Virus record (IMG/VR): IMGVR_UViG_3300037310_000131
Location: 9,446 to 73,445 of that record
Length of the DNA stretch: 64,000 nucleotides
Origin: a virus
Lineage: Duplodnaviria; Caudoviricetes
Reading direction: 5' to 3' (one strand)
Position 1 is the first letter of the stretch. Every line of letters begins with the position of its first letter. A program made the translations under genes and the position numbers. The notes under the pieces were generated by a model. The model ran no database searches. It worked only from the letters and a program-made list of their open reading frames with translations, and was not told the origin of the DNA. Positions 1-64,000 of the stretch are shown here, one piece after another.

Positions 1-146
1 GGGTGGAGTGTGCCCAGCCGTTTCCAGCCTTAACGACATCCCTCGGTCTTGGGGCTTGTGCCGGCCCGCTTTGCGCGGGCCTGTATTATGTAGAAAGTTG
101 AAGCTTAGCCAATAATAGTGTTGCCATTTGCCGCAGAAATCTATCA

Positions 147-593
147 ATGACGCGGATGGAAACCAGCAAAGCGAACATGCCACATGTCACAATCTACACA
201 GATGGTGGGTGCGATCCAAATCCCGGCCTTGGGTCGTGGGCGTATGTGTTGGTGTATGGCAAGCACCAAAAGGAGGGGTGCGGCGTCGAGGAGAGCTCGA
301 CCAACAATCGCGCCGAGTATATCGCCATGATCGAGGGGATGAAGGCCCTAAAGCGGCCGTGTAGGGTCACGATAGTCACCGATTCCATGAACAACGTATT
401 TCTGTTGCGAGCCGGCAGGGTGAAGTCGCACAAAAGAAAGCACCAAGATTTGGTCAACCAGATTCTCGACCTGATGGACATTCATGTTGTTGATTATCAA
501 ATCATTAAGGGGCATTCTGGGGTCGTCGGAAACGAGCGGTGTGACCAGCTTTGCCATCAGGCTAGAAGAGATTTTTTGAAAAAGTTTGCATAA
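147..593 (+). CDS. rnhA: Ribonuclease HI
   Basis: Motifs IYTDGG, TNNRAE, IVTDS and KGHSG..GNERCDQL. Confidence 0.93.
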   Translation: MTRMETSKANMPHVTIYTDGGCDPNPGLGSWAYVLVYGKHQKEGCGVEESSTNNRAEYIAMIEGMKALKRPCRVTIVTDSMNNVFLLRAGRVKSHKRKHQDLVNQILDLMDIHVVDYQIIKGHSGVVGNERCDQLCHQARRDFLKKFA

Positions 594-597
594 ATGC

Positions 598-626
598 TTG
601 ACGGCCCCGGCCACCGCGTGTTTCTG
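598..626 (+). promoter_or_regulatory. Putative sigma70-type promoter for the RNA island
   Basis: TTGACG at 598-603, 17-nt spacer, weak -10 (TTTCTG), directly upstream of the array. Confidence 0.35.
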
Positions 627-632
627 TGGTCC

Positions 633-793
633 CAGTTCAAGATGGCCTTCAGGGTTGAGCCACCATCAACCTGACTCGGGAAAGGCTTTCCGCAGAACCA
701 ATCCGCCAAGTGGCGAGAGGGTCTGAAGCGATGTTCATTTTAGTTGTAGAGGACAGTGAGCGGAACCCTGCGGGGTATGGCCTTGTCCTCAAC
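633..793 (+). ncRNA. Structured RNA of unknown family
   Basis: CTTCAG/CTGAAG closes three hairpins; a second hairpin GAGGACA/TGTCCTC follows; no credible ORF. Confidence 0.4.
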
Positions 794-795
794 AC

Positions 796-870
796 GCCTC
801 AGTGATGTAGGAGTAAACATACGTCGTTGCCAACGATGATACCAGAGTGCGAATCTCTGCTGGGGCACCA
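796..870 (+). tRNA. tRNA-Gly(GCC)
   Basis: Cloverleaf; loop TT-GCC-AA; T-loop TGCGAAT; CCA. Confidence 0.9.
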
Positions 871-875
871 ATTTC

Positions 876-950
876 GGGTCGCAAGCATTTCAAGCGATGC
901 GCTAGGCTTTTACCCTTGAGAACTCGGGGCAGTACCGAGGCGACCCACCA
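876..950 (+). tRNA. tRNA-Lys(TTT)
   Basis: Acceptor GGGTCGC/GCGACCC; loop CT-TTT-AC; T-loop GGCAGTA; CCA. Confidence 0.88.
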
Positions 951-956
951 ATTTAT

Positions 957-1031
957 CGCGACTGACCAAGCAAGCGCATGGGCCTGCCCGCAAAGCAGTG
1001 AAGCCGGGAGCGTTACCCGGAGTCGCGTCCA
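957..1031 (+). tRNA. tRNA-Cys(GCA)
   Basis: Acceptor CGCGACT/AGTCGCG; U73; loop CC-GCA-AA; CCA. Confidence 0.85.
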
Positions 1032-1069
1032 CTTAGTTGCCAGTTTGGTATTCAACTGCAACCTTCACC

Positions 1070-1142
1070 TGGGGAGAGGCGCAGGCTCGAATCCTGCACT
1101 GGGGTAAAATCTCAGTTCGTATAGCGGATAGTATACTCCCTG
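1070..1142 (+). ncRNA. Circularly permuted tRNA-like element
   Basis: Order is T-arm (GCAGG-CTCGAAT-CCTGC), loop-closed acceptor (ACTGGGGT-AAA-ATCTCAGT), D-arm (GTAT/ATAC); TGGGG pairs with CCCTG. Confidence 0.65.
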
Positions 1143-1257
1143 CTCCAGCTATAGGCGACACAATGCCACTCAGTCTTGTAAGAAAAGCGCAGCAGTTTTT
1201 CTTACATGGTGCTCACGAAAGTTGTGCGACAGCCGGGAGAGACCGACACCTGAACAT

Positions 1258-1334
1258 GGGCCAAAAGCATTGTTGGTAATGCGCCTCCTTTGCACGGAGA
1301 ATGCTGGCGGGTTCGACTCCCCCTTGGTCCACCA
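1258..1334 (+). tRNA. tRNA-Ala(TGC)
   Basis: G3:U70; loop TT-TGC-AC; T-loop TTCGACT; CCA. Confidence 0.9.
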
Positions 1335-1339
1335 ATTTC

Positions 1340-1415
1340 GTGCGCGTGGCTCATATAGCTGAGCACCATCCTTCCAAGCTGGCCCAAGCAGGTGCAAGTC
1401 CTGTCGCGCACTCCA
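1340..1415 (+). tRNA. tRNA-Gly(TCC)
   Basis: Acceptor GTGCGCG/CGCGCAC; loop CT-TCC-AA; CCA. Confidence 0.88.
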
Positions 1416-1418
1416 TTT

Positions 1419-1478
1419 GGTCCTGCGGGCACTGCCGCCCGCTCCCCTCGGGGGCACCTGAAAGAACAGGTCTGGACC
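1419..1478 (+). ncRNA. 60-nt four-way-junction RNA of unknown family
   Basis: Stems GGTCC/GGACC, GCGGGC/GCCCGC, CCCC/GGGG and CCTG/CAGG. Confidence 0.45.
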
Positions 1479-1486
1479 CCCTTTTT

Positions 1487-1573
1487 CCAGTCGTGCCAGA
1501 GCAGCAATTGGAGTGCGCTGTAAACGCATTGCCCCAGCGGGCTACATAGGTGCAAGTCCTTTCGACTGGACCA
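1487..1573 (+). tRNA. tRNA-Tyr(GTA) with C1:G72
   Basis: Acceptor CCAGTCG/CGACTGG; loop CT-GTA-AA; long variable arm; CCA. Confidence 0.88.
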
Positions 1574-1579
1574 CTTCAT

Positions 1580-1656
1580 TGTCTCGTAGCTCAGATAGTC
1601 AGAGCGCCCGCTTGATAAGCGGTAGGTCGTCGGTGCGAAACCGACCGGGACAACCA
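1580..1656 (+). tRNA. tRNA-Ile(GAT)
   Basis: Loop TT-GAT-AA; acceptor TGTCTCG/CGGGACA; CCA. Confidence 0.9.
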
Positions 1657-1657
1657 T

Positions 1658-1975
1658 TTACACCACGACAATTCCTTCACGGATTTCGTGATGGCAGTTC
1701 GAGCAAACCAAAACACGCTTCTTGGCTTCTTCTAAAAGAGCCTCAAAGTTCTGGCCATGACCCTTGGTAGGGATGCCAAGTGACCTTTGTTGTGGGTCGC
1801 GGTGGTGAAAGTGAAGTGCAGATATGCAGGTTTTGTAGCCACAAGCACTGCGCTCGCCGCCAAATAGAGCAACAAGCCGTTGCTTGTTCTTGAGCCTGTT
1901 TACCTTGATATGTGCGTAGTTCCCTGTGCGTTTCTTTGAACCACCGGGAGCGGTAATAACTTTTGAAATAGACAT
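1658..1975 (-). CDS. HNH endonuclease (homing-like) inside the tRNA array
   Basis: ACGY...ALHFHHRDP...LVCSNCHHEI; two expected Cys appear substituted. Confidence 0.75.
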   Translation of the reverse strand: MSISKVITAPGGSKKRTGNYAHIKVNRLKNKQRLVALFGGERSACGYKTCISALHFHHRDPQQRSLGIPTKGHGQNFEALLEEAKKRVLVCSNCHHEIREGIVVV

Positions 1976-2010
1976 AGCTAATCAAATGACGATTAGCATG
2001 GTCTGTCGAT

Positions 2011-2082
2011 AGGGCCGTGGCGAAGTCGCCAAGCAGAACTCCAAATCCTGTTATGGGAGCGCAATACTCTCCGGCTCTGCCA
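2011..2082 (+). tRNA. tRNA-Trp(CCA), reduced D-arm
   Basis: Acceptor AGGGCCG/CGGCTCT; loop CT-CCA-AA; CCA. Confidence 0.8.
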
Positions 2083-2088
2083 ATTTAT

Positions 2089-2199
2089 GTTAGAGATAGC
2101 AGTCACAGCGTACGTCGCGTTCTGGATGATCCTTCTTCCGGCGCGGCGTAAGAACTAGCAAATCAACAGGGCGAGCGGCCCACTCCGCCGCCCTTTAAC
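2089..2199 (+). ncRNA. Structured RNA of unknown family
   Basis: Closing stem GTTAGAG/CTTTAAC, long hairpin TACGTCGCG/CGCGGCGTA and hairpin GGGCG/CGCCC. Confidence 0.45.
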
Positions 2200-2204
2200 T
2201 TTCT

Positions 2205-2279
2205 GGGCGTGTAGCTGAGATAGATTAGCGCGTGTCTGAAGAACACGAGACGCTGGAGCGTTACCAGCCTAGCCCACCA
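2205..2279 (+). tRNA. tRNA-Phe(GAA)
   Basis: Loop CT-GAA-GA; two acceptor mismatches; CCA. Confidence 0.8.
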
Positions 2280-2284
2280 CTTTA

Positions 2285-2356
2285 TGCCGGGAGCTTCGGA
2301 AGCCGGCAAGGCTCATACCCTTGTCGAAGCACGTTCGACCCGTGCCCCAGCACCCA
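2285..2356 (+). tRNA. tRNA with CAT anticodon (Met or Ile2), tiny D-loop
   Basis: CAAGG-CT-CAT-AC-CCTTG; T-arm GCACG-TTCGACC-CGTGC; CCA. Confidence 0.7.
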
Positions 2357-2425
2357 TTTGGGCCAACGCAGTGAAAAGTACCGAAATGCCAAAGTAGCGA
2401 AAATCGAGTCGTTGTGCCCATTTAT

Positions 2426-2501
2426 CCATCCGAAGTGTTATCTGGTTGCACGTTCCGTTTGGGGCGGAATTGTCTCGGTTCAAATCCGGGCGGGTGGACC
2501 A
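2426..2501 (+). tRNA. tRNA-Pro(TGG)
   Basis: TTCCG-TT-TGG-GG-CGGAA; CCA. Confidence 0.88.
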
Positions 2502-2507
2502 CTTTAT

Positions 2508-2582
2508 GGGGCTATGGAGTAGTGGTAACTACAGCGCACTGTCCATGCGCAGTCCGGGGTTCGATTCCCCGTAGCCTCGCCA
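2508..2582 (+). tRNA. tRNA-Asp(GTC)
   Basis: GCGCA-CT-GTC-CA-TGCGC; G73; CCA. Confidence 0.9.
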
Positions 2583-2587
2583 TTTAT

Positions 2588-2663
2588 GCGCGATTAGAAT
2601 AGCGGCTAATTCGACAGTCCTACACACTGTTCATCGGGGGTTCGAGTCCCTCATTGCGCACCA
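2588..2663 (+). tRNA. tRNA-Val(TAC)
   Basis: ACAGT-CC-TAC-AC-ACTGT; CCA. Confidence 0.88.
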
Positions 2664-2688
2664 CTTTATTGTTGACTGCGTATATCTG

Positions 2689-2862
2689 GTGTGTACTGAA
2701 ACATGGATTAGTTGCCATATAGATAAAACCTTGCACAAGAACGGACAATGCCGGGCAACACATGGCAAAATAAGGTGTTATCAAAACGGATGCAGGTGCG
2801 AAAGGTGTCGCGCAGCAAACGCAGAGCGTTCTAGAATTTATAGAGCAAAGTCTTTATTGTAG
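2689..2862 (+). pseudogene. C-terminal remnant of an HNH-type endonuclease
   Basis: Frame reads VCTETWISCHIDKT...THGKIRCYQNGCRCERCRAAN, resembling the CxxCH-KT and HG-GCRC tail of phage HNH proteins; N-terminus absent. Confidence 0.5.
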
Positions 2863-2933
2863 AGAAGGCAAATGGCTAGCCGGTTGTCTGTTAAACAACG
2901 TCGTTGATAGTTCGATTCTATCCTCTACAGCCA
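2858..2933 (+). tRNA. tRNA-Asn(GTT)
   Basis: GTTGT-CT-GTT-AA-ACAAC; G73; CCA. Confidence 0.9.
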
Positions 2934-2937
2934 CTTC

Positions 2938-3012
2938 GGGTCGGTAGCTCAGCGGTAGAGCGTTCGATTGTTAATCGAATGGTCATTGGTTCAATCCCAA
3001 TCCGTCCCTCCA
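2938..3012 (+). tRNA. tRNA-Asn(GTT), second copy
   Basis: TTCGA-TT-GTT-AA-TCGAA; U73; CCA. Confidence 0.85.
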
Positions 3013-3013
3013 G

Positions 3014-3089
3014 CCCCGCTTAGCTCAGCAGTTAGAGCGTCTGCCTGACATGCAGAAGGCGGCTGGCGCGACACCAGCAGCGGGGACCA
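3014..3089 (+). tRNA. tRNA-Val(GAC)
   Basis: TCTGC-CT-GAC-AT-GCAGA; CCA. Confidence 0.9.
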
Positions 3090-3090
3090 T

Positions 3091-3166
3091 CGGAGCCTAG
3101 CCTAGCGGTTGAGGCACTTGTTTCGGGAACAAGACGAGGCGAGTTCGACTCTCGCGGCTCCGACCA
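3091..3166 (+). tRNA. tRNA-Pro(CGG)
   Basis: CTTGT-TT-CGG-GA-ACAAG; CCA. Confidence 0.92.
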
Positions 3167-3172
3167 TTTTAT

Positions 3173-3248
3173 GGACCATTGGTGTAGCGGCACTGCACGT
3201 CGAGCTTTGAACTCGAAGGTCTTGGGTCAGCACCAAGATGGTCTGCCA
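3173..3248 (+). tRNA. tRNA-Gln(TTG)
   Basis: TCGAG-CT-TTG-AA-CTCGA; CCA. Confidence 0.88.
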
Positions 3249-3253
3249 ATTTC

Positions 3254-3327
3254 CGCCCTCTGGTGTAGTAGTAGCACCACGGATTCTGAACCCGTTAGTC
3301 TTGGAGCGTAACCAAGGGGGGCGGCCA
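3254..3327 (+). tRNA. tRNA-Gln(CTG)
   Basis: ACGGA-TT-CTG-AA-CCCGT; CCA. Confidence 0.87.
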
Positions 3328-3390
3328 TTTTAGTCTCGCGTACCATGAGTACAAGGAGCAACGGCCCCGTATTTTTGCGCGGCCAGCCAA

Positions 3391-3610
3391 TTTCCAGCAG
3401 GAGCGCATTCGCTGTTCGCAAATTGCGAATGGAGGAAGTTCGCGTCTGCGCAACACACCGAGGCAGGGCTTGTTCTTTGGTTCAAGTCCGCTATGACCTC
3501 ATGGTAGCAGCAACCCAAACAGACTGAGGATGAGTGTTGTCCTGCGATGTCGGGTTGGGGCTTAGACAAATGAATGCGGTCAACAGAAACGCGGCTACGT
3601 CCACTGGAAA
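3391..3610 (+). ncRNA. rnpB: Minimal RNase P RNA (catalytic domain with vestigial S-domain)
   Basis: CR-I GAGGAAGTTCGCGT and CR-V ACAGAAACGCGGCT form P4; P1, P2, P3, P5, P6, P15-P17, the L15 GGT and CR-IV TAGACAAATG can all be drawn. Confidence 0.85.
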
Positions 3611-3617
3611 AATTTTT

Positions 3618-3692
3618 GGAAGCGAAGCCACAGTAGACGGGCACCCGGCTCTTACCCGGATTTCGTGAGGCTGCGACTGCCTCCGCTTCCAC
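3618..3692 (+). tRNA. tRNA-Lys(CTT)
   Basis: Acceptor GGAAGCG/CGCTTCC; loop CT-CTT-AC; CCA. Confidence 0.87.
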
Positions 3693-3696
3693 CACC

Positions 3697-3753
3697 TTCC
3701 AGTCAAGATGCCGTAAACTCACAGTGTGTGTTCGGGACCTTCATCTTGGCTGG
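3697..3753 (+). ncRNA. Long hairpin RNA of unknown family
   Basis: 12-bp stem CCAGTCAAGATG/CATCTTGGCTGG with inner pairing. Confidence 0.4.
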
Positions 3754-3760
3754 GTTCTTT

Positions 3761-3832
3761 GGCCGGTGATTCAGCAATCCACAGGGTTTCATAAGCCCAG
3801 TGAATCGGGGGCAGCACCCGGACCAGCCACCA
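3761..3832 (+). tRNA. tRNA with CAT anticodon (Met or Ile2), short D-arm
   Basis: AGGGT-TT-CAT-AA-GCCCA; T-loop GGCAGCA; CCA. Confidence 0.72.
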
Positions 3833-3836
3833 ATTT

Positions 3837-3912
3837 GCCTGTGAAGTTCATATAGCTGAACGTGTCCTTGGTAAGGACAATGCAGCGGGTGCAAGTCCCG
3901 CCTCAGGCTCCA
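3837..3912 (+). tRNA. tRNA-Thr(GGT)
   Basis: TGTCC-TT-GGT-AA-GGACA; CCA. Confidence 0.9.
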
Positions 3913-3913
3913 T

Positions 3914-3996
3914 GGGCGCGTGGTTAACTACGAATAGCAGAGTATTCTGCCTTAGAAGCAGACAGCCTTGGGGGTGCAAGTCCCTCCGCGCCTACC
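3914..3996 (+). tRNA. tRNA-Leu(TAG)
   Basis: TCTGC-CT-TAG-AA-GCAGA; A73; CCA. Confidence 0.82.
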
Positions 3997-4004
3997 AATT
4001 TCAT

Positions 4005-4079
4005 GGCCCAATCGACAACCAGCTAAGTCACTGCGCTTTCAACGCGGAGTACCGGGGGCAGCACCCGGTTGGGCTACCA
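4005..4079 (+). tRNA. tRNA-Glu(TTC)
   Basis: CTGCG-CT-TTC-AA-CGCGG; CCA. Confidence 0.87.
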
Positions 4080-4085
4080 CTTCAT

Positions 4086-4160
4086 GGCCGCATCGTATAG
4101 AAGTCAGTACGCTGCCCTCTCAAGGCAGGAACCCCGGAGCGTTACCGGGTGCGGCTACCA
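4086..4160 (+). tRNA. tRNA-Glu(CTC)
   Basis: CTGCC-CT-CTC-AA-GGCAG; CCA. Confidence 0.88.
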
Positions 4161-4163
4161 TTT

Positions 4164-4248
4164 CGCCAACTGGATGGAATAGCAGACACGGGGCACTCAA
4201 AACGCCCTGCCGAAAGGCGTCCCGGTGCAAGTCCGGGGTTGGCGACCA
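4164..4248 (+). tRNA. tRNA-Leu(CAA)
   Basis: Loop CT-CAA-AA; long variable arm; CCA. Confidence 0.87.
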
Positions 4249-4249
4249 C

Positions 4250-4342
4250 GGTCCCGTGGTGTAATGTTAGCACCGCTAGTTTTATAAACTGGGCGCACTA
4301 GATTGGTGCCGTGTGCTGGTTCAAGTCCAGCCGGGACTACCA
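4250..4342 (+). tRNA. tRNA with TAT anticodon (Ile-AUA) and long variable arm
   Basis: CTAGT-TT-TAT-AA-ACTGG; variable hairpin GCACTA/TGGTGC; acceptor GGTCCCG/CGGGACT; A73; CCA. Confidence 0.8.
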
Positions 4343-4346
4343 CTTT

Positions 4347-4421
4347 GGTCTGTAAGTGTTGAGAGATACACGCGGCTTTCGTAAAGCTGAATACTCGGAG
4401 CGTTACCGAGACGGACCTCCA
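4347..4421 (+). tRNA. tRNA-Thr(CGT)
   Basis: CGGCT-TT-CGT-AA-AGCTG; CCA. Confidence 0.88.
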
Positions 4422-4425
4422 TTTT

Positions 4426-4501
4426 GTTCTGCAAGCATTGCTGGCGATGCGGCTGCCTTGTAAGCAGCAGATAGTCGGTTCGATTCCGGCGCGGAACTCC
4501 A
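4426..4501 (+). tRNA. tRNA-Thr(TGT)
   Basis: GCTGC-CT-TGT-AA-GCAGC; CCA. Confidence 0.9.
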
Positions 4502-4502
4502 T

Positions 4503-4580
4503 CAGGAGCAGTAGTGTAACCGGCAAACACAGGAGCCTGTGAAGCTCCGGTAGAGAGTTCGAGCCTCTCCCTCCTGACCA
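4503..4580 (+). tRNA. tRNA-His(GTG), atypical acceptor
   Basis: GGAGC-CT-GTG-AA-GCTCC; A73, no genomic G-1, 2-nt bulge in the acceptor; CCA. Confidence 0.75.
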
Positions 4581-4584
4581 CTTT

Positions 4585-4660
4585 GCAAGACTCGGCAATG
4601 GATAGTCAGTCTCCCCGCGAAGGAGGTTTAGTCCCAGTTCAAGTCTGGGGTCTTGCGCCA
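4585..4660 (+). tRNA. tRNA-Arg(GCG)
   Basis: TCTCC-CC-GCG-AA-GGAGG; CCA. Confidence 0.83.
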
Positions 4661-4754
4661 TTTGCTTGACACAGATACCGATATTACAAATGCCGTTGCG
4701 AACTGTGTAGAAAAGCGTCTACAGAGGCGTCAAGGAAATGGAGACAATCACTTT

Positions 4755-4830
4755 GTCGCGTTCAGCCAAGCAGACAGGCGCTGGTCTTCTAAGCCAAGCA
4801 ATGCGGGTGCAACTCCTGCACGCGGCACCA
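4755..4830 (+). tRNA. tRNA-Arg(TCT)
   Basis: Loop CT-TCT-AA; acceptor GTCGCGT/ACGCGGC; CCA. Confidence 0.86.
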
Positions 4831-4833
4831 TTT

Positions 4834-4908
4834 GCTCCATTCGTCCAATGTATAGGGCCTGCGTCTTCGGAACGCATGATGAGGGTTAGATTCCTTCATG
4901 GAGCGCCA
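4834..4908 (+). tRNA. tRNA-Arg(TCG)
   Basis: TGCGT-CT-TCG-GA-ACGCA; T-loop TTAGATT; CCA. Confidence 0.87.
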
Positions 4909-4909
4909 C

Positions 4910-4985
4910 TTTCTCGTAGCCTAAGGGATAGGCCCCGGTTTCCTAAACCGTGCGCATGCAGGTTCGAGTCCTGTCGAGAAAGCCA
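4910..4985 (+). tRNA. tRNA-Arg(CCT)
   Basis: CCGGT-TT-CCT-AA-ACCGT; CCA. Confidence 0.88.
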
Positions 4986-4989
4986 CTTC

Positions 4990-5057
4990 GGGCCAAATAC
5001 AGATTCGATTGGTCCTTCGGGCCCAAGACGCGGGGGCGGTGCCCGCTTGGTCCACCA
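4990..5057 (+). ncRNA. ssrA: Mini-tmRNA (tRNA-like domain only)
   Basis: Acceptor GGGCCAA/TTGGTCC with G3:U70, A73 and CCA; stemless D-loop ending GATTCGA; GAC-GCGGG...CCCGC T-arm; P2 capped by cUUCGg. Confidence 0.8.
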
Positions 5058-5061
5058 CTTT

Positions 5062-5147
5062 GGAGACGCAATCCAGCAGGGCTGGAACGGGCCTTGAAAA
5101 CCCAGTGACGCGCAAGCGTTGGGATTCGACTTCTCGCGTCTCCGCCA
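5062..5147 (+). tRNA. tRNA-Ser(TGA)
   Basis: Loop CT-TGA-AA; long variable arm; G73; CCA. Confidence 0.85.
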
Positions 5148-5148
5148 C

Positions 5149-5236
5149 GGAGGGTGAACTGCTCAGGGAGCAGGGCGCTCTGGAAAGGCGTACGCCCGGT
5201 CAACCGGGTGGGTTTCGATTACTCCTCCCTCCGCCA
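5149..5236 (+). tRNA. tRNA-Ser(GGA)
   Basis: Loop CT-GGA-AA; long variable arm; CCA. Confidence 0.87.
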
Positions 5237-5240
5237 CTTT

Positions 5241-5326
5241 GGAAGCAACTGAGGGCAGTTCCTCAACCGGCCTCGAAACCCGGAGTGCCCGCAAGGGCAA
5301 TGGCGCAACTCCATTTGCTTCCGCCA
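5241..5326 (+). tRNA. tRNA-Ser(CGA)
   Basis: Loop CT-CGA-AA; long variable arm; CCA. Confidence 0.85.
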
Positions 5327-5327
5327 T

Positions 5328-5418
5328 GGTGAGTTAAGCAGCCGAGGCGCTGCCGGGGTTTGCTAAACCCTTGGACCGGCTAGCCCCGGTTGTGTGGCAG
5401 GAACACAACTCACCGCCA
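5328..5418 (+). tRNA. tRNA-Ser(GCT)
   Basis: GGGGT-TT-GCT-AA-ACCCT; long variable arm; CCA. Confidence 0.87.
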
Positions 5419-5476
5419 CTTTGTTCTTGCAATCGCCGCCGGGCGGGTACAAGGATGTCAACGAAACGCAACTAAG

Positions 5477-6112
5477 ATGAGCATCGCAAACATACTGAAC
5501 AGGCCCGTGCTTGTTCTGAATGCCAACTGGCAGGCCATCAGCGCCGCGAAGTCGGTCAAGCGCGCAATCGAGGACATGACAAGCGGAAGGCCCGAAGACG
5601 GATGGCTACCGCCTTTTCGCGGCATGGATGTCGAGCTAAACGCAGACGGCACCCTGTTCTACGCCAACCCGGTTGACTGGGACGAATGGGTGCGCCTTCC
5701 TGTGCGCCCCGGCATAGACGAGTTCGTTTCCACGGCGTTCCTCAAGATTCGCGCTCCCCGCGTCATCATATCGCGCAACTACAACAAGTCGCGCGTGCGC
5801 GTGGTTGCGCTTTCCAAGGGGGCCATCAAGCGTCGCGACGGGGGCCAGTGCCAGTACTGCCACAGGTTCTTCCCGATGGACGAGCTGAACATTGACCACG
5901 TGATTCCGCAGCACCATGGCGGCGAGGACACGTGGGAAAACATGGTTTGCTCTTGCATTACTTGCAATTCGCGGAAGGGTCACAAGTTCAACCACGAGAT
6001 TGGATACAAGCTGCTCAAGGAGCCGTCCAGTCCCGCGCCGGTTGCGGAAACAGCCATCTACATTGAAATCAAACACCCAACATGGACACCATTCCTCAAC
6101 CACCTGAAATGA
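5477..6112 (+). CDS. HNH endonuclease (McrA/HNH_5-like)
   Basis: VLVLNANW N-terminus; RDGGQCQYC...NIDHVIP..HGG..TWENMVCSCITCNSRKG. Confidence 0.87.
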   Translation: MSIANILNRPVLVLNANWQAISAAKSVKRAIEDMTSGRPEDGWLPPFRGMDVELNADGTLFYANPVDWDEWVRLPVRPGIDEFVSTAFLKIRAPRVIISRNYNKSRVRVVALSKGAIKRRDGGQCQYCHRFFPMDELNIDHVIPQHHGGEDTWENMVCSCITCNSRKGHKFNHEIGYKLLKEPSSPAPVAETAIYIEIKHPTWTPFLNHLK

Positions 6113-6501
6113 GCGAGAACATCGGAGAGGAGTCCATTCGCAAAATGCACGAGTGGATGAGGCTCCAGCGCGGCGAGCGCAACACCAACTTCTACCTCAC
6201 GTCCGCCATACTCTACCTGTGCGGCAGGGTTGAGGAGCTCGAGCGGAAGCTGGTAGAGCGCTCCCGCGCTTTCCAGCCGCCCGCTCCGCAGGATGTCGAG
6301 GAATATGCAAAGACCATCAACTTCACGGTTGACGGCGAGGCGTTTTGCTCATTCTATGAAGCTCGCGGGTGGATGATGGGCAAGGCCAAGATGAAGTCTT
6401 GGAAGGCCGCAGTCCGCACGTGGAAGCAGCGCCGCATGCCAGAGCAGAAGAAGGCCGGCCGCCTGCCAGACAATCTCTCCAACCTACATGACATCCCATA
6501 A
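6109..6501 (+). CDS. Phage replication initiator/replisome organizer-like protein
   Basis: FQPP..DVEEY...FCSFYEARGW..MKSWKAAVRTW motif; directly upstream of DnaB. Confidence 0.6.
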   Translation: MSENIGEESIRKMHEWMRLQRGERNTNFYLTSAILYLCGRVEELERKLVERSRAFQPPAPQDVEEYAKTINFTVDGEAFCSFYEARGWMMGKAKMKSWKAAVRTWKQRRMPEQKKAGRLPDNLSNLHDIP

Positions 6502-7861
6502 CAACGACCGCTCGCCGCCCCACAACGCAGAGGCAGAGGAGCACGTGATTGCGTGTTGCCTTCTGGACAGCGGGGAAACCATGACTCGCGCCATCTGCCA
6601 TGGCGTTCGCGAGGAAACCTTCTACTTGCCGCAGAACCGCGTCATCTGGCGCGCGATGCTGGGCCTTTTCACGCAGAAGAACACGGTCACGCTTGAGATG
6701 CTTATCGCAGAGCTCACCGTGCGCCGCCAGATAGATGAGGTTGGCGGCTTTCCATACCTCATGCAGGTAACCGGCAGGGTGCCAACCACGGTGCATGCTG
6801 GATACTTCATCGAGAAGGTGATTCAGATGCGCGCCCTCCGCGAGGCAATTCGCATCGGTACCTCCATTGTGGAGTCGTCGTACGGCTATGCCGGCGAGAG
6901 CATGGCGGAGCACCTAGCGCCATGGCTGGATGAGCTGTCCAAGGTGCAGAACGGCCTTACGGTGCGCGACGAGAAGACGCTGCAGGACGCCGCCGCCGAC
7001 ACCATCGAGATTGTCCGCAAGATGGCGTCTGGCGAGAACGTCGAGCCGGGCTTGGTGTCGTGGGGCTTCGCAGACCTAGACCGCATCTTCTACCCAATGA
7101 CACCGGGGGAGCTGGTCATCGTGGCCGCTCGGCCGAGCGTCGGCAAGACCACCTTCGCCGACCAGATTGCCATTGCCAACGCGTTTCGCGACAGTCGCCA
7201 CGTCGGAATCTTCAGCCTTGAGGTCACGGTTGAGCAGAAGCCGAGGAAGTTTGCCCAGATTATGTCGGGGCACTCGTGGCGTCGCCTGCCCAAGTTGCAC
7301 GAGAAGGACCGCATTGAGTTCATTCAGGCTCTGGATGATCTCAAGAAGAACAAGTACCTTCACTGCTTCTACCGCGAGCAGTCGATCGATGGCATTTGCG
7401 CGCGCATCCGGGCCCTCAACCAGCAGGGCAAGTTGCAGCTGGCCATCGTGGACTATCTGCAGCTTCTGGAGGTCGGCGGAAAGGCAACGTCGCGCAATGA
7501 CTCCATTGGTGACGCAACGCGCAAGCTGAAGCTGTTGGCGCTGGAGCTAAACATACCCATAATCCTCCTCTCTCAGCTCAGCCGAGCAAACGAGCGAGAG
7601 GGCCGTGAGCCGCGTCTGTCTGACTTGCGCGACTCAGGAAACATCGAGCAGGACGCTGACCGCGTGCTGTTGTTGCACCGACCGCAAATCAATCCAATCA
7701 CGAACATGCCTCAGGACACGCACGACGAGTCTGTCGATACTTTTTATACTGACATCATCCAAGCGAAGGGTAGGGATGTCGGCACGTTCAGGATTGGGGT
7801 CTACCTCAAGCGCAGCCGCACAACCTTCGTCCCAATCACAAGAAATGAAGTTCAGGTTTAA
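6488..7861 (+). CDS. dnaB: Replicative DNA helicase
   Basis: PHNAEAE N-terminus, Walker A AARPSVGKTT, IVDYLQL, LSQLSR, LSDLRDSGNIEQDAD. Confidence 0.95.
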   Translation: MTSHNNDRSPPHNAEAEEHVIACCLLDSGETMTRAICHGVREETFYLPQNRVIWRAMLGLFTQKNTVTLEMLIAELTVRRQIDEVGGFPYLMQVTGRVPTTVHAGYFIEKVIQMRALREAIRIGTSIVESSYGYAGESMAEHLAPWLDELSKVQNGLTVRDEKTLQDAAADTIEIVRKMASGENVEPGLVSWGFADLDRIFYPMTPGELVIVAARPSVGKTTFADQIAIANAFRDSRHVGIFSLEVTVEQKPRKFAQIMSGHSWRRLPKLHEKDRIEFIQALDDLKKNKYLHCFYREQSIDGICARIRALNQQGKLQLAIVDYLQLLEVGGKATSRNDSIGDATRKLKLLALELNIPIILLSQLSRANEREGREPRLSDLRDSGNIEQDADRVLLLHRPQINPITNMPQDTHDESVDTFYTDIIQAKGRDVGTFRIGVYLKRSRTTFVPITRNEVQV

Positions 7862-8423
7862 CCGCTCCCACCACAGCCAGCCAGACCGCTGGTCCTACAC
7901 GGTTCCAGATGGCCCGGTGTTCTCTGCCGACAGGCCGGGCGCACCGGGGTTGGACGAGTTGATCGAGAAGCTGTCAAAGTTCAGGCGGGCCAACGGGCTT
8001 CCTCCCGGTGACCCCGAGCACGACATCGCCATAACCTACGCTGTGCGCTATCCATGGCTTGTGCGCTCCGAGGATTCGGTTGGCAGTCCCGAGTCGATAG
8101 CCGAAGAGGCTGAGATGTGGCTCAATCGTATGTGGAGGTCGGCCCCGCTTCAGCTGGTCGAGGCCCGCGCGCGCGACGAGCGGTTTGATCGGTGCCTGAG
8201 GTGCCCATACTTCGAGCCTACGGACTGGGCCTCTGATGCCCCGGATGCCGCCCGCAAGCTTTTCATTCTGAACCCGGCCAAGCCGCGCGACGATCACGGT
8301 TGGTGCGTTGCGTATGGTGTTGTGCCGTCAGTGTTTGTTCAGTTGTTGACACCAAGTCAGCACGCCGACACAACGGACCCGGCGAAGGGGTGCTGGATAA
8401 CCGATCCACCAAAACAGGAGTAA
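7845..8423 (+). CDS. Hypothetical protein
   Basis: Overlaps the dnaB stop; Cys-containing C-terminus (RCLRCPY). Confidence 0.55.
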   Translation: MKFRFNRSHHSQPDRWSYTVPDGPVFSADRPGAPGLDELIEKLSKFRRANGLPPGDPEHDIAITYAVRYPWLVRSEDSVGSPESIAEEAEMWLNRMWRSAPLQLVEARARDERFDRCLRCPYFEPTDWASDAPDAARKLFILNPAKPRDDHGWCVAYGVVPSVFVQLLTPSQHADTTDPAKGCWITDPPKQE

Positions 8424-8427
8424 TGCC

Positions 8428-8622
8428 ATGCCAAGAAACGGAGCCAAAGCGTTCGGAGGAATGTACAACCATGACGTAATCAAGGAATTGCGTGCGTCTA
8501 ATGCGCAACTGCGGCTCATTCTCGCCGCCCTTGTGGAGCACACCGGAACATCGCAGGAGCAGCTCAACGACATCGCGTCCAAGTACCTGATGCAAAAGGC
8601 AAGCGAGGCCAAGCGAAATTGA
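8428..8622 (+). CDS. Hypothetical protein
   Basis: Short ORF in operon position. Confidence 0.5.
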   Translation: MPRNGAKAFGGMYNHDVIKELRASNAQLRLILAALVEHTGTSQEQLNDIASKYLMQKASEAKRN

Positions 8623-8681
8623 TGAGAGCTGGTCTCATTATGCCTTGACTGTCCCCGCATTTCTGTGTTTTCTGCGCATAA

Positions 8682-10913
8682 ATGGCGCGAAAACAGCAAA
8701 AACTGTCACAATCTGCAGACCTGCCCGACCTGACCGATGGAGAGGCCGATGCCTACGCGGAAAGCATGGGCAACGCACCAGAGGTTTCTCCACAGGGTCT
8801 TGAGGTACAAAACCGCACCATCACGTCGGTAGACCAAGCCGTCGGCGTCATCGAGGGCTTGGAGTTCGGTGCGCAAAAGCTGGTCAAGAACGCCGGCCGA
8901 ATTACGTCGCTGAAGCAGGGCAGGAAGCCGTACGACTCCAAGAAACTTGAGAAGCAGGGCAAGGGCTACAAGCTCAACATCAGCCCCGGTACGTTCTCGA
9001 CCACGCTGCGGCGCGTGGCCCCGCGTCTCTACATGCCCCTTCTGCAAGCGTCCACGCTGACGGCCGCGGAGCTCCCTGCCGGTACGATCAACGCCGAAGA
9101 GAAACAGAACCACTACCGTGAGGTCGTCACTCGCGCGATACGCTCATGGCCGCGCTGGCAGACGTTTGTGCGCCTCTTGGCCCAAGAGGTCGTGGATTAC
9201 GGGTTTGCCTTTGCCGCGTTCACCGACCCGTTCGAGTGGCAGCCGCACCTGTGCCGCATGGACCGTGGCTTCGTCCCGGCGGGCACCGAAATCATGGACC
9301 TCTCCCCGTCTTTCTTCGCGATGAAGTGGGACTACCAGCCCGACCAGCTCATTGGCATCGTGAAGGACGCCGAGGATGCTGGGGTGGCGGGATGGGACAA
9401 GGAGGCTGTTGCAAAGGCGGTTCAGGCATCTGCGCCGAGCACCGCGCCCCAGCGGGACCCCGTTGGCTGGCGCAAGTGGGAGGAGCTGGTTCGTGAGCAG
9501 GTCTGGAGCTACGGAACGTCCAAGAACTATCGCGTCATCGAGACGACTCACCTGTTTGCACTGGAGGCTAGCGGCAAGGTGTCGCACTACATTCTCAACG
9601 TGCGTGAGGACCACGCGGCCAATCTGCTGTACGAGAAGCACGACGCCTTTGAGAAGATGTCGGACGCCGTGATTCCAGTCACGTTCAACTCGACCGACGG
9701 AACCATCCATGGGTCATGGGGTGCTGGCCACCTGCTGTATGACTTGGGCGGCCTTTCCGAGAAAATCTTCTGTGACATGGTAGACAACCTGCGCAACGCC
9801 AACAAGCAGCGCCTGCAGGTAAACGACCCGAAGGACATCAATGATGTCAAGCAGGTTGTCAACGATACCGAGGTCATCGTGTCTGGGGCCCAGTTCGCCA
9901 ACAACATGGGCGGCGTTCAGCAAAACGTGGAGGCGTATATCAAGCTTCGCGACATCGTGCAGCAGACCATGGACTCCAAGGTTGGTGCCTACGTTCCGCC
10001 GATCCCGACGCAGTCCAGCGATGTCAAGGCCGCGCAGGTCAATGCGGCGATGCAGCAGGAGAAGGAGGTCAGCGACGACTCCATCGAGTTCTTCCTGAGC
10101 CAGATTGCATTTATCACCCATGCCATGAGTAGGCGTCTCACCGACCCGTCGTCCCCGAATGACGAGGCCAAGGAGGTGCTGAAGCGCCTGCGCGAGAAGC
10201 TGACGGACGACGAAATCAATACGCTGCGGCAGCAGCCCGTCATCCGCTCGGTCGCGGAGTTCACCCCGATGGCGGCGCAGGCCCGCGCCCAGTTCGCCGC
10301 CCAGTTCTTGGGTAATCAGCTCTACAAGCAGACGGAGCTGGCCCGCCTCACGGCAGAGGGCGTCCCGTTCGGTGGCACCCGCCTCGCCTCGCTTGTTGTC
10401 ATCCCGGATGGCGACCAGACGCAGCAGACCGTCGCCACCCGCGACCAGATCACCGAGAACACCACCATGATGTTCGGGGTCGAGGTTCCTGTCGCGATCA
10501 CCGACAACCACTGGGTCCACATGCAGGCGCTCAAGCAGCCGCTCATCGAAGGCGTCAACGCCAAGCAGTTCGGCCCCGCGCAGGTTGCGCTCAAGCACTA
10601 CGCGCAGCACTGGGCAACCGGCGTGGCTCAAAAGGTTCTTCCGCCAGACCAGATCAACACCGAGAAGTCCTTCATCGCCGACGTTGAGAAGGCCATCAAG
10701 AAGGGTTTGGAGCAACAGCAGCAGGAACAGATGCTTCAGCAGCAGATGGCCCAGCAGCAGCAAATGCCCCAGATGCAAGGTGGCGGGATGTCGCAAGGAC
10801 AAATTCCGGGTCTACCGGGCGAGCAGGGAATGCCAGTTCAGCAGGGCGTTCCAGAGTTCGGCCCGAATGAGGTGTCGCCAGCTGCATCCATGGGCGTACC
10901 ACAGGTGCAGTAA
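8682..10913 (+). CDS. Portal protein (head-tail connector), putative
   Basis: 743 aa, helical with Gln-rich tail; first gene of the head module, upstream of scaffold-like and capsid genes. Positional inference. Confidence 0.65.
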
Positions 10914-10927
10914 CATACTCCAACCCG

Positions 10928-12541
10928 ATGTCGCAAGGACCGCTAATTGGAGACAACACAAATCTGCTGCTTAACAAAATCAGCATGGCTGGCTACCGAC
11001 CTAAACTAAGCGATCCGCAGAATCTTCTCATCAAGAAGCTCGTCAACGCGATCAATCAGCTACAGACTGGAGGTGGCTCGACGGGTCCGACCGGATACAC
11101 TGGATACACGGGCCCAGCAGGTGGCGGCGGTGCGACTGGGCCCACGGGTTATACGGGACCGGCTGGTGCGGATGGCGCGACTGGTCCAACTGGTTACACT
11201 GGCTACACCGGCACGGCAGGCGCTCCGGGATCAACCGGCTACACAGGCTACACCGGACCCGCTGGTATTGATGGTGCCACTGGCTACACAGGCTACACCG
11301 GACCCGCTGGAGTAGACGGGGCGACGGGCCCCACGGGATACACGGGTTACACAGGTCCCGGCAACTTTACCGGATACACGGGCCCTACGGGTTACACGGG
11401 ATATACCGGGCCCAATGGGTCAAACGGAAGCACCGGCCCAACTGGTTACACCGGCCCGGCTGGTCCTGATGGTCTTGACGGCCCTACTGGCTACACGGGA
11501 TACACCGGTCCACGCGGAGAGACTGGGCCAACCGGACCAACAGGCTATACTGGTCCCGGAAACTTCACTGGATACACGGGGCCCACTGGATACACGGGCC
11601 CGGATGGAGCGACTGGCCCCACCGGGTACACTGGCCCCCAAGGCCCAACCGGATTCACCGGCTACACTGGCCCGGGCAACTTCACCGGCTACACTGGCTA
11701 TACTGGTTACACCGGTCCTCAGGGGGCAACCGGGTTCACTGGCTACACCGGCCCAATTGGTCCCACTGGCGCAACTGGCTACACGGGCCCGGGCAACTTC
11801 ACAGGATACACTGGACCAACTGGCCCGACCGGATACACCGGACCGGGGAATTTTACGGGGTATACAGGCTACACTGGGCCCGCCGGTCCAACCGGCTACA
11901 CTGGCGACACGGGTCCGCAGGGCCCGACAGGACCGACTGGGTACACCGGTTATACTGGTCCCGGCAATTTTACCGGATACACTGGCTACACGGGGTACAC
12001 CGGTTATACTGGTCCCGGCAACTTCACTGGGTACACCGGGCCAACGGGACCAACCGGGTACACCGGCCCAGCGGGCCCGACTGGCCCAACCGGCTACACC
12101 GGTTACACGGGACCATCAGCGCTCTACGCCGCAGCCACGGCTGGAACGACGACCTCAACAAGCTTGGTTGACCTCAATGGTCTTTCGCTTGCCCTTACTG
12201 CTGGCACTTGGATTTTTGAGGCACTCATAAGCGGAAGCGCGGGCACTGGAACGGCTGGTGCAAAGTTTGGTGTACAGTACTCAGGCTCAACTACGTCTAT
12301 TGATGCGCTTCATGTCGGCCAGCTCAACACCACGGGGTGGGCGGCAACGGCAAGGATAACGGCCTTCAATACCGCCAGCACGACTGTTATGACAACCAGT
12401 GCGGCCCAGTGCCATGTAAAGATATTCGGCAAGGTTGTTGTTGCTGGTTCCGGCAACCTTACCATCAGGGGCCTAAAGGTCACATCCGGCACCCTGACCT
12501 ACAACGGCTCGTCTATGATGTGGGCATTCAAGGTGGCCTAA
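10928..12541 (+). CDS. Collagen-like (Gly-X-Thr repeat) fibre protein
   Basis: Several hundred residues of GPTGYT/GNFT triplets with a globular beta-rich C-terminus. Confidence 0.85.
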
Positions 12542-12856
12542 ATGGTGTTGACATCACGACCGGCAAGCGTACAGTATCCCGCCATGGAACAGCCCATATT
12601 CACCGTAGTGTGCCGTGACGGCGTGGCCGCCCGCGTGCAAATGGTTGAGTACCACGGCCCCGGTGGCGGGCGCGTCCTTTTTGGCTTTCGCAACACGGCG
12701 CTCAAGCGGTTCGACAGAAACGGAATGGCCAACGAGGGCGGCGACATCTGGCGGATGAATGGCCGCTGGCGCTATGATGGCACTGAACACCCATTTGACA
12801 TCGTGAGAAACGTGCCGCCTTCCACAATTAACATCGCATCATATGCCGAGAACTAA
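12542..12856 (+). CDS. Hypothetical protein
   Basis: In-operon ORF. Confidence 0.5.
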   Translation: MVLTSRPASVQYPAMEQPIFTVVCRDGVAARVQMVEYHGPGGGRVLFGFRNTALKRFDRNGMANEGGDIWRMNGRWRYDGTEHPFDIVRNVPPSTINIASYAEN

Positions 12857-13100
12857 AGACGAGATTCTGTCCAAGGCCCACATGCAGGAGTGGGGGAGGT
12901 TTCTGGCCTCCGAGGCCGGTACGCGTGGCATGCTTTACATGCGCATGGCCTGCCCGCGGCTCGATCCCGCGACGGATGACGCCCTGATTCGGAACTCTGT
13001 TGGCTTTGAGTTCTGGCAAAAGGCGCTTGACAGGATTGAGCAGATTTCCGAAATTCCCCCGCGACCGATTCGAGACGAAATCGAGCCACTGGAAACATAA
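12843..13100 (+). CDS. Hypothetical head-module protein
   Basis: Translationally coupled; sits before the scaffold-like gene. Confidence 0.55.
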   Translation: MPRTKDEILSKAHMQEWGRFLASEAGTRGMLYMRMACPRLDPATDDALIRNSVGFEFWQKALDRIEQISEIPPRPIRDEIEPLET

Positions 13101-13102
13101 TC

Positions 13103-14665
13103 ATGAGCACACCAAACGACAAACTCGCGGAGCCAAACGTGGTTCCGGCAGAACTGCCACAGCGCGGCGCAGCTCAGGCTGCGGACAATGTAGACACGCA
13201 AACCAGCGCCCTTGGCGATATTCTTGGCGGCATGCAGAAGCTGCGTCCCGTTGAGCCAGAGGAGTCCGCCGCCCAGCGCGCGAGCGAGGCAACGCAGGAG
13301 CCCGAGAAGAAGGAGTTCCCTCCCGTTGGAACGAGTGACATCAAGGAGCAGAAGCAGGTCGAGTCCAAGATGGATGAGCAGGCCGAGCCGGGCTCCGCGC
13401 TTGAGGGCTTCCAGTCCGATCTTAGGAAGGCAAGGCGTGCCAAGGAGCGGGCCGCTCGCAAGCCGGCGGACCAGCAACAGGAGCCGCAGCCAGAAGAACA
13501 GAAGCCCGCCGAAGAGGGCAAGGCGGAGACGCCAAAGGTAGAGACGCCAAAGGTAGAGACGCCACCGGCGGATGACGCTCCGGTTAGCGAGGAAGAGATT
13601 CAGAAGACAATCAACGACCCCGCCATCTCCAAGCGCCACCAGAAACGCATGATCTACCTCGCCAACAAGGCGAAGGAGCTGGAGAAGAAGCTTGCGGACG
13701 CCGAGGCCAAGAAGTCCTCCCCGGAGAACGACGAAAAGGTCAAGGAGCTGGCAGCCAAGGTGGAGGCCAACGAGAAGGAGCTCATCAAGTACCAGCGCCG
13801 CTACTCGCTTGAGTCCGACCCCGAGCTCAAGAAGTTCGATGACATAGCCAAGCAGGCCGATGAGGCCATCTATGGCCGACTGTCTGGATTGCTTTCCGAA
13901 AAGACCGTTGACCTAATCAAGAAGATGGGTGGCCTTGAGGGCTTCTCGCGCTCAAATCAGGTGTTCACTGTCGATGTCGCTGAGGACGGCGAGACGGTGC
14001 AGCGTCAGGTCACGGCAGCCGACCTGACTCGCCAGTGGCTGAATACCATGAACGTGGCAGACTCCGAGTTCATTCGCGCCAAGCTTGGTGAGCGCATCAA
14101 CGCCGCCGACGCCAAGCAGCGCAAGGCTCAGGAGCTTGTGGAAGACTCCGAGAAGTGGTTCGCAGAAAGGCAGCGGGAGGCGGCCAAGCAGCAGGAGGCG
14201 CAACAAAACGCCGCCAAGGAGTACTACGGAACGTACGAAAAGCGCACCGCAGAGTTCATCGAGAAGGAGGCGCTGCTCAAGGACAGGGTTGTCCCGCCCA
14301 ACGCCACGCCCGAGGAGCGCAAGGAAATCGAGGACTACAACGCCCACAACGCCGGAGTTCGCGCCCTCGTCAAGATGGCTGCTGCGCCCAAGTCGGTTGA
14401 TGACCATGTCGCCGTCGTGCAGGAGGCTGCCCGCTCGCTGGTCAACGCCCGCGAGGTCAAGCGCCTGTCCAAGGAAGTAGAGCGCCTCACCGAGGAGCTG
14501 AACAAGGTCCGCAAGGGCGTGTCCACTACGGGCAAGCCCGGCAGCGCGTCCATCTCCCGCACCCCGCCCAAGGCCCCCGACACGTCTGCCGCTTCGCAGC
14601 TCAAAACCCCAGTCGCAGATAGCCTGCGCGAGGCGATGGAAAACCTGCGCAACCGAAGCGAATAA
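13103..14665 (+). CDS. Scaffold-like coiled-coil protein
   Basis: Acidic disordered N-terminus, long E/K/A/Q helices, upstream of the capsid gene. Confidence 0.55.
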   Translation: MSTPNDKLAEPNVVPAELPQRGAAQAADNVDTQTSALGDILGGMQKLRPVEPEESAAQRASEATQEPEKKEFPPVGTSDIKEQKQVESKMDEQAEPGSALEGFQSDLRKARRAKERAARKPADQQQEPQPEEQKPAEEGKAETPKVETPKVETPPADDAPVSEEEIQKTINDPAISKRHQKRMIYLANKAKELEKKLADAEAKKSSPENDEKVKELAAKVEANEKELIKYQRRYSLESDPELKKFDDIAKQADEAIYGRLSGLLSEKTVDLIKKMGGLEGFSRSNQVFTVDVAEDGETVQRQVTAADLTRQWLNTMNVADSEFIRAKLGERINAADAKQRKAQELVEDSEKWFAERQREAAKQQEAQQNAAKEYYGTYEKRTAEFIEKEALLKDRVVPPNATPEERKEIEDYNAHNAGVRALVKMAAAPKSVDDHVAVVQEAARSLVNAREVKRLSKEVERLTEELNKVRKGVSTTGKPGSASISRTPPKAPDTSAASQLKTPVADSLREAMENLRNRSE

Positions 14666-14667
14666 CC

Positions 14668-15249
14668 ATGGGAGACATCAACTACAAGTCATACGGGCAT
14701 GCCGTGGGCCTCAGGCTTTTGGGCATCGCCTATCCAGACCCCGGGGTCAACCCGAAGGACTACGCTGACATCCAGAAGTTCTCCCTCTGTACGGACGTGC
14801 GCTCGGAAGAGTGTGAGGTCATGTGCGGAAAGGAGAACTGCTGTGACGCCGTTCGCGGCGCGGCCTACGAGTGGGTTGGCTGCCGCTTCATCACCCGCCC
14901 CCCGTCCAAGGGGGCGTTTACCATCAAGGGCTCCATCGACGGCTGGAGGATCGAGTCGTGCATTTTCGATGGCCACGGCGACGAGTTCGACATCGAGGTC
15001 GGGCAGTTCGACAACTACTGGTATTTGGGCCGCAAGCCAACCCGCCGGGGTGTTGTGATGAATTGTCTTGCAACCGACGACCGGCCAATCAAGATCGTTG
15101 TGTGGGACGGCGAACCCCCTGTGGTTTCTGGCAGCAACGTCAAGGTGACGAAGGTGCCCAAGACCATTTGGCTCCCCTACTTCTGTTTCCGCTACATCCA
15201 AATCCGAATCCATAACCTGTTCAGCAAAAACAAGATAATCACAAAATGA
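14668..15249 (+). CDS. Hypothetical protein
   Basis: 193-aa in-operon ORF. Confidence 0.55.
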   Translation: MGDINYKSYGHAVGLRLLGIAYPDPGVNPKDYADIQKFSLCTDVRSEECEVMCGKENCCDAVRGAAYEWVGCRFITRPPSKGAFTIKGSIDGWRIESCIFDGHGDEFDIEVGQFDNYWYLGRKPTRRGVVMNCLATDDRPIKIVVWDGEPPVVSGSNVKVTKVPKTIWLPYFCFRYIQIRIHNLFSKNKIITK

Positions 15250-15548
15250 GCACACCCGAAAACAAAGAATGCGCGCAGGCATGCGCGCAGGCATGCGCCA
15301 AGTCACTCGTAGAGAGCGCAACCTTCCAGAGCCTCCACAAGCTGGTTGCTAAGATGGTGGGCATCGAGCAGGACCCAGACCTGCAGTCCGTGTTCAGTAT
15401 CGCCCGGGCACACGGCTACAAGGTTACCAGCCGCTTCTGGCACGACGAGCTCAAGGAGGCTGTTGAGTATGTCAATGCCACGCTTCAACGCGCCGCGGAC
15501 GAGAAAAAGGCCTCCGCTGAGTCCAACGTGGTACCGTTCGAGAAGTAA
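15246..15548 (+). CDS. Hypothetical protein
   Basis: ATGA overlap with the previous gene; followed by a terminator. Confidence 0.55.
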   Translation: MSTPENKECAQACAQACAKSLVESATFQSLHKLVAKMVGIEQDPDLQSVFSIARAHGYKVTSRFWHDELKEAVEYVNATLQRAADEKKASAESNVVPFEK

Positions 15549-15580
15549 CGCAACTTTGGGTTGGTTGGTTTGGTTGTTGG

Positions 15581-15621
15581 CCCCCTGTCGCCACAATGCG
15601 GCAGGGGGTTTGCGTTTTTTT
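15581..15621 (+). terminator. Intrinsic terminator
   Basis: CCCCCTGTCGC/GCGGCAGGGGG hairpin followed by a T-tract. Confidence 0.7.
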
Positions 15622-15632
15622 CAACATAGTAG

Positions 15633-15661
15633 TTGACAGACCAATAGGCCATATTTATACC
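15633..15661 (+). promoter_or_regulatory. Sigma70-type promoter upstream of the capsid gene
   Basis: TTGACA-17 nt-TATACC. Confidence 0.55.
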
Positions 15662-15846
15662 TCGACACGCTGGTGTAATACTAAATCAAAAGGCCGCAAG
15701 TGCGGTGCTTTCCGCCACCACTAGCAGCGGGGAGAGGGCGCTTTACAGCTATCGCCACGGCAAACGCATGAGGTGCTGAATCATCGGCCCGCAAGCACCC
15801 TGTGCGCAACCCGTAAGATAAGCGAGCCGGTAAAGACACATTTCAA

Positions 15847-17109
15847 ATGTCCCTCCCTACCTGCACACTAGACGCCGCTGAGGTTTCCCAGCTTGTGACC
15901 GCCCAAAATCCCAAGATTTATCTTGAGGTTCTCCAGAAGGTCTCGACGGAATCCCCGTGGGCCAACATCATCCCCGCCTCCACGACCGAGGCTAACATGG
16001 GCGACACGATTGAGTCCGTTGTCACGCCTCGCGCTGTGACGAATCAGGACCAAGTCGAGCCTGCGTTCACCAACTTCACATCCACTGGCTGCACGCTGAC
16101 CGGCGAACAGTCCCAGATGGGTAACATCCGCTTCTCCACTCAGTTGGAGATTCTCCGTGGCGAGACAGAGTACATCTGTTTGTTCGCCAACTGGGACACC
16201 GTGTACGGCGCGCTCGCCCAGAGCATTCAGGCGCTCAAGACGGAAATCACCTACCTCTACAACACGGACGTCAAGTCCAAGCTCGTCCGCTACTCCGGCC
16301 TCAAGGCCAGCGTGCAGGAAGGCGTTTCGCCGGCCGCATCGCTCAACGGTGGCGAGTGGGAGGTTCAGGTTGACTTCCCGGCCTCCTTGCCGACGGCGAA
16401 CATCACGTTCGCGTGGGCCAAGGCGCTGCTCAACCACATCACGGAAGTGTATGAGGTCCAGATGTACGGCGCTGGCGCTGACGCGCACGCGAAGCTCATC
16501 GCCTCGGCTGCCGTCCTCGATGCGTTCCGCAACGAAGTCGGTGCCGCTGGCCCGAACACGTCGCTCATCGCCGGCACGACCGGTGGCTTCAGTGACGCCA
16601 AGAAGCAGCTGTGGGAGTTCATGTGGGAAGAGTCGAACTTCCGTGGCATGAAGTTCGCAAAGGACCGCTACCCGCTGCGCTTCAACAACGTGGATGGCAA
16701 CGGCTACCCGATCTGGATTGCCCCGCGCGTCAAGCAGCTCGTGACGGCCACTAACTCCGGCTCCGGCTATCGCCTCGCCCCGAATCCAACGTGGGCAAAC
16801 GCGGTATACGAGGTCGCGGTGCTGGTCTTCGCGGACTCGTTCCGCCGCCGCACGCCGGCTCAGTTCGCGGGTCAGGGTGACATCAAGTACCCGTCCCAGA
16901 ACTTCGGTGGCGACCTTCGCTGGTCCTTCCTGCAAGACCAGTGCAACAAGTGGGGTGACAAGGGTCAGTTCCTGTACCAGATCGCCCGCGCCTATCAGGT
17001 TGGTGCGAACGGTGCGCACAGCATCATTCCTATCGCCTTCAAGCGCTGCCCGGTTGACTACGGCCTGAGCACCTGCTCCTCGGTAGTTGCGAACAGCTCC
17101 AGCAACTAA
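15847..17109 (+). CDS. Major capsid protein, putative
   Basis: 420 aa, strongly biased codon usage, own promoter and terminator, follows the scaffold-like gene. Confidence 0.78.
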   Translation: MSLPTCTLDAAEVSQLVTAQNPKIYLEVLQKVSTESPWANIIPASTTEANMGDTIESVVTPRAVTNQDQVEPAFTNFTSTGCTLTGEQSQMGNIRFSTQLEILRGETEYICLFANWDTVYGALAQSIQALKTEITYLYNTDVKSKLVRYSGLKASVQEGVSPAASLNGGEWEVQVDFPASLPTANITFAWAKALLNHITEVYEVQMYGAGADAHAKLIASAAVLDAFRNEVGAAGPNTSLIAGTTGGFSDAKKQLWEFMWEESNFRGMKFAKDRYPLRFNNVDGNGYPIWIAPRVKQLVTATNSGSGYRLAPNPTWANAVYEVAVLVFADSFRRRTPAQFAGQGDIKYPSQNFGGDLRWSFLQDQCNKWGDKGQFLYQIARAYQVGANGAHSIIPIAFKRCPVDYGLSTCSSVVANSSSN

Positions 17110-17120
17110 GTAGGGTTTTC

Positions 17121-17147
17121 GAGCCCCTTCTAGCGAGGGGGCTCTTT
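17121..17147 (+). terminator. Intrinsic terminator after capsid gene
   Basis: GAGCCCCTT/AGGGGGCTC hairpin followed by TTT. Confidence 0.7.
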
Positions 17148-17208
17148 ACACCCAATTTAGAATTGGCCGCGCCGCAGGGTTAGCGGTCTGGCCGAAACCC
17201 AGACCACA

Positions 17209-18015
17209 ATGCAAATCCTCGGCAATTTCCAGAAACTAGCGAGGTGCGGGTTCATGCCAAGCGCCTCCATGTCAGTGCTCATTTCTTGCGCACTTCTGCT
17301 CATTGTTGTTGCCCCGGGATGCGCGAGCCAGTCGGGCTCCCGGGGTGGGTTTGCCACGGTTAGCGGCGCAATTGGTCGCACGGTTACCGCCCCGTTTCGT
17401 CATTTCGCCAAGGAGTCTCGCAACCCTGCCGCCAGTGGATCGTCCAAGGCCGGTGGGGCAACGATCCCCGACGTAGCCACCATCCAGCAGTCGGCCAACC
17501 CGTCCGGTCCGAGCGCGCAGAACTACGACTTCGGCAAGACCGATGAAATCATCTACTCGCAGGACACCGCCATCGTGACCGAGCACAAGCAGCCTGACGG
17601 CTCATCCATCGTGGTGACACAGCACATTCCGGCCGGCTCCAAGCAGCGTGTGAGCACCAACCAGCGGGTCGGGCAGGTCATCGGCGCGGCACAGGTGGAC
17701 CAGTCGGCCAATCTCACGGCCAAGCTTGGGTCGTTCAGGATGATCCAGTGGATTGGTGCCATCGCCCTTCTGGTGGGCTGCGCGGGCTTTGCCCACCCGG
17801 CGGGGCGAGTGCTGATTGGCGGCAAGGACACCGCCATCATGGTCGGCCTGTCCGGCCTAGTGATGATTTTCGGGCCAGTCCTCTTTGTGACCTACGAGAA
17901 GTATTTCTTCTTGGCGATTGTGGCGGCTGTTGCGTATTGGTTCTGGTCGCGGGCAAAGCACAAGGAGGGAGTATTAGACGGACTTATGTCTGGACAGACC
18001 AAGGATTCGTCGTAA
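17209..18015 (+). CDS. Membrane protein with lipoprotein-like N-terminus
   Basis: Hydrophobic stretch ending APGC; three C-terminal hydrophobic segments. Start uncertain. Confidence 0.55.
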   Translation: MQILGNFQKLARCGFMPSASMSVLISCALLLIVVAPGCASQSGSRGGFATVSGAIGRTVTAPFRHFAKESRNPAASGSSKAGGATIPDVATIQQSANPSGPSAQNYDFGKTDEIIYSQDTAIVTEHKQPDGSSIVVTQHIPAGSKQRVSTNQRVGQVIGAAQVDQSANLTAKLGSFRMIQWIGAIALLVGCAGFAHPAGRVLIGGKDTAIMVGLSGLVMIFGPVLFVTYEKYFFLAIVAAVAYWFWSRAKHKEGVLDGLMSGQTKDSS

Positions 18016-18028
18016 AAACAATACAACC

Positions 18029-21902
<3,874 letters not shown>

Positions 21903-21903
<1 letters not shown>

Positions 21904-22415
21904 TGCCTATTTCAGCAAAAGTCTCCGGTTCTTGGCAGACCATAACCAAGCCCGCGACGAAGGTGTCGGGGACTTGGAGGCCGCTCGGCGGCGTCTGGAC
22001 GCGCGTGTCTGGCGTGTGGCAGCGCGTTTACACGGCGGCGGCAATCTCCAATCAGTTTGCAAATGCGTCCTTCACGTCCGGCACGGTAACGGCCACGTAC
22101 GAACTGAACTCGAATGGCATCGCGTATCTCACCGACAACGTGAGCTATGGCGACAACTTGCTACACGCCATCTCGAACGAGTGGCAGGGCGGCGGAACAA
22201 ACTCCGACTTTGAGGCGCGCATGACCGTCAACAGCGGCTCGCTATCAGCCGGCACCACTGGCTCGTGGGTGGCCCTGAGCAGTACGCAGACGTGGACCCT
22301 CTCGCGCGCCACCGCGGGCATAAGCACAGCCAGCGCAACACTTGAAATCAGGCTGGCCGGAAGTGCTACCGTTCTCGACTCGGCCACAATCGACTTTGAG
22401 GCCGAGCGCGCGTAA
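21903..22415 (+). CDS. Tail-fibre-associated protein
   Basis: KVSGSWQTITKPATKVSGTWR N-terminus typical of small fibre-associated proteins. Confidence 0.6.
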
Positions 22416-22423
22416 CCTATTTT

Positions 22424-22567
22424 ATGTCCAAAGAACTAGCATCCATCATTATCGCGGTGGCCGCGCTCGCACTGGCCTACTTTTTCGTGTTCCGCAGGAA
22501 GTCGTCCAAGCTGCAGTCGGGTGGGTCCGTCGGCGGATCGAACTACAAGGACGCCAGCAAGCCGTAA
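22424..22567 (+). CDS. Small membrane protein (47 aa, not in the ORF track)
   Basis: MSKELASIIIAVAALALAYFFVFRRK... Confidence 0.5.
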   Translation: MSKELASIIIAVAALALAYFFVFRRKSSKLQSGGSVGGSNYKDASKP

Positions 22568-22577
22568 CAATACCGGC

Positions 22578-22605
22578 TTGACCTGTCGCCCGCTTGCGCT
22601 ATGGG
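22578..22605 (+). promoter_or_regulatory. Putative promoter (leaderless transcript)
   Basis: TTGACC-16 nt-TATGGG; ATG 6 nt downstream. Confidence 0.4.
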
Positions 22606-22611
22606 TGGCGC

Positions 22612-24375
22612 ATGAGGTTTTCTGTTGTCCTGATTTGCCGAAACGAGGAGAAGACGATTCCGCGACTGATGGCCTCCCTGAGGGAGTTCCAGTCCCGGGG
22701 CGGAGAGGTAATCCTGATGGATACCGGCTCCTCCGACAAGAGCGCCGAAGTGGCCCGCGCCCATGGCTGCACAGTGCATGAGGTTGGGGAGCGCTTCATG
22801 GGCACCATCGACGACTCGCTGGCCGAGCGCATCAACAACTTCTTCCTGCGTGATCCCGGATATAAGATCGTTAGGGTCGGTGACAGGTACTTCGATTACT
22901 CCGCCGCCCGCAACTACGCGGCCTCCCTGTCCAAGACGGACATGGTGGCGATGCCGGACTGCGACGAGGAGTACACGAAGCTGGACTTGGACAAGATCAA
23001 CGATGTCATTGAGCGCGGCGCAGAGCAGCTCGAGTACGAGTTCGTCTTCGCCCACGCGCCTGACGGCAGCGACCTCATCAAGTTCCGCCACTGCAAGTTT
23101 TACAATCGCACCAAGCTGAAGTGGACTGGCGTGGTGCATGAGGTTCTGGCGGGCCACGCAAGCCGGGTCTACCTCGACACCTCTACCATCAAGCTTGAGC
23201 ACTGGCAGAACCCGTCCGACAATCGCACCCGCTATCTGACCGGGTTGGCGGTGGACTGCTACAAGAATCCCGACAACGACCGCAACTCACACTACTTCGC
23301 CCGGGAGATGCTGTTCTGCGGCCTGGCGAAGTCGGCCTACCATGAGTTCTCGCGCCACATTGCCATGAAGAAATGGCCAACAGAAGCCGCGCAAAGCATG
23401 ATATATCAGGGGGATGCGTTGATGATTATGGGCAAACGGGAGGAGGCAATTGCCCGCTGGCACGATTCCGTCACTCACTACGGAAACAGGCGAGAGGCGT
23501 GGATGCGGCTGGCCTCCCACTACCACAAGGCCAACGATTACCAGCGTGCGGCGAGCTACGCCAATGCCGCCCTCGCGGTTCCATATAACGACTTCTATGG
23601 AAACAACATGGAACACTATCGCCACGGGCCGCACGAGATTCTCTACTGGGCCTACTGGTGGCTCGGCGACAAGTCGGCAAGCTTCGAGCACTGGAAGCGG
23701 GCCAAGTCCTATTGGCCAGACAATCGCAAGTTCATGCACGACAGCGTGTTCTACCTAGACATGCTGCGCCCCAAGGTGGTGGTCATAATCCCGGCGCTGG
23801 GCGGCGACGGCAGGAGCGCCGACGAGACCCGGGACTTGGTCAAGCAGCGGGCGGGGTGGTGGAACACCGAGGTCGAGGTGGTCGTGGACGACCCGGCATG
23901 CCGCAAGGGCTGCCCAATCACCCTAAAGAGGGGCGTAGAGGGCACCCACAGCGACTTTGTGCTGTTCTTGGGGTCAGATTGCGTCCCGGAGAACGGCTTC
24001 GTTCTAAAGGCATTGGAGTGCATGTATCGGTCCTTCCCCGAGGCCGACGGACTGGTCGGGCTGAACGACGGAATCTGGAAGAAGGGGGAGATTGCCTGCC
24101 ACTGGCTGGCGTCCCGCAAGCTCCTGCCCCACTTGGATGGTGAGTTCTTCTACACCGGCTACCATCACCTAGGGTGCGACAACGAGCTTACGGCCCGCTG
24201 CCAACTCATGGGCAGGTATGTCTGGTGTGAGGAAGCCAAGATTGAGCACCGGCACCCAGCCTCTGGGTTTCCGGCGGACAAGACCCATGAACTCGCGTGG
24301 AGCAGGAAGGACGAGGACCGGGCCCTGCTGAGGTCCCGCGCCAAGGCCATGGGATTTGAGCACCTGCTTATTTGA
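22612..24375 (+). CDS. Glycosyltransferase family 2 with TPR repeats and a second GT-A-like domain
   Basis: FSVVLICRNEE, LMDTGSSD, YFDYSAARNYA, MPDCDE; central TPR-like helices; C-terminal VLFLGSDC...YHHLGCDNEL. Confidence 0.88.
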   Translation: MRFSVVLICRNEEKTIPRLMASLREFQSRGGEVILMDTGSSDKSAEVARAHGCTVHEVGERFMGTIDDSLAERINNFFLRDPGYKIVRVGDRYFDYSAARNYAASLSKTDMVAMPDCDEEYTKLDLDKINDVIERGAEQLEYEFVFAHAPDGSDLIKFRHCKFYNRTKLKWTGVVHEVLAGHASRVYLDTSTIKLEHWQNPSDNRTRYLTGLAVDCYKNPDNDRNSHYFAREMLFCGLAKSAYHEFSRHIAMKKWPTEAAQSMIYQGDALMIMGKREEAIARWHDSVTHYGNRREAWMRLASHYHKANDYQRAASYANAALAVPYNDFYGNNMEHYRHGPHEILYWAYWWLGDKSASFEHWKRAKSYWPDNRKFMHDSVFYLDMLRPKVVVIIPALGGDGRSADETRDLVKQRAGWWNTEVEVVVDDPACRKGCPITLKRGVEGTHSDFVLFLGSDCVPENGFVLKALECMYRSFPEADGLVGLNDGIWKKGEIACHWLASRKLLPHLDGEFFYTGYHHLGCDNELTARCQLMGRYVWCEEAKIEHRHPASGFPADKTHELAWSRKDEDRALLRSRAKAMGFEHLLI

Positions 24376-24427
24376 TACAATTAGTTGACTAGCCAGAGCG
24401 TTATAGGATAAGACATCCCGCGACGCC

Positions 24428-24706
24428 ATGAGCTGCACTAATTGTACTACGCCAAACCATTGCGATTCGACAGCGTTTGACTCGTCCTGCACCGATGAGG
24501 GTCAGGGCTTTCCGTTGTCATACGCAGTTGGTTGCGGCAGCCCCGGCACGGCTGGGTACGCGCCCGTCCCCGGCATCGTCGGGGTGTGGAACGGCACGGA
24601 GTTCGTGCTAGACACCGACAGCTCATCGACCGCGTCATCGTCAACGGCCAGCTCTTCAGCAGCAGCCAGCTCTTCGTCTGAGCCACCGCCGCTTCCGCCA
24701 CCATAA
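24428..24706 (+). CDS. Hypothetical Cys/Ser-rich protein
   Basis: Cys-rich N-terminus, Ser/Pro-rich tail. Confidence 0.5.
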   Translation: MSCTNCTTPNHCDSTAFDSSCTDEGQGFPLSYAVGCGSPGTAGYAPVPGIVGVWNGTEFVLDTDSSSTASSSTASSSAAASSSSEPPPLPPP

Positions 24707-24722
24707 TCCTGCACGCATCACC

Positions 24723-25085
24723 ATGAAGTCACAAAAATACGACCTCGGCCAAAGGCCAGAACCGCTGGTTACACAGGCCACAGATCAAGCGCCATCGCGC
24801 ATCGAGTACCCCTGCTTGTCCATCGGCTACCCTTCTGAAATCGAGCTGCCAGACGGCGAGTTCGACGCGGTTGTCACGCTGCGCACCAAGCGCAAGGAGT
24901 GGTCCGAAAGCGAGAGGGGCGAGAAGCGCATGACCTACAGCTTCGACGTGTTGAGCATCACCCCGTCAGAGGGTTCGGAAGAGGCCGAGGAACCCGAGGT
25001 CGAGGAAGAAGAGGATGCAGCTGCCAAGATCATGAAGGGCATGCGTGGCGCGCGCTCGAAGAAGATTGCCGGGGAGGAGGACTAA
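24723..25085 (+). CDS. Hypothetical protein
   Basis: In-operon acidic ORF. Confidence 0.55.
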   Translation: MKSQKYDLGQRPEPLVTQATDQAPSRIEYPCLSIGYPSEIELPDGEFDAVVTLRTKRKEWSESERGEKRMTYSFDVLSITPSEGSEEAEEPEVEEEEDAAAKIMKGMRGARSKKIAGEED

Positions 25086-25090
25086 TCCCC

Positions 25091-26047
25091 ATGCTAGTCA
25101 GCGACATTTACGATGACCTAATCGACGCCCTTGGGCGCTGCAACCAAGCGGTAGCGTTCCGTCGCCTGACCGAGGCAATCGCCATGCTGCAGAACAAGGC
25201 GAAGTGGAACCCCAACCTGCAGGAAATCGACATTTGCGTGACGGAGGGCTACGTCACGCTTCCGCGCATCGTCAAGACGGTCATCGGCGTGCTGGCCAAC
25301 GGCAAGCCGAATTACCTCACGGATGCCTCTTGGTTCGACTACCACCTGAATGGTCCCGGCGTGCAGGACTGCGTGGGAATCGGCTACGCCCAGCTCGCTG
25401 GCGCGTTCTGTACTATCCGCGACCCGTCAGCGCCGGTCTACTTGGTGGCAGAGCTGGAAAGCGCGGCGGACAACAACAAGGAGCTGCGCGTGTTCGGTCT
25501 GGACGCAAACGGCGACGAAATATTTTCGACCAATCCAACGACAGGCGAGAAGGAGCGCGGATTCCTCGTGCCCACGGTGTACGGCTTTTCTGTGCGGGCC
25601 GCAGACATCCCGCCCATCGCCCGCATCACACGCGTGCAGAAGGCCGTCACCAGCGGGCGCGTGAAGCTCATCGCGGTGAACACCGCCGACCTGTCAGCTC
25701 ACACGCTCATCGGCTACTATGAGCCCGACGAGACCAACCCGCAGTACCAGCGTCTCAAGGTGCCGGAGAATACGTGGGTGCGCGTGAAGTTCCGCAAGGC
25801 CGACTACATCATCCGCAGTCTCAATGACTGGATTTCGCTGAACTCGTCTCAGGCGCTCATCATGGGCGTCAAGGCCGTGAAGTTCCGCTACGACGACAAA
25901 GCCGACCTTGCCGCAGCCTACGAGAAGGAGGCCACCCGCCTGCTGTCTGAGGACCAAGCCGCCAATCAGGCAGACGTGGTCATTGCTCCTCAAATCGTGA
26001 ACTCTGACCAGTTTAGCCAGACCCAGCAGGAGGGCCTGATTTACTAA
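25091..26047 (+). CDS. Head-tail adaptor / tail tubular protein A-like
   Basis: Size and position before a large nozzle-like gene; positional inference. Confidence 0.55.
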   Translation: MLVSDIYDDLIDALGRCNQAVAFRRLTEAIAMLQNKAKWNPNLQEIDICVTEGYVTLPRIVKTVIGVLANGKPNYLTDASWFDYHLNGPGVQDCVGIGYAQLAGAFCTIRDPSAPVYLVAELESAADNNKELRVFGLDANGDEIFSTNPTTGEKERGFLVPTVYGFSVRAADIPPIARITRVQKAVTSGRVKLIAVNTADLSAHTLIGYYEPDETNPQYQRLKVPENTWVRVKFRKADYIIRSLNDWISLNSSQALIMGVKAVKFRYDDKADLAAAYEKEATRLLSEDQAANQADVVIAPQIVNSDQFSQTQQEGLIY

Positions 26048-26051
26048 GCCA

Positions 26052-28073
26052 ATGGCAAATGAGTCTCAACAGGGTGACACACTGGTCGCGGGTAGCTCCT
26101 ACCTCGTGGGTGGGTGCGATTCGTTCACGCAGCCGATAGCGCTCAAGGACACCGAGATTGTGATGTCCATGAACACCGTGAATCGCGGTGGCTACTATCG
26201 CGCGCGCCCGGGCACGCGCATCATGGCTGCGGTGCCGGGTGCCAACCCTCAGGGTGGGCGGTTCTTTGCCCCGAGCAGCGGAACCCCGGCCTACATCTGT
26301 GCGGTGGACGGCAAGATTTACGTGTCTGTAGCCCCGTTCCGTACCTTTGTTCAGCTGACGGGACTGCAGTTCAATCCGCTCTCACGCTTTGTCACATTCA
26401 CGCAGTGCGAGCAGTCCACATACTACGACGATGAGGGCGACCTGCAGTACTTGGACGTGCCGAAGAGCGTCATGATTATCCAAGACGGCGTTACGCGCGC
26501 TGCGTATTGGGACGGCGTGACTGCGGAGCATATCGACCCAACGCCATCAACCACGGGCGTCACATCGCCGGGGTTTGATGGCACCAAGATTGGCCTGTGG
26601 TCGGTCTGGTCTAACAACAGGCTATGGGTGACCAACGGCAGCCAGCTGTACGCGAGCGACATCGGCAACCCGCTCAAGTTCACCGAGGCCCAGTACATCA
26701 ACGAGGCGCGCGCGTTCTATCTTTCCGGCCCATGCACCGGTATCATCGAGACGCCCGACAAGCAGGGCATCCTCGTCTTCACGACGAACGACTGCACGCT
26801 GTTCCAGTCTGGCATTCAGGACCGTACGCGCTGGCTGGATACGGTAGACTTTCAGAACACCATCATCCCGGGCTCCGGCTGCGTGGCCCCGCGCTCTGTC
26901 GTCAACCAGTACGGCCTGACGTGGTGGTTCTCGCCAACCGGCCTGCAGAACATCAATTCCGCGCTCAACCAGAACATAAGCTCTCGCATCGACTATCAGG
27001 ACTCCGAGATGTCTGCCTCCAAGCAGAACATCTCATCCGACATGGCCGGGGCGTGCGCCGGGTTTTACGAGAACTATCTTCTGCTCAGCGTGCCGTCTGG
27101 TGACCCGTACAACCGCCACACGTGGGTGCTCGACCAAGCCCCGACTGAGGACAACCAGAACGCTTGGGCCGGGTACTGGACGGGCTGGCGTCCTGTCCAA
27201 TGGAGCAAGACGATCATCGGCGGTCGTGAGCGCGTTTTCTTCCTCTCATATGACTACGACGGCGTGTGCCGCGTGTGGGAGGCCTTCTTGGCCGCGCACA
27301 CTGACAACGGCTGCGCCATCACCTGCACGCTGCAGACCAAGCAGCACGACTTCGGCAGCCTCAAGCGCAAGAAGTTCCGCTTTGCCCGGGCCTACGTGTC
27401 GCAGTTGCTCGGCAACGTCTCCTTCAGGTGGTGGGTGCTGCCAGAGAACGGCGCACCGTACACCATTGGCAGCAAGGAGATGGTGGCCACGGCTGGTCAG
27501 GTGTACGACGAGACGGCCTACGGGGCCACGGCCACCAACCATCTGTTCCGGCCCAACCGCACGCAGCACCGCATGATTTCCTCAGAAGAGGACCCGGCGC
27601 CTGAGTCCACCTGCACAGCTTGTGGGGTAGAGCGGGATGAAACCGACGACCGCGACTATGCGTTCGGCTTGTTCTTGGTGTGGAGCGGGGACATGGCCAT
27701 CACGGCTTATCAGGTGTTCGCGACCTGCGACACCGAGCCGGAGCGCGGAAGGTGCGAGGCGGATGAAGAGGGCCCGCGTTCGACCAATCTGTTTGGGTGC
27801 TCCGATCTATCGCTGTTCCCTGACGGCAACCCATTTGGACCGACGCTGGAGGCTACGGCAACCGAGTGTGTTACATCGAACGGAAGCTCTTCTAGCGTCG
27901 GTTCCTCTTCCTCATCGTCCTCGTCGTCCTCCTCTTCTTCGTCAAGCTCGTCCACGAGGACCATTTGCTCCACGCAGACAAAGACGAGCATTATCTCTCA
28001 GGCCGACGCTGACAGGAAGGCGTCCTGCGCCGCCAACTTCGACGCGAGCTTCCGGTCTGGTATCTACATCTAA
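26052..28073 (+). CDS. Tail nozzle / tubular protein B-like (beta-propeller)
   Basis: 673 aa beta-rich; NNRLWV...LYASDIGNP motif; podoviral gene order. Confidence 0.6.
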   Translation: MANESQQGDTLVAGSSYLVGGCDSFTQPIALKDTEIVMSMNTVNRGGYYRARPGTRIMAAVPGANPQGGRFFAPSSGTPAYICAVDGKIYVSVAPFRTFVQLTGLQFNPLSRFVTFTQCEQSTYYDDEGDLQYLDVPKSVMIIQDGVTRAAYWDGVTAEHIDPTPSTTGVTSPGFDGTKIGLWSVWSNNRLWVTNGSQLYASDIGNPLKFTEAQYINEARAFYLSGPCTGIIETPDKQGILVFTTNDCTLFQSGIQDRTRWLDTVDFQNTIIPGSGCVAPRSVVNQYGLTWWFSPTGLQNINSALNQNISSRIDYQDSEMSASKQNISSDMAGACAGFYENYLLLSVPSGDPYNRHTWVLDQAPTEDNQNAWAGYWTGWRPVQWSKTIIGGRERVFFLSYDYDGVCRVWEAFLAAHTDNGCAITCTLQTKQHDFGSLKRKKFRFARAYVSQLLGNVSFRWWVLPENGAPYTIGSKEMVATAGQVYDETAYGATATNHLFRPNRTQHRMISSEEDPAPESTCTACGVERDETDDRDYAFGLFLVWSGDMAITAYQVFATCDTEPERGRCEADEEGPRSTNLFGCSDLSLFPDGNPFGPTLEATATECVTSNGSSSSVGSSSSSSSSSSSSSSSSSTRTICSTQTKTSIISQADADRKASCAANFDASFRSGIYI

Positions 28074-28076
28074 GTC

Positions 28077-28262
28077 ATGCCCCCGAAGGACTCCATCTTC
28101 ACGCCCAAGCCGATTCCGCGCACTATCAACAGTCGTATCGGCCTTGGCACGCTTATCAAGACGGCCACAACCGCGATGGGAATCCGTCCGTGCGGCGGGT
28201 GCCGTCGTCGCGCCAAGAAGCTAGACCAGATGTTCCCCAACGTCAACCCGTTTGCTAGGTAA
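28077..28262 (+). CDS. Small CGGC-motif protein, copy 1
   Basis: GLGTLIK...GIRPCGGCRRR..LDQMFP. Confidence 0.6.
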   Translation: MPPKDSIFTPKPIPRTINSRIGLGTLIKTATTAMGIRPCGGCRRRAKKLDQMFPNVNPFAR

Positions 28263-28606
28263 TGGCCACACCGTTCAAGTCACTGGCAGCTGCGCTGCCG
28301 CGCGCGGCTGAACTTGAATATGTTCCTCCGCTGGTGAACCCATTGACGGTCAGCGCGGGTCCAAACCAGACTGTCAGTGGAGCTCTGGACGGCATCTTGG
28401 TCGGGGCCGTGTCCAGTTATTCAACGGCCGCCGTCACGGTTGAGTGGACGCTGGTCAGCGGCCCGGGTTCGGCCACGTTCGGCACGCCAACTGCAACGTC
28501 CACAACTGTGACCGTGTCGGAAGCGGGTGCCTATGTGTTCAAGCTGACGGCCACGCAGGGCGACTGGAGCATTGATGACGAGTCGTCCGTACTATTTACA
28601 GCCTAA
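28262..28606 (+). CDS. PKD/Ig-like domain virion protein, copy 1
   Basis: VSAGPNQT...WTLVSGPGSATF...GAYVFKLTAT. Confidence 0.7.
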   Translation: MATPFKSLAAALPRAAELEYVPPLVNPLTVSAGPNQTVSGALDGILVGAVSSYSTAAVTVEWTLVSGPGSATFGTPTATSTTVTVSEAGAYVFKLTATQGDWSIDDESSVLFTA

Positions 28607-28607
28607 C

Positions 28608-28790
28608 ATGCGCCCAATCGAGAGACTCATCCAGAAGGCAAGGGCTCGCGGGGCTGGCGACTTGGTCGCGGCCGTCGCCCAGCCGGTCGCGCGCGCCATC
28701 GATCGCGCGTTTGGTACACACGTGGCCGATTGTGGTGGGTGCAAGCAGCGCCAAGAGGCTCTCAACAAAGCGTTCCCGTTTGACAAGTAA
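28608..28790 (+). CDS. Small CGGC-motif protein, copy 2
   Basis: GAGDLVA...CGGCKQRQEALNKAFP. Confidence 0.6.
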   Translation: MRPIERLIQKARARGAGDLVAAVAQPVARAIDRAFGTHVADCGGCKQRQEALNKAFPFDK

Positions 28791-29929
28791 TGTCCACCCC
28801 ATTCAAGTCATTGGCTACTTCTATTCGCGGCTCCATCGACGTCGATTACTTTGCGCCGCTGGTGAATCCGCTGTCGGTGGACGCTGGACCGAATCAGGTG
28901 ATCGACAACAGCCCCACGCTGGAGGGCGCGCTCACGGGCACGGCGAGTTCGGTTAACAACGGGGAGCTTGCGCTGCTGTGGGAACTGGTCTCCGGCCCCG
29001 GCACCGCCACGTTCGGCTCCAGTGGCGCACTGGTCACGACCTTCCAAGTCTCAACCGAGGGCACCTACGTGTTCAAGCTCACGGCTACGGTGGGTGAGTG
29101 GTCGGAAAGCGATGAGACAACGGTGGTGATGTACGCAGTGCCACAGCCACAAGCGGCGCTGGCTTGCACCAGTGAGACCGGGACGGCCACCCTGTGCGGA
29201 AAGAAGGAGTTTGTCGGCTATGAATCGGTGCCGCCAAAAACCTACTTGCGGTGCGACGTGAGCGGAATCTCGGACCTGATTCAGTATACGTCTGGGCCAT
29301 GCGCGGGTGCGCCGGGTCCGACCTCGGTGTACTCCACGCTCAGCGGCTATATCACGTGGGACCCGGTTACGTGCGCGGTGAACGACCAAACCAATCGGCT
29401 CACGTTGGACCAAGGTGGTGCTACGGTCTACAATGGAACCGTCGGTATTACGGACAGTTCTCCTGCCTCCCCGTCGGACTGCCTATATTCCAGAACATAC
29501 ACATCGACCACGCGAACGGTCGACGGAACGGGTGTGTGCTGTGCCGGGGACCAGCGCGCCACGCTTGGTAAGGTGTGGACCCAGACGCTGTCGGACGAGG
29601 ATACTGAGCTCAACGCCATGGCGCGCGCAGCGGTGATTGTAGGGACCGCGTGTACGGCCAAGCTGGAGGCACGCGGTGCCGGCGACTACTCGTTCCAGTT
29701 TGTTGCCGTCGGCTACGACATCTCATGCTCGAACCTGCAGGCGGGGGTGGGTTACGTCGCCACGGTCGAGCTGCTGGAGGAAGACTACGGTGGCGGCAAC
29801 CCCGGCGCATCGACCCAGCAGTACCAGTTCACGGCGGGCGGCACAACCCACCTCATCTCCGACGTGGTCTCCTGCCCGAGCGGCAAGCAGGTCACTGTGC
29901 AGAATGTGTCCATCGCGTTCGCCCCATAA
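28790..29929 (+). CDS. PKD/Ig-like domain virion protein, copy 2, with C-terminal extension
   Basis: Starts TPFKSLA like 28262; DAGPNQV...WELVSGPG...GTYVFKLTAT. Confidence 0.7.
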   Translation: MSTPFKSLATSIRGSIDVDYFAPLVNPLSVDAGPNQVIDNSPTLEGALTGTASSVNNGELALLWELVSGPGTATFGSSGALVTTFQVSTEGTYVFKLTATVGEWSESDETTVVMYAVPQPQAALACTSETGTATLCGKKEFVGYESVPPKTYLRCDVSGISDLIQYTSGPCAGAPGPTSVYSTLSGYITWDPVTCAVNDQTNRLTLDQGGATVYNGTVGITDSSPASPSDCLYSRTYTSTTRTVDGTGVCCAGDQRATLGKVWTQTLSDEDTELNAMARAAVIVGTACTAKLEARGAGDYSFQFVAVGYDISCSNLQAGVGYVATVELLEEDYGGGNPGASTQQYQFTAGGTTHLISDVVSCPSGKQVTVQNVSIAFAP

Positions 29930-29988
29930 GCAACAGAAGTGCTTGACTAACCCGGGCATAACCATAAGAACCCTTAATACTAGAACCA

Positions 29989-31263
29989 ATGTCTAATCCA
30001 CTGCCCCTTACAATCGACTTTGGTGCCCTCCCGAACACTGGACAGGGGTACACGCCGCAGGAGTTTGCCGACCGCTTGGCCCTCAATGGTCGCATCTTCA
30101 CGGAGCAGGCGTTCGCGCTTTTCACGACAGGTGCGACCGCGCCCACAAGCGACACCGGCCCGTGGGCCAAGAACGGGAACTCGTGGTACTACTGGGACAC
30201 CGTCAGCGGGCAGTACGTCCCGTTCGTTCTTGAGCCAGAGAGTCTTGGATACTATGTAGGCTCGGCCACCCCGGACCACACCGTCTACACAGTGTGGGTT
30301 CAGCTCGATGGCGGCGGCAGCCCGACGGCGCTCAAGACGTACTACGGGGGCGCGTGGGTGGATGTATACGCGACGACGCTGGCTGGCTACCTGACTACGG
30401 CGGCGGCGGCGGCGACCTACCTCACCATCGCCAATGCGGCGGCAACCTATCAGCCGCTCAACTCGAATCTCACGCTGCTTACCAGCTCGACGCTGGGCGA
30501 CATCATCTACTCGTCCAACACGAACACGTTGGCCAAGCTGGGAGGCAACACCACGACCAACAAGCGCTTCCTTACGCAGACGGGCACGGGCGTGGCGAGC
30601 GCGGCTCCGGCATGGGCGGCGATTGTGGCTGGGGATATCCCCGACGTCTCGGCCACCTACCTGACGGTGGCCACTGCGGCCGCGACGTATCAGCCACAGG
30701 CCAGCATGTCATCGTACCTGACGACAGCAAGCGCGGCCGCCACGTATCAGACGATTGCGTCGATGGCCAACTACAGCACGACGTCGCAGATGAACACGGC
30801 CATCAACAATGCCGTGTCTGGCCTTGTTGCTGGTGCTGCCTCGTTCTCGGCCCACCCAACGGCCACACAGAGCGTAGTGTTCGGCGGCGCGGGCAACCAG
30901 ACTGGCGCGGTGACGCTTGGCACGGAAGACTTTGACCCAGACAATGTGTTCGCGGCATCGACCTTCACGGCCCCGGCGACCGGCTACTACCAGTTCAACC
31001 TCCTGCTCTCCGTATCGGTTTCATCCGGTTCCCCGACCCACCTCGACATCATTGCCCTGCTCACGAAGAACGGTTCTGCAGTGGCCTACGCGAACCAGCT
31101 TGACGGTGGCGAGACGCTCAACGGCGGCGTGTTTACCGGAAGCGCGTACCTGTACCTCGCGGCCAACGACGCCATCGAGCTCCGTTATGACATCACGTCA
31201 GACGCGGCCGCCACCGTTGACATTGACTCCAACAGCAAGCTGTCCGGCTACCGCATGAAGTAA
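29989..31263 (+). CDS. Tail spike/fibre with C-terminal C1q-like domain
   Basis: AAATYxT shaft repeats; C-terminal SFSA...FTAPATGYYQF..LYLAANDAIEL. Confidence 0.72.
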   Translation: MSNPLPLTIDFGALPNTGQGYTPQEFADRLALNGRIFTEQAFALFTTGATAPTSDTGPWAKNGNSWYYWDTVSGQYVPFVLEPESLGYYVGSATPDHTVYTVWVQLDGGGSPTALKTYYGGAWVDVYATTLAGYLTTAAAAATYLTIANAAATYQPLNSNLTLLTSSTLGDIIYSSNTNTLAKLGGNTTTNKRFLTQTGTGVASAAPAWAAIVAGDIPDVSATYLTVATAAATYQPQASMSSYLTTASAAATYQTIASMANYSTTSQMNTAINNAVSGLVAGAASFSAHPTATQSVVFGGAGNQTGAVTLGTEDFDPDNVFAASTFTAPATGYYQFNLLLSVSVSSGSPTHLDIIALLTKNGSAVAYANQLDGGETLNGGVFTGSAYLYLAANDAIELRYDITSDAAATVDIDSNSKLSGYRMK

Positions 31264-31749
31264 GTGCCAACCGAGATAACAGTCGAGCAAACCACCGACG
31301 AACCCTACATCAAGTCCGTGTTCCTCAACCCCGCAATCTATGGCTCCATGAAGGACGACTCCTGCCCCGAGTCGCCCATGATTCTGCAGGGCGTGGACAT
31401 CAAGGCGGTTCCGGGCTTCTTCCTCAAGGCCTGCGTAGATGGCGTGCCTGCTGGTGCGTGGTGGTTCGTGTGGAAGGGGGAGAACGTGGAGGCGCACACC
31501 GCACTACTGGAGAACTGCCGGGGTCGCGATGCCATCCGCGCGGGGCGCATGGCTATCGCTTGGGTGTGGCAACACACCGGGGCCAAGGCCATCCAGTCCT
31601 ACGCATGGTCCGACGCCCCTGCCGTGCACTGGTTCTGCCGCGCCGTAGGCCTCAAAGCTGGCGACACCGCGCCATGGCCAAACACCCGCAACGGGGCAAC
31701 GGTGGACATCACGCACTTCTCAATCAGCAGGCCAACGGAGACCAAATAA
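31264..31749 (+). CDS. GNAT-fold/DUF2824-like protein
   Basis: EAHTALL..CRGRDAI..GRMAIAW; position just before ejection proteins. Confidence 0.55.
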   Translation: MPTEITVEQTTDEPYIKSVFLNPAIYGSMKDDSCPESPMILQGVDIKAVPGFFLKACVDGVPAGAWWFVWKGENVEAHTALLENCRGRDAIRAGRMAIAWVWQHTGAKAIQSYAWSDAPAVHWFCRAVGLKAGDTAPWPNTRNGATVDITHFSISRPTETK

Positions 31750-31750
31750 C

Positions 31751-33187
31751 ATGCCAGTAGTACCAGTCCTAGCAGCAATCGGTGGTGGCTCAGCGGCGGC
31801 GGGCGCACTGTCCGCTGGCACGGCTGCCCTCGGCGCTTACAGCACCATCAAGGGAATATCTGATGCCAAGAAGGCCCAGGCTCAGGCCCAGCAGTCCGCG
31901 CAGAACGCGGGCGTCAACATCTCCGAGGTCTCCCGAATGGCAGAGGATCAGGCCATGCGCAACATCCAGCGCAGCCGCGAGGTAGAGCAGCAGTACGCGC
32001 CCGAGAATGCGCAGTTCCGCACCGCCTCCATGCATAACCTCCTGAGCGAGCTTGGCCGCGGCGCAGTCTCACCGGAGACGATGGAGTTCATCAACCAGCA
32101 GATGGGCCGCACGACCGGTGTTGGCCCGATTGGCGTCACCGGCATGAACGCCGCCCAGTTTGGCGTTTCCGACACCGCTGCCCCGTCCCGCTTTGATGCG
32201 GTTACCATGAGCCCAGAGCAGTACGCGGCTTCCACCACCGCGACCCGTGAGGCTAACTCCGCGCTGCTTGGCAACGCCATCGCCCGCGCCCAGCAGGAGC
32301 TGGACATGGGCGGGGCCCTTCCTCAGGACGTTCGCAACCTGATTGCAAGAACGGCTGCCGCAAGGTCTGGCGTGAACACCGGCAATCTTGGCCTTGGCCG
32401 CGACATGACCGCCCGAGACCTTGGGCTGACCAGCCTCCAGCTGCGCCAGCAGCGCCTCGACAACGCCTCCCGCCTTGGTCAGGCCCAGCTTGGGGCGGAT
32501 CAGTTCAACGTCGGCACCGGCCTGCAAGCTGGTCTGGCCAACATGGCCGCGCTGAACGCTGCCGCACAGGGCAACGCTGCGATGCGCCAGAGCGCCTCCC
32601 AGTTCAACGCTGGAAGCCAGAACAACATCCTTCAATTCCTCGCGCAGCTCCAGCAGCAGACGGCGCTGGCGAACACGCAGGGGCGCAACCAAGCCGCTGC
32701 CCAGAACGCCCAGCTCCAGCAGCAGGCCGCGCTCGCAAACGCGGACGCAAGCAACGTGGCCGCACGGCAGGGCGCGCAGATGGCCCAGCAGGCCAATCAG
32801 TTTGATGTCGGTCAGGGAATGAGTCTCGCCCAGCTTCTTGCCCAGCTTGGCCAGAATAACTTCGGCAACGCGCTCAATGCGGCCCAGTTTGGGCAGACCA
32901 TCCAGTCGCCGGTCGTTGGGCTGGACCCAAGTGCAATCGCCAACCTAGCGGTAGGAAACTCCAACGTGCAGTCAGGCGCGGCCCAGAACGCGGCGGCAAT
33001 TACGGCGAACAGGGCTCAGGGAGCAAGTCAACTTGGCGGTCAGCTTCTCGGCCTTGGTGCTAGCATGTACGGCAATAGGCCGCAGCAACAGCAGCAGACG
33101 CCGACGCTCCCATCTTATACGGTTCCAACCGGCCTAAACCTAGGCTCTAATCTTCCATCGGTCCCGGGCTTTAGCCCAAGCAAATAA
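31751..33187 (+). CDS. Internal virion (DNA ejection) protein
   Basis: G/A-rich hydrophobic N-terminus; A/Q/N-rich helical repeats. Confidence 0.65.
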   Translation: MPVVPVLAAIGGGSAAAGALSAGTAALGAYSTIKGISDAKKAQAQAQQSAQNAGVNISEVSRMAEDQAMRNIQRSREVEQQYAPENAQFRTASMHNLLSELGRGAVSPETMEFINQQMGRTTGVGPIGVTGMNAAQFGVSDTAAPSRFDAVTMSPEQYAASTTATREANSALLGNAIARAQQELDMGGALPQDVRNLIARTAAARSGVNTGNLGLGRDMTARDLGLTSLQLRQQRLDNASRLGQAQLGADQFNVGTGLQAGLANMAALNAAAQGNAAMRQSASQFNAGSQNNILQFLAQLQQQTALANTQGRNQAAAQNAQLQQQAALANADASNVAARQGAQMAQQANQFDVGQGMSLAQLLAQLGQNNFGNALNAAQFGQTIQSPVVGLDPSAIANLAVGNSNVQSGAAQNAAAITANRAQGASQLGGQLLGLGASMYGNRPQQQQQTPTLPSYTVPTGLNLGSNLPSVPGFSPSK

Positions 33188-33194
33188 CAATACC

Positions 33195-34286
33195 ATGGCA
33201 GCAGGCATCCAACCCTCAGGCTTTCAGGTAAGCGTAATGCCCCAGTTTCAGGGCGCTGACCCTCGCGTGTTCAACCCCTACGGCTCGTTCGGGGCGGGGC
33301 TGACCTCTGGCCTGTCCAGCGGTGCCCAGCTTGCCGACATCAGCTTCCGCCGCGAGCAGGCCGCCCGAGATGCTGTCATGGACGTTTATCGCGAGGAACT
33401 GCTAAACAGCCAGATAGCCGATGCTCGAAACCGCGCCGCCATCGGTGACATCGTGTGGGGTGACGTAAAACAGGAGGAGGCCCCGGGGCGCGAGTTTCCT
33501 GCCGCGCAGGCTCCGTATGGGGGGCTTGTCCTAGAGGGCAGTCCGCTCAATGAGTTTGCCGCAAAGCGCGATGCAAGCGGGCTGCCGATCATGGTTTCCA
33601 CTGGAAGGCCGTCATACGCGCCGGGAGACCTTTACGAGGTCCAGACCGGCGAGCGCTTTGTTGGCGGCCGTTCGGTTGGAAGCGTGACCAAGCGCAAGCT
33701 CCTGCAGTCTGCGGACGAGCGTGAGTCGGCCCAGATTGCGGAGAGCTACAAGAGGCGGCTGGATGAGTCTATTCTGGACACCCGCGAGCGCACCGCCGAG
33801 GCGGCGGGAATCAGGGCTGAAGAGACCGCCCGCCACAACAGGGTGCTTGAGGAGTTGCAGAGGATGAGGTACGAGAACGAGCAGCTCAAGATAGCCGACG
33901 CCAAGGCCCGCGGCATGCATAACCGAACTATCGAGCGAGAGGGCAAGAAGTGGACGCAGTACTACTTCCCAAGCACCCCAGATAAAGTAGAGTACGAAAT
34001 AGAGTCCGGGGCCGTGAAGGAGAGTGTCGCTCAGGCTATCGAGCGCCTCATCGGTGGGGCCGCCCCGGCCCCCCTTCCTGGGATGCCAGTAGGCGCCTCT
34101 GGCCAAGCCGGGCCAGCTTTGTTCTCAATTCCGGGCGTTACCCCCGTGCAGCCTTCCCAAGCCCCGGTCGTGCCCACGCCACCTGCAGCGGCAATCCGGC
34201 TTTTGAGGTCCAACCCGGGGCTGGCCAGCGAGTTTGCGGCAAAGTACGGCGAACAGGCCCTGAGAGAGGCCATGGGCGGAATGTAA
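33195..34286 (+). CDS. Internal virion protein, putative
   Basis: Lies between the ejection gene and the giant protein; C-terminal LRSNPGLASEFAAKYG. Confidence 0.6.
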   Translation: MAAGIQPSGFQVSVMPQFQGADPRVFNPYGSFGAGLTSGLSSGAQLADISFRREQAARDAVMDVYREELLNSQIADARNRAAIGDIVWGDVKQEEAPGREFPAAQAPYGGLVLEGSPLNEFAAKRDASGLPIMVSTGRPSYAPGDLYEVQTGERFVGGRSVGSVTKRKLLQSADERESAQIAESYKRRLDESILDTRERTAEAAGIRAEETARHNRVLEELQRMRYENEQLKIADAKARGMHNRTIEREGKKWTQYYFPSTPDKVEYEIESGAVKESVAQAIERLIGGAAPAPLPGMPVGASGQAGPALFSIPGVTPVQPSQAPVVPTPPAAAIRLLRSNPGLASEFAAKYGEQALREAMGGM

Positions 34287-34329
34287 TAATTTGCTTGCGT
34301 TGCCACGCCAAGCATAGGCTAATTACATA

Positions 34330-37300
34330 ATGCCAAACGTATTCGACCAGTTCGACGCGCCGACCCAGCCACGGGCATCCGCGCAGGCAAACGTGTTCGA
34401 TCAGTTTGACGAACAGCCGGTTGCCACTCAGGCTGCTCCGGTTCCGCAACCAGCCGAGCCGCTTCCAGACATCTCCACTATTCCGGTCGAGGCGCGAGAG
34501 GACATCGGTGAAATTCGTGCCTACGAGCCAAGGGCGATGGATCGTTTTTCCCGCGCCACGCAGCCGCTCAACGAGCTGATGGGAAAGCTTGCTGCTCCGC
34601 CCCCGGGTCTGCACATCCCCCAGATTCCAGACATCGACAAGCTCCAGCCCGGCCTCGATCCATCGAGGAGCCCGAATGTCCAGCCGGGAAATCTCTTTCT
34701 TGGCATGGCCCCGACGCCATCCAATGCAACGGGCCCGCTGTCGGTTGCTACGGGTGTTGTCAATGCCGCGACCGAAGTTATCCCGTCGCTTATGTCGCCC
34801 GTTGGCGTGGCCACGGTGGTCCACAAGGTTCCGTCCTACATCACCCAGCTTCTGTTGAAGCCCGGCATGGCGGTGAACACCATCGACCAAGTCAATAAGC
34901 TGGCGGCGATGTGGGACGACCCATCCATCACGATGGCAGAAAAGACGAAGGCAATCACGTCGCTTGTGCTGTCAGCCGGTGCGACCGCCGCGCCACTCAT
35001 TGGTTCCTCCGGTAAGTATGCCGAGGATGTCCGTGCGGCCGCGGATATGGGCCTCCGTGGCCCCCGCAGAAAGATGCAAGCGGCCGGCAGGATCATCAAC
35101 GAGGCCCGTGCTGCTGGGTTCAGGGGCAAGACTGCCGTTGACCTAGAGCGATGGATCGCCGAGCGCGTTAATGCGGCCGTTGCCGCGGCGCGTCGCGTCG
35201 GCGACGCAGAGATGCCGCCAATCCAGAGGCAGCTTCTTGATCGCACCGCCGAGAAGACCCCGGAGCAGGCCCTGAAGACGTTCCGCGAGGAGGCCAAGCT
35301 GACGGAAGACCCGACCCAGAAGGCCAAGCTGGTGGACATCGCCGACAACCTTGAGCGCCAGATCATGGAGGCGGACAATGCCAAGGCCGCAGCGGATGAC
35401 ATGCTGGCCGCGCAGAAGGAGCAGCAGAAAATTGCCGAGGAGCAGGCTGCGGTGCAGGCCAAGGACCAAGCCGTGCAGCAGCTTCCGGCCTCGCTTCAGG
35501 GGCTTAATCCGGAGGGCCAGCTTGCGGTTCTTGAGGATGTCTACAAGAAGCACAAGGCGAACCTTTCCACCGAGGAGGTTGCTCAGTACCAGCAGCTCAA
35601 GCAGGGTCTTGAACAGCAGATTGAGGCCACCAAGCAGGCCCAGCAGGCCATCGACGCTCAGAACGACCTAGGCAAGCGGCAGGCCCAGCTCGCGCAGGAG
35701 GCTGCGCAGCCGCTGATCCAGCCCAAGGCAATCAATCTCGCCAACGCTTCGGCCCAGTTGGCCAAGAACATGGAAGACCAGCCCGCAGCGGCTCAGTCCG
35801 TGCTGAATCGGGGCCAGCCCTCCACCCGGCCTGCACCGCTTGCCGAGCCAGCGCCGGTTGCTCAGCCGGGCATGCCAGAGCCAGCCGCCGCCAATGCTCC
35901 AGCCGCGCAGTCCGAGTCGCTGCCTGATGCACTGCGCAACGCAGAGGTCAATCCGGATGGCCCGGTTGGTGAGCCGGCTCCCGTGGCCAAGAGCACGCCG
36001 GCTGAGCCATCCGCAGCCCCAACAGCGCCCAAGCCAACAAAGCGACTCACCCTGAAGCAAGCCGAGAAGCAGCTCGCGAAGATTGATGAGGGCAAGCTTG
36101 AGTACCTGCGCGAGCAGCTCGCCGCCAAGGAGCTTTCCAAACAGGACTACGAGCAGCGCGTGCGCGAGTCTCTCAATGTGACAACCGTCGGCGGTGGAGA
36201 GGTCGTGTCCAGCATGTCGGAGTATACCGTTGGTAAGGTCGAGCCCAAGCGGGCGGAGGCAAAGCCAAAGGTTCGTGGCGCTGCCAACACCGGCCGAATC
36301 CTGCGGATGATGGGCGACAAGCTATACTCTGCGGACACGTCAAAGACCACGGGCAAGGAACTTTGGCAGAACTCGGCTGACGCGGTAATGCGCAACCCCG
36401 ACGACTCCCCACGGAGGGTGTTCATTGGCGCCGATTCAGCCAGCCGCGAGTTCTTGATGGCCGACACGGGCCCCGGCATGACCCCGGACATCATTATCGA
36501 CAAGTTCCTGCCCGCAGGGGTTAGCGGCAAGGAGGTTGGGGCGGCTGGCGGTCTTGGCTTGGCGAAGCTTGCGATCCTCGGCGGCAATGAGGCGTGGACG
36601 GTGACAACCGTCGCGGTTGATCCCACCGGCAGGAAGGTTAAGACGGTTTTGAACGGAAGCGGCATGGCCTACCATGAGTACGCTGAGGGTGGCCCACCCG
36701 CAGGCCTTCAGCTCACCCCGGACACGGACATCGAGCTTGGTGACGGGATAACAATGCGCTACAGCTACGGTGATGTTGGCCCAGAGACGCCGACCGGAAC
36801 ATCTGTTGTTGTCAAGACAAAAGACCCGTGGAGCGCCCAAGAGTTTGCCAAGAGGTCGGCAAAGTATTTACCGGATATTGAGGTGTACGACTATTCGCAC
36901 AAGGTCGACAGCTCGTCTAACAAAGACCCGCTTGAAATGGCGGGGTGGCAGTACAGTCTGGACGAGAGGGTGCAGCCCGCAGACATGGGCGTCTTCGACT
37001 CCGTGGAGACCCCGTTCGCAACGATTGACTTCTTGGCAGACAAGGACCCCAAGACGCAGAACGTCCAGTATGTTAATTACGACGTGCTTAATCGCGGAAT
37101 CCTACAATTCCGTGGCGAAATGGCGCTCCGTGACGTGGCACCGCTTCCGTCCGGCTTTTCCGTGAACATAAAGCCCAAGGTTCTCGCAGAGGATGCGGCG
37201 TACCCATTCAACACGTCGCGTGAATCCGTGACCACCGAGACACAGGGAATAATTGAGGGGTATATAAAGAAGCTGGCCGACAAGCATCGCGAGGCAATGC

Positions 37301-40300
37301 TGGCCAGGTACAAGGACTCCCTTAACTCAGCAGTCAAAATGGAGTTAAATAAGGGCCTCGTTTTCTTGGACGCCGCAGGCACGGCACCCCGCGAGGTGCT
37401 GGAGCGCGTTTCGAGCGACCCAATCGTATCAGAGGTAACCAGAGAGCTTGCTGAAATTCAGAACAGAATCCTGAAGATGCTTGCGTACAAGTACCCCGAC
37501 TCGGGCTACGGTCGCGCATCCTTCGCTGGGCTTCTGACCGGTGGAAACGCCTACGGTGTTCACTTCGGCAAACAGTACTCCTCGGAGCCGAGCAAGATAT
37601 ATCACGACATCTTTCTTACTTGGGACGATGCGCGCGCCGACGCCGAAAGGTTCCTGTCAAAGGACTACCCGCAAGACCCGCAAATCGTTGACCAGCTTTT
37701 GCCAGAGGCCACCTACAGGTTCTGGAGAAACAAGACGGCTGGCATTGCGCTTCACGAAGGCGCGCACCAGATAACGCCATCAGAGGGCGAGCCGCTCTCT
37801 AGGGAATTGACATTCAGGGCAGGCGATGCCATTGAGGCACTGGCAGACACACCACACCGCAAGAGGACGCAAGAACAATATGAGCAAATCCATAACACCA
37901 TCGACAGTTTTGGAAAAGAACTCGCGCTTTCAAGACGCGCTGAAGATGCAGGCAATTTCATCGTATCTCAGGGCGGCTACAACGGATACGCCTTCTCGCG
38001 TACTGAACCCACTTCGGAGGGAGCTGGCCAAGCTGGAGGAGCGGGTGGCCCGCAGCCGCCGGAAGGAGCGGGGTCTGGAGTAGGCGGTCAGGCTGGCTCA
38101 ATCGACCCAACCATACTGTCTCACGCCGGAAGCTCTGCTGCGGGATTCTTGAGCGGTTACATCTCCGCCGAGAAAGAGAAGGACGAGACCGAGGAGGAGT
38201 TTCAGGCCCGCCGACTCAGCCGCGCCCTTGTATTGGCCGCTGGCGGCTTCATGGTTTCCCACGCGACGAACAACATCATCAAGAATCGTGGTGCGATTGG
38301 CCGCTCCAAGACCGTTAGGCAGATGCACGAAGAGGCACTCGGCCTTGAGGGCATGCCGAACTGGTACTTGGACCTGCGCAAGGCTAACTTCAGGCTTCCG
38401 GTGATTGGGAATGTGAGCATGCAGGGCATTCGCACCCACCTAGTCAGCAGCCGCGCCCGCATCAAGGACATGGTGGCAGAGACCGTTCGTTTGGGCTACA
38501 ACGACCCGATGGAGGGGGCGAACCCATACCTTGCTGGAAAGCTTTTCCCGGGTGCCCTTGCCGCAGCCGTACGCCGTGGCGGAAAAGTTGTTGAGGAGAC
38601 CGAAAAGAAGCTGGTCTCCACCGCGCTTGCCTCTGGCATGGACCCGGTGCTGTTTGCGGCCAACCTAAACCTGTGGATGGAGCTAAAGCACACGCCGTAC
38701 TACAACGCCATGCTGGCCTCCCGCGCAGAGCCGGGAACAGTCCCCGGCGGGCACCGCTTCACCGACGCGGATGCACTTGCTGGCCTGAGGGCGCTGGACG
38801 TAAATGGAATGGGCGCAGTGTACGAAGACCTAGCCAAGGACTTCTACAAGATTACCCGCATGACCCGTGAAATCATGCGCGACGGTGGCCTTATCAGCGA
38901 CGAGACGATGAAGGAGTGGGAGAAGATCATGCCATACTATGTGCCGTTCCGCCGCAACATGCCGGACGACATCAATGGTATTGCTGCCCTCTCCAATCTC
39001 GGTGGCGGGCCCGGCCTGAATATCCGAAGCTCTGGCGTCTACCGCATCTCGGACGCGGGCAGTGACCTCGACGTGTCGGACGTAACGGCAAACATCTACG
39101 CCAACCTCAATGACGCCATCGTGCGCGCTCAGAAGAACAAGGTGCAACAGGAGCTGGTGCGCTTTGTCGAGGATCAGGTCTATCAGGGCAGCCCACGGTT
39201 CCTGACCCAGTTCAGGGCTGGTGGATTGGGTCGTCCGGTTACCTCAGTTGGCCCAGACATTCAGGTTGTCACCCCAAACAGGGTTAGCAAATTTGACGAA
39301 AGCCGGATGGTCTCAGTCATGTTCAACGGCAGGCCGAAGTGGGTTGTGTTCCGAGACCCGCTTGTGGCCAAGGCGGCAAGCAACCTAAACGCTGACCAGC
39401 TTCCTCGCTGGGCGCGGATTGTCGGGGCCCCGGCTCGCGTCCTGTCCGGCCTGTATACGAAGTACTCCCTGAACTTCTTGCTCAACAATCCTATTCGTGA
39501 CCGTGGCGAAGTGGCGTTCAAGCTTGCCTCGCAGGGAGACCTGAAGGGCGCGCTTGGGCAGCTCAACCCGAAGGACGCCGCTGCGTCCCTGCGCGCACCA
39601 TGGGACTGGCACATGGGCAACAACACCCCGGAAGCCCGGGAGTTCCAGGACTTCCTAGACCTTGGCGGCATGACTGATGTGGCCCGCTCAATGAACCGCG
39701 AGGGCGTAATCGGGGAGATAAACTCGGGCCGCCATCGTGGGCAGAGCGTACTTCTGGGCGGGACCGAGAGCATCAAGCGTTTTGTTGACCTGTTGACCGA
39801 GCTTTCCGAAGGCTCCACCCGCTACGGTGTGTATGAGCGGGCACTGCGATACGGGGCAACCCCACAGGAGGCGGCTCTGGCTGCGCGCAACTCGTCCATC
39901 GACTTCGGCCAGAAGGGAACCATGGCCCCGACCATGAACGCGATGTATGCGTTCTGGAACCCGGGCGTTCAGGCCCCGGTTAACGTCGCCAAGTCCATCA
40001 TCCGCAACCCCGGCGCACTCAGCGCTGCTGCGCTGGCATTCACTGGCCTGATTGTCCTGAGCGACATCATCAACTCGTCCACAGACCCCGACTGGAAAAA
40101 GAACAAAGCCATGGCGGTCAAGCGCAGCATCGGTGTTCCGTTCATTTACGGCCAAGACCCGAAGACGGGAGAGTACACCACCGTCACGATCCCTGTCCCG
40201 TATGGGCTCCGCGCCATCAAGGGCTCCGTCGATCTTTCGATTGACTACGGCAACGGTGAGCTAAGTGGCGAGCACGGCAAGCAGGAGTTCGGTCGTTTTG

Positions 40301-41145
40301 GCGGCATGTTGATGGATAGCTTCAATCCGCTTGGGACCATCAACCTGTCCTCCGCCGCGCTGCCCACGGCCACGAAGCCGCTGATGGACATCTGGACCAA
40401 CGAAGCCTTCTCTGGCCGACCCATTGTCCCGACTTGGATGCACAGCGACCCGAACCTGCCGGATAGCGCCAAGAGATTTGCCAACAGTCGCGCCAACTTC
40501 CTTGGCAATATGTCGGTCAAGTTCGCAGACCAGCTATCCGATGCGGGAATCGAAATCAGCCCGGACAGGATGCGCTATCTTGTCAGCTCCTATGCCGGTG
40601 GTCCGGGCAGGCTGCTCGGGGACACCATCAATAGCCTTGCCGCCCCTCCGTCTGGCGCAGAGACTCGCGCCTCGGACGTCCCGGGCATGAGCGCATTCTT
40701 CGGTCGCGCCAGCACCGAGGGTAAGGAGTACCAGACCGATGACTACATTGACGCCAAGGCCGCGATGATTAAAGCCAAGGGCGTGGTCTCCAAGGTGGGC
40801 ACAGACGCGGCGTTCTTCTACAACCAGAACCTCAAGGACAAGAGTCTGAAAGAACAGGTCGAGGCCGTGCGTGGAGCCATCGAGAAGGGCGAGGCCCCGC
40901 GTGACCCGGTTTTCATCAGGAACATTGTCAACAGGATTCTTGAGGACACCAAGGGCCGCGAGCCCACCGAAAAGGTCATCGCCGAAATCCCCAATGACTA
41001 CGATATGCGGGCCGAGTTCATCTACAGCCGTTACGTCAAGATGCCGAAGGAGGAGGGCAACAAGATGCTGCTGGAGCTGGCGGAGCGGGGGGTTATCAAT
41101 GACGACACCGTCGCGGGCCTTGCCAGAGTCATGGCCCCAAAATAA
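34330..41145 (+). CDS. Large polyvalent internal virion protein (GHKL ATPase, HExxH, LPD38-like C-terminus)
   Basis: ELWQNSADA, DTGPGM and GGLGLAK GHKL boxes; IALHEGAHQ; C-terminal AARNSSIDFGQKG..NAMYAFWNPGVQ. Confidence 0.78.
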   Translation: MPNVFDQFDAPTQPRASAQANVFDQFDEQPVATQAAPVPQPAEPLPDISTIPVEAREDIGEIRAYEPRAMDRFSRATQPLNELMGKLAAPPPGLHIPQIPDIDKLQPGLDPSRSPNVQPGNLFLGMAPTPSNATGPLSVATGVVNAATEVIPSLMSPVGVATVVHKVPSYITQLLLKPGMAVNTIDQVNKLAAMWDDPSITMAEKTKAITSLVLSAGATAAPLIGSSGKYAEDVRAAADMGLRGPRRKMQAAGRIINEARAAGFRGKTAVDLERWIAERVNAAVAAARRVGDAEMPPIQRQLLDRTAEKTPEQALKTFREEAKLTEDPTQKAKLVDIADNLERQIMEADNAKAAADDMLAAQKEQQKIAEEQAAVQAKDQAVQQLPASLQGLNPEGQLAVLEDVYKKHKANLSTEEVAQYQQLKQGLEQQIEATKQAQQAIDAQNDLGKRQAQLAQEAAQPLIQPKAINLANASAQLAKNMEDQPAAAQSVLNRGQPSTRPAPLAEPAPVAQPGMPEPAAANAPAAQSESLPDALRNAEVNPDGPVGEPAPVAKSTPAEPSAAPTAPKPTKRLTLKQAEKQLAKIDEGKLEYLREQLAAKELSKQDYEQRVRESLNVTTVGGGEVVSSMSEYTVGKVEPKRAEAKPKVRGAANTGRILRMMGDKLYSADTSKTTGKELWQNSADAVMRNPDDSPRRVFIGADSASREFLMADTGPGMTPDIIIDKFLPAGVSGKEVGAAGGLGLAKLAILGGNEAWTVTTVAVDPTGRKVKTVLNGSGMAYHEYAEGGPPAGLQLTPDTDIELGDGITMRYSYGDVGPETPTGTSVVVKTKDPWSAQEFAKRSAKYLPDIEVYDYSHKVDSSSNKDPLEMAGWQYSLDERVQPADMGVFDSVETPFATIDFLADKDPKTQNVQYVNYDVLNRGILQFRGEMALRDVAPLPSGFSVNIKPKVLAEDAAYPFNTSRESVTTETQGIIEGYIKKLADKHREAMLARYKDSLNSAVKMELNKGLVFLDAAGTAPREVLERVSSDPIVSEVTRELAEIQNRILKMLAYKYPDSGYGRASFAGLLTGGNAYGVHFGKQYSSEPSKIYHDIFLTWDDARADAERFLSKDYPQDPQIVDQLLPEATYRFWRNKTAGIALHEGAHQITPSEGEPLSRELTFRAGDAIEALADTPHRKRTQEQYEQIHNTIDSFGKELALSRRAEDAGNFIVSQGGYNGYAFSRTEPTSEGAGQAGGAGGPQPPEGAGSGVGGQAGSIDPTILSHAGSSAAGFLSGYISAEKEKDETEEEFQARRLSRALVLAAGGFMVSHATNNIIKNRGAIGRSKTVRQMHEEALGLEGMPNWYLDLRKANFRLPVIGNVSMQGIRTHLVSSRARIKDMVAETVRLGYNDPMEGANPYLAGKLFPGALAAAVRRGGKVVEETEKKLVSTALASGMDPVLFAANLNLWMELKHTPYYNAMLASRAEPGTVPGGHRFTDADALAGLRALDVNGMGAVYEDLAKDFYKITRMTREIMRDGGLISDETMKEWEKIMPYYVPFRRNMPDDINGIAALSNLGGGPGLNIRSSGVYRISDAGSDLDVSDVTANIYANLNDAIVRAQKNKVQQELVRFVEDQVYQGSPRFLTQFRAGGLGRPVTSVGPDIQVVTPNRVSKFDESRMVSVMFNGRPKWVVFRDPLVAKAASNLNADQLPRWARIVGAPARVLSGLYTKYSLNFLLNNPIRDRGEVAFKLASQGDLKGALGQLNPKDAAASLRAPWDWHMGNNTPEAREFQDFLDLGGMTDVARSMNREGVIGEINSGRHRGQSVLLGGTESIKRFVDLLTELSEGSTRYGVYERALRYGATPQEAALAARNSSIDFGQKGTMAPTMNAMYAFWNPGVQAPVNVAKSIIRNPGALSAAALAFTGLIVLSDIINSSTDPDWKKNKAMAVKRSIGVPFIYGQDPKTGEYTTVTIPVPYGLRAIKGSVDLSIDYGNGELSGEHGKQEFGRFGGMLMDSFNPLGTINLSSAALPTATKPLMDIWTNEAFSGRPIVPTWMHSDPNLPDSAKRFANSRANFLGNMSVKFADQLSDAGIEISPDRMRYLVSSYAGGPGRLLGDTINSLAAPPSGAETRASDVPGMSAFFGRASTEGKEYQTDDYIDAKAAMIKAKGVVSKVGTDAAFFYNQNLKDKSLKEQVEAVRGAIEKGEAPRDPVFIRNIVNRILEDTKGREPTEKVIAEIPNDYDMRAEFIYSRYVKMPKEEGNKMLLELAERGVINDDTVAGLARVMAPK

Positions 41146-41148
41146 TCC

Positions 41149-41176
41149 TTGACCCGCAGCCCCAGCGTGGTAGGGT
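41149..41176 (+). promoter_or_regulatory. Putative promoter (leaderless transcript)
   Basis: TTGACC-16 nt-TAGGGT; ATG 6 nt downstream. Confidence 0.4.
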
Positions 41177-41182
41177 GTCTGC

Positions 41183-41593
41183 ATGAAATCGTGCCCTCAG
41201 GAGAAGACGGAAGTATTGAGCATCGCTCAGGCCAAGGCCCTGCCAGACGGGGCCATTGTGCCGGCGGTGGATGGGCAGCTCAGGTGCTTTGGGCTCATCG
41301 AGAAGCGCTTCCGCCCGGATGGGACGGCGTACACGTCCCAGTCGTTCACCCTGTGGGACGGCAAGGATGAGATTGACGGGACGGCCTACGACCAGAACGA
41401 CCTTGCGTACTGGCCGCCCATGATGTGGCTTGTGTTCTCGTCCAAGAAGTCTCGCAATGGCCGATACGGCGGTGTCACGGTCCACGTGGACATGGCCGGG
41501 CATAGTGTATTTCGCAAGCAAAGGCTTTCTGCAGCCCTCAGGGTCTCCAAGGCGGCAGTCATTCGTTCATCGGGGACCGTTAACGCTCAGTAA
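41183..41593 (+). CDS. Hypothetical protein (possible OB-fold)
   Basis: Beta-rich; SFTLWDGKDEI. Confidence 0.5.
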   Translation: MKSCPQEKTEVLSIAQAKALPDGAIVPAVDGQLRCFGLIEKRFRPDGTAYTSQSFTLWDGKDEIDGTAYDQNDLAYWPPMMWLVFSSKKSRNGRYGGVTVHVDMAGHSVFRKQRLSAALRVSKAAVIRSSGTVNAQ

Positions 41594-41604
41594 AAGACAA
41601 GTAC

Positions 41605-42309
41605 ATGCCCATCAAGCTCAATGACAAAGGCGGCTCGGACTTCGAGCCTATCCCAGCCGGTGTACATCAGGCTGTTTGCTACGGTGTCGTGGACATTGGA
41701 ACCCAGCCGTCCAAGAACTCCAAGTACGGTCCCAAGCGGGAGATGCGCATCCTCTTTGAACTTCCTCACGAGCGCGGGGACTTCGGCGAGGGCAAGGAGA
41801 ACCTGCCTCGCGGCATCAGCGTGAAGTACAGCCAGTCGCTCAGCCAGAAGGCGAACCTCCGCAAGGCGCTGGAAAGCTGGCGCGGCCGGGCGTTCACCCC
41901 TCAGGAGCTGGAGGGCTTCGACCCCAAGGTGCTGATCGGTGTCAACGCACAGCTCAACCTCGTCCACGAGGACAAGGGCGACAAGACCTACGTCAACGTC
42001 AAGGCCATCATGCCGCTTGGCAAGGGCCAGCCGAAGGTGGCGCAGGAGAACAAGTCGCTCTACTTCTCGCTGGATGACCAGCCAGACCTGAGCAAGATCA
42101 AGTACCCTGAGAACATGCCCAACTGGCTCAAGGAGCAGATCGCGTTCTCCGACGAAGTGCTGGCTGCCAGTGGTCATGGCGACCCGCACGGCGAAGACGG
42201 CGACGGGGGTGAGCCCGGCGAGCCTCAAGGCCGCCCCGCAAGCTCGAGGCCTGCCGCCAATCCGGCCCATCAGGAGCCTGAGGGCCTAGACGAAGATGTC
42301 CCGTTCTAA
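41605..42309 (+). CDS. Phage single-stranded DNA-binding-like protein
   Basis: FEPIPAGVHQAVC...LRKALESWRGR; acidic tail ending DEDVPF. Confidence 0.7.
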   Translation: MPIKLNDKGGSDFEPIPAGVHQAVCYGVVDIGTQPSKNSKYGPKREMRILFELPHERGDFGEGKENLPRGISVKYSQSLSQKANLRKALESWRGRAFTPQELEGFDPKVLIGVNAQLNLVHEDKGDKTYVNVKAIMPLGKGQPKVAQENKSLYFSLDDQPDLSKIKYPENMPNWLKEQIAFSDEVLAASGHGDPHGEDGDGGEPGEPQGRPASSRPAANPAHQEPEGLDEDVPF

Positions 42310-42727
42310 GATGACGCGCGCGCCCAGTAAGCCGATGCGGCACATGACGGAGCGGGAGCTGGAAGCCCTCGCCCCCAATCGTGTGCGGTCGGCGATTGGC
42401 ATGCGCAGATACTCGCTCGGCCTCTTTGCCGAGGCCGCCACACTGGCAAGCAAGATAGGGGTTGCGGCTGCCGCCAAGGAGGCCGGGATGAGCGAGGCAA
42501 CGCTCAAGCACTACATACGCGCCAAGCGAATTGCGGCCGGCTACAGGCCAAAGCGTCGCTCGGCTCAGAACGAGAAGAAGAAACTGTGCTGCAAGGTCTT
42601 TGAGGACCTGATGCGGGCCGGCTTCTCAAAGAACAAGCGGAAATGTTGGACAGAGGCGGGCCGTATCACCGGAGTGAATGGCCGCTCGGTCGAGTTCCAA
42701 GTCGATAGAGGAATCTGGAAACCATGA
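42296..42727 (+). CDS. HTH-like DNA-binding protein
   Basis: GVAAAAKEAGMSEATLKHY. Confidence 0.5.
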   Translation: MSRSKMTRAPSKPMRHMTERELEALAPNRVRSAIGMRRYSLGLFAEAATLASKIGVAAAAKEAGMSEATLKHYIRAKRIAAGYRPKRRSAQNEKKKLCCKVFEDLMRAGFSKNKRKCWTEAGRITGVNGRSVEFQVDRGIWKP

Positions 42728-43530
42728 TACTGAAAGACAACGCGCCCAAGCAGCAGTTTGTAAAGACGGACGAGTCTGCGCACTGGTACGAATACAAGGG
42801 CGGCGTGGTGCTGCCGCGCTACGAGGCCACCCTGCGTGAGGCGCGCAAGCAAAACCTGTTCCCGTCGCCCACCAGCATCGAGAAGGATGTTCGGGCCAAT
42901 CCAATGCTGGCGCGCTGGATTCGCAACGAGACCGTCAAGGCCTTCATCAACAACCCGCGCACGCCGGGCGAGGACGACGACGCCTACGCCCAGCGCTGCC
43001 TCGCGGTGTCTGACAACATCGCTAAGGAGGCGGCGGAGCGCGGCACCAACATCCACGACGCCATCGAGCACAATGGCACCCTGCTTCAGGACATTGTTCC
43101 GTTCTTCGAGGCATACGTTCCGTGGCACAACGAGTTTGTGCAGGAGACGGAAGCCTGCGAGGCGTCCTTGGTGGACCTCGGCATCGGAGTGGCCGGACGC
43201 GTGGACCGGGTGGCTATCGTCAAGGGCGTTGGGCGCACCATCATCGACTACAAGACTCAGCGGGTGAAGGCCAAGGCATCCTTCTATGAGTCCTTTCCCC
43301 GCCAGCTATCGTTCTACGCCAAGGCCTACCAGAACATGTATGGCGGAGACTTGCCGCGCATCATGTCGGTGGTCATCGACTCGCAGACGCCGTCGCGCCC
43401 GGTGGAAAAGCTGTACTCGGTCGAGGAACAGGAGCAGGCGCACAAGGAGTTCATGTGCCACGCTTGGTTGTGGTTCTCGTCCAAGAACTTCTGGCCCGTC
43501 GGACGATGGGACGTTTCATTCGGACGCTAA
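42724..43530 (+). CDS. PD-(D/E)XK exonuclease (Cas4/RecB-like)
   Basis: RGTNIHDAIE, VAGRVD, IIDYKT, QLSFYA. Confidence 0.85.
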   Translation: MILKDNAPKQQFVKTDESAHWYEYKGGVVLPRYEATLREARKQNLFPSPTSIEKDVRANPMLARWIRNETVKAFINNPRTPGEDDDAYAQRCLAVSDNIAKEAAERGTNIHDAIEHNGTLLQDIVPFFEAYVPWHNEFVQETEACEASLVDLGIGVAGRVDRVAIVKGVGRTIIDYKTQRVKAKASFYESFPRQLSFYAKAYQNMYGGDLPRIMSVVIDSQTPSRPVEKLYSVEEQEQAHKEFMCHAWLWFSSKNFWPVGRWDVSFGR

Positions 43531-43548
43531 CCCATAAATCACACCACC

Positions 43549-43821
43549 ATGGACAGAGGAAACCCCAAGCTTCGGCTCACCAAAACGGACTTCGCAAGGT
43601 ACCTGAATAACAACTGGGAGCAGTACCCCGAGCTCTCCAAGTACTACGACCGATACATGGAACGATGCGGCCGCGCGCGCAAGATGGCCAACTCCCAGTT
43701 TGGGTTCTGGCTGCGCGACAACATGGCAGAAAAATTCAACAAGGCCTACCGGGTGGCATCTAAGCACCCCGAGCTGCTGGCCGAGATATATCCCGATGCC
43801 GATTCCCAAGCCACAATTTAA
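43549..43821 (+). CDS. Hypothetical protein
   Basis: In-operon ORF. Confidence 0.5.
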   Translation: MDRGNPKLRLTKTDFARYLNNNWEQYPELSKYYDRYMERCGRARKMANSQFGFWLRDNMAEKFNKAYRVASKHPELLAEIYPDADSQATI

Positions 43822-44071
43822 GCCGTACGACTCGCCCACCCGCTGGGAAATCAGGAGCCAGCGCAGCAGTAACGTGTCGTACATCGTGGACCTAGGCATG
43901 ATGGAGTGCCAGTGCCGCTACCACCAGTGCGACGTGGGCCCCAAGCTAAGAAAAGGCTTGCGTCCCAAGATGTGTACCCACTATAACATTGCCCGCGAAC
44001 GCTTTGCCGATTGGGCGATTTGGGCGTTCCACAACAACGACCTGAACCGAGAACACGACGACAATCTATGA
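43796..44071 (+). CDS. SWIM zinc-finger-like protein
   Basis: YIVDL..ECQC...CTH. Confidence 0.6.
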   Translation: MPIPKPQFKPYDSPTRWEIRSQRSSNVSYIVDLGMMECQCRYHQCDVGPKLRKGLRPKMCTHYNIARERFADWAIWAFHNNDLNREHDDNL

Positions 44072-44424
44072 GCAAGACAGCCACTACATCATTGCGCCAG
44101 CGATACAAGGCGCTGGAGCGAATCAACAAGACCCTGCTGCTGAACTCCAACAACGCGACTCTGGTTGCGAATGCGATGTTTTGGCGGCTCGGCTTGAAGA
44201 ATCGCGAGGAAATCAAGGCCATCGTTGACGGGTTCATCCAGTTCACCACCGCCCAGATCGAAAAAGCCAAGGCCGAGAAGGCCGAGAGGGAGCGCGAGGA
44301 GGGCACGCTGACGGTGGAGGAGTTCATCGACCCGGTGCTGCTGGAGAAGGCCCGCCAGATTGAGGGCGGCGAGGACATCGAGGACATCGAGGACGTAACC
44401 GACAGCACGGACAGCGATGTATGA
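44068..44424 (+). CDS. Hypothetical protein
   Basis: ATGA overlap; acidic tail. Confidence 0.5.
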   Translation: MSKTATTSLRQRYKALERINKTLLLNSNNATLVANAMFWRLGLKNREEIKAIVDGFIQFTTAQIEKAKAEKAEREREEGTLTVEEFIDPVLLEKARQIEGGEDIEDIEDVTDSTDSDV

Positions 44425-45946
44425 CATGAGGCACCGTGGCCCTCGCGCGGTGGCGGCATCTAAGCCGCGCAGGATTTACATCAACCTAGGCCGCACGGGT
44501 GACGCCATAGCCAGTGTGCCGCTCTGCTGGCTGTATTGGAAGGAGACGGGTCAGAAGTGTGCCCTCATGGTGGCGCGCCAGTTCTCGTCGTTTCTTGAGG
44601 GCATCAGCTACATCCACCCCGAGATATGGGGCGGCGACTTCAAGGACGTGGGCGGTGCCCGGCTGCATGCCCAGCGGATTGGGTACAAGGAGGTCAAGGT
44701 TGCGCAGATATACGGCCACGGCCTGCGCGTACCACACAGCACTTCGTCGTTCATCCTTGAGTCATGGAAGCAGGTCGGTCGCCTCGAGGACTTTGGCGCT
44801 CCGCTTGTGTTCGACCGGCGCAACCACGTGCGAGAGGCCGAGCTGGCCAGCGGGATGCCAACGGGCAAGCCGGTGATTCTTGTAGCCGTGAGCGGCCACA
44901 GCGCCCCGGTGCCAAATCCAGACAAGCTGTTCGCCGCTCTGGAGAACAGGTACGGAGATTCGGCGCACGTCGTGGACATGGCCAAGTTTCAGACCAGCCA
45001 TTTTCACGACCTGCTTGGGGTGATCGACCGGGCCGCCTGTTTGGTGACGGGGGACACGGCCTTCGGCCAGCTAGCCTGTGCCAGCCGCACGCCAGTGTGT
45101 GCGCTGATTGCCTATCAGCCCACGTTGTGGCACGGCTCCCCACGCCGGCCAAGCCACGCGTGCTACATACGCTACAACGAGCTGGACCACAAGATGGACG
45201 AGCTCTACCGGGCCATCGACCTCAGCCTTGACCGCCACACCGTTCCGAAGATCACCCACGTTTGGTCGGGTGTCAACATGGGCCGGGACGCCATGCGCCG
45301 GCACACGATTGCAGCCGCCACGTGGGACAGGGAGGCGCAGGTCTACGGCAACTGGCAAACCATCCGCTTCACCGCAGAGATGATGTCCCGGTCGGCCATC
45401 GACATCGGCGAGGACGTCGGGCTGCCCTACATACAGGACATGCTCGACTGCGCGGCATCCGGCGGGCGGGACGCCGACATCGTGGTTATCAGCAATGCCG
45501 ACATCAACTTCGTGCCGGGTCTGGCGGGGGACATCGCGGAGCAGTGCACGCGGCATGGAGCGGCCTACTGCCACCGCTGGGACTTCCCAAGCGTGGAGAC
45601 CCCGGTTGATCGGAACGGCCTCCTTGGTGCCAGCTGGTACGTGGGGTGCGACCTATTTGCATGCACCGTGGGGTGGTGGAAACAGCACAAGAGCGAGTTT
45701 CCCCCCATGCTCTTGGGCCGAGAGTGCTGGGACTGGGTGCTCCGCAAGCTGATTGACATGCACGGCGGGGCGCAAATCGAGCGAGGCATCTACCACGAGA
45801 AGCATCCGTCGCCATGGGAGCTGAACCGCAGCCTGCCCGGCAACCTTTACAATCGCGGCTACGCCCGTGCATGGCTGACCCAGCACGGCATCGACCTCGC
45901 CGAGATTACCAACCTGCCCTATGCGAAGGTGCAGTGGCCGGCATGA
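44417..45946 (+). CDS. Two-domain glycosyltransferase (GT9/heptosyltransferase-like plus GT-A-like)
   Basis: LGRTGDAIASVP and AACLVTGDTAFGQLA; C-terminal ISNAD domain. Confidence 0.72.
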   Translation: MYDMRHRGPRAVAASKPRRIYINLGRTGDAIASVPLCWLYWKETGQKCALMVARQFSSFLEGISYIHPEIWGGDFKDVGGARLHAQRIGYKEVKVAQIYGHGLRVPHSTSSFILESWKQVGRLEDFGAPLVFDRRNHVREAELASGMPTGKPVILVAVSGHSAPVPNPDKLFAALENRYGDSAHVVDMAKFQTSHFHDLLGVIDRAACLVTGDTAFGQLACASRTPVCALIAYQPTLWHGSPRRPSHACYIRYNELDHKMDELYRAIDLSLDRHTVPKITHVWSGVNMGRDAMRRHTIAAATWDREAQVYGNWQTIRFTAEMMSRSAIDIGEDVGLPYIQDMLDCAASGGRDADIVVISNADINFVPGLAGDIAEQCTRHGAAYCHRWDFPSVETPVDRNGLLGASWYVGCDLFACTVGWWKQHKSEFPPMLLGRECWDWVLRKLIDMHGGAQIERGIYHEKHPSPWELNRSLPGNLYNRGYARAWLTQHGIDLAEITNLPYAKVQWPA

Positions 45947-46293
45947 ACGAGCTCGAGGCATGGCTGAAGCGCAGGCCCAAGGGCAGGAAGCCTCGTAAGC
46001 GCATACGCCGGCAGTCGGAAACCCTCAGGCAGAAGATGGCCCGGTACCGGGCAGTCAGAGGGCGGTGGCTCTTGGGGCATCCCAAGTGCGAGATTGGACC
46101 AATCATCGAGGCAGCCGGGTACAAGGTGAGGTGCACCAGGGTGGCCACCCACCCGCACCACATGAAGGGCAGGGTGGGCGAGCTGCTGTTCGACACAAAG
46201 TTCTGGCTTGCCTCATGCAGCGGAGAATGCCATCCTGTGTGGGTACATCAGTCGCATGTGGCTGAGGCAAAGAAGCTTGGAATCACACTATGA
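45943..46293 (+). CDS. HNH-type endonuclease (NinG-like)
   Basis: HPKCE...ATHPHHMKGR...WLASCSGECH. Confidence 0.65.
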   Translation: MNELEAWLKRRPKGRKPRKRIRRQSETLRQKMARYRAVRGRWLLGHPKCEIGPIIEAAGYKVRCTRVATHPHHMKGRVGELLFDTKFWLASCSGECHPVWVHQSHVAEAKKLGITL

Positions 46294-47759
46294 ACAAAAT
46301 CATTCACGTTTGGTCCGGTGAGGCGCGGGATGAGGCAACGGCCCAGCGCATGGCCATGGCCAAGATAACATGGGAGCGCGAGCGCGCGGCCTACGGGGGG
46401 TGGCTGTCAATCCAGCATGAGGTCTCTCCGTCGCAGAACGCCACGCTGGTTGGCGATCCTGTTGCCCTTCCATTTATCCACGACATGGTGAACGATGCGT
46501 CGCGCCTGTGCGAGGACGGGAGCGACATCATCCTTATCACCAACGCGGACATCGGGCTGTTCCGTGGGTTCGCCACCGAGCTAGCGGCCAAGGTGTCTGC
46601 AAGCGGGGCGGTCTTCTGTCATCGCTGGGACTTTCCTGCGCTGGCCGAGCCGCTGCAGACCAAGGCCGGCATCAAGACAGGCAAGAAGTACCCGGGCATG
46701 GATGCGTTCGGGTTCTCTCGTCGCTGGTGGCTTGAGAATCGGGACGACATCCCGCCCTTCATCCTCGGAAGGGAGTGCTGGGACTGGATTCTCCGGGAGA
46801 AGATCAAGGAGACTGGCGGGACAGAGATGCAATCCGCCATCTTCCACATCGCGCACAATTCTGACTGGAAGAAGGGCCGCGCCAAGCACCCGGGCAACAT
46901 ATACAATCGCAGCTACGCGCGCGCATGGCTCATGAAGCGCAAGATGGACCTGCGGGAGATTGCCAACGCGCCGTACAATGAGGTAGCATGGCCGCCCGTG
47001 CAGTTCGCCAAGAGGCAAGCGCCCAAGCCGGCCGGCTCGGTGGATGTCCTGTACGTCATTGGCCGTGGCAGCAAGTGGGATAATCAGGAGCTGCGCTACA
47101 GCCTGCGTTCGCTTGAGAAGTACGCATGTGGCGTGGGTAACGTGTTCGTCGTCGGCCATGTCCCCGTGTTTCTGAGCGACAAGGTAACAACCCTGCAGAG
47201 AGAGGACTTCGGCAAGAACAAGGAGCACAACATTGCAGAGCAGATCGAGTTTGCTGCCGCCAACCTCAGCCTCAGCGAGCGGTTCCTGTGGGTGAACGAC
47301 GACTGCTTCTTCACACAGGAGACGGACATCACCGGATACCCGTACTATTCCGATGGCTCGTTGGAGGCCAAGTGGCGGTCAACGGCCATGAATGGGTACC
47401 GGGTTGCACTGGCTCAAGCGGATGCGCAGCTGCGCGCGCGTGGGTTCCCAACCCACAATTTCGAGAACCACGTGCCAATCATCTACACGCGCGCCGGCAT
47501 GGCCAAGATGGCCCCTTGGGTCAGGCTCTCCGGTCGCATGCCCTATGGCATGACCTTCCGCTCGGTCTACTGCAATGCGCTTGGCATTCCCCCGGGCCCC
47601 CAGTACCGGGACCTCAAGATTGGCAACTGCTCCACGCCGGCAGAACTGGAGGCGCGCATCAAGGGCAGGCATGTGTTTTCCATTGGCGACGGCTTCTCAG
47701 ATGCCGCCAAGGCGCACTTCGACGTCCTCTATCCAGAGAGATCATCCTACGAAAAATGA
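46290..47759 (+). CDS. GT-A-like domain fused to a Stealth-family (hexose-phosphotransferase) domain
   Basis: N-terminus paralogous to the C-terminus of 44417; DVLYVIG...ELRYSLRSLEKY...FVVG...FLWVNDDCFF matches Stealth CR2. Confidence 0.75.
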   Translation: MNKIIHVWSGEARDEATAQRMAMAKITWERERAAYGGWLSIQHEVSPSQNATLVGDPVALPFIHDMVNDASRLCEDGSDIILITNADIGLFRGFATELAAKVSASGAVFCHRWDFPALAEPLQTKAGIKTGKKYPGMDAFGFSRRWWLENRDDIPPFILGRECWDWILREKIKETGGTEMQSAIFHIAHNSDWKKGRAKHPGNIYNRSYARAWLMKRKMDLREIANAPYNEVAWPPVQFAKRQAPKPAGSVDVLYVIGRGSKWDNQELRYSLRSLEKYACGVGNVFVVGHVPVFLSDKVTTLQREDFGKNKEHNIAEQIEFAAANLSLSERFLWVNDDCFFTQETDITGYPYYSDGSLEAKWRSTAMNGYRVALAQADAQLRARGFPTHNFENHVPIIYTRAGMAKMAPWVRLSGRMPYGMTFRSVYCNALGIPPGPQYRDLKIGNCSTPAELEARIKGRHVFSIGDGFSDAAKAHFDVLYPERSSYEK

Positions 47760-48127
47760 AAAGAGCCACCGAGTTTCATGCCTGCTGCGCCCTCGTTGAG
47801 TGGTGGACCTACGCCTGCCGTGCGTACAAGGTGCCGGAGCAGACGCTGTTCCACTGCCCGAACGCATCGCCCGGCAGCATCAAGTACAGGGTCAACAACA
47901 AGCGCATGGGCGTACGGTCTGGCACGCCGGACTACTTCCTTGCCGTTGCGCGCGGGCCGTACCACGGAATGTTCATAGAGATGAAGGGCCCCGATGGGAG
48001 GCCCAGCCCCGAGCAGGTGGAAACACTGCGCATTTTGGGCTTGCAAGGCTACGCCACCGTGCTTTGCTATTCAACCGATGCGGCAAGAACCGCCATCGAG
48101 AACTACCTAAAACTCGCAAATCCATGA
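47756..48127 (+). CDS. VRR-NUC domain nuclease
   Basis: GVRSGTPDYFL...FIEMKGPDGRPSPEQ. Confidence 0.85.
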   Translation: MKRATEFHACCALVEWWTYACRAYKVPEQTLFHCPNASPGSIKYRVNNKRMGVRSGTPDYFLAVARGPYHGMFIEMKGPDGRPSPEQVETLRILGLQGYATVLCYSTDAARTAIENYLKLANP

Positions 48128-48249
48128 AGAGCAACAAGACACCATACACACTGCCTAGGCGTCAGTACTCCTACGTGGAGCGCGTTCGCCTGTCCATTGC
48201 CCGTGCGCTCCGCCGGTTGGCCAATCGGGTTAGCCCCGACAACTTCTGA
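48124..48249 (+). CDS. Hypothetical protein
   Basis: Coupled at both ends. Confidence 0.4.
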   Translation: MKSNKTPYTLPRRQYSYVERVRLSIARALRRLANRVSPDNF

Positions 48250-48635
48250 TGCGCCGCGTCATCCTTTCCGCCATGGTGGCGGCCTCTTTTGCACTGGCCA
48301 GCGCCAGAGAGCCCAACCGTTCGGCGCTGCTTGAGGCCATCCGCCTCAGGGAAAACAGCCACACGCGTGGCGCGGCCGGAGAGCTTGGGCCGTACCAGAT
48401 GGTGCCCAAGACCGTGCGCGATGCGGGCGGTTACGACCGTGCCGCCGCCACGCGCCATCTGATGTGGATTGAACGACAGCTCGCGCGCAAGCGTGTGGCG
48501 GTGAGTGCATTCAACATCGCCCTGTGCTGGAACGCCGGCCTTGAGCGCGCAACATCAGGCAGGGCCAAGGAGTCGAGCTACTGGTACGCTACGGATGTCG
48601 AGCGGATTTACCACTCCTTGCGTCCTCAACCATGA
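48249..48635 (+). CDS. Lysozyme-like / lytic transglycosylase (possible endolysin)
   Basis: Signal-like N-terminus; AIRLRENS..GAAGELGPYQM; CWNAG. Confidence 0.68.
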   Translation: MRRVILSAMVAASFALASAREPNRSALLEAIRLRENSHTRGAAGELGPYQMVPKTVRDAGGYDRAAATRHLMWIERQLARKRVAVSAFNIALCWNAGLERATSGRAKESSYWYATDVERIYHSLRPQP

Positions 48636-49443
48636 TGGCCGCCAGCTCTGGCATGCTGGTCGTGAAGCAGTCGGCAAACCTGTAGTCGCGGGTAACCGAT
48701 GTCAGCGAGTACTCGCGCGTGGCCGTCATGCTGACCATCCCATGCGGCTCACGCCCAGCGTAGCGCATGCAGGCGCTGAGGAAATCCAGCACCGTGTGGC
48801 ACCGGCACGAGCCAAGCACCGCCTCATAGTGCTCGCTGTTGACCTGCCTCCACACGGCTCCCATCATGTCGCGCGCATGGTTCCACTCCTTGCGGTCGTA
48901 TGGGTCTAGGCAGGTGACCGCGCCATCTTGCAGGGCCAGCCTTGCGAGCTTCTTGGCAAGGAACCCCCCGGGCCGCCTTGGGCTGTCGTGATGCGACAGG
49001 TAGCCGACGTACACCCTGATGCCAAGCTGGCGGTAGTATCTGGCCAGCTCGACGGAGGCGTTGCGCTGGGCGGCGTAGATGGTGTCGTATCGCCGATGGC
49101 TGGTGGGCGTTATGTCAGGTCCCTTTAGTTGCAGAATGCTTCCGGTGATGAACACGCGGCAGGTTGGGCGATACAGCTTCACGGCCTCAAGCACGTGCGC
49201 CGTTCCGTCTACTATCGCCCGGTGGTTGGCGGCATGAAATTCATGGGCCACGCTTGAAATGGCGGCCAGATGGAACACGTAGTCGGGCCGCAGTCTGGCT
49301 ACCTCATGGAAGACGTAGCCCTGCACGCCCACATCGCACTCCTTGCGGCCGAAGGCGTGGACCTCCACCCCGTGCTTGCGCAGTATCTCGCCAAGGTAAA
49401 ACCCGTCCTGCCCAGAAGCCCCAAGGATTATGGCCCGGCTCAT
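48589..49443 (-). CDS. GDP-mannose 4,6-dehydratase-like SDR enzyme
   Basis: ILGASGQDGFYL, PDYVFHLAAISSV, HDSPRR; YxxxK appears as YAAQR. Confidence 0.8.
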   Translation of the reverse strand: MSRAIILGASGQDGFYLGEILRKHGVEVHAFGRKECDVGVQGYVFHEVARLRPDYVFHLAAISSVAHEFHAANHRAIVDGTAHVLEAVKLYRPTCRVFITGSILQLKGPDITPTSHRRYDTIYAAQRNASVELARYYRQLGIRVYVGYLSHHDSPRRPGGFLAKKLARLALQDGAVTCLDPYDRKEWNHARDMMGAVWRQVNSEHYEAVLGSCRCHTVLDFLSACMRYAGREPHGMVSMTATREYSLTSVTRDYRFADCFTTSMPELAAIMVEDARSGKSARHP

Positions 49444-50675
49444 AGTGCGGTCTTGTCGATAACCTGAATGTCAGGCAGCGGAAAGATAAGCTTGCCGCCG
49501 TTACGCAGGTACTTGGCCTCGCGCTGGATGATGCCTTCGCGAAAGTGCCAAGGCAGCACAAGCATGTAGTCTGGCTGCTGGCTGCGGGCGTACTCTTCTG
49601 ACACGATGGGAATGTGGGAGCCCGGAGTCACGCAGCCATGCTTGTGCTCGTTGACATCGGCGATGAACGCAATGTCCCTTGGCCCGAGGCCGCAGTACTG
49701 GAGAATGACATTGCCTTTCGTGCTCGCGCCAAGCCCGGCAACCGTCTTTCCGCTGGACCGAAGGTGGCGAATCAAGCTGACCAATCGCTCGGCGTGGTCG
49801 CCCATGTCCACGCCAAATGCGTGCATGATATTCTCCCATGCCTCGGAGCCGTCGGGCTCGGAGTCGGTCACGTTCTCAACGTTGTGGTTGGCCGTCCGGT
49901 TTGAGCCATTGCGCACAGCCGTCACGGCAAAGCTGCCGCCATTGACTTGGTTGAGCCGTACATCAATGGCACGCATGCCGGCGTCCTTGAGGATGCGCTG
50001 GATGACGCGCATGCTGTAGTATTCCAGATGCTCGTGGCAGATGGTGTCATACGCGCGCATCATTATCATGGATGGAAGGTAGCTTTGCTCGAAGTGCCAC
50101 ACCCCGTTCGGCCTGAGCGAGCGGCACACCGCCTTCGCGAACCCGACGGGCGACGGCATATCGTAGAAGCAGGCGATGCTGGTGATAATGTCGTACCTCT
50201 GGTCGTCTGGAACCTCGCCAAAGAAGGCCGGCTGCACAACGATGCCAGTGTCCTTCAGGTACTCGGCCCACTTGGGGGCGGTCGGGTCCACCAACTTGCG
50301 GTACAGCCCCTCGACCGCGTAGCCCTTGAGCAGCGTGCCGTCGTTGCCGCCGATGTCGAGCACGTGCGACTCGGCATCGAGTCCCACTAGGGCCTGCAGC
50401 TCGCGCGCCTTCGCCTGTAGGTGTTTCACCATGCTGGCGTTGAGCCCCGAGCGGTAGCCGTAGTTGTCGCCATACATGTCCTTCAGGCTGTAGCCCTGCT
50501 TCATCTGGAGCAGGCTGCAGTTGGCGCACAGGCACAGCGACACCGGGCCCTTCTCGACCCGTACGCCGGGGTGGCGCGGGAACTCTCCCGTCATGGCCAT
50601 GTGACCCATGTCAATGGAGGGTATCAGTTCGGCGCCGCCGCACACGCGGCACTGGGTGATCTCATGGTAGGGCAT
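49440..50675 (-). CDS. NDP-hexose C-methyltransferase family protein
   Basis: CRVCG...LCANCSLLQ, YGYRSG, LDIGGNDG, DTICHEHLEYY, GASTKGN..LQYCG, LVLPWHF. Confidence 0.9.
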   Translation of the reverse strand: MPYHEITQCRVCGGAELIPSIDMGHMAMTGEFPRHPGVRVEKGPVSLCLCANCSLLQMKQGYSLKDMYGDNYGYRSGLNASMVKHLQAKARELQALVGLDAESHVLDIGGNDGTLLKGYAVEGLYRKLVDPTAPKWAEYLKDTGIVVQPAFFGEVPDDQRYDIITSIACFYDMPSPVGFAKAVCRSLRPNGVWHFEQSYLPSMIMMRAYDTICHEHLEYYSMRVIQRILKDAGMRAIDVRLNQVNGGSFAVTAVRNGSNRTANHNVENVTDSEPDGSEAWENIMHAFGVDMGDHAERLVSLIRHLRSSGKTVAGLGASTKGNVILQYCGLGPRDIAFIADVNEHKHGCVTPGSHIPIVSEEYARSQQPDYMLVLPWHFREGIIQREAKYLRNGGKLIFPLPDIQVIDKTAL

Positions 50676-50762
50676 AGTGTTTTCTGTGTACACACTGACA
50701 CCGCGCATCAGGCAGTCAAATACTTATTGACGGAATGAGGCAAACACCCCAGCCTTTCCGCA

Positions 50763-51239
50763 ATGGATACGGATGACAAACCAAATGAAAGCGCGCCAGC
50801 CAAGCGCGAGTCGAAGAAGGTCAAGCTCAGCAACCTTGTACACCGGGTCAAGGTCACACTGGACGACGGCCGTTTCGTCATGGTGCCGGTCGGCAAGGCT
50901 GCCTACGACAGCACCCGCAGCGTTTTGGTGGCCAAGACCACGGACTTCTTGCAGGAGCAGTTGGACAAGATGAAGGACAAGACACTAACCCCTGCCGAGG
51001 TTCGCGACGTGGTTAAGGCAGTGGCAGACATGGATGCCTTGCTCAGAGAACAATGCGTCACCCAGCTCAACAACAATCAGCCGTCGAGCGACGCTCCGGG
51101 GGTGGCCGGGGCAATTGTCAAAGGAGCAACGCAGGGCGTGGCGACTGCATTCATGGAAAAGATGGAGCAGATGGACAGGGCCGCAAAGCAAATAAAGTCT
51201 GCGGAAAAGGTTGATGCAGACAATGTAACGGATGTCTAA
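50763..51239 (+). CDS. Terminase small subunit, putative
   Basis: Overlaps the start of the large terminase; positional only. Confidence 0.45.
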   Translation: MDTDDKPNESAPAKRESKKVKLSNLVHRVKVTLDDGRFVMVPVGKAAYDSTRSVLVAKTTDFLQEQLDKMKDKTLTPAEVRDVVKAVADMDALLREQCVTQLNNNQPSSDAPGVAGAIVKGATQGVATAFMEKMEQMDRAAKQIKSAEKVDADNVTDV

Positions 51240-54162
51240 CATGCCCGGGACTGCGCTGTCCATCGCCCAGATCAAGCTGGTCCACGCGGAACTGGCCAAA
51301 GGGGACTTTGTGACCGGGGCCAACCTGCTGCTATACGGGCAAGGAAAGGCCCCTAACATCGACGCATATGACGCGGCGCTACCTGTGGTCAGAAAGTTCT
51401 TCAACGCATGCGTAGACGCAAAGGATTACGTCTCTGCCGCCGCCCTGTGCTTCGGCCCACCGCTATTCCACCCCGAGCTTGAGAGCGTGCGGATGGTCAT
51501 GGGTGCCGCCGCCGAGCACGACATGCTCCTGTCCATGGGTGCCTCGTCCATGGGAAAGACGTACAACTTGGTCATCTTCTGCTACTTGGACTGGTTGCGC
51601 GACCCAGAGTGGACCAGTGTAAAGCTCATGTCGCAGTCAGACAAGCACTTGACCGACAACGTGTGGCCGCACTTGGTACAGATGCACGAGGCGTGCGTCT
51701 TGCGCCCGGAGGGGAAGATCAGGCTTATTGAGTCCGACCTGTGGATGGGTATCGACCAGAAAGCGGCCCGCTCGTACGGGTTCACTGGCATGGCGTTCAA
51801 GCAGAGCCAGTTGTCCTCGGGTGCGTGGAAGGGGTTCAAGACGCAGCCCAAGCGGCCGGTGACAGACCCAAACTACGCCGTGTTCGGGCCAATGACAAGG
51901 CTGCGGGTGCTCATGGACGAGGCCCAGCAGATTCCTGAGGGCGTGTGGCAGGACCTGAACTCCATCAAGGCGTCCATTGGTTCCGGTCGTGTGAAGATAT
52001 TCGCAGCTTTCAATCCCGAGGATGTTTCGCAGCCGGTCGTGAAGCGCGCCGAGCCGGTGGGCGGATGGCACAGCGACCAGCAGGAAACGCTGTACTCCTA
52101 TGAGTCGGCGCATGGCTGGTGGGTCATCCGTCTGGACGGCGCGCGGTGTGAGAACGTAGTGCAGAGAAAGGAGCTTTACCCGGGCGTTATGCGGTACGAG
52201 GCGTATCTTGACACGCTGAAGGGTGGCGGAGACACGTCGCCAAAATATTGGTGTGCAGACGAGCTGACTGAGGTTCTCTCTGGCAGGGGATGGCTTAAAT
52301 ACAACGAGGTCGTCACGGGCGACAGAATCTACACCATCAACATGGAGACCGGCCTTGCGGAATGGTGCGCTGTTGATGAGGTTTTTGTAAAGCACTTCGA
52401 TGGATGTCTGGTGTCGCTTGAGGGGCGCGGGTTTTCGGCCCTTGTTACGGCTAACCACAGGTGGCCCGTTACGCACAAGCAGCGCGCAGAAAGCGGAAAG
52501 ACAAACTTCACTTTCAAAGAGACTGATGCACTACTGAAAAATGACTTGATTCCGCTGCGCGCCCCGCCATCTGATGTGTCGTGCTCCTTGTACTCAAGCG
52601 ACTTTGCTGAGCTGATCGGGTGGGTGGTGAGCGACGGATCGATTGGGCGACACAACCACGTTGTCGTTTACCAATCCGTGGACGCCAATCCTGAGAAATG
52701 TGCCCGCATTGAGGCGCTTCTTGAGCGCCTTGGCGCGAGCGTGAATATATTTACAAACAAGCACGGCGTCGTGCGTTACAAGTTCTCTGGCCCGCTAGGT
52801 AAGCGCGTGCATGCGGTGCTTGGAAGGCGCAAAAAACTCACAATGGATTTCATTGAGGCGCTCGACCATAGCGGAAGGCTTTCCCTCATGGAGTCCATGC
52901 TCCTTGGGAACGGGGGCATGCAGGGCGGTGGGACGCGCTGCTATTCGCAGAAGGATGAGCACGATGCGGGTATCTTCTCGGCGCTTGCATGCCGATGCGG
53001 GTACTCAACGACAACGCACAGAAGATGGGTCAGGCCAGATTCCCGCAATCCCAACGGTCACTACATGCACTATGTGAACGTCGGGAGGTCGATGACGACT
53101 AGGCTTGGCAACATCAAGAAGTCGTCGGCTTCATATTCTGGAAACGTTTGGTGTCCAAGAACGAGAAATGGAACGTTCCTCGCTAGAAGAAACGGAACGA
53201 CATACTTCACTGGAAACACCTTTGCGCGTGGCTTCCCGCCCCTACAGAACTCGGCCTTTACGGTCATCCCGCCCGACTGGGCGAGCAAGCAGCGCGGCGA
53301 GGCGCTGTACGTTGGCGACGTGGAGAACGTGGCCTCCGTGGACTTGGCGTATCAGGGGCAGGACAAGGCACTGATTGCGGTGGGCAGGTGGGGGCTGGCG
53401 TACGGCTGGCGTGACAACAAGGGCGCGGTGACGCAGTTCGTCAATCGCCTAAACCCAAGCCAAAAGCTTCCGCGCCACGTTCTGACCATAGACCAGCTCT
53501 TCGCCATCCCGAAGAACTTGGATGCCGTTGGCGTGACGCAGCAAATTATGGGCCAGTGCAAAATGATGCACATCCCGCCGAACTGGGTAGCGATGGACAT
53601 GACGGGCAATGGAGTGGCCACCTACTCGTATGCCTACAACTTCTGGGGAAAGATTCTGGGCATCAACTGGGCCGAGAAGGCGTCCGACATGAAGGTACTG
53701 ACCGACGATCTCAAGCCGGCCATCGACCGTTTTGACGGCGTGCCATCCGAGATGTGGTTCGCCTTCAAGCACTGGCTTGACCCGAATGTGTGTGCCGTGC
53801 TGCTCAACCCGACCATCCAGAGTCAGGACCTGTACACACAGATGACCACGCGCCGGTATCACTCCATGCGAAACGGCCGCCTGCACATCGAGTCCAAGGA
53901 CGAGTACAAGGCCCGCAACGGAGGCAAGTCCCCAGACGAGATGGATGTCATCGTCATGCTGCTGCACCTCGTGCGCATGCGCGGGGGTGTCATTCCCGGC
54001 ATGGTTGAGCAGAAGAACAACAACGCCACGACATCCTCGGGCGAGCGGCCGGTTACCCCGGTGGCCCAGACCATCGACAACGATACGCCGCTCGACATGG
54101 ACAACTCCCCCCTGGACCTCGGTGAGGAAGCGAGGGGGGAGCTGGACATGGGCGACGACTAG
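51232..54162 (+). CDS. terL: Terminase large subunit (intein-containing)
   Basis: Walker A GASSMGKT, Walker B VLMDEAQ, nuclease ASVDLA...MDMTGNG...SPDEMD. Confidence 0.85.
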   Translation: MSNMPGTALSIAQIKLVHAELAKGDFVTGANLLLYGQGKAPNIDAYDAALPVVRKFFNACVDAKDYVSAAALCFGPPLFHPELESVRMVMGAAAEHDMLLSMGASSMGKTYNLVIFCYLDWLRDPEWTSVKLMSQSDKHLTDNVWPHLVQMHEACVLRPEGKIRLIESDLWMGIDQKAARSYGFTGMAFKQSQLSSGAWKGFKTQPKRPVTDPNYAVFGPMTRLRVLMDEAQQIPEGVWQDLNSIKASIGSGRVKIFAAFNPEDVSQPVVKRAEPVGGWHSDQQETLYSYESAHGWWVIRLDGARCENVVQRKELYPGVMRYEAYLDTLKGGGDTSPKYWCADELTEVLSGRGWLKYNEVVTGDRIYTINMETGLAEWCAVDEVFVKHFDGCLVSLEGRGFSALVTANHRWPVTHKQRAESGKTNFTFKETDALLKNDLIPLRAPPSDVSCSLYSSDFAELIGWVVSDGSIGRHNHVVVYQSVDANPEKCARIEALLERLGASVNIFTNKHGVVRYKFSGPLGKRVHAVLGRRKKLTMDFIEALDHSGRLSLMESMLLGNGGMQGGGTRCYSQKDEHDAGIFSALACRCGYSTTTHRRWVRPDSRNPNGHYMHYVNVGRSMTTRLGNIKKSSASYSGNVWCPRTRNGTFLARRNGTTYFTGNTFARGFPPLQNSAFTVIPPDWASKQRGEALYVGDVENVASVDLAYQGQDKALIAVGRWGLAYGWRDNKGAVTQFVNRLNPSQKLPRHVLTIDQLFAIPKNLDAVGVTQQIMGQCKMMHIPPNWVAMDMTGNGVATYSYAYNFWGKILGINWAEKASDMKVLTDDLKPAIDRFDGVPSEMWFAFKHWLDPNVCAVLLNPTIQSQDLYTQMTTRRYHSMRNGRLHIESKDEYKARNGGKSPDEMDVIVMLLHLVRMRGGVIPGMVEQKNNNATTSSGERPVTPVAQTIDNDTPLDMDNSPLDLGEEARGELDMGDD
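52252..53217 (+). mobile_element. Intein (322 aa) with LAGLIDADG-type endonuclease
   Basis: Starts C-ADELTEVL..RGW, ends RRNGTTYFTG-N, +1 residue Thr; internal LIGWVVSDGS block. Confidence 0.88.
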
Positions 54163-54228
54163 CGCATGTAGCGGGTCACGCGCGTGGCGAGACTGCCATC
54201 CGCCAGTCGGTAGGTCTCTAGGAACAGG

Positions 54229-54771
54229 TCATTGCTGCACGTTCGGCACAGCAGCGACCGGCTCACTAGCTGGGGCTCCAGCTGCTTGCCGTATTTCACT
54301 CCAAGCACCCTGCGCGCCCAGAGGATGGGCTTGATTATCACTTAGTACACGCTCCCGTCTGGGTTCACTTTCTCCAGCCGTACCGAGGCCGTGTTCGGGG
54401 TGATGGTGACCCTCTCCATCACCATGATGCAGTCTGGCGGAGCGTTCCGCCGTCGGGATTTCGACGGATACTCCTCCCATCCCACATGCTTGTATCCTTG
54501 GGCCATCAGGCTGTCCCGAGATGTTATCTGGGCCGCCGTTGGTTGGTGTGTTCGCGGGCTTGTCATGGCACTTGATGCCACGCATCTGACAGATGCGCAG
54601 CGTGATTTCGCGCAGCCCTTGCGCTCGCTGGCGACGCTCCCGGCACGATTCACGGAGCGCGCGCATGGCTGCCTTGTATTCCGGGTCCAGTTCACGGTCA
54701 GCCCTGTCTTGCAGGGCCACGAGTTTTTCTGTGAGCGTGTAGTTCGCCCACTTTAATCCGGGGATGCGCAT
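54229..54771 (-). CDS. Hypothetical protein (gene model here uncertain)
   Basis: N-terminal half looks protein-like; overlaps alternative small ORFs 54342-54506 and 54159-54341. Confidence 0.35.
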   Translation of the reverse strand: MRIPGLKWANYTLTEKLVALQDRADRELDPEYKAAMRALRESCRERRQRAQGLREITLRICQMRGIKCHDKPANTPTNGGPDNISGQPDGPRIQACGMGGVSVEIPTAERSARLHHGDGEGHHHPEHGLGTAGESEPRRERVLSDNQAHPLGAQGAWSEIRQAAGAPASEPVAAVPNVQQ

Positions 54772-54784
54772 GGTGGCTCTCCGG

Positions 54785-55225
54785 TTATAGCGTCACCGCC
54801 TCCCCCACCGGCTTGGCTTGCTTGAGCTGAAGGTACCAATCGCCGAAGTTCATCTCCAGACGATTGCTGAATTGACGGATGAAGCGTTCCAGCGGTACGC
54901 GCTTGTCCACCGGGAACGCGAGGAGCTCCTTGTCGTCGAGCACAATCGCGCCCGTGGGCACGGCTGGCGACCAGCCTTCGCCTTCCGCATAGAATTTGAC
55001 CTCCAGCGGGGACTTGGCGGTGATGGGGCCCGCCGGACCAACGCCCTCGGTGTTGAGGGCGAAGAGCCCGCGCTCGGTCTGGACGTACCCCGTTTCGATG
55101 GGGTCCATGGCTTCTGCTGGGCGGCTACAGCGGCTGCGATTATAGTCGAGCAGCGCCTGTTGGAGCGGGACGGAGAGGTCCGGCACCGCGACCGTGATTC
55201 CTGTCTTGGGTCTTTCTCTGTTCAT
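54785..55225 (-). CDS. Hypothetical protein
   Basis: CAA-rich leader; early region. Confidence 0.6.
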   Translation of the reverse strand: MNRERPKTGITVAVPDLSVPLQQALLDYNRSRCSRPAEAMDPIETGYVQTERGLFALNTEGVGPAGPITAKSPLEVKFYAEGEGWSPAVPTGAIVLDDKELLAFPVDKRVPLERFIRQFSNRLEMNFGDWYLQLKQAKPVGEAVTL

Positions 55226-55305
55226 GTTGTTGTTTGTTTGTTTGTTCTGAGTGGCATGATTGCCAGCTCAATGATGCCCTGCCTGTCACGCAGGGCACGA
55301 TGAGC

Positions 55306-56259
55306 TTACGCCATCACCAGCTTGCTGGCCAGCATCATGGCCTGCCTCTTGAGCGAGGCCCCGTTGCCGCCAATCACCGCATCCTCGAACCGGCGCTCGG
55401 CCAGCCGGTACTCCTTGCCGTGGTCAACCCAGTCAGTGACCGCATTCAGGGCGTCGAAGTACGAGTTGCCCTCGCATCCCTTGCCGTTCTTGAACAGGTG
55501 GATGAGGTATCCCACCTTCTCGTTGGACGGCTCCGTCAGCTTGCCATCATCGTCCTTGGGCAGGAGCATGCCGAAGAACTCGGCAGCCTTGTCCGTGGAG
55601 CAGTGGCGCACGGCGAGCGCCTCGTAGATGGCAAACGTCGAGCGCGTGGCCTCGTTCGCCCAGCCCAGCGCCTCCATGGCGGCCTCGATGCGCGCCTCCA
55701 CGTTACCGTAATGGTTCGTGAAGAGGGCGCACTTGGCCCGCTCGGCCGCGCTCATGGTGTTGAAGCACACGACGCGAACGTCCGTCATCGTGCCGCGAAC
55801 GCCTCGGCCGAGGTAGTGTCCGTTCGTCAGCAGGAAGTACTGCTTGTGCTGGCTCCCCGCGAACGTGCGCAGGCCGGTCTGGACAAGGGCCCAGACAATC
55901 CTGCCGTTGCGCAGCGAGCCCGCCGTTTCGATCACCGGCTGGAAGTCGTCGGTGCCCGGCGCTTGCGCGAGGGCCTCCGCAATCTCCAGTAGATGCAAGT
56001 TCTGAAGGGGATTCCAGTTTTTGGGCACGACCGACAGCTCCATGCGGGTGTCGGACCGGCGCAACAGCTTGAACTCCTTCAGCTCCTGCTGGTCGGCGTC
56101 GAAGATGGGCTCTTTCGTCACCTCCCAGTCCAGCTTGGCCTCTTTCAGGGCCACAGGGGCAGAGATGGCCTTGTCCTTGAGGACAGTGCCGAGCCCGTGC
56201 CACGGAACTTCATTGTTAACCGAGACCATGTGGTCGTCGGAGTATATTTCACCGGACAT
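55306..56259 (-). CDS. DUF932 family protein
   Basis: VPWHGLG, LDWEV, ETAGSLRNGRIVW, RVVCFNT. Confidence 0.88.
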   Translation of the reverse strand: MSGEIYSDDHMVSVNNEVPWHGLGTVLKDKAISAPVALKEAKLDWEVTKEPIFDADQQELKEFKLLRRSDTRMELSVVPKNWNPLQNLHLLEIAEALAQAPGTDDFQPVIETAGSLRNGRIVWALVQTGLRTFAGSQHKQYFLLTNGHYLGRGVRGTMTDVRVVCFNTMSAAERAKCALFTNHYGNVEARIEAAMEALGWANEATRSTFAIYEALAVRHCSTDKAAEFFGMLLPKDDDGKLTEPSNEKVGYLIHLFKNGKGCEGNSYFDALNAVTDWVDHGKEYRLAERRFEDAVIGGNGASLKRQAMMLASKLVMA

Positions 56260-56338
56260 AACTTTCCTTTTTGTTGGTTGTTGTTGTTTGCTGCGTAAGT
56301 GCAGCATGGAGCCCACTGTCACTGGGCTCGGGATGCAA

Positions 56339-57034
56339 TCACCAAACAACGAACCCGTTGCTCTCAGACTTGGCGCTGCCCTTGGCCTTGAGCCCCACAA
56401 CCACGTTCTTGCCGTCAAGAAAGCGCAGGTCGGACTCGTCGCCATTTACCACGGGGTATCCATGGTATTCAGGCGGAAGCTCACGGCCAAACACAACGGC
56501 CACGTTGGCCCCGGTGTTGAGGACCGTCTTGCAGTGCTCGCCATTGATCTCCGACCGGGAGAAGGTCAGGTGGTAATTGCGAGGCAGCTCACCGTTGACG
56601 TACTTCACCATGCGCCTGAAGCTCTTGGTGTAGTCATAGAACTGCAACTCGGGGTGTTCCTCGATCACCCCGTGGCTCTCCCACGGGATGTCGCTCGTTC
56701 CGTTGAGACGCACACAGGGAGTAAGCCCCCTGAGTTCGGCCTCGGCCTTGAGCAGGTTGAGGTCGAACCGCAGCAGCCGCAGGAACCCCAGCCGGTCCGT
56801 GAGGAACAGCTTGGTCTTCCTGATGCGTGCCTGCTTCACGTTGGACATTGCGCCGCGACCCGCCGTGTAAAGGCAGGCAGCCGCGCAACCCGAACTGGCC
56901 CATGGGCAGATGTTGCCCAGCCCGCTCTGCGTGTGCGGAGCGAGGTAGACGAGGCCAGTGATGTACCCGAACCTCTCACCCTTGACCGTCTTGGCGTCGT
57001 TGCCGACGGACATGAGATGGTATCCCTTTTGCAT
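56339..57034 (-). CDS. GP88-family phage protein
   Basis: YLAP...CPWAS.GCAAACLYTAGRG, RLNGTSDI, QFYDYTK, YHLTFSRSE. Confidence 0.82.
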   Translation of the reverse strand: MQKGYHLMSVGNDAKTVKGERFGYITGLVYLAPHTQSGLGNICPWASSGCAAACLYTAGRGAMSNVKQARIRKTKLFLTDRLGFLRLLRFDLNLLKAEAELRGLTPCVRLNGTSDIPWESHGVIEEHPELQFYDYTKSFRRMVKYVNGELPRNYHLTFSRSEINGEHCKTVLNTGANVAVVFGRELPPEYHGYPVVNGDESDLRFLDGKNVVVGLKAKGSAKSESNGFVVW

Positions 57035-57293
57035 TATCTCCTTTGGTTGGTTGTTTCCGTTTCCTCATCCAACAGTACGGCCGCAAAGGCGGCAAAAGCC
57101 TTTGGCCAAGCCTAAAACGCAGGGGCTTGCGCTTGGCGTAGCGCCGGATGCCCTGCTCCGTGCGGCGGACTAGTTCCTCGATGGTCAGGAATCCCTCGCG
57201 CCCGCAGTAGACCATGTCATGGGCCACGCACACGCCTTCCAGATAGGTGCGCCTGCGCTTGGTTGACCCATTGAGGGTGACCAGCACGCTCAT
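56976..57293 (-). CDS. Hypothetical protein
   Basis: Coupled to the upstream ORF; C-terminus overlaps the next gene. Confidence 0.35.
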   Translation of the reverse strand: MSVLVTLNGSTKRRRTYLEGVCVAHDMVYCGREGFLTIEELVRRTEQGIRRYAKRKPLRFRLGQRLLPPLRPYCWMRKRKQPTKGDNAKGIPSHVRRQRRQDGQG

Positions 57294-57571
57294 GGCTTGA
57301 GCCTCCGGTTGAGTTCGGCCTTGATGGCGCGGGCCCACGGGCCACGCCACGTCGTCGCGTTGGACAGGAAGTACATCACGATTTCGCGGGCGCTGTCGCA
57401 GCCGTAGTTGTCCGCCATGGTGCCGAGGCTGCGCATGGCGTCGTGGTAGGGCCTGGCCCCGAAGTACATCTTGGGCCAGTGTCTTTCGATCAACCCGGCG
57501 AGCGAGTTGAGGTCGTGCTGAGTGAGGTCAGGGATGGCCGGGGCCATCGGGTCATTGGTTGTTGCTGTCAT
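57290..57571 (-). CDS. Conserved hypothetical phage protein
   Basis: PY.DAM..L...YG.DSA..IV.YFLSNA.TWRG pattern. Confidence 0.65.
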   Translation of the reverse strand: MTATTNDPMAPAIPDLTQHDLNSLAGLIERHWPKMYFGARPYHDAMRSLGTMADNYGCDSAREIVMYFLSNATTWRGPWARAIKAELNRRLKP

Positions 57572-57657
57572 GGTTGCGTTGTTTCACAGGCTGCGGAAGT
57601 GCAGTCTGCCTGTAGCCCCCTCGTTTCCGAAGGGGCTAGGAGCAGATTGCTCTGCGG

Positions 57658-58461
57658 TTACGGCGTGCCGGTCTGGTTCCGCCAGTTGGTGGAGGGCCAG
57701 TCGCCCATCGTGCCATCCTCCTTGAAGAGCAGGCTGCCACCGAAGGCTCGTGACGCCATCTTTTCCGTGGCGACATTGAGCTTCTCCACGAACGGTGTGA
57801 ACTCGCGGGTGTGCGTGTTCCTGCCGTTGGTGAACCTGACGGCCGTGTGGCCCGTCATAGCGCCAAGGACAGTGCCTGCGCCCACCGTTACGAGCTCGGT
57901 CGTGGTGGCGAATATCTCGCCGCCATTCTGGAGCCGGCCGACGTGCAGGCAGGCGCGGTCGTCCCTGACGATGTCGAGGATGCGCTTCTTTGGCGTGGCG
58001 GTGATGACCGCGAAGGCGTAGTAGCCACCGATTTCCTTCTCGATCTCCTCCACGCCGCCCTGACGCCAAGCATGGAGCAGCAACTCGCTGTCGCAAGTCG
58101 TGTCCACGTTGGAGTACTTCTTGGAGTACACGACGCCATTGTGGATGAGCGCCGCATTGCCGATTTGCATCGGGTGTGTGTTCTCCAGACTGATGCCGCA
58201 CGTTGCCGTGCGAGCATGCACAAGGAGGTAGCCACCGTCGGATTTGGTGAAGCTGCCTCCGAAGAACCCGCTGACATAAGCGGGCGGCACGTCCGACAGG
58301 TTGGGTGATGACGAGCGGACGGTCTGGACGACGCCTTCCGGCGAAATCCAAGCCGCACCGTATCCGTCGCGCTCCGTGCCGCTCATGGAGCGCCACAGCT
58401 TGCGGACGATAGCCTCAAGCCCATCGGGGTCGTGCTTGGTCAGTATTGCGATTTTACACAT
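57658..58461 (-). CDS. Class II glutamine amidotransferase (Ntn)
   Basis: MC N-terminus, DGYG, HARTAT, NTHP, HNG, DSE. Confidence 0.88.
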   Translation of the reverse strand: MCKIAILTKHDPDGLEAIVRKLWRSMSGTERDGYGAAWISPEGVVQTVRSSSPNLSDVPPAYVSGFFGGSFTKSDGGYLLVHARTATCGISLENTHPMQIGNAALIHNGVVYSKKYSNVDTTCDSELLLHAWRQGGVEEIEKEIGGYYAFAVITATPKKRILDIVRDDRACLHVGRLQNGGEIFATTTELVTVGAGTVLGAMTGHTAVRFTNGRNTHTREFTPFVEKLNVATEKMASRAFGGSLLFKEDGTMGDWPSTNWRNQTGTP

Positions 58462-58473
58462 GGTGGTTGTTGT

Positions 58474-59469
58474 TTATTCCTGTTCCGTTGCGGGCTGCGG
58501 AGCGGTGTACATCTCCGGGTTGATTTGCTGATGGCGCTTGGCCCAATAGCCTCTCTCGTACTCGCAGAGGGGCAGGGAAGCCATGGCCGCAACGCCTTCG
58601 CCCTTCGGTCTGGCTTTGACGGCCATGAGCAACTCAACCAACCTGACCCACGAGATGATTTTCTCGTAGGACACAGTGCCCGAGTGCAGGCGAATCTCCA
58701 GCGTCTTGTACTTCTGGAACGCGACGAGGTTCACCGCACGATACCGGTCGTGCCTCGACACGCCGAACTGGCAGTAGCTGTTCTCCCGGCGGGACATCGG
58801 AACGTACTCGCGCAGGGCATACAGCCACCTGTCAACGTGCTTGGCGAGTGCCAGAGCGTCGTTCTCTGTCTTGCCGCGCATGTCGACGTGGACGTGAAGC
58901 CCACACGAACGATTGACCGCGTGCTGGCCCAGCAACTGGCACACCCGGTAAAGCCGGGGCTCCAGTTCGGAGCGCTTCACAAGCAAGCGGTACTCGCGGC
59001 CCGACCAATCGGGACGCCTGCCCTCGTAGTTGACGCTCCCGTCCGTGCCCTCGCGGGCCCAGAAGGGAAGGTGCTTTTCTACGGACGGGCCGAAGCACTC
59101 GATTTCAATGCCGACGGCACGCTCATACTTGAACGCGACGGGATTGAGCGGGCGCTGGCGCAGCCGGGCGACGAGGTCGGCGCTCAGCGGGTCAACGATG
59201 CGCTTGGCCTCGCGCCTTTCAGTGAGCTCGTTGCGGCGTGCATAGCAGCGATACCGACGAGCAATGTCAAGAATGTGCGTAACTTGCAGCACGCCACCCC
59301 CCCCTTGCTTGTCCTTTTGCTTGCGCAGCCTCGAAACATAGAAGCGGGCCCATGCCCGCTCCGTGTGGCCGTCCACGAACTCATGCTCGGGAAAGACCCT
59401 GAGCACGCTATCCGGCTGAATGCGGATATACTGAGCTGTTCCTTTTTCGTAGCATAATACACTTTTCAT
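58474..59469 (-). CDS. Putative amidoligase (COOH-NH2 ligase type 2)
   Basis: GIEIEC, DGS, SCGLHVHVD, RYRAVN, TLEIRLHSGT. Confidence 0.88.
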   Translation of the reverse strand: MKSVLCYEKGTAQYIRIQPDSVLRVFPEHEFVDGHTERAWARFYVSRLRKQKDKQGGGGVLQVTHILDIARRYRCYARRNELTERREAKRIVDPLSADLVARLRQRPLNPVAFKYERAVGIEIECFGPSVEKHLPFWAREGTDGSVNYEGRRPDWSGREYRLLVKRSELEPRLYRVCQLLGQHAVNRSCGLHVHVDMRGKTENDALALAKHVDRWLYALREYVPMSRRENSYCQFGVSRHDRYRAVNLVAFQKYKTLEIRLHSGTVSYEKIISWVRLVELLMAVKARPKGEGVAAMASLPLCEYERGYWAKRHQQINPEMYTAPQPATEQE

Positions 59470-59540
59470 GGTTGTTGTTGTTGTTGTTGTGCTGTATAAC
59501 TACAGCATGGAGCCCCCTGTCACGGAGCTCGGGGCTGTAT

Positions 59541-59834
59541 TCAATGGTCGCCATAGAATGCGTCCAAATCCTGCCCGGTTGGGTCGTCCATCGCCGCCCG
59601 ATGGCGCGCATCGTAGCGCGCCCCGGCCTGCCGGTGTTCGTGCAGCTCAGCGAGCAGGTTGTTGCGCCAGTTCGTGAGAAACTCGCGCCGCGTGCCTATT
59701 CGCCGATTGCGCAGAATGCGATCCAGCTTGGCTATGGCCTCTTCCATGCTTCGCTCAGCGCGATGAAAGCGCCGCTCAGCGTCCTTTCCATGACAGGCTT
59801 CCTCGTAGTAGAAGCCGTCGCCATCGTATGGCAT
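59541..59834 (-). CDS. Hypothetical protein
   Basis: GGAG ribosome-binding site upstream; helical. Confidence 0.55.
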   Translation of the reverse strand: MPYDGDGFYYEEACHGKDAERRFHRAERSMEEAIAKLDRILRNRRIGTRREFLTNWRNNLLAELHEHRQAGARYDARHRAAMDDPTGQDLDAFYGDH

Positions 59835-59905
59835 GTTTGCCTCCTTTGTTGCACTGCCGATTGGCAGCATACAGCCCACCGTTGCCAGTGGGTTGGAGAT
59901 ACCTA

Positions 59906-60031
59906 TCAAGGCAAATCGTGCTCGTCATTGTACTCTTTGGCGTCCCTGTACAGGCACCAAAAGGCATAGACAAGAAGCACAAGCGGCAGCCCAAAGGCAA
60001 CCGCGAGGATTATAATGACGGTCGTGTTCAT
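59906..60031 (-). CDS. Small membrane protein
   Basis: One TM segment; coupled stop/start. Confidence 0.5.
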   Translation of the reverse strand: MNTTVIIILAVAFGLPLVLLVYAFWCLYRDAKEYNDEHDLP

Positions 60032-60375
60032 GGGCCCATCCCCAGATGCCTGCGCAGCGCGTATGTGATGTTGCGCGCCAGCTCGCCACGCCCCATGGCG
60101 CTTTCGTATTCGACGCCAAGGTCGCGGGCCAGTGCTAGCAGCACCCGCAGACCGTGGACTCCCACGACGGACCCCACAGGCTCGTCGTCGATGTAGATGG
60201 TGCCCTTGAGCGATCCATCGGACGTGTGTTTTTCCACGTAGCGCTTTTTGATGGCGTCGGGAAACCCACTGAGGATTTCGGCGGCCCACAGGGTGTGGCC
60301 GTCGAAACCGATGACCTCAACCAGCCTGACGATGGCGTCACGCTGGGTTTCCAGATTGAACTGGTTGTCTTTCAT
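60028..60375 (-). CDS. Hypothetical protein
   Basis: CAA-rich leader. Confidence 0.6.
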   Translation of the reverse strand: MKDNQFNLETQRDAIVRLVEVIGFDGHTLWAAEILSGFPDAIKKRYVEKHTSDGSLKGTIYIDDEPVGSVVGVHGLRVLLALARDLGVEYESAMGRGELARNITYALRRHLGMGP

Positions 60376-60415
60376 GTGTTTGTTGTTGTTTGCCCCGGCG
60401 GAATTGCCGGGAAGG

Positions 60416-60526
60416 TTACAGGCTCCCGAAAGCCAGCGCAAGACTGGCCACGCAGAACAGTACCAGCATGAGGCATGCCAGCACGATGGCCCACTGGGCC
60501 GGTGTGAGTTTGGGATTTGTGTTCAT
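60416..60526 (-). CDS. Small membrane protein (36 aa, not in the ORF track)
   Basis: MNTNPKLTPAQWAIVLACLMLVLFCVASLALAFGSL. Confidence 0.5.
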   Translation of the reverse strand: MNTNPKLTPAQWAIVLACLMLVLFCVASLALAFGSL

Positions 60527-60574
60527 GGGCAAAGGCTAGCCCGCCCCTCGCGGAACGGGCTAGGTGTGCTGATC

Positions 60575-60940
60575 TTAGACCTTCGCGGCAGTCAGCTTGC
60601 TGAGCTGCTCTTGAATAGCCTGAACCTTGGCTTGCTCGCGGCGGAGCTTAGCCTCCAACGCGGACTTCGTGTTGTCGTGTGACTTGTAGTACTTTACAGT
60701 CCACGTCGTCCCCTTGCTGCTGTCATTCTGCCGGATGTCCCGGCAGACCGCGCCGTCGGGCAGCATGGCGGTCACTTTGTTGCTAACCTGCGCAACGCTC
60801 ATGGATGCGAGCATGTTGCGCTTCTCCTTGCGGGCCGCCGCAATGGCGGACCCATAAAGGCCCATCTGCTCCTTCGTAAACCTGTTGGACGTGTTGACGA
60901 TGGACGCGATGTCGACCTGACTGAGTGTGACGAGTTGCAT
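60575..60940 (-). CDS. Hypothetical protein, first gene of the early region
   Basis: GGAG site and CAA-rich leader; coiled-coil C-terminus. Confidence 0.65.
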   Translation of the reverse strand: MQLVTLSQVDIASIVNTSNRFTKEQMGLYGSAIAAARKEKRNMLASMSVAQVSNKVTAMLPDGAVCRDIRQNDSSKGTTWTVKYYKSHDNTKSALEAKLRREQAKVQAIQEQLSKLTAAKV

Positions 60941-61584
60941 ATGTTCTCCTATGGTTGTTGTTGTTGTTGCTGTTCGCCTTGCGGCGCAAAACTTACCTCA
61001 GTTAAGATTAGCTTTGCACCGCAGACCGATAGCACTACGCTTTTTTACGGGTGAGCTTCCCATTGCGCTATCGGTACAAAACTTATCGTACGCTGCGCAC
61101 CGGCTTGCTATCACCGGTGCCAGCCTTTCGTCTATTGTGCCTTACGGTAGAACTCCTGCCATATCAAGCCGGGGGAGGGTACCCGACACAAACTGATAGC
61201 TACCATTAATGATGGTCACCGCTACCAGTCGATTAAAGCACGACATATTAACCACGACTCGTGCTGGAGTCCTGAGGGAGTTTTGGAATGGATCCGCTCG
61301 GCCGTGCGGGGACGGTGGCATCCGGGGGGACGATCCACTCGGGTCGGGGGGAAGAGTCTTCCCACCATTCACCCGGACCCGGAATCTCCCGGGTGGAGGA
61401 GGGTTCCTGTTCAACCCACAAGGTCCATCGGTCCAGACCCGACTTAATGGACCACAGTATACCACGGGTGGGGCGCCTGTGTAGTCGGGTAAACACCTCA
61501 TTTTAAAGCCAGCCCGTCCACAGAGGGGAAAATAGGGTGTTCACCCTACCCTAATCCGGGGCGGGCGAAGACATCCCGCAGCCG

Positions 61585-62476
61585 TTGAGACTGAGTCGCA
61601 ACAAGCCTCGTCTAACTGTAGCATGCGCTAACTGTAGAGCAGAAGTCTAACACTAGCGCATCCACTCTTTGCAGCCTTTACAGCCTTTACAGCCTTTACA
61701 GCCTTTACGGCCTTTACGATCCGTCACCGCGGGTCGCCCTGTTATTGAGACTCAGTCTCATTAAGCGGTATGCGGGGGTGGACGGGAGGCTTGCGACTCA
61801 GTCTCAACTCACCTTATTGAGACCCAGTCTCAATGAGGCGGGCACGCGCGCGCGCGCATAATGGGTGGTGGTCTGCGCGTCCTACTTGCATAACCAGCGC
61901 ACAGCTGCTCAGTTGCGCAACACTGTTACACAATATTCATTACGTCCACAAATCAGCAAGTTGCGACACACCATAGACTTGGGGTAATTTTACACTGCTG
62001 AGACCCAGTCTCACCCACCACCCCCGCCACCCCCCCCGGCCGCCGCGCACGCCCTACCATAAAAATGCCCCCGTATGGACTTCTGTGTACGCCCGGGCTA
62101 GAAAATTTCTGAACGTTAGCAGGTGCGTGGTCGGGGCCGGGGCAGGCAAGTTGATGGGGTGGGGGCGGGAAAATTTACGATATGGGGCTATGCGGCACAG
62201 CTCATGGGGGTGCGGTGAATGGCAGGGGTAATCGCCGCATGTGATACAGAATGCTCAGAATTTCCAGATATGGCCTCTGTCCTGTTGCTCTGGGAGTGTT
62301 CTGTATGCCTCTCCCTAGTCTTGGTACTATCCCTAGTGTTGGGATGGTTTCTAGGGGCTCTGGGATGGCTAGGTGCTCACGGCGGCGTGGCCGTCCGTTC
62401 CGCTCCTAGGGTTCAGGCGCTACGTGGGTCCGTCCTAGCTCGTCCTTGGCTGTGGCTTGTTGAGACTCAGTCTCAA
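61585..62476. repeat. Six copies of a 17-bp palindrome TTGAGAC-TSA-GTCTCAA (with variants)
   Basis: Copies start at 61585, 61745, 61791, 61817, 61998 and 62460. Confidence 0.8.
61672..61716. repeat. Five tandem 9-mers CAGCCTTTA
   Basis: Four perfect copies plus CGGCCTTTA. Confidence 0.9.
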
Positions 62477-62681
62477 TAAGAATGTAAAAGCCGGACTGGC
62501 GCCTGACCAGCACCCACGGGGCACCGAGGGCTTGGCGCTCGAAGCGCAGCCACTGGCCATCAACCGGCTGCTCGGCCCACGGTGAGAACACCTCGACGCC
62601 GTTCATCAGGTGCGAGCCGGGCGAGAAGTGGTCTGGGGAAAGGGTGTCCCCGAGCTGCATGCTGCGGAAATCCGGGTTCAT
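62406..62681 (-). CDS. Hypothetical protein
   Basis: ATGA-type coupling with the upstream ORF. Confidence 0.45.
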   Translation of the reverse strand: MNPDFRSMQLGDTLSPDHFSPGSHLMNGVEVFSPWAEQPVDGQWLRFERQALGAPWVLVRRQSGFYILIETESQQATAKDELGRTHVAPEP

Positions 62682-62794
62682 GGTTTGGCCTGTGGCCTCC
62701 CGCCAAAGCGGTACATTCGAGCGATAACGCCTACCCCGATAGGCGCTAAACCTGTTTTCGTTGGATAACGCCCGCTATAGCGGGAATTATTCAT
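62678..62794 (-). CDS. Hypothetical protein
   Basis: Short coupled ORF. Confidence 0.35.
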   Translation of the reverse strand: MNNSRYSGRYPTKTGLAPIGVGVIARMYRFGGRPQAKP

Positions 62795-63294
62795 GGCCTG
62801 ATCTCCAGCTTCACCTGAATGCCCTTGGCGGCGAGGAGGGCAAGGCAGGCGGCGAGGGGGAAGTCGGGGGCACCGACACACACCTTGTCTTGGTATCTTT
62901 TGATGGCCACGAGCGACCGAAATACCGTGACCTCACATTGCGCGGCCTTGGGGTAATCGTAGCACCAACGCACTTCATAAGCCTTGGTTCTCTCCAGCAG
63001 CGGCAGCACCGCATCAGCGGAGCGGGAGAAGCGGGGAACAAACCGGCGTTCACCATTGACCGTTCCGCGCCACCCGGCCCACGGGTAAATCTCTCGGGTG
63101 TCTATGTCCACGTTCTCGCCTTCTTCGTGGCGGATGTCAGAAAACCCCGCCACACGCTCGGCCACCAGCGCATCCAGCTGTTCGTGGGAGGTGATAAGCT
63201 CTAAGTGGCCGTCTGTGGCGTGGCTGTGAATCAAAGCGAAGCCCCCCTTGTTGCGGGGCTCGCGGACTGCAATGGCTGATTTGAACTGGCGCAT
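62791..63294 (-). CDS. Phage ABA-sandwich-like domain protein
   Basis: LDALVAERV...PRFSRSADAVLPLLE...PLAACLALLAA. Confidence 0.6.
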   Translation of the reverse strand: MRQFKSAIAVREPRNKGGFALIHSHATDGHLELITSHEQLDALVAERVAGFSDIRHEEGENVDIDTREIYPWAGWRGTVNGERRFVPRFSRSADAVLPLLERTKAYEVRWCYDYPKAAQCEVTVFRSLVAIKRYQDKVCVGAPDFPLAACLALLAAKGIQVKLEIRP

Positions 63295-63332
63295 TTGGGC
63301 AATGGGTTTTCAGGAGCCGAAAAATCAGGCCG

Positions 63333-64000
63333 TTACTTCAGGGCCTGTTTGCCCGACACGATGACACCTTTGCCATAACCCTTTAGGTTTTGGACAACCG
63401 TGCCACGGTTGTCGGTGACCGTGCCATAGTTGCGGGTGATCGTGCCACAGTTGCGGGTGGTATCGCCATAGTTGTCCATGACCGCGCCAGAGTTGTGGGT
63501 GACCGTGCCAGGGTTGTAGGTGACCGCGCCATGGTTGCGGGTGACCGTGCCATAGTTGCGGGTGACTGTGCCATGGTTGTGGGTGACTGTGCCATGGTTT
63601 TCGGTGACCGTGCCATGGTTGTGGGTGACTGTGCCAGAGTTGTAGGCGACCGTGCCATAGTTGTAGGCGACCGTGCCAGAGTTGTGGGTGACATCGCCAT
63701 AGTTGGCGGTGACCTTGCCAGAGTTGGCCACAATCCGCGTCATTGGCCCAACCGAAACCTCGTAGTCAGGCGGAACAATCCACGCTCCCCCTAGCAGCGT
63801 CATGCCCGACCTGGGAACGAGCATACACTTTACAATTTCTGCCAGCTTGGCTGCAACCGCCTCCTGCATGTCCTCGTCGAACCATTCCGGGGTGCGTCCC
63901 TCATCAATGCGCAGGCTGTAGGTGTCCAGCAGGTGTGCCTTGCTGGCGTCCTCGGGAGAATACTCCACCCGCGCAAAGCGAAGCCGCCCATCATCGCGCA
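63333..64000 (-). CDS. Protein with 7-residue N[SYH]G[TD]Vxx repeats (beta-helix-like), 5' end beyond the window
   Basis: More than 15 tandem heptads; the frame is open to the window edge. Confidence 0.7.
   Translation of the reverse strand, partial: RDDGRLRFARVEYSPEDASKAHLLDTYSLRIDEGRTPEWFDEDMQEAVAAKLAEIVKCMLVPRSGMTLLGGAWIVPPDYEVSVGPMTRIVANSGKVTANYGDVTHNSGTVAYNYGTVAYNSGTVTHNHGTVTENHGTVTHNHGTVTRNYGTVTRNHGAVTYNPGTVTHNSGAVMDNYGDTTRNCGTITRNYGTVTDNRGTVVQNLKGYGKGVIVSGKQALK

Follow-up and report, generated by a model that had tools for sequence, protein, structure and literature searches.

How a phage would use an island of tRNA genes that together serve all 20 amino acids, and whether the RNase P RNA lying among them, stripped of its specificity domain (S-domain), belongs to those tRNAs in particular, are the questions raised by ~4.8 kb of DNA from an uncultured freshwater phage. 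The 64,000-nt stretch analysed here (the window) comes from a record that is an 81%-complete fragment of a genome of roughly 75–90 kb. The original prediction saw in the island a replacement tRNA pool with its own maturation enzyme, the S-domain-less ribozyme being matched to tRNAs with rewired elbows (A18/G55). The decoding set and, by its anatomy, the phage's own P RNA are upheld; the match between ribozyme and elbows is not.

Between positions 796 and 5418 of the window, 38 cloverleaf tRNA genes cover every one of the 20 amino acids (Table 1). As predicted, all 38 lie on the + strand and encode an NCCA 3′ end, and they are tightly packed, with U-rich spacers of 1–7 nt in 27 of 37 gaps. ARAGORN finds 24 tRNAs by default and 30 within the island under relaxed settings, Rfam 17–26 at or above gathering score, and a custom cloverleaf scan (7-bp acceptor, 5-bp T stem, 7-nt loops, CCA) 35; the total is completed by tRNA-Phe, called by ARAGORN, and by tRNA-Cys and tRNA-Ser UGA, checked manually. 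Eight of the 38 are supported by the custom criteria alone. The scan gives just 8 matches per 58 kb outside the island and ~0.35 per shuffled island, so chance would account for very few of the additional tRNAs. The island tRNAs read 54 of 61 codons by strict wobble, or 60 if U34 reads four-fold boxes, and their anticodons serve 89–100% of the phage's own codons, supporting the description of a near-complete decoding set. Residue N-1 is U, the base favoured there by bacterial RNase P, in 27/38 tRNAs. Pfam detected no aminoacyl-tRNA synthetase or tRNA-modification domain among 44 ORFs, in agreement with the prediction, and a six-frame search of the record found no RnpA, SmpB or Ro/TROVE gene.

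Table 1 Features of the island, in window coordinates. Scan, custom cloverleaf scan; G55, rewired T-loop.
Feature	Position	Strand	Details	Evidence
tRNA-Gly GCC	796–870	+	T-loop TGCGAAT (G55)	ARAGORN, Rfam, scan
tRNA-Lys UUU	876–950	+	GGCAGTA (G55), D-loop AG	scan only
tRNA-Cys GCA	957–1031	+	AGCGTTA (G55), C33	manual; acceptor 7/7, T stem 5/5
Permuted tRNA-like element	1070–1142	+	circular permutation, YrlA-like topology	structural inspection
tRNA-Ala UGC	1258–1334	+	canonical T-loop	ARAGORN, Rfam
tRNA-Gly UCC	1340–1415	+	TGCAAGT (G55), D-loop AG	ARAGORN, Rfam
Three-hairpin RNA-like fold	1419–1479	+	61 nt, closing GGUCC/GGACC, z −2.4, no homologue found	folding vs shuffles
tRNA-Tyr GUA	1487–1573	+	TGCAAGT (G55), long variable arm	ARAGORN, Rfam
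tRNA-Ile GAU	1580–1656	+	TGCGAAA (G55)	ARAGORN, Rfam
HNH endonuclease ORF	1658–1975	-	105 aa, inserted in array	phrog_2255, 1e-13
tRNA-Trp CCA	2011–2082	+	CGCAATA (G55), 72 nt, small D arm	scan only
Terminator-like hairpin	2165–2195	+	GC-rich hairpin 2175–2191, U-rich tail	fold analysis
tRNA-Phe GAA	2205–2279	+	AGCGTTA (G55), acceptor pairing just 5/7	ARAGORN, Rfam
tRNA-Met CAU	2285–2356	+	canonical T-loop, 72 nt, atypical D arm	ARAGORN
tRNA-Pro UGG	2426–2501	+	canonical	ARAGORN, Rfam
tRNA-Asp GUC	2508–2582	+	canonical T-loop, C37	ARAGORN, Rfam, scan
tRNA-Val UAC	2588–2663	+	canonical T-loop, C33	ARAGORN, Rfam, scan
CxxC ORF	2689–2862	+	57 aa, GCRCERCR zinc-ribbon-like motif, fold z 0.2	sequence; no Pfam match
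tRNA-Asn GUU	2858–2933	+		ARAGORN, Rfam
tRNA-Asn GUU (second gene)	2938–3012	+		ARAGORN, Rfam
tRNA-Val GAC	3014–3089	+	CGCGACA (G55), D-loop AG	ARAGORN, Rfam
tRNA-Pro CGG	3091–3166	+	canonical	ARAGORN, Rfam
tRNA-Gln UUG	3173–3248	+	T-loop GTCAGCA	ARAGORN, Rfam
tRNA-Gln CUG	3254–3327	+	AGCGTAA (G55)	ARAGORN, Rfam
Miniature RNase P RNA	3393–3608	+	216 nt	RF00373, model R1, family covariation
tRNA-Lys CUU	3618–3694	+	TGCGACT (G55)	relaxed ARAGORN, scan
Long hairpin	3698–3754	+	z −3.3	folding vs shuffles
tRNA-Met CAU	3761–3832	+	GGCAGCA (G55), 72 nt, anticodon stem GGG/CCC	scan only
tRNA-Thr GGU	3837–3912	+	TGCAAGT (G55)	Rfam, relaxed ARAGORN, scan
tRNA-Leu UAG	3916–3997	+	TGCAAGT (G55)	Rfam, relaxed ARAGORN, scan
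tRNA-Glu UUC	4005–4079	+	GGCAGCA (G55)	scan only
tRNA-Glu CUC	4086–4160	+	AGCGTTA (G55)	ARAGORN, Rfam
tRNA-Leu CAA	4164–4248	+	TGCAAGT (G55)	ARAGORN, scan
tRNA-Ile UAU	4250–4342	+	variable arm 22 nt	ARAGORN, Rfam, scan
tRNA-Thr CGU	4347–4421	+	AGCGTTA (G55)	relaxed ARAGORN, scan
tRNA-Thr UGU	4426–4501	+	canonical	ARAGORN, Rfam
tRNA-His GUG	4503–4580	+		ARAGORN, Rfam
tRNA-Arg GCG	4585–4660	+	C33	ARAGORN, scan
tRNA-Arg UCU	4755–4830	+	TGCAACT (G55)	Rfam, relaxed ARAGORN, scan
tRNA-Arg UCG	4834–4908	+	T-loop TTAGATT (A56), D-loop GU: compensatory U19-A56 pair	ARAGORN, Rfam
tRNA-Arg CCU	4910–4985	+	canonical	ARAGORN, Rfam
tmRNA tRNA-like domain alone	4990–5057	+	68 nt	motif anatomy, RF01849 3′-half match
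tRNA-Ser UGA	5062–5147	+		manual
tRNA-Ser GGA	5149–5236	+		relaxed ARAGORN, scan
tRNA-Ser CGA	5241–5326	+	CGCAACT (G55)	scan only
tRNA-Ser GCU	5328–5418	+	GGCAGGA (G55)	scan only

The single promoter proposed for the island is not supported: no sigma-70-like promoter was found on its + strand, and a terminator-like hairpin and the opposite-strand HNH gene lie inside it. At least five additional structured RNAs had also been claimed, and this number is not reached: of the spacers left unassigned, just three are more stably folded than their shuffled versions (z −2.4 to −3.7). Spacers 2664–2857 and 4661–4754 resemble instead the small CxxC ORF, which was rejected as a structured RNA, and its remnant, a degenerate copy at about 4689–4750.

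The minimal RNase P RNA is present as predicted. RF00373 aligns across its full model with the S-domain skipped and with CR-I, P4 and CR-V present (35 bits, gathering score 84), and covariance model R1, built from 18 other viral copies only with the window excluded, has its sole match at 3430–3599 (115 bits, E 3e-29). The catalytic domain is entire, comprising P1–P5, P15, CR-I/IV/V and P4 with its bulged U: P1 pairs 3393–3397 with 3604–3608, P2 3404–3411 with 3571–3578, P4 3437–3445 with 3589–3596 (bulged U3440) and P5 3446–3449 with 3507–3510, P3 is a hairpin at 3415–3429, and the conserved motifs are CR-I GAGGAAG (3432–3438) and CR-V ACAGAA (3583–3588). Where the S-domain would be there is a 57-nt stub (3450–3506), which departs from the family consensus in lacking its GGGAGA...UCGUUUGUAC motif. 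The 3′ motif occurs on 72 IMG/VR contigs, about 45 of them with a shortened CR-I-to-CR-V span. P1 helices of 8–20 bp vary in sequence from contig to contig, and compensatory changes affect 18 of the 25 consensus pairs, P4 and P5 among them. These data show that many uncultured phages have miniature P RNAs within their tRNA arrays, that these form a conserved family and that the window's RNA is one of its members; our literature search found no paper describing such a miniature viral RNase P RNA.

Two further predicted elements are present as well. The mini-tmRNA is a tRNA-like domain only, devoid of tag ORF and pseudoknots: it has a G3:U70 acceptor, GAUUCGA, a P2 capped by UUCG, GAC, the T arm GCGGG/GGCGGUG/CCCGC and ACCA. 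Its 3′ half, T-loop included, scores 17.6 bits against RF01849, and relatives occur at loci L126 and L173. The permuted tRNA mimic runs from the variable region through the T arm and an acceptor with a UAAAA closing loop to a D arm with GG, with neither CCA nor anticodon loop; Rfam gives no match to it, and isolated analogous elements lie at L022, L025, L115 and L121. Both RNAs are further tRNA mimics, with host SmpB/AlaRS and a Ro-like factor as candidate partners.

The rewired elbows form a pattern of their own. In 21 of the 38 tRNAs the T-loop carries G55 and the D-loop AG replaces GG, a covariation significant within the window (Fisher p 1.3e-5) and repeated at other viral loci, where AG+G55 outnumbers GG+G55 (95 vs 14) and GG+T55 outnumbers AG+T55 (153 vs 14). 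Together with A54-U58, G54-G58 and U19-A56 variants, the A18-G55 elbows are thus shown to be a coherent trait in their own right, characteristic of a class of accessory tRNA arrays that is widespread. It could be supposed that elbows read poorly by host RNase P need the S-domain-less ribozyme, and that such a pool escapes tRNA-destroying defences. The G55-richest viral arrays that could be examined, those of the window, G001 (13/24 G55) and G011 (24/27), do each have a P RNA of reduced size, so that the two traits may be weakly associated within one lineage; and sequence changes are known to let phage tRNAs evade tRNA-targeting defences (PMC10264068, PMC11464382, PMC11555353), although the known changes concern anticodon loops and not elbows. 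Across viral records, however, the predicted co-occurrence fails: a P RNA is present in 4/32 records with G55 tRNAs vs 2/32 picked by a canonical T-arm, and in 0/6 complete G55 genomes. The components occur independently in both directions. About 40 mini-P loci are flanked nearly exclusively by canonical T55/GG tRNAs (9/9 at L007, 24/25 at L012, 24/24 at L043, 20/20 at L059), whereas no P RNA was found within 24 kb of an Opitutus-MAG array (Verrucomicrobiota; 24/25 G55, 24 anticodons) or near 10 other G55-rich arrays. Moreover, G19-C56, the pair on which the S-domain of RNase P stacks, is retained, and the window's 17 canonical and 21 rewired genes are intermingled in tightly packed runs with the same spacers, which requires a single enzyme to process both kinds. 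The parts themselves are real and unusual, but the miniature ribozyme and the tRNAs with rewired elbows do not belong together as a pair, and an origin of the former in the needs of the latter is very unlikely.

From the sequence, we consider it probable that the island works as a module supplying the phage with tRNAs, its multi-tRNA precursors being cut by the phage ribozyme with a host protein. The genes would be transcribed as a few such precursors, and the ribozyme would cleave at every tRNA 5′ end with host RnpA, proposed as partner because the record has no RnpA of its own; as the record is incomplete, the missing part could encode RnpA or further factors. Because the spacers are so short, each cut would leave only a few bases beyond the CCA of the upstream tRNA, which host exonucleases would remove. 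The S-domain may be dispensable if protein, CCA and leader contacts suffice, and the extra ribozyme would add processing capacity or substitute for host P RNA once host transcription stops. The miniature RNA might instead be no enzyme at all but a decoy or regulator, for example titrating host RnpA and stopping host tRNA maturation, or a decaying captured host rnpB. The lack of a phage protein subunit would fit this, as would the retention of the protein-binding P2-P3 and J18/2 regions and the drop of in vitro activity upon S-domain loss, although the isolated C-domain stays active, if weaker (PMC5839562). Yet the core nucleotides and the P4 bulged U are invariant over 25 divergent copies while the helices covary, which indicates selection on an active site and not decay, and a location within tRNA arrays suits processing; we regard a non-enzymatic role as unlikely. 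Rather improbable, too, is that the island is a recently captured, self-mobile tRNA-array cassette of Verrucomicrobiota type, serving its own spread or anti-defence rather than a phage-specific translation programme. Arrays combining the same T-loop classes (TGC, AGC, GGC, CGC) do occur on Verrucomicrobiota MAG contigs, in addition to an ordinary set of canonical tRNA genes scattered over the genome. The island also contains the HNH gene and the remnant of a CxxC ORF, and its GC is 53% vs about 60% elsewhere. But DNA similarity to those arrays is just 76–79%, over single tRNAs, the anticodon set matches the phage's own codon use, and no integrase or transposase was found at the island borders.

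The putative supply module shares parts with several known systems. With bacterial type A RNase P RNA (E. coli M1 RNA/rnpB; RF00010, clan CL00002) the phage RNA has in common P1-P5, P15, CR-I, CR-IV/V, the P4 pseudoknot with bulged U and the 3′ motif UAGAyrAAUG...ACAGAA...GGCU; it differs in its size (216 nt vs about 380), in the stub standing for P7-P14 and CR-II/III, in its sub-gathering Rfam score and in being phage-encoded within a tRNA array, with the cognate protein gene absent from the record. Viral contigs also hold full-size P RNA copies with an E. coli-like motif. The type T RNA of Pyrobaculum and relatives (RF02357) is likewise naturally ~200 nt long, with the S-domain mostly lost, and still serves as the cell's tRNA 5′ processing enzyme (PMC13462272). 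It is, however, archaeal, with Pop5, Rpp30 and L7Ae as partners, whereas the phage core motifs are bacterial-like; no RF02357 match to the phage RNA was retained, and the resemblance looks like convergent reduction rather than membership.

Jakobid mitochondria have a tmRNA that retains just the tRNA-like domain (RF02544), the form taken by the phage unit, which has the G3:U70, GAUUCGA, GAC plus T arm and ACCA of jakobid and alphaproteobacterial (RF01849) tmRNAs and whose GGCGGUG T-loop matches the RF01849 consensus GGCgGUA. It differs from both in being phage-encoded, in one piece and capped on P2 by a UUCG tetraloop, and RF02544 gives no match to it. The bacterial and phage Y RNA YrlA (RF02553) has the same permutation as the window's element (T arm, loop-closed acceptor, D arm, open anticodon stem); RF02553 does not match that element, in which no Ro-binding stem was identified, and scores 37.7 bits on its sibling at L025. 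Large phage tRNA clusters (T4, T5, XacN1) are similarly one-strand arrays in which homing endonuclease genes and small ORFs are scattered among the tRNAs, that of Xanthomonas phage XacN1 reaching 56 tRNAs that cover all 20 amino acids (PMC5852040), and tmRNA and Ro/Y-RNA components occur in some, as in the Streptomyces phage Sham island with its tRNAs, tmRNA and Ro-like protein. The present island differs from them in holding 38 tRNAs in a genome of roughly 75–90 kb, more than half with non-canonical T-loops, together with its own P RNA and a tmRNA cut down to the tRNA-like domain.

The element at 3393–3608, originally predicted to be a minimal RNase P RNA, is well supported as a member of a conserved family of viral miniature P RNAs. 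The archaeal P RNA model RF00373, its best Rfam match, aligns with it end to end at 35.1 bits, below the gathering threshold of 84 bits. Of the bacterial type A architecture (clan CL00002), the conserved core regions CR-I (GAGGAAAGUCC-like) and CR-V (ACAGAA..GGCUUA-like) are both present and form P4, in which GAGGAAGUUCGCGU (3432–3445) is paired to ACGCGGCU (3589–3596) with a bulged U at U3440; the P4 pairs covary across the family. P1, P2, and P3 are legible in the window sequence, the P5 and P15-like helices are backed by compensatory changes in the family, and the alignment also displays the J5/15 segment GCAAC and a 3' block, GCUUAGACAAAUGAAUGCGGUCAACAGAAACGCGGCUAC. The specificity domain (S-domain: P7–P14 with the CR-II/CR-III T-loop modules) is absent, about 118 model positions being reduced to about 51–57 nt. 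The stub in its place (3450–3506) holds GGUUCAAGUCC, a word resembling a tRNA T-arm, and other family members carry a different conserved stub, GGGAGA...UCGUUUGUAC.

Searching IMG/VR with the 3' block retrieved 72 contigs, in about 45 of which CR-I lies only 116–200 nt upstream of the block, as against 240–275 nt in full-size copies; the corresponding distance in the window is 131 nt. The P1 helices of the short forms (8–20 bp) are unrelated in sequence between contigs while their pairing is always kept, and double compensatory changes occur in 18 of the 25 consensus pairs of a 25-sequence alignment, P4 and P5 included. R1, a covariance model built on 18 family sequences with the window left out and spanning CR-I to CR-V only, gave a single match in 64 kb (3430–3599, 115 bits, E 3e-29), which supports membership in the family. 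From the invariant core, we infer that the RNA would catalyze the 5' cleavage of pre-tRNAs. It is bordered by tRNA-Gln and tRNA-Lys inside the tRNA array, starting 3 nt past a CCA-ending unit and ending 9 nt ahead of tRNA-Lys, and we therefore propose that it is released from the same precursors that it cuts. No gene for the protein subunit RnpA was found in the record, so the host RnpA is the likely partner of the phage RNA.

The surrounding tRNA set is as large as originally predicted. A scan for cloverleaves ending in NCCA, with 7-nt loops and a minimum of 6/7 pairs in the acceptor and 4/5 in the T stem, recovered 35 tRNAs in the island; outside the island it gave 8 per 58 kb, and shuffled islands yielded about 0.35 each. 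tRNA-Phe, called by ARAGORN with 5/7 acceptor pairs, and the hand-checked tRNA-Cys and tRNA-Ser-UGA bring the number to 38. Standard callers return numbers that are too low: ARAGORN finds 24 by default and 30 in the island with relaxed settings, and Rfam finds 17 at the gathering score when run on the whole window, against 26 of at least 29 bits on the island alone. All 38 have a cloverleaf and an encoded terminal CCA, only 26 of them reaching the RF00005 gathering score. The other features claimed for the set were borne out as well: all 20 amino acids are represented, every gene is on the + strand, and 27 of the 37 spacers measure 1–7 nt. The base preceding the tRNA is U in 27/38. The 36 different anticodons would read 54 of the 61 sense codons under strict wobble, or 60/61 if U34 reads whole four-fold boxes, which corresponds to 89% and 100%, respectively, of phage codon usage (n = 14,325 codons); UUA, used six times, is the only codon without a reader.

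Several members of the set are unusual. U33 is near-universal in tRNAs, and C33 replaces it in tRNA-Cys, Val-UAC (2588–2663), and Arg-GCG (4585–4660), while tRNA-Asp (2508–2582) has C37; anticodon-loop oddities of this kind are tied elsewhere to nuclease evasion. The variable arm of tRNA-Ile (anticodon UAU, 4250–4342) is a 22-nt hairpin, giving a class II shape that is not expected in an isoleucine tRNA. Three tRNAs of 72 nt have shrunken or atypical D arms, Trp (2011–2082), Met (2285–2356), and Met (3761–3832), and the last of these bears the GGG/CCC initiator mark in its anticodon stem, yet its position 1–72 is paired.

The tRNA elbow is rewired in more than half of the set. When the canonical elbow (G18G19/T54-psi55-C56) was sought, U55 and G18 were reported absent in 21 tRNAs. 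T-loop position 55 is G in 21/38 tRNAs, distributed among the classes TGC (9), AGC (5), GGC (4), and CGC (3), and 16 of these 21 lack GG in the D-loop region, AG standing at the G18G19 site, whereas GG is present in 16 of the 17 U55 tRNAs (Fisher p 1.3e-5 for D-loop against position 55 in the window). The same association recurs in unrelated viral contigs, with 95 AG+G55 against 14 GG+G55 tRNAs, and 153 GG+T55 against 14 AG+T55. The AGCGTTA T-loop swaps T54-A58 for A54-U58. In tRNA-Arg UCG (4834–4908), A56 and a D-loop GU provide a U19-A56 pair in place of the G19-C56 elbow pair. Since the variants are coherent and the pairing recurs in unrelated contigs, the A18/G55 tRNAs have kept their corner through compensating changes and are not decayed. 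We found no paper combining tRNA, T-loop, A18, and G55. The island thus offers a clean natural data set on elbow covariation (G18-U55 to A18-G55, G19-C56 to U19-A56, and T54-A58 to A54-U58), tied to the complete accessory tRNA sets of phages and of Verrucomicrobiota elements, and it opens the question of which selection maintains a second, differently cornered tRNA pool.

Two tRNA mimics accompany the array. The unit at 4990–5057, predicted to be a mini-tmRNA, has the tRNA-like domain of tmRNA (RF00023/RF01849): its acceptor has G3:U70, GAUUCGA stands as the D-loop analogue, P2 is short and closed by a UUCG cap, and GAC is followed by the T arm and ACCA. It lacks the mRNA-like domain, with its resume codon, tag ORF, and pseudoknots. 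Its acceptor-to-T-arm stretch is only 33 nt long and folds as a UUCG-capped hairpin; having no tag frame, it is unable to tag proteins. ARAGORN -m detected no tmRNA, and the 3' half aligns weakly to RF01849, the tmRNA model of alphaproteobacteria (17.6 bits when 76 nt were searched). Elements of 66 nt with the same plan are present in two other viral contigs (L126 and L173); they carry GGUUUCGAC, a motif shared with the tmRNA of Streptomyces phage Sham, and their capped helix shows a compensatory change. An A-run and a TTGACA word come after each 66-nt copy. The segment 2360–2421 was considered as a second tmRNA piece and rejected, since it lacks both a tag-like frame and a T arm. The predicted permuted tRNA mimic is found at 1070–1142 as a T arm, a loop-closed acceptor, and a D arm. 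It gave no match to the Rfam model of the bacterial Y RNA YrlA (RF02553) at E up to 10, and that model also aligns over a tandem tRNA junction; siblings standing alone are present at four other loci, and one of these scores 37.7 bits on RF02553. No Ro (TROVE) gene was found in the record, and the combination of Rfam match, Ro-binding stem, and Ro partner expected of a Y RNA is not seen at 1070–1142.

The original prediction had the S-domain-less ribozyme fitted to the A18/G55 elbows and resisting host defense. The two traits are separable in both directions, as judged from the mini-P loci, the viral records, and the Verrucomicrobiota arrays. The tRNAs around other mini P RNAs number 397 with GG/T55 and 12 with G55, and about half of those loci encode CCA, which is absent from the remainder. 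Of 32 viral records chosen by a G55 T-arm, a P RNA is present in four, reduced in two and full size in the other two, with none in the six complete genomes of that sample; of 32 records chosen by a canonical T-arm, it is present in two, reduced in both. These are small samples in which kinship is ignored. In the window and in two further G55-rich viral arrays with usable records (G001 and G011), the P RNA is reduced (3/3), and with tRNAs 77–84% alike, the three may represent one lineage. Almost wholly A18/G55 arrays are common on contigs of Verrucomicrobiota MAGs, where no P RNA was found (0/22 loci) when the arrays were searched together with 58 kb of flanking sequence. One such array sits within a 376-kb contig. 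An Opitutus MAG array has 25 tRNAs, 24 of them G55, with 24 anticodons, and no P RNA was found within 24 kb of it. The same genomes hold about 40 dispersed canonical tRNAs, and the arrays are therefore accessory. Their mix of T-loop classes (TGC, AGC, GGC, and CGC) is that of the window, which hints at a Verrucomicrobiota host for the phage. The cultured phages Sham, CcrColossus, and BUDD gave no match to R1, and only Sham has a G55 tRNA. This single A18/G55 tRNA (Phe, T-loop TGCGTTA) matches the tRNA-Phe of the window at 89.6% identity across 67 bases; the Sham tRNA island (69591–81657) opens with a Ro-like protein gene and includes a full tmRNA. In Xanthomonas phage BUDD (4410–8968 and beyond), about two dozen unannotated tRNA genes lie in a 4.5-kb "gene-free" stretch.

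A ribozyme tailored to rewired elbows and resisting defense is thus not supported, and the mini ribozyme should be studied as a phenomenon separate from the rewired tRNAs. A broader, improbable reading is that of an orthogonal translation-RNA kit. The elbow variants A18-G55, A54-U58, G54-G58, and U19-A56 would hide the tRNAs from a corner reader of the host or a rival, for example a modification-dependent checkpoint or a nuclease; the ribozyme, having shed its own corner-reading domain, would mature the rewired tRNAs once host RNase P is off or unable to do so, and the tag-less tmRNA domain would block or divert host ribosome rescue. If this were true, the rewired "shadow" tRNA sets of Verrucomicrobiota elements would be a general counter-defense currency. 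A replacement tRNA pool that brings its own processing enzyme, as originally predicted, is the best fit.

Parts of the layout claimed for the island are not supported. Instead of one promoter, none was found on the + strand, TTGAC at 598, at 2671, and at 4666 being accompanied by no acceptable -10 element, and a terminator-like hairpin and an HNH gene interrupt the array. Rather than at least five unassigned structured RNAs, only the spacers 1416–1486, 2083–2204, and 3695–3760 fold better than shuffles; 604–795, 2357–2425, and 3328–3392 do not. The spacers 2664–2857 and 4661–4754 hold a 57-aa CxxC ORF and its remnant, respectively. The first bases of tRNA-Asn lie within the ORF (2689–2862), whose motif is GCRCERCRAANAERSRIYR, and the startless remnant of the same motif (about 4689–4750, KCRCELCRKA) precedes tRNA-Arg UCU. 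Together with the HNH gene, they suggest that small mobile genes invaded the array repeatedly.

The virus record is linear, 73,445 bp long (the window covers bases 9446–73445), and about 81% complete as estimated by CheckV. The only sequencing runs that contain its sequence are two freshwater DNA metagenomes, which may be its source; no RNA run is listed. Among 50,697 deposited phages (INPHARED), megablast and blastn revealed no close relative beyond single-tRNA matches; the DnaB helicase of the window retrieved no related locus, nor was a DnaB found in five candidate records. The proteins are mostly orphans, PHROGs and Pfam leaving most structural genes without a name; the nameable genes include those for RNase H, the DnaB helicase, HNH nucleases, collagen-like tail fibers, sugar-modifying enzymes, and an LPD38 protein of 2271 aa. 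The collagen-like (G-x-T) tail-fiber genes adjoin genes for a GT2-TPR glycosyltransferase, a Stealth-like protein, a sugar dehydratase, and a C-methyltransferase, a neighborhood that possibly constitutes a virion glycosylation kit.

Locations of features in the window and in the compared loci (L) and records (G)
Feature	Location	Strand	Remark
RNase H	147-593		
tRNA-Cys	957-1031	+	checked by hand
HNH gene	1658-1975	opposite	
Terminator-like hairpin	2175-2191		
tRNA-Ser-UGA	5062-5147	+	checked by hand
G-x-T tail-fiber / sugar-gene regions	10928-12541, 18307-21903, 22594-24375, 46290-50708		
tmRNA remnant, L126	10004-10069	-	tRNA-like domain only, 66-110 nt
tmRNA remnant, L173	1134-1199	-	tRNA-like domain only, 66-110 nt
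tmRNA remnant, L121	1804-1913	-	tRNA-like domain only, 66-110 nt
Near-complete A18/G55 arrays	L320, L328, L354, L363, L364, L372, L389, L397		
Near-complete A18/G55 array	G066:C22:70000-89999		L470
Near-complete A18/G55 arrays	G076:C29:246-258 kb		L468, L469

With respect to known systems, the unit at 4990–5057 shares the odd T-loop GGCgGUA with the alphaproteobacterial tmRNA model, and the permutation and topology of the mimic at 1070–1142 are the same as in bacterial Y RNA. No description of a phage- or virus-encoded P RNA was found in the literature, and RNase P RNA is, to our knowledge, regarded as a universal cellular ribozyme. A viral mini P RNA would offer a compact ribozyme for the in vitro processing of tRNA arrays, and a viral family conserved at half the size of the bacterial RNA would amount to a natural experiment in the minimal RNA for tRNA 5' processing.

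Follow-up and report, generated by a model that had tools for sequence, protein, structure and literature searches.

The 64,000-nt stretch of phage DNA analysed here (the window; positions 9,446 to 73,445 of IMG/VR record IMGVR_UViG_3300037310_000131) carries a freshwater phage array of 38 tRNA genes and one tRNA-like element at 796-5418, all on the + strand. We parsed the array by anchoring on the CCA encoded at the 3′ end of every member, the tRNA-like element included (acceptor 7 bp, T-stem 5 bp, T-loop 7 nt). The 38 genes carry 36 distinct anticodons and cover 20/20 amino acids. Standard annotation under-reports them: of the 38, ARAGORN with its default settings finds only 24, and Rfam finds about 26.

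G18-U55 is a near-universal corner contact of tRNA, in which G18 sits between R57 and A58 and is bonded to U55 (pseudouridine-55); the outer elbow pair, G19-C56, is read by RNase P, T-boxes and the ribosome. The initial annotation had counted 23 of 38 tRNAs without TTC at positions 54-56, 21 of them with G55, and the CCA-anchored parse returned the same counts.

The G55 tRNAs fall into four T-loop classes (positions 54-60). The largest is TGCRANN (n = 9): Gly(GCC) (796-870; D-loop AGGAGTAA, T-loop TGCGAAT), Gly(TCC) (1340-1415; ATATAGCT, TGCAAGT), Tyr(GTA) with a long extra arm (1487-1573; AGCAGCAA, TGCAAGT), Ile(GAT) (1580-1656; AGATAGTCA, TGCGAAA), Lys(CTT) (3618-3694; CAGTAGAC, TGCGACT; 53:61 is C:G), Thr(GGT) (3837-3912; ATATAGCT, TGCAAGT), Leu(TAG) (3914-3997; GAATAGCAGA within the D region, TGCAAGT), Leu(CAA) (4164-4248; GAATAGCAGA, TGCAAGT) and Arg(TCT) (4755-4830; AAGCAGAC with A20, TGCAACT). 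CGCRANN (n = 3), with C54, comprises Val(GAC) (3014-3089; AGCAGTTA, CGCGACA), Ser(CGA) (5241-5326; GGCAGTTC, CGCAACT) and the 72-nt Trp(CCA) (2011-2082; short D hairpin with loop AAGT, CGCAATA). AGCGT(T/A)A (n = 5), with A54 and U58, is found in Cys(GCA) (957-1031; GCAAGCGC, AGCGTTA; C33 replaces U33), Phe(GAA) (2205-2279; AGATAGAT, AGCGTTA), Gln(CTG) (3254-3327; AGTAGTA, AGCGTAA), Glu(CTC) (4086-4160; AGAAGTCA, AGCGTTA) and Thr(CGT) (4347-4421; TGAGAGAT, AGCGTTA). GGCAGNA (n = 4), with G54 and G58, is found in Lys(TTT) (876-950; TTCAAGCG, GGCAGTA), which is called neither by Rfam nor by ARAGORN at default settings, in a 72-nt Met(CAT) (3761-3832; short D hairpin with loop CAGC, GGCAGCA), in Glu(TTC) (4005-4079; ACCAGCTA, GGCAGCA) and in Ser(GCT) (5328-5418; CGAGGC, GGCAGGA). 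Loop sequences are strongly conserved inside each G55 class and stems vary.

Among the U55 tRNAs, 15 have TTCRANN loops: Ala(TGC) (1258-1334; TGTTGGTA, TTCGACT; canonical, with G3:U70), a 72-nt Met(CAT) (2285-2356; short D hairpin with loop CGG, TTCGACC), Pro(TGG) (2426-2501; TATCTGGTT, TTCAAAT), Asp(GTC) (2508-2582; AGTGGTA, TTCGATT), Val(TAC) (2588-2663; AGCGGCTA, TTCGAGT), two copies of Asn(GTT) (2858-2933; AATGGCT, TTCGATT; and 2938-3012; AGCGGTA, TTCAATC), Pro(CGG) (3091-3166; AGCGGTTG, TTCGACT), Thr(TGT) (4426-4501; TGCTGGCG, TTCGATT), His(GTG) (4503-4580; AACCGGCAA, TTCGAGC), Arg(GCG) (4585-4660; AATGGATA with A20, TTCAAGT), Arg(CCT) (4910-4985; AAGGGAT with A20, TTCGAGT), Ser(TGA) (5062-5147; CAGGG, TTCGACT), Ser(GGA) (5149-5236; CAGGG, TTCGATT) and Ile(TAT), which has a 22-nt extra arm and G18 U19 (4250-4342; AATGTTA, TTCAAGT). 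The remaining two loops occur once each. Gln(TTG) (3173-3248; AGCGGCACT) has GTCAGCA, in which the 54:58 pair is altered to G54 and G58 and U55/G18 is retained. Arg(TCG) (4834-4908) was previously singled out as a separate compensation, which the parse bears out: its D-loop AATGTATA (G18 U19 A20) goes with T-loop TTAGATT (U55 A56), so that U19-A56 stands in place of G19-C56.

The tRNA-like element (4990-5057) has no anticodon loop; its acceptor carries G3:U70, A73 and CCA, its T-loop is GGCGGTG (G55), and A-G is present in the D-loop equivalent. A second tRNA-like non-tRNA lies in the array at 1031-1145.

An association of G55 with AG at D-loop positions 18/19, and of almost all TTC loops with GG, had been proposed from inspection of the array, and in the parse the 18/55 association is complete. 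All 21 G55 tRNAs have A18 G19, with Ser(GCT) ambiguous (A-G or G-G in CGAGGC), and all 17 U55 tRNAs have G18 (GG, n = 15; GU, n = 2); the three tRNAs with 3-4-nt D-loops are numbered at 18/19 by analogy only. A Fisher test by hand on [21,0;0,17] gives 1/C(38,17) = 3.5e-11, a value that overstates significance since isoacceptors are not fully independent. Searching the array with the pattern G53-N-[G/T]55-C-R-NNN-C61-N12-CCA matched 19 G55 tRNAs plus the tRNA-like element and 14 U55 tRNAs; the five tRNAs missed have non-G:C 53:61 pairs or A56. As a second independent check in agreement with the parse, Infernal alignment to Rfam RF00005 sets the A opposite G18 of the model and the G opposite its U55. 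The D-loop numbering is supported by A20 directly after positions 18-19 in all four Arg tRNAs. The 54:58 pairs observed in the array are U:A, C:A, A:U and G:G, and a non-U:A pair occurs in 12/21 G55 tRNAs, all 12 without U54, vs 1/17 U55 tRNAs (Fisher by hand, p about 1e-3). The outer pair G19-C56 is retained in 21/21 G55 tRNAs. Along the array, the G55 genes show mild clustering (13 runs vs 19.8 expected, z = −2.3, by hand), and part of the pattern is thus explained by shared history.

Are the G55 genes working tRNAs? They could be decayed pseudogenes or non-translational RNAs such as decoys or tRNA-like modules, a reading favored by their low Rfam scores, by the many that ARAGORN and Rfam miss, by blemishes in a few (acceptor pairing of 5/7 in Phe, C33 in Cys) and by the presence of true tRNA-like non-tRNAs in the same array. 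Against it, stems are intact and variation is compensated, U33 is retained in 20/21 and a purine stands at 37 in all 21. Identity elements are preserved as well: amino-acid identity is tracked by discriminator bases and A20, with G73 in all Ser, Trp and both Gln tRNAs, A73 in Leu, Tyr, Phe and Lys and U73 in Cys, and the Tyr, Leu and Ser tRNAs have long arms. The two designs show no redundancy and together form one set of 36 anticodons, in which G55 genes are the sole source for eight amino acids (Gly, Lys, Cys, Tyr, Trp, Phe, Leu and Glu). The initial annotation had argued for selection, not decay, and the perfect 18/55 covariation across 38 genes, joined by covariation at 54:58 and 19:56, agrees. 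With the cellular cases described below, we consider decay or a non-translational role extremely improbable.

To survey the 18/55 pairs in other genomes, as had been suggested, we searched IMG/VR for one common D-arm type, TAGCTCAG-N-T-[A/G]G-NN-AGAGC. Within this type we found 44 A18/G55 tRNAs, 10 well-formed A18/U55 tRNAs and, among the matches listed, more than 117 canonical G18/U55 tRNAs; of five G18/G55 pattern matches four are not tRNAs, leaving at most one real. Another phage array (L044) is also mostly G55 (18 vs 7). In cellular genomes (genome_contigs) the same A18/G55 pattern has at least 120 matches and its occurrence is sporadic. The A18/G55 design is therefore general and not limited to phages, and G18/G55 is almost absent from the IMG/VR matches. 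In one Endomicrobiaceae and two Gammaproteobacteria genomes, all three of which encode TruB, the 16S-Ile-Ala-23S spacer of the rRNA operon contains an A18/G55 tRNA-Ile(GAT), the only tRNA-Ile(GAT) of the genome. The three cellular genomes whose tRNA sets were checked have 44 tRNAs each, mostly high-scoring canonical ones. Conversely, CPR genomes without TruB mostly do not have the design. We found no published description of an A18/G55 tRNA elbow.

Homologues in other phages differ from the window tRNAs at exactly the elbow positions: tRNA-Leu(CAA) of Caulobacter phage CcrColossus has GAATGGCAGA/TTCAAGT where the window has GAATAGCAGA/TGCAAGT, and tRNA-Ile(GAT) of Erwinia phage ChrisDB has AGTTGGTCA/TTCAAGT where the window has AGATAGTCA/TGCGAAA. 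The 5′ 39 nt of the window tRNA-Phe are identical to tRNA-Phe of the unrelated Streptomyces phage Sham, which points to transfer.

Other RNAs offer a model for the contact. The T-arm of tRNA-Glu(TTC), of the GGCRG loop class, matches the consensus T-arm of the alpha-proteobacterial model of tmRNA, which itself acts on the ribosome. Non-tRNA T-loops are UGNRA in 88.7% and CGNRA in 10.9% of cases, rRNA T-loops include a GGAAG type, and in FMN riboswitches the base intercalating between loop positions 4/5 is A in 99.96% and hydrogen-bonds twice with the sugar edge of the G at loop position 2 (bioRxiv 10.1101/2022.12.26.521914). The TGCRA, CGCRA and GGCAG loops of the window match T-loop classes of that study, and the AGCGU class (A54:U58) is absent from them. 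By analogy with the YGNRA T-loops of FMN and cobalamin riboswitches, A18/G55 appears to be the generic T-loop solution with an intercalating adenosine: A18 would take the intercalating place of G18 and G55 would offer its sugar edge, a geometry modeled on these loops. The loop-closing 54:58 pair would then be free to be U:A, C:A, A:U or G:G. As G19-C56 is kept in 21/21, the change looks like an internal swap for a structurally equivalent contact and not a surface redesign, and the L-shape and the face toward the ribosome, RNase P and T-boxes would be unaltered.

Why the swap was made can be read in several ways. It may be a near-neutral equivalent without special benefit, which arises via tolerated A18/U55 and then spreads as genes are duplicated or undergo gene conversion and array blocks are transferred horizontally; the well-formed A18/U55 intermediates and near absence of G18/G55, the blocks of G55 genes along the array, the 5′ part of tRNA-Phe and the sporadic occurrence in cells are all consistent with this. 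We nevertheless regard it as unlikely, given that G55 majorities here (21/38) and in L044 are hard to explain this way when the design is rare among cellular tRNAs, and given the conservation of each G55 loop class despite variable stems. The swap could instead be an escape from elbow-recognising nucleases, as the initial annotation suggested: it would hide tRNAs from a nuclease of a host defence, a competitor toxin or the phage's own host shutoff that reads the T-psi-C loop or G18. No anti-phage system known to us has been shown to cleave T-loops. T-loop-cutting tRNases do exist: CdiA-CT of Burkholderia pseudomallei E479 cuts the loop between its conserved T and the pseudouridine (PMC9086364). 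Within phage tRNA lineages, at least two tRNAs (Ile, Leu) were apparently converted, and other phage arrays are mostly G55. However, 17 tRNAs of the same array are canonical, among them every one for Ala, Pro, Asp, Asn and His, so array-wide escape is not achieved and a general T-loop nuclease would still stop translation; in cells, too, single housekeeping tRNAs have the design, with no sign of a comparable pressure. Nuclease escape thus seems decidedly unlikely.

Covariation, generality and use in sole-copy cellular tRNAs make the G55 genes very likely working tRNAs, and from sequence we put at roughly 70% the reading that they are working elongator tRNAs in which the generic T-loop solution, and not the tRNA-specific one, fixes the elbow. 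G55 trivially cannot become pseudouridine-55, and unmodified tRNA-like UUCRA loops performed more weakly (bioRxiv 10.1101/2022.12.26.521914). The general cause is not a loss of TruB: the design occurs in bacteria that encode the enzyme and is mostly absent from TruB-less CPR genomes. These observations and the 17 canonical tRNAs also leave the case for the initial annotation's other suggestion, independence from host modification, weak. With low confidence, the most likely benefit to the phage would be an elbow that is stable without the host enzymes modifying the T- and D-loops (TruB, TrmA and TrmH) during a burst of tRNA synthesis, and insensitivity to proteins that read T-psi-C may be a side effect.

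The tRNA array (window 796-5418, plus strand) holds 38 tRNA genes and one tRNA-like element. Because every element has its CCA encoded at the end, with a short (A/C)TTT-like spacer behind it, we anchored the parse on the CCA, demanding an acceptor stem of 7 bp and a T-arm of 5 bp with a 7-nt loop; counts and statistics were computed by hand. The T-loops (positions 54-60, tRNA numbering) read TTCRANN (n = 15), TGCRANN (n = 9), AGCGT(T/A)A (n = 5), GGCAGNA (n = 4), CGCRANN (n = 3), GTCAGCA (n = 1) or TTAGATT (n = 1). The initial annotation had counted 23 tRNAs lacking TTC, 21 of them with G55, and had proposed that A18 accompanies G55. The count is exact, and the association holds, with A-G at positions 18/19 in 21/21 tRNAs with G55 (the D-loop of Ser(GCT), CGAGGC, being readable as A-G or G-G) and G18 in 17/17 tRNAs with U55. 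A Fisher's exact test gives 1/C(38,17) = 3.5e-11, a value that over-states the significance because isoacceptors share ancestry. The association also survives the alignment called for as a check on the numbering, as Infernal places the A under the model's G18 and the G under its U55. A20 lies directly 3′ of positions 18-19 in 4/4 Arg tRNAs, in support of this numbering; A20 is the main ArgRS determinant. A pattern search inside the array recovers both elbow classes, all misses being explained by unusual 53:61 pairs or A56. MAFFT places the D-loops in two registers. Default ARAGORN finds 24 of the 38 tRNAs and Rfam approximately 26 at gathering score, an under-calling that we attribute to the A18/G55 elbow.

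The exchange extends to the 54:58 pair, which is U:A in TTC and TGC loops, C:A in CGC loops, A:U in AGC loops and G:G in GGC and GTC loops, with no mixed combinations. A pair other than U:A occurs in 13 genes overall, 12/21 with G55 and 1/17 with U55 (Fisher's exact test, p ~1e-3). Thus, relative to the canonical elongator tRNA (RF00005), whose elbow consists of G18-pseudouridine-55, G19-C56 and T54-A58, 21/38 genes carry A18 with G55, and 12 of these 21 have C:A, A:U or G:G at 54:58. With U55 replaced, the G55 tRNAs cannot carry pseudouridine-55, and with U54 replaced, those 12 cannot carry m5U54 either. Position 57 is a purine in every array tRNA, and G19/C56 is kept throughout except in Ile(TAT), where U19 stands opposite C56, and in Arg(TCG), where the compensation noticed earlier is an exchange of the outer pair G19-C56 for U19-A56. 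Three 72-nt tRNAs (Trp, 2011-2082; Met(CAT), 2285-2356 and 3761-3832) have a 4-5-bp D hairpin with a loop of only 3-4 nt; with positions 18/19 numbered by analogy, these too have A-G with G55 and G-G with U55. tRNA-Ile(TAT) (4250-4342) is 93 nt long, with a 22-nt extra arm and G18-U19 opposite U55-C56, and a 92-nt tRNA-Ile(TAT) was also called in another viral array (L029:7112-7203).

Judged from their sequences, the G55 genes are tRNAs by every criterion besides the 18/55 and 54:58 contacts. The array genes form the cloverleaf of RF00005 (7-bp acceptor, 5-bp anticodon and T stems, 7-nt loops); acceptor pairing is 7/7 in 31/38 tRNAs, 6/7 in six and 5/7 in one (Phe), and 4-5 of the 5 T-stem positions are paired in all 38. 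The stems are intact, yet their sequences vary among genes with an identical loop. U33 is present in 20/21 G55 tRNAs (Cys has C33), with A or G at position 37 in all. Discriminators track identity (G73 in all Ser, Trp and both Gln; A73 in Leu, Tyr, Phe and Lys; U73 in Cys), apart from one of the two Asn genes, which has U73 in place of the expected G73, and long arms are present in Tyr, Leu and Ser. Together with the encoded CCA, the 7-nt anticodon loops, G19-C56 and G53-C61, these identity elements are those of canonical elongators. With 36 distinct anticodons, the 38 genes serve every one of the 20 amino acids, and there is no duplication between the two elbow types: eight amino acids are served by G55 genes only and five by U55 genes only.

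The window spans bases 9446-73445 of a 73,445-base IMG/VR viral contig, estimated to be 81% complete, with approximately 60% G+C. With 38 tRNA genes in 4.6 kb, the locus is a long phage array (>20 tandem tRNA genes in a viral genome). This small-RNA island sits downstream of an RNase H gene, and HNH and DnaB genes come next. Pfam scans around the array returned RNase H, HNH, DnaB, FkbM methyltransferase and dGTP diphosphohydrolase-like domains and no tRNA-specific modifying or repair enzyme. The CCA of each gene is nearly always followed by (A/C)TT(T/C) and 0-4 bases before the next gene begins, a uniform processing context common to both elbow types. Inside the array, on the opposite strand, a 105-aa ORF (1658-1975, minus strand) that ends in a zinc-ribbon or HNH-like CxxC...CxxCH motif may encode a homing-type endonuclease. 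The contig also encodes, upstream of the window (L002:4558-5178, minus strand), a 206-aa protein whose N-terminal domain is of the dATP/dGTP diphosphohydrolase type (PF18909, E = 2e-10), a hint of dNTP-pool manipulation or a modified-base genome. Only two sequencing runs contain the locus, both freshwater metagenome DNA runs that may be its source, with no RNA run listed. A blastn search with the array gave only single-tRNA matches among cultured phages, and a search of IMG/VR viral contigs for the DnaB helicase locus gave no close relative.

Close canonical homologues in cultured phages suggest that the exchange took place within phage tRNA lineages. Leu(CAA) is 80% identical to a Leu-like gene of Caulobacter phage CcrColossus, and their loops differ solely at the swap positions (GAATGGCAGA/TTCAAGT in CcrColossus, GAATAGCAGA/TGCAAGT in the window). 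Ile(GAT) has the same acceptor 5′ strand as its counterpart in Erwinia phage ChrisDB, with loops AGTTGGTCA/TTCAAGT in ChrisDB and AGATAGTCA/TGCGAAA in the window. tRNA-Phe(GAA) (2205-2279) shares 39 identical nucleotides of its 5′ part, after the acceptor strand, with the tRNA-Phe gene of Streptomyces phage Sham (L001:6004-6075) that itself has A18 with the G55 loop TGCGTTA and is missed by ARAGORN; the acceptor and T arms of the two genes differ, and the phages are otherwise unrelated. An exact 34-nt pattern from tRNA-Phe had no match in IMG/VR viral contigs.

To survey 18/55 pairs more widely, as the initial annotation had advised, we scanned IMG/VR with one common D-arm type, TAGCTCAG-N-T-[A/G]G-NN-AGAGC, in the four 18/55 combinations, combined with G53-N-[G/T]55-C-R-NNN-C61. 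Among tRNAs of this D-arm type, the A18-G55 association holds. A18/G55 was found in 45 contigs (44 with unambiguous A18) and G18/U55 in more than 117; A18/U55 matched 99 contigs, of which, on inspection, 89 read TAGG (ordinary GG) and 10 are real, and G18/G55 matched 5, of which 4 proved not to be tRNAs. As A18/U55 is tolerated and G18/G55 almost absent, the order of change appears to be position 18 first, then 55. The A18/G55 genes in IMG/VR are good tRNAs with many anticodons and, in most, an encoded CCA. Each of the eight sampled loci is an array, with 9-31 tRNAs, and the contigs that carry them measure 99-217 kb; in one of these eight (L044), 18 T-arms are of the G55 type and 7 of the U55 type. 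Beside their tRNAs, A18/G55-bearing arrays (L007:1-137; L030:2595-2723 and 3284-3401; L018:1-407) also hold a GOLLD fragment, YrlA-like (Y RNA) matches and tmRNA; the GOLLD match is weak, far below gathering score, and the YrlA-like matches are weak, as is a YrlA match in the window at 2877-2995.

The exchanged contact resembles one known outside tRNA. Non-tRNA T-loops are 88.7% UGNRA and 10.9% CGNRA, with a separate rRNA loop GGAAG, and 99.96% of FMN riboswitches use adenosine as the base intercalating between loop positions 4 and 5 (bioRxiv 10.1101/2022.12.26.521914). In tRNA numbering, nucleotide 18 is the base that intercalates between 57 and 58 (PMC7912444). Since nucleotide 55 corresponds to loop position 2 and nucleotide 18 to the intercalating base, A18/G55 would be the generic T-loop contact transplanted into a tRNA. 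The generic motif has a five-nucleotide core in which positions 1 and 5 form a non-canonical pair, position 2 is G (or U) and position 4 is a purine, and the G55 loops show this core: TGCRA (n = 9) and CGCRA (n = 3) fit YGNRA, and the GGCAG loops (n = 4) resemble the rRNA GGAAG type. The AGCGU loops (n = 5) lie outside the described consensus but retain G2, a position-4 purine and complementary bases at 1:5. The presence of A18 whenever G55 occurs is an exact fit, at the level of sequence, to the predicted insertion of that adenosine between positions 4 and 5 in contact with G2. As in FMN and cobalamin riboswitches, the loops include the UGNRA and CGNRA classes, with G at position 2 and an A as the base predicted to insert between 4 and 5; unlike in riboswitches, the motif here lies inside a tRNA, and its A comes from the D-loop, beside a G that still pairs with C56.

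Animal mitochondrial tRNAs also depart from G18/G19 and T54/pseudouridine-55, with the D/T-loop contact lost or weakened, whereas the array tRNAs substitute one defined contact for another; the covariation is strict, and 18 of the 21 keep loops of normal size. tmRNA, in which SmpB replaces the D arm and the anticodon arm, has no D-arm, whereas here the loop belongs to full tRNAs. The consensus T-arm of the alpha-proteobacterial tmRNA model (RF01849), CCGGGGGCgGUACCCGG, has the loop G54 G55 C56 R57 G58, which is present here in Glu(TTC), Lys(TTT), Met, Ser(GCT) and the tRNA-like element. This 68-nt element (4990-5057, plus strand) has an Ala-type acceptor stem (G3:U70, A73, CCA) and a GCGGG-GGCGGTG-CCCGC T-arm, and its anticodon arm is replaced by a 7-bp hairpin (one mismatch) with a UUCG tetraloop; it looks like the tRNA-like domain of tmRNA minus the tag-coding part. 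Another tRNA-like sequence (1031-1145, plus strand) has no CCA, a GCAGG-CTCGAAT-CCTGC T-arm and an acceptor-like helix with a small loop as its cap. Like other long arrays of phages and mobile elements (for instance CcrColossus; the Anabaena trn operon, PMC8421152), this one strings together dozens of tRNA genes with short spacers and covers most or all amino acids; in the stretch of CcrColossus examined, however, the tRNAs are canonical GG/TTC, and the terms T-loop, G18, U55, G55 and elbow are all absent from the Anabaena paper.

The A18/G55 pattern, for one D-arm type, also matches at least 120 species genomes. Patescibacteria (CPR) account for most of the cellular matches listed; the others include some Endomicrobia, some Gammaproteobacteria MAGs and a single Woesearchaeota. 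The gene found in the sampled CPR genomes is mostly a conserved tRNA whose anticodon is CAT. Two Gammaproteobacteria MAGs and one Endomicrobiaceae chromosome have an A18/G55 tRNA-Ile(GAT) between 16S and 23S, adjoining tRNA-Ala, which is the sole such gene in each genome. These sole-copy genes in three rRNA operons lend indirect support to the aminoacylation and translational use of A18/G55 tRNAs and suggest that the design would work in ordinary bacterial translation. They also bear on whether loss of TruB is the general cause of the exchange. A six-frame search for TruB_N found none in a 1.2-Mb Saccharibacteria or a 1.1-Mb Parcubacteria genome (both CPR; L275, L291), yet each of these has 44 tRNAs that score mostly canonical, and TruB (TruB_N) is encoded in 3/3 genomes with the sole-copy tRNA-Ile(GAT). 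Loss of TruB is thus neither needed for A18/G55 nor sufficient to produce it, and we reject it as a general cause.

Several explanations address the abundance of A18/G55 in this phage. Between tRNA-Gln and tRNA-Lys lies a 216-nt RNase P RNA match (3393-3608, plus strand; RF00373, 35 bits, E ~1e-8, under gathering score) that keeps the conserved GAGGAAGUUCG and ACAGAA..GGCUAC blocks and is missing nearly all of the specificity domain. An RNase P RNA without the elbow-reading module, encoded in the array itself, is suggestive of a link to A18/G55, but G19-C56 is kept, and the co-occurrence was not found in eight other viral A18/G55 loci, where no RNase P-like match appeared at E <= 1e-3 in the 3-12 kb covered of each contig, a result that says little. 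The initial annotation had inferred escape from elbow-recognising nucleases or independence from host modification. For nuclease escape, the T-loop tRNase CdiA-CT E479 (PMC9086364) provides a precedent, but the idea fits poorly with the 17 remaining canonical tRNAs, among them the only ones for five amino acids.

The array shows mild clustering of its G55 genes (13 runs, 19.8 expected, z = -2.3), so block inheritance plays a role. Some directional pressure is suggested by the apparent Ile and Leu conversions within phage tRNA lineages and by the fact that G55 genes form the majority in at least two unrelated arrays. Our preferred reading, held with low confidence, is that the exchanged elbow would fold well without modification during the burst of phage tRNA synthesis. 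Two observations motivate it: tRNA-type UUCRA loops are functional but poorer than UGNRA in an unmodified riboswitch context (bioRxiv 10.1101/2022.12.26.521914), and 54:58 varies freely once U55 is gone, as if the constraints of TrmA and TruB recognition had lapsed. In its full form, to which we assign a probability of roughly 0.3, A18/G55 might be a second, self-sufficient elbow, positively selected in phage arrays, working without host T- or D-loop modification, blind to T-psi-C readers and reached repeatedly via A18/U55.

G18-pseudouridine-55 is taught as a universal tRNA tertiary contact. A literature search that left out most subscription journals found no description of A18/G55 in tRNA, nor do G55 and A18 feature in a 2021 review on how T-loops are conserved (PMC7912444). 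The strictly covarying alternative is present in 44 viral contigs, for one D-arm type, and in sole-copy housekeeping tRNAs of some bacteria. The tRNA elbow probably has at least two natural solutions, one of which ties tRNA to the wider family of T-loop motifs, and the phage genes are natural templates for tRNAs beyond the reach of TruB and TrmA, of use in studies of modification and tRNA quality control and for engineered orthogonal tRNAs. If the full reading is true, G18-pseudouridine-55 would be a frozen cellular habit and not a structural necessity.

Follow-up and report, generated by a model that had tools for sequence, protein, structure and literature searches.

Two ribozymes are universal, and RNase P RNA, regarded as a cellular, essential and vertically inherited gene, is one of them. 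In the bacterial enzymes, RnpA contacts P2–P4, CR-IV and CR-V. The GGU of L15 is the pairing site for the 3′-RCCA of the tRNA in bacterial RNase P, and the AAG[U]C wording of P4 is near-universal. Archaeal type A RNAs are without P18, P13 and P14.

In the specificity domain (S-domain), the T-loop anchor formed by CR-II and CR-III stacks against the elbow of the tRNA (PMC10966300). Type T RNase P has no T-loop anchor, and the pairing of L15 with RCCA, which it retains, gives it another means of holding the substrate (PMC10966300). The isolated catalytic domain (C-domain) of the E. coli RNA cleaves; its activity depends on a P6-like pairing, and P18 is dispensable (PMC5839562). Phages are mentioned only as substrate sources in a 2024 historical review of RNase P, and the paper on theta ribozymes ascribed 5′ processing to cellular RNase P (PMC10879173). 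Searches of the full-text literature turned up no account of an RNase P RNA encoded by a phage or of the family reported below; an initial annotation of the DNA studied here likewise knew of no characterised example. In this study, a 220-nt element inside a phage tRNA array was compared with these systems.

Setting and structure of the element

The stretch of DNA analysed here (the window, 64,000 nt) comprises bases 9446–73445 of a 73.4-kb IMG/VR virus record with an estimated completeness of 81%. Its source is an uncultured freshwater phage. The stretch was present in two freshwater DNA metagenome runs only, possibly its source, and no RNA dataset was listed as containing it. The window holds an array of tRNA genes separated by spacers that are in many cases only 1–7 nt long, and all 24 tRNAs detected by ARAGORN have an encoded CCA. 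The element lies between tRNA-Gln and a tRNA-Lys-like gene that starts within 7 nt 3′ of it, and it is preceded by ...CCA-AUUU, as are the tRNAs of the array. The features of the locus are as follows.

796..4985 (+): tRNA array, presumed substrates; ~28 tRNA genes (24 from ARAGORN, 3 from Rfam only and 1 hand-read cloverleaf)
3391..3610 (+): miniature RNase P RNA gene, 220 nt, from the 5′ strand to the 3′ strand of P1
3618..3694 (+): tRNA-Lys(CUU)-like gene; hand-read cloverleaf called by neither ARAGORN nor Rfam, with UGCGACU as its non-canonical T-loop and an ACCA tail
3837–3909, 3914–3994 and 4755–4827 (+): tRNAs found by Rfam only, missed by ARAGORN

A possible tRNA-like stretch with a CAU anticodon was read by hand near 3750–3834. 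An HNH endonuclease, a DnaB-type helicase and collagen-repeat proteins are encoded 3′ of the array, and RNase H is encoded on its 5′ side. Most large ORFs of the window had no match among Pfam and PHROG families, which gave almost nothing useful for naming the host. A promoter and terminator scan of positions 1–6500 was uninformative. A coding reading of the element was rejected: the overlapping ORFs (130, 60 and 71 aa) had no Pfam match, and the covariation of the helices speaks against coding.

The secondary structure was read from the window sequence. The pairs of this structure were counted in A1, in which 18 distinct sequences of the family were aligned with MAFFT without regard to structure. 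The helices and motifs are listed below; R1 is a covariance model of the family, and M1 RNA is the RNase P RNA of E. coli.

3391–3397 / 3604–3610 (+): P1; 7 of 7 pairs covary in A1, and 72% of cells are paired
3404–3410 (CGCAUUC) / 3572–3578 (GAAUGCG) (+): P2; 5 of 7 pairs changed on both sides, 87–88% of cells paired
3412–3432 (+): P3 hairpin; 92% of cells paired, 7 of 8 pairs covary; aligned by R1 to E. coli P3
3432..3445 (+): CR-I (GAGGAAGUUC) and the 5′ strand of P4, with bulged U3440; pairs with 3589–3596
3446–3449 (CUGC) / 3507–3510 (GCAG) (+): P5; 94% of cells paired, 4 of 4 pairs covary
3451–3456 (CAACAC) / 3534–3539 (GUGUUG) (+): P6 pseudoknot, its 3′ strand in the loop of the P16/17 hairpin
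3457..3505 (+): reduced S-domain stub, with a basal helix, a CAG strand, a hairpin (3466–3489) and a GCUAUGA strand
3512..3513 (+): AA of J5/15, counterpart of E. coli A248-A249; aligned to M1 RNA GGAGCAAGGCCAAAUAG
3514–3516 (CCC) / 3557–3559 (GGG) (+): P15; 91% of cells paired, 3 of 3 pairs covary
3522..3551 (+): P16/P17-like hairpin; covarying, with 98% of cells paired in helix 10 and 85% in helix 11
3553..3555 (+): GGU of L15, invariant in 18 sequences; aligned to M1 RNA G292-G293-U294
3563..3573 (+): CR-IV (UAGACAAAUGA); TAGA..AATGA invariant (n = 18)
3583..3597 (+): CR-V (ACAGAA) and the 3′ strand of P4 (ACGCGGCU), then A; ACAGAA and GGCTA invariant (n = 18)

The GAGGAAG of CR-I runs into the 5′ strand of P4, A3437-G-U-[bulged U3440]-C-G-C-G-U3445, and this region aligned position for position with E. 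coli GAGGAAAGUCC. GAGGAAG-UC was invariant in the 18 sequences. The initial annotation had pointed to P4 and P6 as the helices in which compensatory changes among homologues should be sought, and such changes were present in both. In A1, 97.9% of the P4 cells were paired, 4 pairs changed on both sides, and the bulged U occurred in all 18 sequences. In the P6 pseudoknot, 71% of the cells were paired in A1, and 6 of 6 pairs changed on both sides among the 24 members of A4, a second alignment described below; CAACAC/GUGUUG of the window is replaced by AACC/GGUU in L131, CUGCU/AGCAG in L123 and CAAUCA/UGAUUG in L012. The GCAA...AAACAG block around J5/15 was invariant or nearly so (n = 18). P15 occurred as CCC/GGG, CUC/GAG, CAC/GUG and CGU/ACG.

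The identification of positions 3391–3610 as an RNase P RNA, made in the initial annotation from the sequence alone, was borne out: every listed helix and motif was in place within one base. Its statement that P18 is absent also held, with only 3 nt between the 3′ strand of P15 (ending at 3559) and CR-IV (starting at 3563). The P18 of E. coli appeared as a 24-nt insertion in the R1 alignment, and an insert at the P18 position was present in the larger relatives L121, L125, L139, L136 and DLP_6. The S-domain required a correction. It is reduced to ~50 nt as described, but it is not deleted: a conserved two-helix stub with a conserved internal loop occupies 3457–3505. The further statement of the annotation that the T-loop module is missing goes beyond what the sequences show. 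There is strong sequence support for an RNase P RNA of the bacterial type that is reduced in size, has its entire catalytic domain and lies within the tRNA array of a phage.

The stub of the window measures 49 nt between the 5′ strand of P6 and the 3′ strand of P5, and its basal helix is ACC-GAGG / CCUC-AU-GGU. Its layout is common to ~20 relatives and consists of the basal helix, a GAG/CAG strand, a hairpin and a CGnUnnnA strand. The internal loop is conserved, and so are the flanking strands, which read GAG(A) at the 5′ and CGUUnnUA at the 3′ side; the window is slightly off this consensus, with CAG and GCUAUGA. The basal helix covaried among the relatives (CGCGG/CCGCG, CUUGG/CCAAG, CGUGG/CCACG, GGUAG/CUACC and UGUGG/CCACA). 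An automated test of this helix was moderately discriminating, with 57% of strands perfectly paired with their own partner versus 29% with the partners of other sequences. The larger phage forms L150 and L125 retain the stub, which is preceded there by an extra hairpin or more S-domain. By position and wording, the stub looks like the core formed by P10/11, CR-II, P12 and CR-III, and its conserved strands GAG and CGUUnnUA resemble CR-II and CR-III. The 5′ strand hardly appears long enough to form two interleaved T-loops, and a full P7–P14 S-domain with the CR-II/CR-III T-loop anchor was not found in the window element.

Relatives, covariation and covariance models

Relatives were collected with a pattern that runs from CR-IV to CR-V: TAGAYRAATGA, 7–11 nt, ACAGAA, 4–5 nt, GGCT. 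The pattern matched 25 IMG/VR contigs, with ~2 matches expected by chance from a rough estimate of the size of the collection. A first, loose DNA pattern had given mostly chance matches, among which only L012, L059 and L111 were real. In nearly all 25 contigs, GAGGAAGYUC lay 116–210 nt upstream, compared with ~270 nt in full-size bacterial RNAs. The contigs of the family were 16 to 385 kb long. The relatives were diverged, with a mean column identity of 41–50%, and thus were not assembly copies of one sequence.

ARAGORN found tRNA genes in 20 of the 25 family loci scanned, the window's own included. The 14 loci searched with Rfam were full of tRNA genes, with tmRNA in two of them and a permuted tmRNA in one; locus L142 also holds a GOLLD RNA and a group I intron. 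A blastn search of the INPHARED phages with the window element and its flanks gave no match. With a relative as query, the same collection returned the huge-phage genomes LR745206.1 and LR756501.1/LR756503.1 and the cultured Stenotrophomonas phage vB_SmaS-DLP_6 (DLP_6). The DLP_6 member (KU682439.2, ~105,780–106,010) is located in an unannotated gap, directly upstream of tRNA-Arg. No related viral loci were found when DnaB was used as bait. The CR-IV/CR-V pattern was also applied to 596 Gb of prokaryote genomes, where it matched at 10 places: 4 were strong mini-type copies on short MAG contigs, and the others included ordinary full-size rnpB. From this near absence in prokaryote genomes, the mini form is essentially a phage feature. 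The results showed a conserved family of RNAs in the tRNA clusters of many phages.

In A1, 82.0% of the 1064 cells paired, compared with 33–43% when the partners were slid by 1–3 columns, and 51 of 64 pairs changed on both sides. The covariation score was 0.528 versus at most 0.138 for the slid partners, and none of 500 shuffles reached the observed values. P2 and P6, both outside R1, were tested in A4, a model-made alignment of 24 members. Here, 81% of the cells paired versus 25–47% with slid partners, and the covariation score was 0.555 versus at most 0.203; again none of 500 shuffles reached the observed values. In both tests the structure was read from one of the aligned sequences, which favours that row alone. 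Covariation supports every core helix, P2 and P6 included, and the resemblance is far beyond chance.

The covariance model R1 was built from 14 relatives, including DLP_6 and excluding the window. It contains only P3, P4, P5, P15, P16 and P17, has 189 positions and omits P1. On the 64-kb window, R1 gave a single match at 3400–3598 with 125.5 bits (E 2.7e-37) over model positions 1–189 of 189; members of the family scored 65–182 bits. With filters off, R1 aligned E. coli M1 RNA end to end (40.3 bits, E 5e-13), and 143 nt of the S-domain and the 24-nt P18 were placed as insertions.

The initial annotation had proposed a check against the curated Rfam models. At the Rfam gathering score, no RNase P was matched on the 64-kb window, where only tRNAs were reported, or on the 14 family loci. 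An Rfam E-value search of 771 nt returned no RNase P, and nothing was returned by a search of the contig with RF00010 or by an E-value search of the DLP_6 element. An archaeal match appeared when only 3385–3620 (236 nt) was searched, which makes the filters laxer: RNaseP_arch (RF00373), the clan match kept on the window, scored 26.9 bits (E 2.7e-6) against a gathering score of 84, and no type T (RF02357) match was reported. The alignment took in the full length of the model, positions 1–288, on 3393–3608, and the S-domain was skipped by local ends. The archaeal model is the best in the RNase P clan, which probably reflects the absence of P18, P13 and P14 from archaeal type A RNAs as well. This match is real but sub-threshold support. 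Standard annotation misses the family, and the Rfam thresholds miss it as a whole.

The minimum-free-energy fold of the single sequence was not better than that of shuffles (z = −0.98), which is expected because the RNA is pseudoknotted. In local alignments to M1 RNA, CR-I alone was not significant, and for CR-IV/V 10 of 2000 shuffles reached the observed score.

Proposed function and alternative explanations

A search for rnpA (PF00825) found none in the contig of the window or in 5 other family-carrying records; among the latter are the DLP_6 genome and a 357-kb phage with terminal repeats, both complete. The best explanation of the element is that of a phage mini bacterial-type RNase P RNA, which probably uses host RnpA and cleaves pre-tRNAs. 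The use of host RnpA and the cleavage of phage pre-tRNAs are consistent with the absence of rnpA and with the encoded CCA in 24 of 24 tRNAs. Compared with the C-domain experiments, the phage RNA retains the features that proved necessary there and has dropped those found dispensable.

The mini RNA would be part of the transcript of the tRNA array, and the cuts that set its neighbours free would release it too. A cut at the 5′ end of the tRNA-like gene at 3618–3694 would set the region of the ribozyme 3′ end. The RNA would bind host RnpA, and the RnpA-bound RNA would then cut the 5′ leaders of the closely packed phage pre-tRNAs. The substrate may be held mainly through pairing of the encoded 3′-CCA with the L15 GGU, together with the acceptor stem and the leader, while the elbow would be read little or in an altered way. 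The phage would gain an extra or host-independent capacity for tRNA 5′ processing during infection. It is not evident why a second RNA would be needed, given that the RNase P of the host is essential and stable.

Despite the invariant L15 GGU, several family loci have tRNAs without an encoded CCA, for example L136 (0/24) and L106 (0/11), and because of these loci the CCA link is not general. About half of the tRNAs of the window phage have G55 T-loops and D-loops without GG (AG instead), and these altered elbows were confined to the window phage and were not seen in other family loci. A wider reading, speculative and rather doubtful, is a semi-private channel of tRNA maturation. A phage RNase P RNA with a trimmed S-domain and off-consensus stub strands may be adapted to tRNAs with remodelled elbows and would rely on the L15-CCA pairing, and host RNase P, with its T-loop anchor, would handle these tRNAs poorly. 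More generally, the mini RNase P RNAs of phages would be catalytically active, and through them the phage tRNA supply would escape host control.

Other explanations concern the partner of the RNA, its activity and its functionality. The RNA might be an active RNase P RNA that works without host RnpA, either with an unrecognised phage protein or protein-free, and possibly on special substrates such as the altered-elbow tRNAs of the window. We consider this unlikely. Most window proteins belong to no Pfam or PHROG family and a novel cofactor could hide among them, but no protein gene appeared linked to the element in the loci inspected, where the neighbours were tRNAs or unrelated ORFs. The regions that RnpA contacts, P2–P4, CR-IV and CR-V, are the best conserved parts of the RNA, and the altered elbows that would suggest special substrates are found in a single phage of the family. 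Quite unlikely, too, is a look-alike that does not cut and acts as a decoy or regulator, binding host RnpA or competing with M1 RNA or pre-tRNAs and shifting tRNA maturation phage-ward. The departure of the family P4 from the universal AAG[U]C and the reduced S-domain would suit such a role. However, a protein decoy would have no need of P6, P15, the invariant L15 GGU, the J5/15 AA or the bulged U, yet all of these are conserved or covarying in diverged phages. In P4, each changed pair is compensated, which is what would be seen if the geometry of the helix matters. A precedent for the decoy is the RNase P-like RNA of camelpox virus, the only virus-encoded one found in print, which showed no pre-tRNA processing in vitro (PMC3001073).

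That the element is non-functional, as a decaying fragment of host rnpB or a chance resemblance in a tRNA spacer, is highly improbable. The unreached Rfam gathering scores and the insignificant alignment of CR-I alone to M1 RNA would favour such an origin. Against it stand the compensatory changes that every helix shows among over 20 distinct homologues from viral contigs that are unrelated, the 125.5 bits scored by a model built without the window, and the near absence of the mini form from 596 Gb of prokaryote genomes, where it occurs only on short MAG contigs.

As a conserved natural miniature found in many phages, the RNA would be the first plausible RNase P ribozyme encoded by viruses. 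Phages already bring tRNAs, tmRNA and theta ribozymes for steps of translation, and tRNA 5′ maturation would join these. Enzymology would be offered a natural minimal catalytic core of ~180–230 nt that requires P6 and is without P18, as the C-domain experiments predict. The family also exposes a gap in annotation, since Rfam thresholds overlook it. The cultured phage vB_SmaS-DLP_6 carries a member, which makes the idea directly testable.

Comparison with known systems

The phage RNA was compared with bacterial type A RNase P RNA (E. coli M1 RNA, RF00010), for which the E. coli rnpB reference was taken from NC_000913.3. Both RNAs have the same order and pairing of P1–P6, including the bulged U of P4, and of P15 and P16/17. 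They share the AA of J5/15, the GGU of L15, CR-IV UAGAnnAAUGA and CR-V ACAGAA...GGCUnA. The matching blocks are as follows.

M1 RNA GAGGAAAGUCCGGG; window GAGGAAGUUCGCG
M1 RNA GGAGCAAGGCCAAAUAG; window GCAGCAACCCAAACAG
M1 RNA CCGGGUAGGCUGC; window UCGGGUUGGGGC
M1 RNA UAGAUGAAUGA-CUGUC...ACAGAACCCGGCUUA; window UAGACAAAUGA-AUGCG...ACAGAAACGCGGCUA

The strands of P2 and P4 differ in sequence between M1 RNA and the window, and their complementarity is preserved. The phage RNA has 220 nt and no P18, compared with 377 nt in M1 RNA, and its S-domain is a stub of ~50 nt without P8, P9, P13 and P14, compared with ~150 nt. Unlike type A rnpB, it sits in the tRNA array of a phage and scores below the RF00010 threshold. 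P4 reads AGU[U]C throughout the phage family, whereas it reads AAG[U]C in E. coli, Citrobacter and a Pseudomonadales MAG. Relative to E. coli, two compensated pairs have changed beside the catalytic bulge: A67-U357 is replaced by G-C, and G68-C356 by U.G or C-G. The rnpB of a Mycoplasmataceae MAG has AGU[U]C too, so phages are not alone in this wording.

Archaeal type T RNase P RNA (Thermoproteaceae, Pyrobaculum, ~200 nt, RF02357; PMC3579882, PMC10966300) is likewise natural and has lost the greater part of its S-domain, with the C-domain and the L15-RCCA complementarity retained. Type T belongs to an archaeal lineage, is cellular and essential, and works with Pop5, Rpp30 and L7Ae, whereas the phage RNA has the bacterial wording of CR-IV and CR-V and the P6 pseudoknot. 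The engineered RNAs that consist of the C-domain only (Eco CP RPR and Pfu C-domain; PMC5839562) show that cleavage by a C-domain is possible without an S-domain, requires a P6-like pairing and does not depend on P18, which matches the features that the phage RNA has kept and lost. These are laboratory constructs of low efficiency, whereas the phage RNA is natural and conserved and has an S-domain stub.

Two viral systems share part of the setting. The RNase P-like RNA of camelpox virus (PMC3001073) is also virus-encoded, but it belongs to a eukaryotic virus, is without pre-tRNA cleavage in vitro and without a tRNA array, and is not a relative. Theta (HDV-like) ribozymes (PMC10879173) are likewise phage ribozymes located beside tRNA genes, with a proposed step in tRNA maturation; they are small, cis-cleaving, act on 3′ trailers and have an unrelated fold. 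Within the known class of RNase P ribozymes, the novelty of the phage RNA is structural and ecological: it is miniature and phage-borne.

Apparently remodelled tRNA elbows around the RNase P RNA

The miniature RNase P RNA (3391-3610) lies in a tRNA array at 796-4985 on the plus strand. The T-loops of 11 of the 24 tRNAs called by ARAGORN in this array were non-canonical. Four additional tRNA-like genes of the array also had non-canonical T-loops:

3618-3694, tRNA-like gene
3837-3912, tRNA-like gene
3914-3997, tRNA-like gene
4755-4830, tRNA-like gene

The non-canonical T-loop sequences included UGCAAGU, UGCGAAU, AGCGUUA, and CGCGACA, and position 55 was G instead of U in 13 of 15. The D-loop of nearly all of these tRNAs contained AG (AUAG, AGCAG) without GG. 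Among the 24 ARAGORN tRNAs, GG was present in the D-loop of 2 of 11 non-canonical tRNAs, whereas 12 of 13 canonical tRNAs had it (Fisher p = 5e-4). From these sequences, the elbow of the non-canonical tRNAs looks as if it co-varied, with G18:psi55 replaced by A18:G55. In contrast to the window array, the tRNAs in other loci of the phage family were canonical in about 100% of cases.

Neighbouring units and collagen-repeat ORFs of the window

Two further units lay near the RNase P RNA, and two large phage ORFs with long collagen triple-helix repeats (Pfam PF01391) were found in the window:

3331-3389, 59-nt unit separating the RNase P RNA from tRNA-Gln
about 3698-3754, stable 57-nt hairpin, the 5' part of the stretch 3697-3836
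10928-12541, collagen-repeat ORF (E 1e-39)
18307-21903, collagen-repeat ORF (E 8e-50)

The 3' end of the 59-nt unit was GCCAGCCA followed by AUUU, as at tRNA junctions. This unit did not form a cloverleaf; the fold consisted of two small hairpins. On the 3' side of the 57-nt hairpin, a stretch that was called by neither ARAGORN nor Rfam resembled a tRNA: the anticodon loop carried CAU, the T-arm was non-canonical, and the 3' end was CCA near 3834. Both collagen-repeat ORFs probably encode fibre or decoration proteins.

RNase P RNAs at other loci

RNase P RNAs were found at three other viral loci and one cellular locus:

KU682439.2, about 105,780-106,010, unannotated family member in the cultured Stenotrophomonas phage vB_SmaS-DLP_6
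IMGVR_UViG_3300044998_000260, mini RNase P RNA with GOLLD RNA, tmRNA, and a group I intron within about 8 kb
IMGVR_UViG_3300028591_000212, about 780-1150, minus strand, circularly permuted RNase P RNA
JAIRKL010000008.1, 374-679, minus strand, cellular rnpB of about 306 nt in a Mycoplasmataceae MAG

The DLP_6 element scored 141 bits with R1, the covariance model built from 14 relatives with the window left out; Rfam reported nothing on it. This copy carried a P18-like insert, and a tRNA-Arg was immediately downstream. At the second locus, the RNA genes stood among some 18 tRNAs, and the GOLLD RNA scored 198 bits.

The permuted RNA started directly after a tRNA and ran in the order CR-IV, P2 3', CR-V/P4 3', 6-nt loop, P2 5', P3, CR-I, and onward, the 6-nt loop occupying the P1 site. 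It ended with a second, partial CR-IV copy, which is what tandem duplication predicts. This RNA resembled type B.

Comparison with cellular rnpB

A second, weak R1 match (7.2 bits) was located just downstream of E. coli K-12 rnpB (L146, 231-390, minus strand) and included repeated rnpB 3' wording, AAGAUGAAUGACUGUCCACGAC. The Mycoplasmataceae rnpB shared the unusual CR-I/P4 wording GAGGAAGUUC with the phage family, while the canonical form is GAGGAAAGUCC. This common wording may hint at the donor lineage or may instead reflect convergence.

Follow-up and report, generated by a model that had tools for sequence, protein, structure and literature searches.

The RNA encoded at positions 4990-5057 is most probably a tag-less tmRNA that consists of the tRNA-like domain (TLD) only and belongs to the kind published for mycobacteriophage DS6A. 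The probability that the gene is real and of this kind, and that its product interferes with trans-translation in the host, is estimated jointly at about 0.8. The window, which is the whole 64,000-nt stretch of DNA that was analysed, lies at 9446-73445 in an IMG/VR virus record of 73.4 kb that is estimated to be 81% complete and has a G+C content of approximately 60%.

The first-pass annotation described this RNA (hereafter the mini-tmRNA) as a 68-nt tRNA-like domain with neither tag ORF nor pseudoknots, and every element that it listed was found where it had been placed, including the cUUCGg cap at 5015-5020, whose position was the same when the sequence was read again. The features are those of a TLD, namely a 7-bp acceptor stem with G3.U70, A73 and CCA, no D stem, the UUCGA motif, GAC, a T arm and helix P2 (Table 1). 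Positions inside the mini-tmRNA are counted as the coordinate minus 4989, which places the acceptor stem at 1-7/58-64, the D-loop at 8-19, P2 at 20-26/31-37, UUCG at 27-30, GAC at 38-40, the T arm at 41-57, A65 at position 73 of the tRNA numbering, and CCA at 66-68. P2 occupies the place of the anticodon arm and the entire mRNA-like domain, and its 4-nt loop leaves no space for a resume codon, a tag frame, a stop codon or the pseudoknots PK1-PK4. The features of a full-length tmRNA (mRNA-like domain, pseudoknots and Rfam gathering score) are thus missing, and the RNA is not an ordinary tRNA either, having no D stem and a UUCG loop too short for an anticodon. The GAC linker corresponds to the conserved "328-GAC-330" of tmRNA (PMC1168896), whereas the first pair of P2, a conserved C-G in E. 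coli tmRNA (PMC1168896), is U-A here. The mismatch in P2 is U24.C33, and the minimum free energy fold prefers a P2 register of 5 bp with a 3-nt loop; the fold energy of -25.3 kcal/mol (z = -0.24) is no better than that of shuffled sequences. ORFs overlapping 4990-5057 were dismissed as coding sequences because the same ORFs also cover bona fide tRNA genes.

Table 1. Coordinates in the window of the mini-tmRNA, its parts and the array genes discussed in the text
Feature	Position	Strand	Basis or remark
tRNA-Ala(UGC) of the phage	1258..1334	+	first 8 nt and last 13 nt identical to the mini-tmRNA
RNase P-like RNA lacking the specificity domain, inside the same tRNA array	3393-3608		
tRNA-Arg(CCU), upstream neighbour	4910..4985	+	ARAGORN, Rfam; followed by 4-nt spacer CUUC
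Mini-tmRNA gene, TLD only, whole; 68 nt (65 nt + encoded CCA)	4990..5057	+	sequence; full-length matches of models R1 and R2
Acceptor stem, 5' strand GGGCCAA (G3 of G3.U70)	4990..4996	+	7/7 pairs with 5047-5053
Stemless D-loop AUACAGAUUCGA, 12 nt, tmRNA-type UUCGA motif at its end	4997..5008	+	no D stem
Helix P2 UUGGUCC/GGCCCAA, 7 bp including one U.C mismatch	5009..5026	+	UUCG tetraloop cap at 5016-5019
GAC linker preceding the T stem, conserved in tmRNA	5027..5029	+	sequence; Rfam tmRNA_permuted alignment
T arm GCGGG-GGCGGUG-CCCGC, 5-bp stem and 7-nt loop	5030..5046	+	sequence
Acceptor stem, 3' strand UUGGUCC (U70), discriminator A73 and CCA	5047..5057	+	sequence
tRNA-Ser(UGA), downstream neighbour	5062..5147	+	ARAGORN at lowered threshold; preceded by 4-nt spacer CUUU

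Standard finders pass over this gene. ARAGORN made no call at 4990-5057 (default, -ps95, -ps85 and -ps80) and called no tmRNA elsewhere, whether in the window or within the opening 9.6 kb of the contig. Rfam likewise reported nothing at these positions when its gathering scores were applied. When Rfam was used in E-value mode (1-kb search), the sole match was to tmRNA_permuted (RF04321), which covered the 3' half only with 22.9 bits (E 0.019) against a cut-off of 47 bits; RF00023, the tRNA model RF00005 and the mitochondrial tmRNA model RF02544 did not match the mini-tmRNA, the latter two at E <= 10. The check by ARAGORN and cmsearch that had been proposed for the element therefore gave a mixed outcome, negative for ARAGORN, the gathering scores and the mitochondrial model, with the sub-threshold match of the 3' half in its favour. 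The TLD-only class in general escapes ARAGORN, the Rfam gathering thresholds and routine phage annotation.

IMG/VR was scanned with two patterns. Scan A (GATTCGA, a gap, GACGCGGG, a loop and CCCGC) returned 16 loci, among which L002, L005 and L011 hold TLDs in standard order whose P2 is short and closed, G3.U70 being unforced by the pattern. Scan B, whose pattern itself fixed U70 and the CCA end, returned 102 stretches; 79 loci were classified, and 16 of them are standard-order minis (12 unique sequences, 77-83 nt) while the other 63 mostly look like the acceptor part of a permuted tmRNA gene. Altogether, 20 further standard-order minis were found in IMG/VR contigs by these scans. The viral contig scan also gave one 3' fragment, L015.

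Covariance models built from such sequences recovered the mini-tmRNA over its full length. Model R1, based on L011 alone, a mini of an unrelated phage, scored it at 42.3 bits (E 6e-9) and recovered the mini of DS6A too. Model R2 was built from 16 minis of unrelated phages, DS6A included and 4990-5057 excluded, and gave 51.2 bits (E 1.6e-9); its alignment A4 was, like A3, guided by the model and so leans towards the model structure, and a MAFFT alignment of four minis misplaced the acceptor. The best true tRNA of the window reached 21.0 bits with R2 and the tRNA-Ala of the phage 16.7 bits, leaving a gap to the mini-tmRNA of approximately 30 bits or more. In a five-member alignment of minis, 98.9% of the cells are paired and 11 of the 20 pairs show changes on both sides, shuffle and slide controls being far lower; P2 covaries (both-side changes in 6 of 8 pairs), and G1-C72, G2-C71 and G3.U70 are invariant; this alignment, too, was fitted to the model, a procedure that favours the structure. 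Judged from its sequence, the mini-tmRNA is more than a chance resemblance to a TLD.

The gene lies within a long tRNA array, downstream of which are tail-fibre, DnaB and HNH genes. ARAGORN found 24 tRNAs at 796-4985 with default settings and approximately 30 at a lowered threshold, and Rfam added two more; all of these more than 30 tRNAs are on the + strand, and CCA is encoded in nearly all of them. The mini-tmRNA is spaced like an ordinary member of the array, with 4 nt on either side, on the array strand and with CCA encoded. L029, a contig of 3.6 kb from a different JGI assembly, is 99.97% identical, with a 1-nt difference in 3643, and carries an identical mini at 301-368. The earlier claim that the element is not debris holds, in view of this identical copy, the spacers on both sides and the full-length matches to R1 and R2. 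Both strands of the acceptor and both strands of P2 are present in cis, and there is no tmRNA piece elsewhere in the contig, which ruled out one half of a two-piece tmRNA. The phage is a freshwater one; a search of sequencing runs for the sequence listed two freshwater DNA metagenome runs, which may be its source, and no RNA run, and DnaB gives a weak hint that Verrucomicrobiota may be infected.

For many phages ssrA is the integration site, and they contain the 3' part of that gene; pieces of this type do occur in the viral contig scans (L015, and, as acceptor pieces, most of the 63 among 79 scan-B loci that are no standard-order minis). It is nevertheless extremely unlikely that the mini-tmRNA is the remnant of an attachment site or a captured fragment of host ssrA, because the TLD is complete in cis, its two halves pairing with each other in register inside the tRNA array, no tyrosine integrase was found in the contig, and the acceptor strand GGGCCAA is atypical of bacterial tmRNAs and matches the tRNA-Ala of the phage.

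A search of related phages for the same capped domain had also been proposed. Neither 4000-6500 (megablast) nor the 743-aa ORF (tblastn) had a counterpart among 50,697 phage records, and a related-locus search of viral contigs with DnaB gave none. Relatives were reached through a search for homologous proteins and then the contigs encoding them. Six syntenic relatives were obtained in this way (L024/L025, L026, L027, L028, L030 and L031-33, grouped contigs counted once), which have the order tRNA array, HNH, small ORF and DnaB in common, with DnaB 47-70% and structural proteins 57-85% identical. Their arrays retain the order Arg(GCG)-Arg(UCG)-Arg(CCU)-Ser(UGA), and Ser(UGA) directly follows Arg(CCU), at a distance of 4 nt in L024 and L028 and 40 nt in L026. 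The mini is absent from the loci of all six sampled relatives according to blastn-short, our own scanner, R1 and R2, indicating that the phage clade does not need it and that conservation of an orthologue cannot be shown. A pattern scan of metagenome contigs gave two loci, neither of them a mini by R2, and no further copy. The search thus went against the capped domain in the syntenic relatives and in its favour in unrelated phages, where independent minis likewise close P2 with a stable loop, such as GAGA in L011. The mini-tmRNA appears as a 72-nt cassette (68 nt and one spacer) that was either gained here or lost elsewhere, and its presence or absence at one array junction shows it to be a cassette that moves in the manner of a tRNA gene.

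The mini-tmRNA and the phage's tRNA-Ala(UGC) agree completely in acceptor helix, discriminator and CCA, and the 5' strand of the T stem, GCGGG, is common to both. In the relatives, the acceptors of the syntenic tRNA-Ala genes are different (L026, GGGGAGU; L027, GGGGGUG). Chance identity at acceptor pairs 4-7 is unlikely, which points either to exchange of sequence within the genome or to one constraint acting on both alanine acceptors, and whatever charges the tRNA-Ala of the phage should see the same helix on the mini-tmRNA. The same identity (first 8 nt, last 13 nt and T stem), together with the absence of the element from close relatives, is what would be expected of a degenerate duplicate of tRNA-Ala that has lost its D and anticodon arms and persists as a decaying pseudogene or a processing spacer. 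We consider this origin quite unlikely. The interiors of the two genes are unrelated and cannot be aligned (score -4), and that of the mini-tmRNA has UUCGA, GAC and a GG-type T loop; with R2 the tRNA-Ala falls 35 bits below the mini-tmRNA, the Rfam tRNA model does not match the latter even at E <= 10, and a P2 closed by UUCG is not a product of random decay.

The elbow of the mini-tmRNA, with GGC in the T loop and CAGA in the D-loop, was compared with those of the array. T loops with N-G-C are found in 15 array RNAs, 13 of which have no GG in the D-loop (typically AUAG), and T loops with U-C in 16, of which 15 have GG. The swap reported by the first-pass annotation, AG for GG together with a T-loop GGC, is therefore real, as counted by covariation across the array RNAs, and this covariation of D-loop and T loop indicates that the contact is maintained and that selection acts on the RNA to keep an L-shaped fold. 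The annotation had further taken this elbow as a sign that the element co-evolved with the neighbouring tRNAs, and this part is not supported, in view of unrelated phages, of the relatives without a mini, and of the published occurrence of such an elbow in the tmRNAs of Caulobacter and of Reclinomonas mitochondria (PMC1168896). In L011 (UGCAAUU with ACAGAUUCGA) and L106 (GGCGGUA with AAGAUUCGA) the minis are of the G55 type and the neighbouring tRNAs have canonical GG/UUC, and the tmRNAs of Caulobacter phage CcrPW and Erythrobacter phage XM05 are also of the G55 type, yet their neighbouring tRNAs are canonical GG/UUC as well. Conversely, remodelled tRNA elbows occur in relatives that have no mini, in 15 of 29 tRNAs in L024, 12 of 20 in L026, 9 of 15 in L028 and 19 of 27 in L031.

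TLD-only tmRNAs are already known from a phage. "Mycobacterium phage DS6A (TLD only)" is listed in PMC4131195, and the DS6A entry is repeated in PMC11915505, both papers citing Mao et al. 2009; in the tmRNA Website the sequence is tmID 11587 / Phage__Mycobacterium.9. With our own scanner, it was located at 28478-28560 of JN698994, unannotated, between gp33 and gp34. Both RNAs are phage-encoded and in standard order, with a 7-bp acceptor, G3.U70, A73, a stemless D-loop ending in UCGA, a P2 closed by a short loop, and a T arm with a 5-bp stem and a 7-nt loop, and the same models recover both over their full length. They differ in that the DS6A RNA is 80 nt long, with a 5-bp P2 that ends in 20 nt of loop, UUCGAUU as its T loop and GG in the D-loop, whereas the RNA at 4990-5057 is 68 nt long, with a 7-bp P2, a UUCG tetraloop, a GGCGGUG T loop and AG. 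In addition, CCA is not encoded in DS6A (ACUA), where the gene is solitary between protein genes of an actinophage, while it is encoded here, inside a tRNA array.

Further unannotated mini-TLDs were found in IMG/VR contigs, namely L011 (70 nt), L101 (82 nt), L106 (82 nt), L005, L002 and L096, as well as a 77-nt family in 13 contigs; by tblastx, these contigs showed no detectable protein similarity to the phage analysed here. L011, which adjoins a tRNA gene, agrees with the mini-tmRNA at 11 of 12 D-loop positions, in GAC and in the T stem, and has a P2 of 7-8 bp with its GAGA tetraloop. The acceptor of L101 (GGGCCAU/AUGGUCC), which is within a 15-tRNA array, is almost that of the mini-tmRNA, and the T loop of L106 reads GGCGGUA in place of GGCGGUG. 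All of the IMG/VR mini-TLDs are longer than the mini-tmRNA, and none is capped by UUCG. TLD-only phage tmRNAs are evidently common as well as already published, and the mini-tmRNA is a further example, a very compact natural one in a class with one published phage member.

The precedent named in the first-pass annotation was that of tag-less tmRNAs in jakobid and oomycete mitochondria, which is correct; the nearer precedent in DS6A (PMC4131195, PMC11915505) had been overlooked. The mitochondrial RNAs (RF02544) likewise have no tag frame and are reduced to the TLD, but they are organellar and usually permuted, and their model fails to match the mini-tmRNA, as noted above. Their function with SmpB is presumed (PMC11915505). 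The same paper counts nine "Standard, no CDS" sequences in the tmRNA database and mentions reported plastid forms of approximately 65 bp without a CDS.

As to function, interference with host trans-translation is ranked first, as we infer it, and tag-free rescue is a live rival or an additional role. According to the preferred reading, the mini-tmRNA would be co-transcribed with the array tRNAs and cut out like its neighbours by RNase P and 3' processing. Host AlaRS would alanylate it, given G3.U70, A73 and the acceptor helix of the phage tRNA-Ala, and host SmpB, which on a TLD takes up the position where an anticodon arm would otherwise be (PMC4131195), would bind at the D-loop/P2/GAC region. 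The mini-tmRNA would then compete with host tmRNA for SmpB and stalled ribosomes, and SsrA tagging and proteolysis would be reduced during infection. No gene for SmpB, RF-1/ArfB, Pth or a tyrosine integrase was found in the 81%-complete contig, so that, within the available part of the genome, host factors must be used.

Titration of SmpB by the mini-tmRNA is in substance the proposal already made for DS6A. As PMC4131195 and PMC11915505 relate it, citing Mao 2009, a molecule similar to the DS6A TLD inhibited E. coli tmRNA, perhaps by titrating SmpB, and in the account of PMC4131195 the TLD-like molecule was inhibitory whether it was chargeable or not. This published experiment, which used a similar molecule in E. 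coli and not the RNA at 4990-5057, favours, on our reading, titration independent of charging. On the other hand, the alanine identity set is kept in all the minis, which suggests that charging matters and that SmpB sequestration alone is not the whole function. The invariant alanine identity of unrelated minis, as opposed to the covarying P2 and remainder of the acceptor, argues that charging is selected.

These considerations bear on the possible, although less probable, reading that the mini-tmRNA is a tag-free rescuer. Ala-TLD.SmpB.EF-Tu would enter stalled ribosomes and take the nascent chain, and the peptidyl-TLD would be released by Pth drop-off or by ArfB-like hydrolysis, recycling the ribosomes and leaving phage proteins unmarked for proteolysis. 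The phage could benefit from such an activity if mRNAs are cleaved in the course of infection. The alanine identity set would be dispensable for a mere titrator of SmpB, and every mini examined retains G1-C72, G2-C71, G3.U70, A73 and the 3' end, with covariation at acceptor pairs 4-7, although the pattern of scan B prescribed U70 and the CCA end. The acceptor helix identical to that of the phage tRNA-Ala agrees with this role, and in PMC11915505 it is argued that the tmRNAs of mitochondria, despite having no tag, are conserved along with SmpB and continue to assist where mRNAs are incomplete. The rescuer is disfavoured by the inhibition irrespective of charging that PMC4131195 describes for the TLD-like molecule, by the fact that no release mechanism is known that does without a resume codon and a stop codon, and by the lack of Pth and ArfB genes in the contig.

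A variant of tag-free rescue would place the mini-tmRNA in a semi-orthogonal set of phage RNAs, made up of the more than 30 tRNAs, half of them with A18/G55-type elbows, the RNase P-like RNA at 3393-3608 and the mini-tmRNA itself, with its elbow of this type and the acceptor helix of the phage tRNA-Ala, which would be charged and rescue ribosomes stalled on phage messages when RNAs are cut by host or defence nucleases. We regard this variant as unlikely; if it were true, the identity of the two alanine acceptors would mean that both had been adapted to a single pathway of processing and charging.

Co-crystals with SmpB have been obtained with engineered minimal TLDs. A natural minimal TLD with a P2 capped by a tetraloop, such as the mini-tmRNA, would be easy to test. 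It opens no new question, both candidate functions having been posed already for DS6A and for mitochondria.

The T arm of the mini-tmRNA has affinities of another kind. When the 68-mer was compared with GenBank phages by blastn, matches were obtained to the 3' half only, each of them with the acceptor piece of a permuted tmRNA gene, in Mesorhizobium phage Cp1R7A-A1 and in the CcrPW and XM05 phages mentioned above. ARAGORN called two of these three alphaproteobacterial-phage genes as permuted tmRNAs with tags. GAC and the T arm of Cp1R7A-A1 form a 20-mer (GACGCGGGGGCGGUGCCCGC) identical to that of the mini-tmRNA, and those of CcrPW and XM05, with G55-type T loops, are near-identical to it; moreover, the 5' ends of the coding pieces (GGGGGCGAAAUAGGAUCGAC and GGGGCCGAUCAGUUUCGAUUGG) resemble its 5' half and D-loop. 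The genes differ in that the permuted ones are circularly permuted, approximately 400 nt long and tag-encoding (for example, VAANDNHFEARALAA), whereas the mini-tmRNA is in standard order and message-less.

The uridine pair in the T loop of E. coli tmRNA is replaced by GG in Reclinomonas mitochondrial tmRNA, at the first two positions of the loop as in the mini-tmRNA, and the second uridine by G in Caulobacter (PMC1168896). Because the Reclinomonas and Caulobacter tmRNAs have G there, the GGCGGUG T loop can be regarded as a trait of alphaproteobacterial or mitochondrial type. A message-less gene in standard order with a GG T loop also recalls the "re-permuted" gene of Jakoba libera (PMC11915505), and we infer that the mini-tmRNA may likewise descend from a permuted gene.

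About half of the tRNAs in the array of the window carry N-G-C in the T-loop in place of U-U-C, a change that covaries with the absence of GG from the D-loop (13 against 15 clean cases). The same pattern was found in four syntenic relatives of the phage (L024, L026, L028 and L031), and it does not hold in a further relative, L027. The tRNAs with N-G-C T-loops lack U54 and U55, which TrmA and TruB target.

The acceptor of tRNA-Ala(UGC), GGGCCAA/UUGGUCC (C4-G69), is unusual and is identical to that of the mini-tmRNA, and the acceptors of the relatives' syntenic tRNA-Ala genes differ from it. Its T stem, GCGGG/CCCCC, contains one C.C mismatch. Downstream, the mini-tmRNA is followed by three tRNA-Ser-like genes with long variable arms and irregular T arms (for example, GGGA-UUCGACU-UCUC), none of which was called by ARAGORN at default or by Rfam at the gathering score. 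Syntenic copies of the UAU tRNA, also of 93 nt, are present in the relatives L024, L025 and L027.

Features of the window and of other phage loci
Feature	Location	Strand	Basis
tRNA array, mixed elbow types	window 796-5330	+	T-loop / D-loop comparison
tRNA-Ala(UGC)	window 1258-1334	+	
RNase P-like RNA	window 3393-3608	+	Rfam RNaseP_arch match, within tRNA array
tRNA, UAU anticodon, long variable arm, 93 nt	window 4250-4342	+	ARAGORN
tRNA-Ser-like, UGA anticodon, long variable arm	window 5062-5147	+	
tRNA-Ser-like, GGA anticodon, long variable arm	window 5149-5236	+	
tRNA-Ser-like, CGA anticodon, long variable arm	window 5241-5328	+	
DnaB-like helicase gene	window 6488-7861	+	
Mini-tmRNA, 82 nt	L101:4471-4552 (IMGVR_UViG_3300028797_000005)	-	R2
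Permuted tmRNA gene, Erythrobacter phage XM05	L021 about 1441-1700 (PV416404)		seen by eye
Permuted tmRNA gene, Mesorhizobium phage Cp1R7A-A1	L019 (MT188704)		
Permuted tmRNA gene, Caulobacter phage CcrPW	L020 (MH588545)		

The match of the RNase P-like RNA to RNaseP_arch is end to end and scores 35.1 bits (E 1.7e-8; the Rfam gathering score is 84), with the specificity-domain positions mostly deleted.

The mini-tmRNA of the unrelated contig L101, located in a 15-tRNA array, scored 58.1 bits with R2 (the covariance model built from 16 mini-tmRNAs, that of the window left out) and is miscalled 'tRNA-Leu(taa)' by ARAGORN; similar miscalls may hide further mini-tmRNAs in annotated phages. The three permuted tmRNA genes are unannotated in their GenBank records. 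ARAGORN detected the Cp1R7A-A1 and CcrPW genes and gave no call for that of XM05, where the acceptor piece and the start of the coding piece, GGGGCCG, are recognisable by eye.

The closest cellular homologues of the DnaB-like helicase outside the phage clade belong to Verrucomicrobiota (Opitutaceae, Lacunisphaera and Oleiharenicola; approximately 42% identity), and a search of sequencing runs found the window DNA in freshwater metagenomes; both are weak hints to the phage host.
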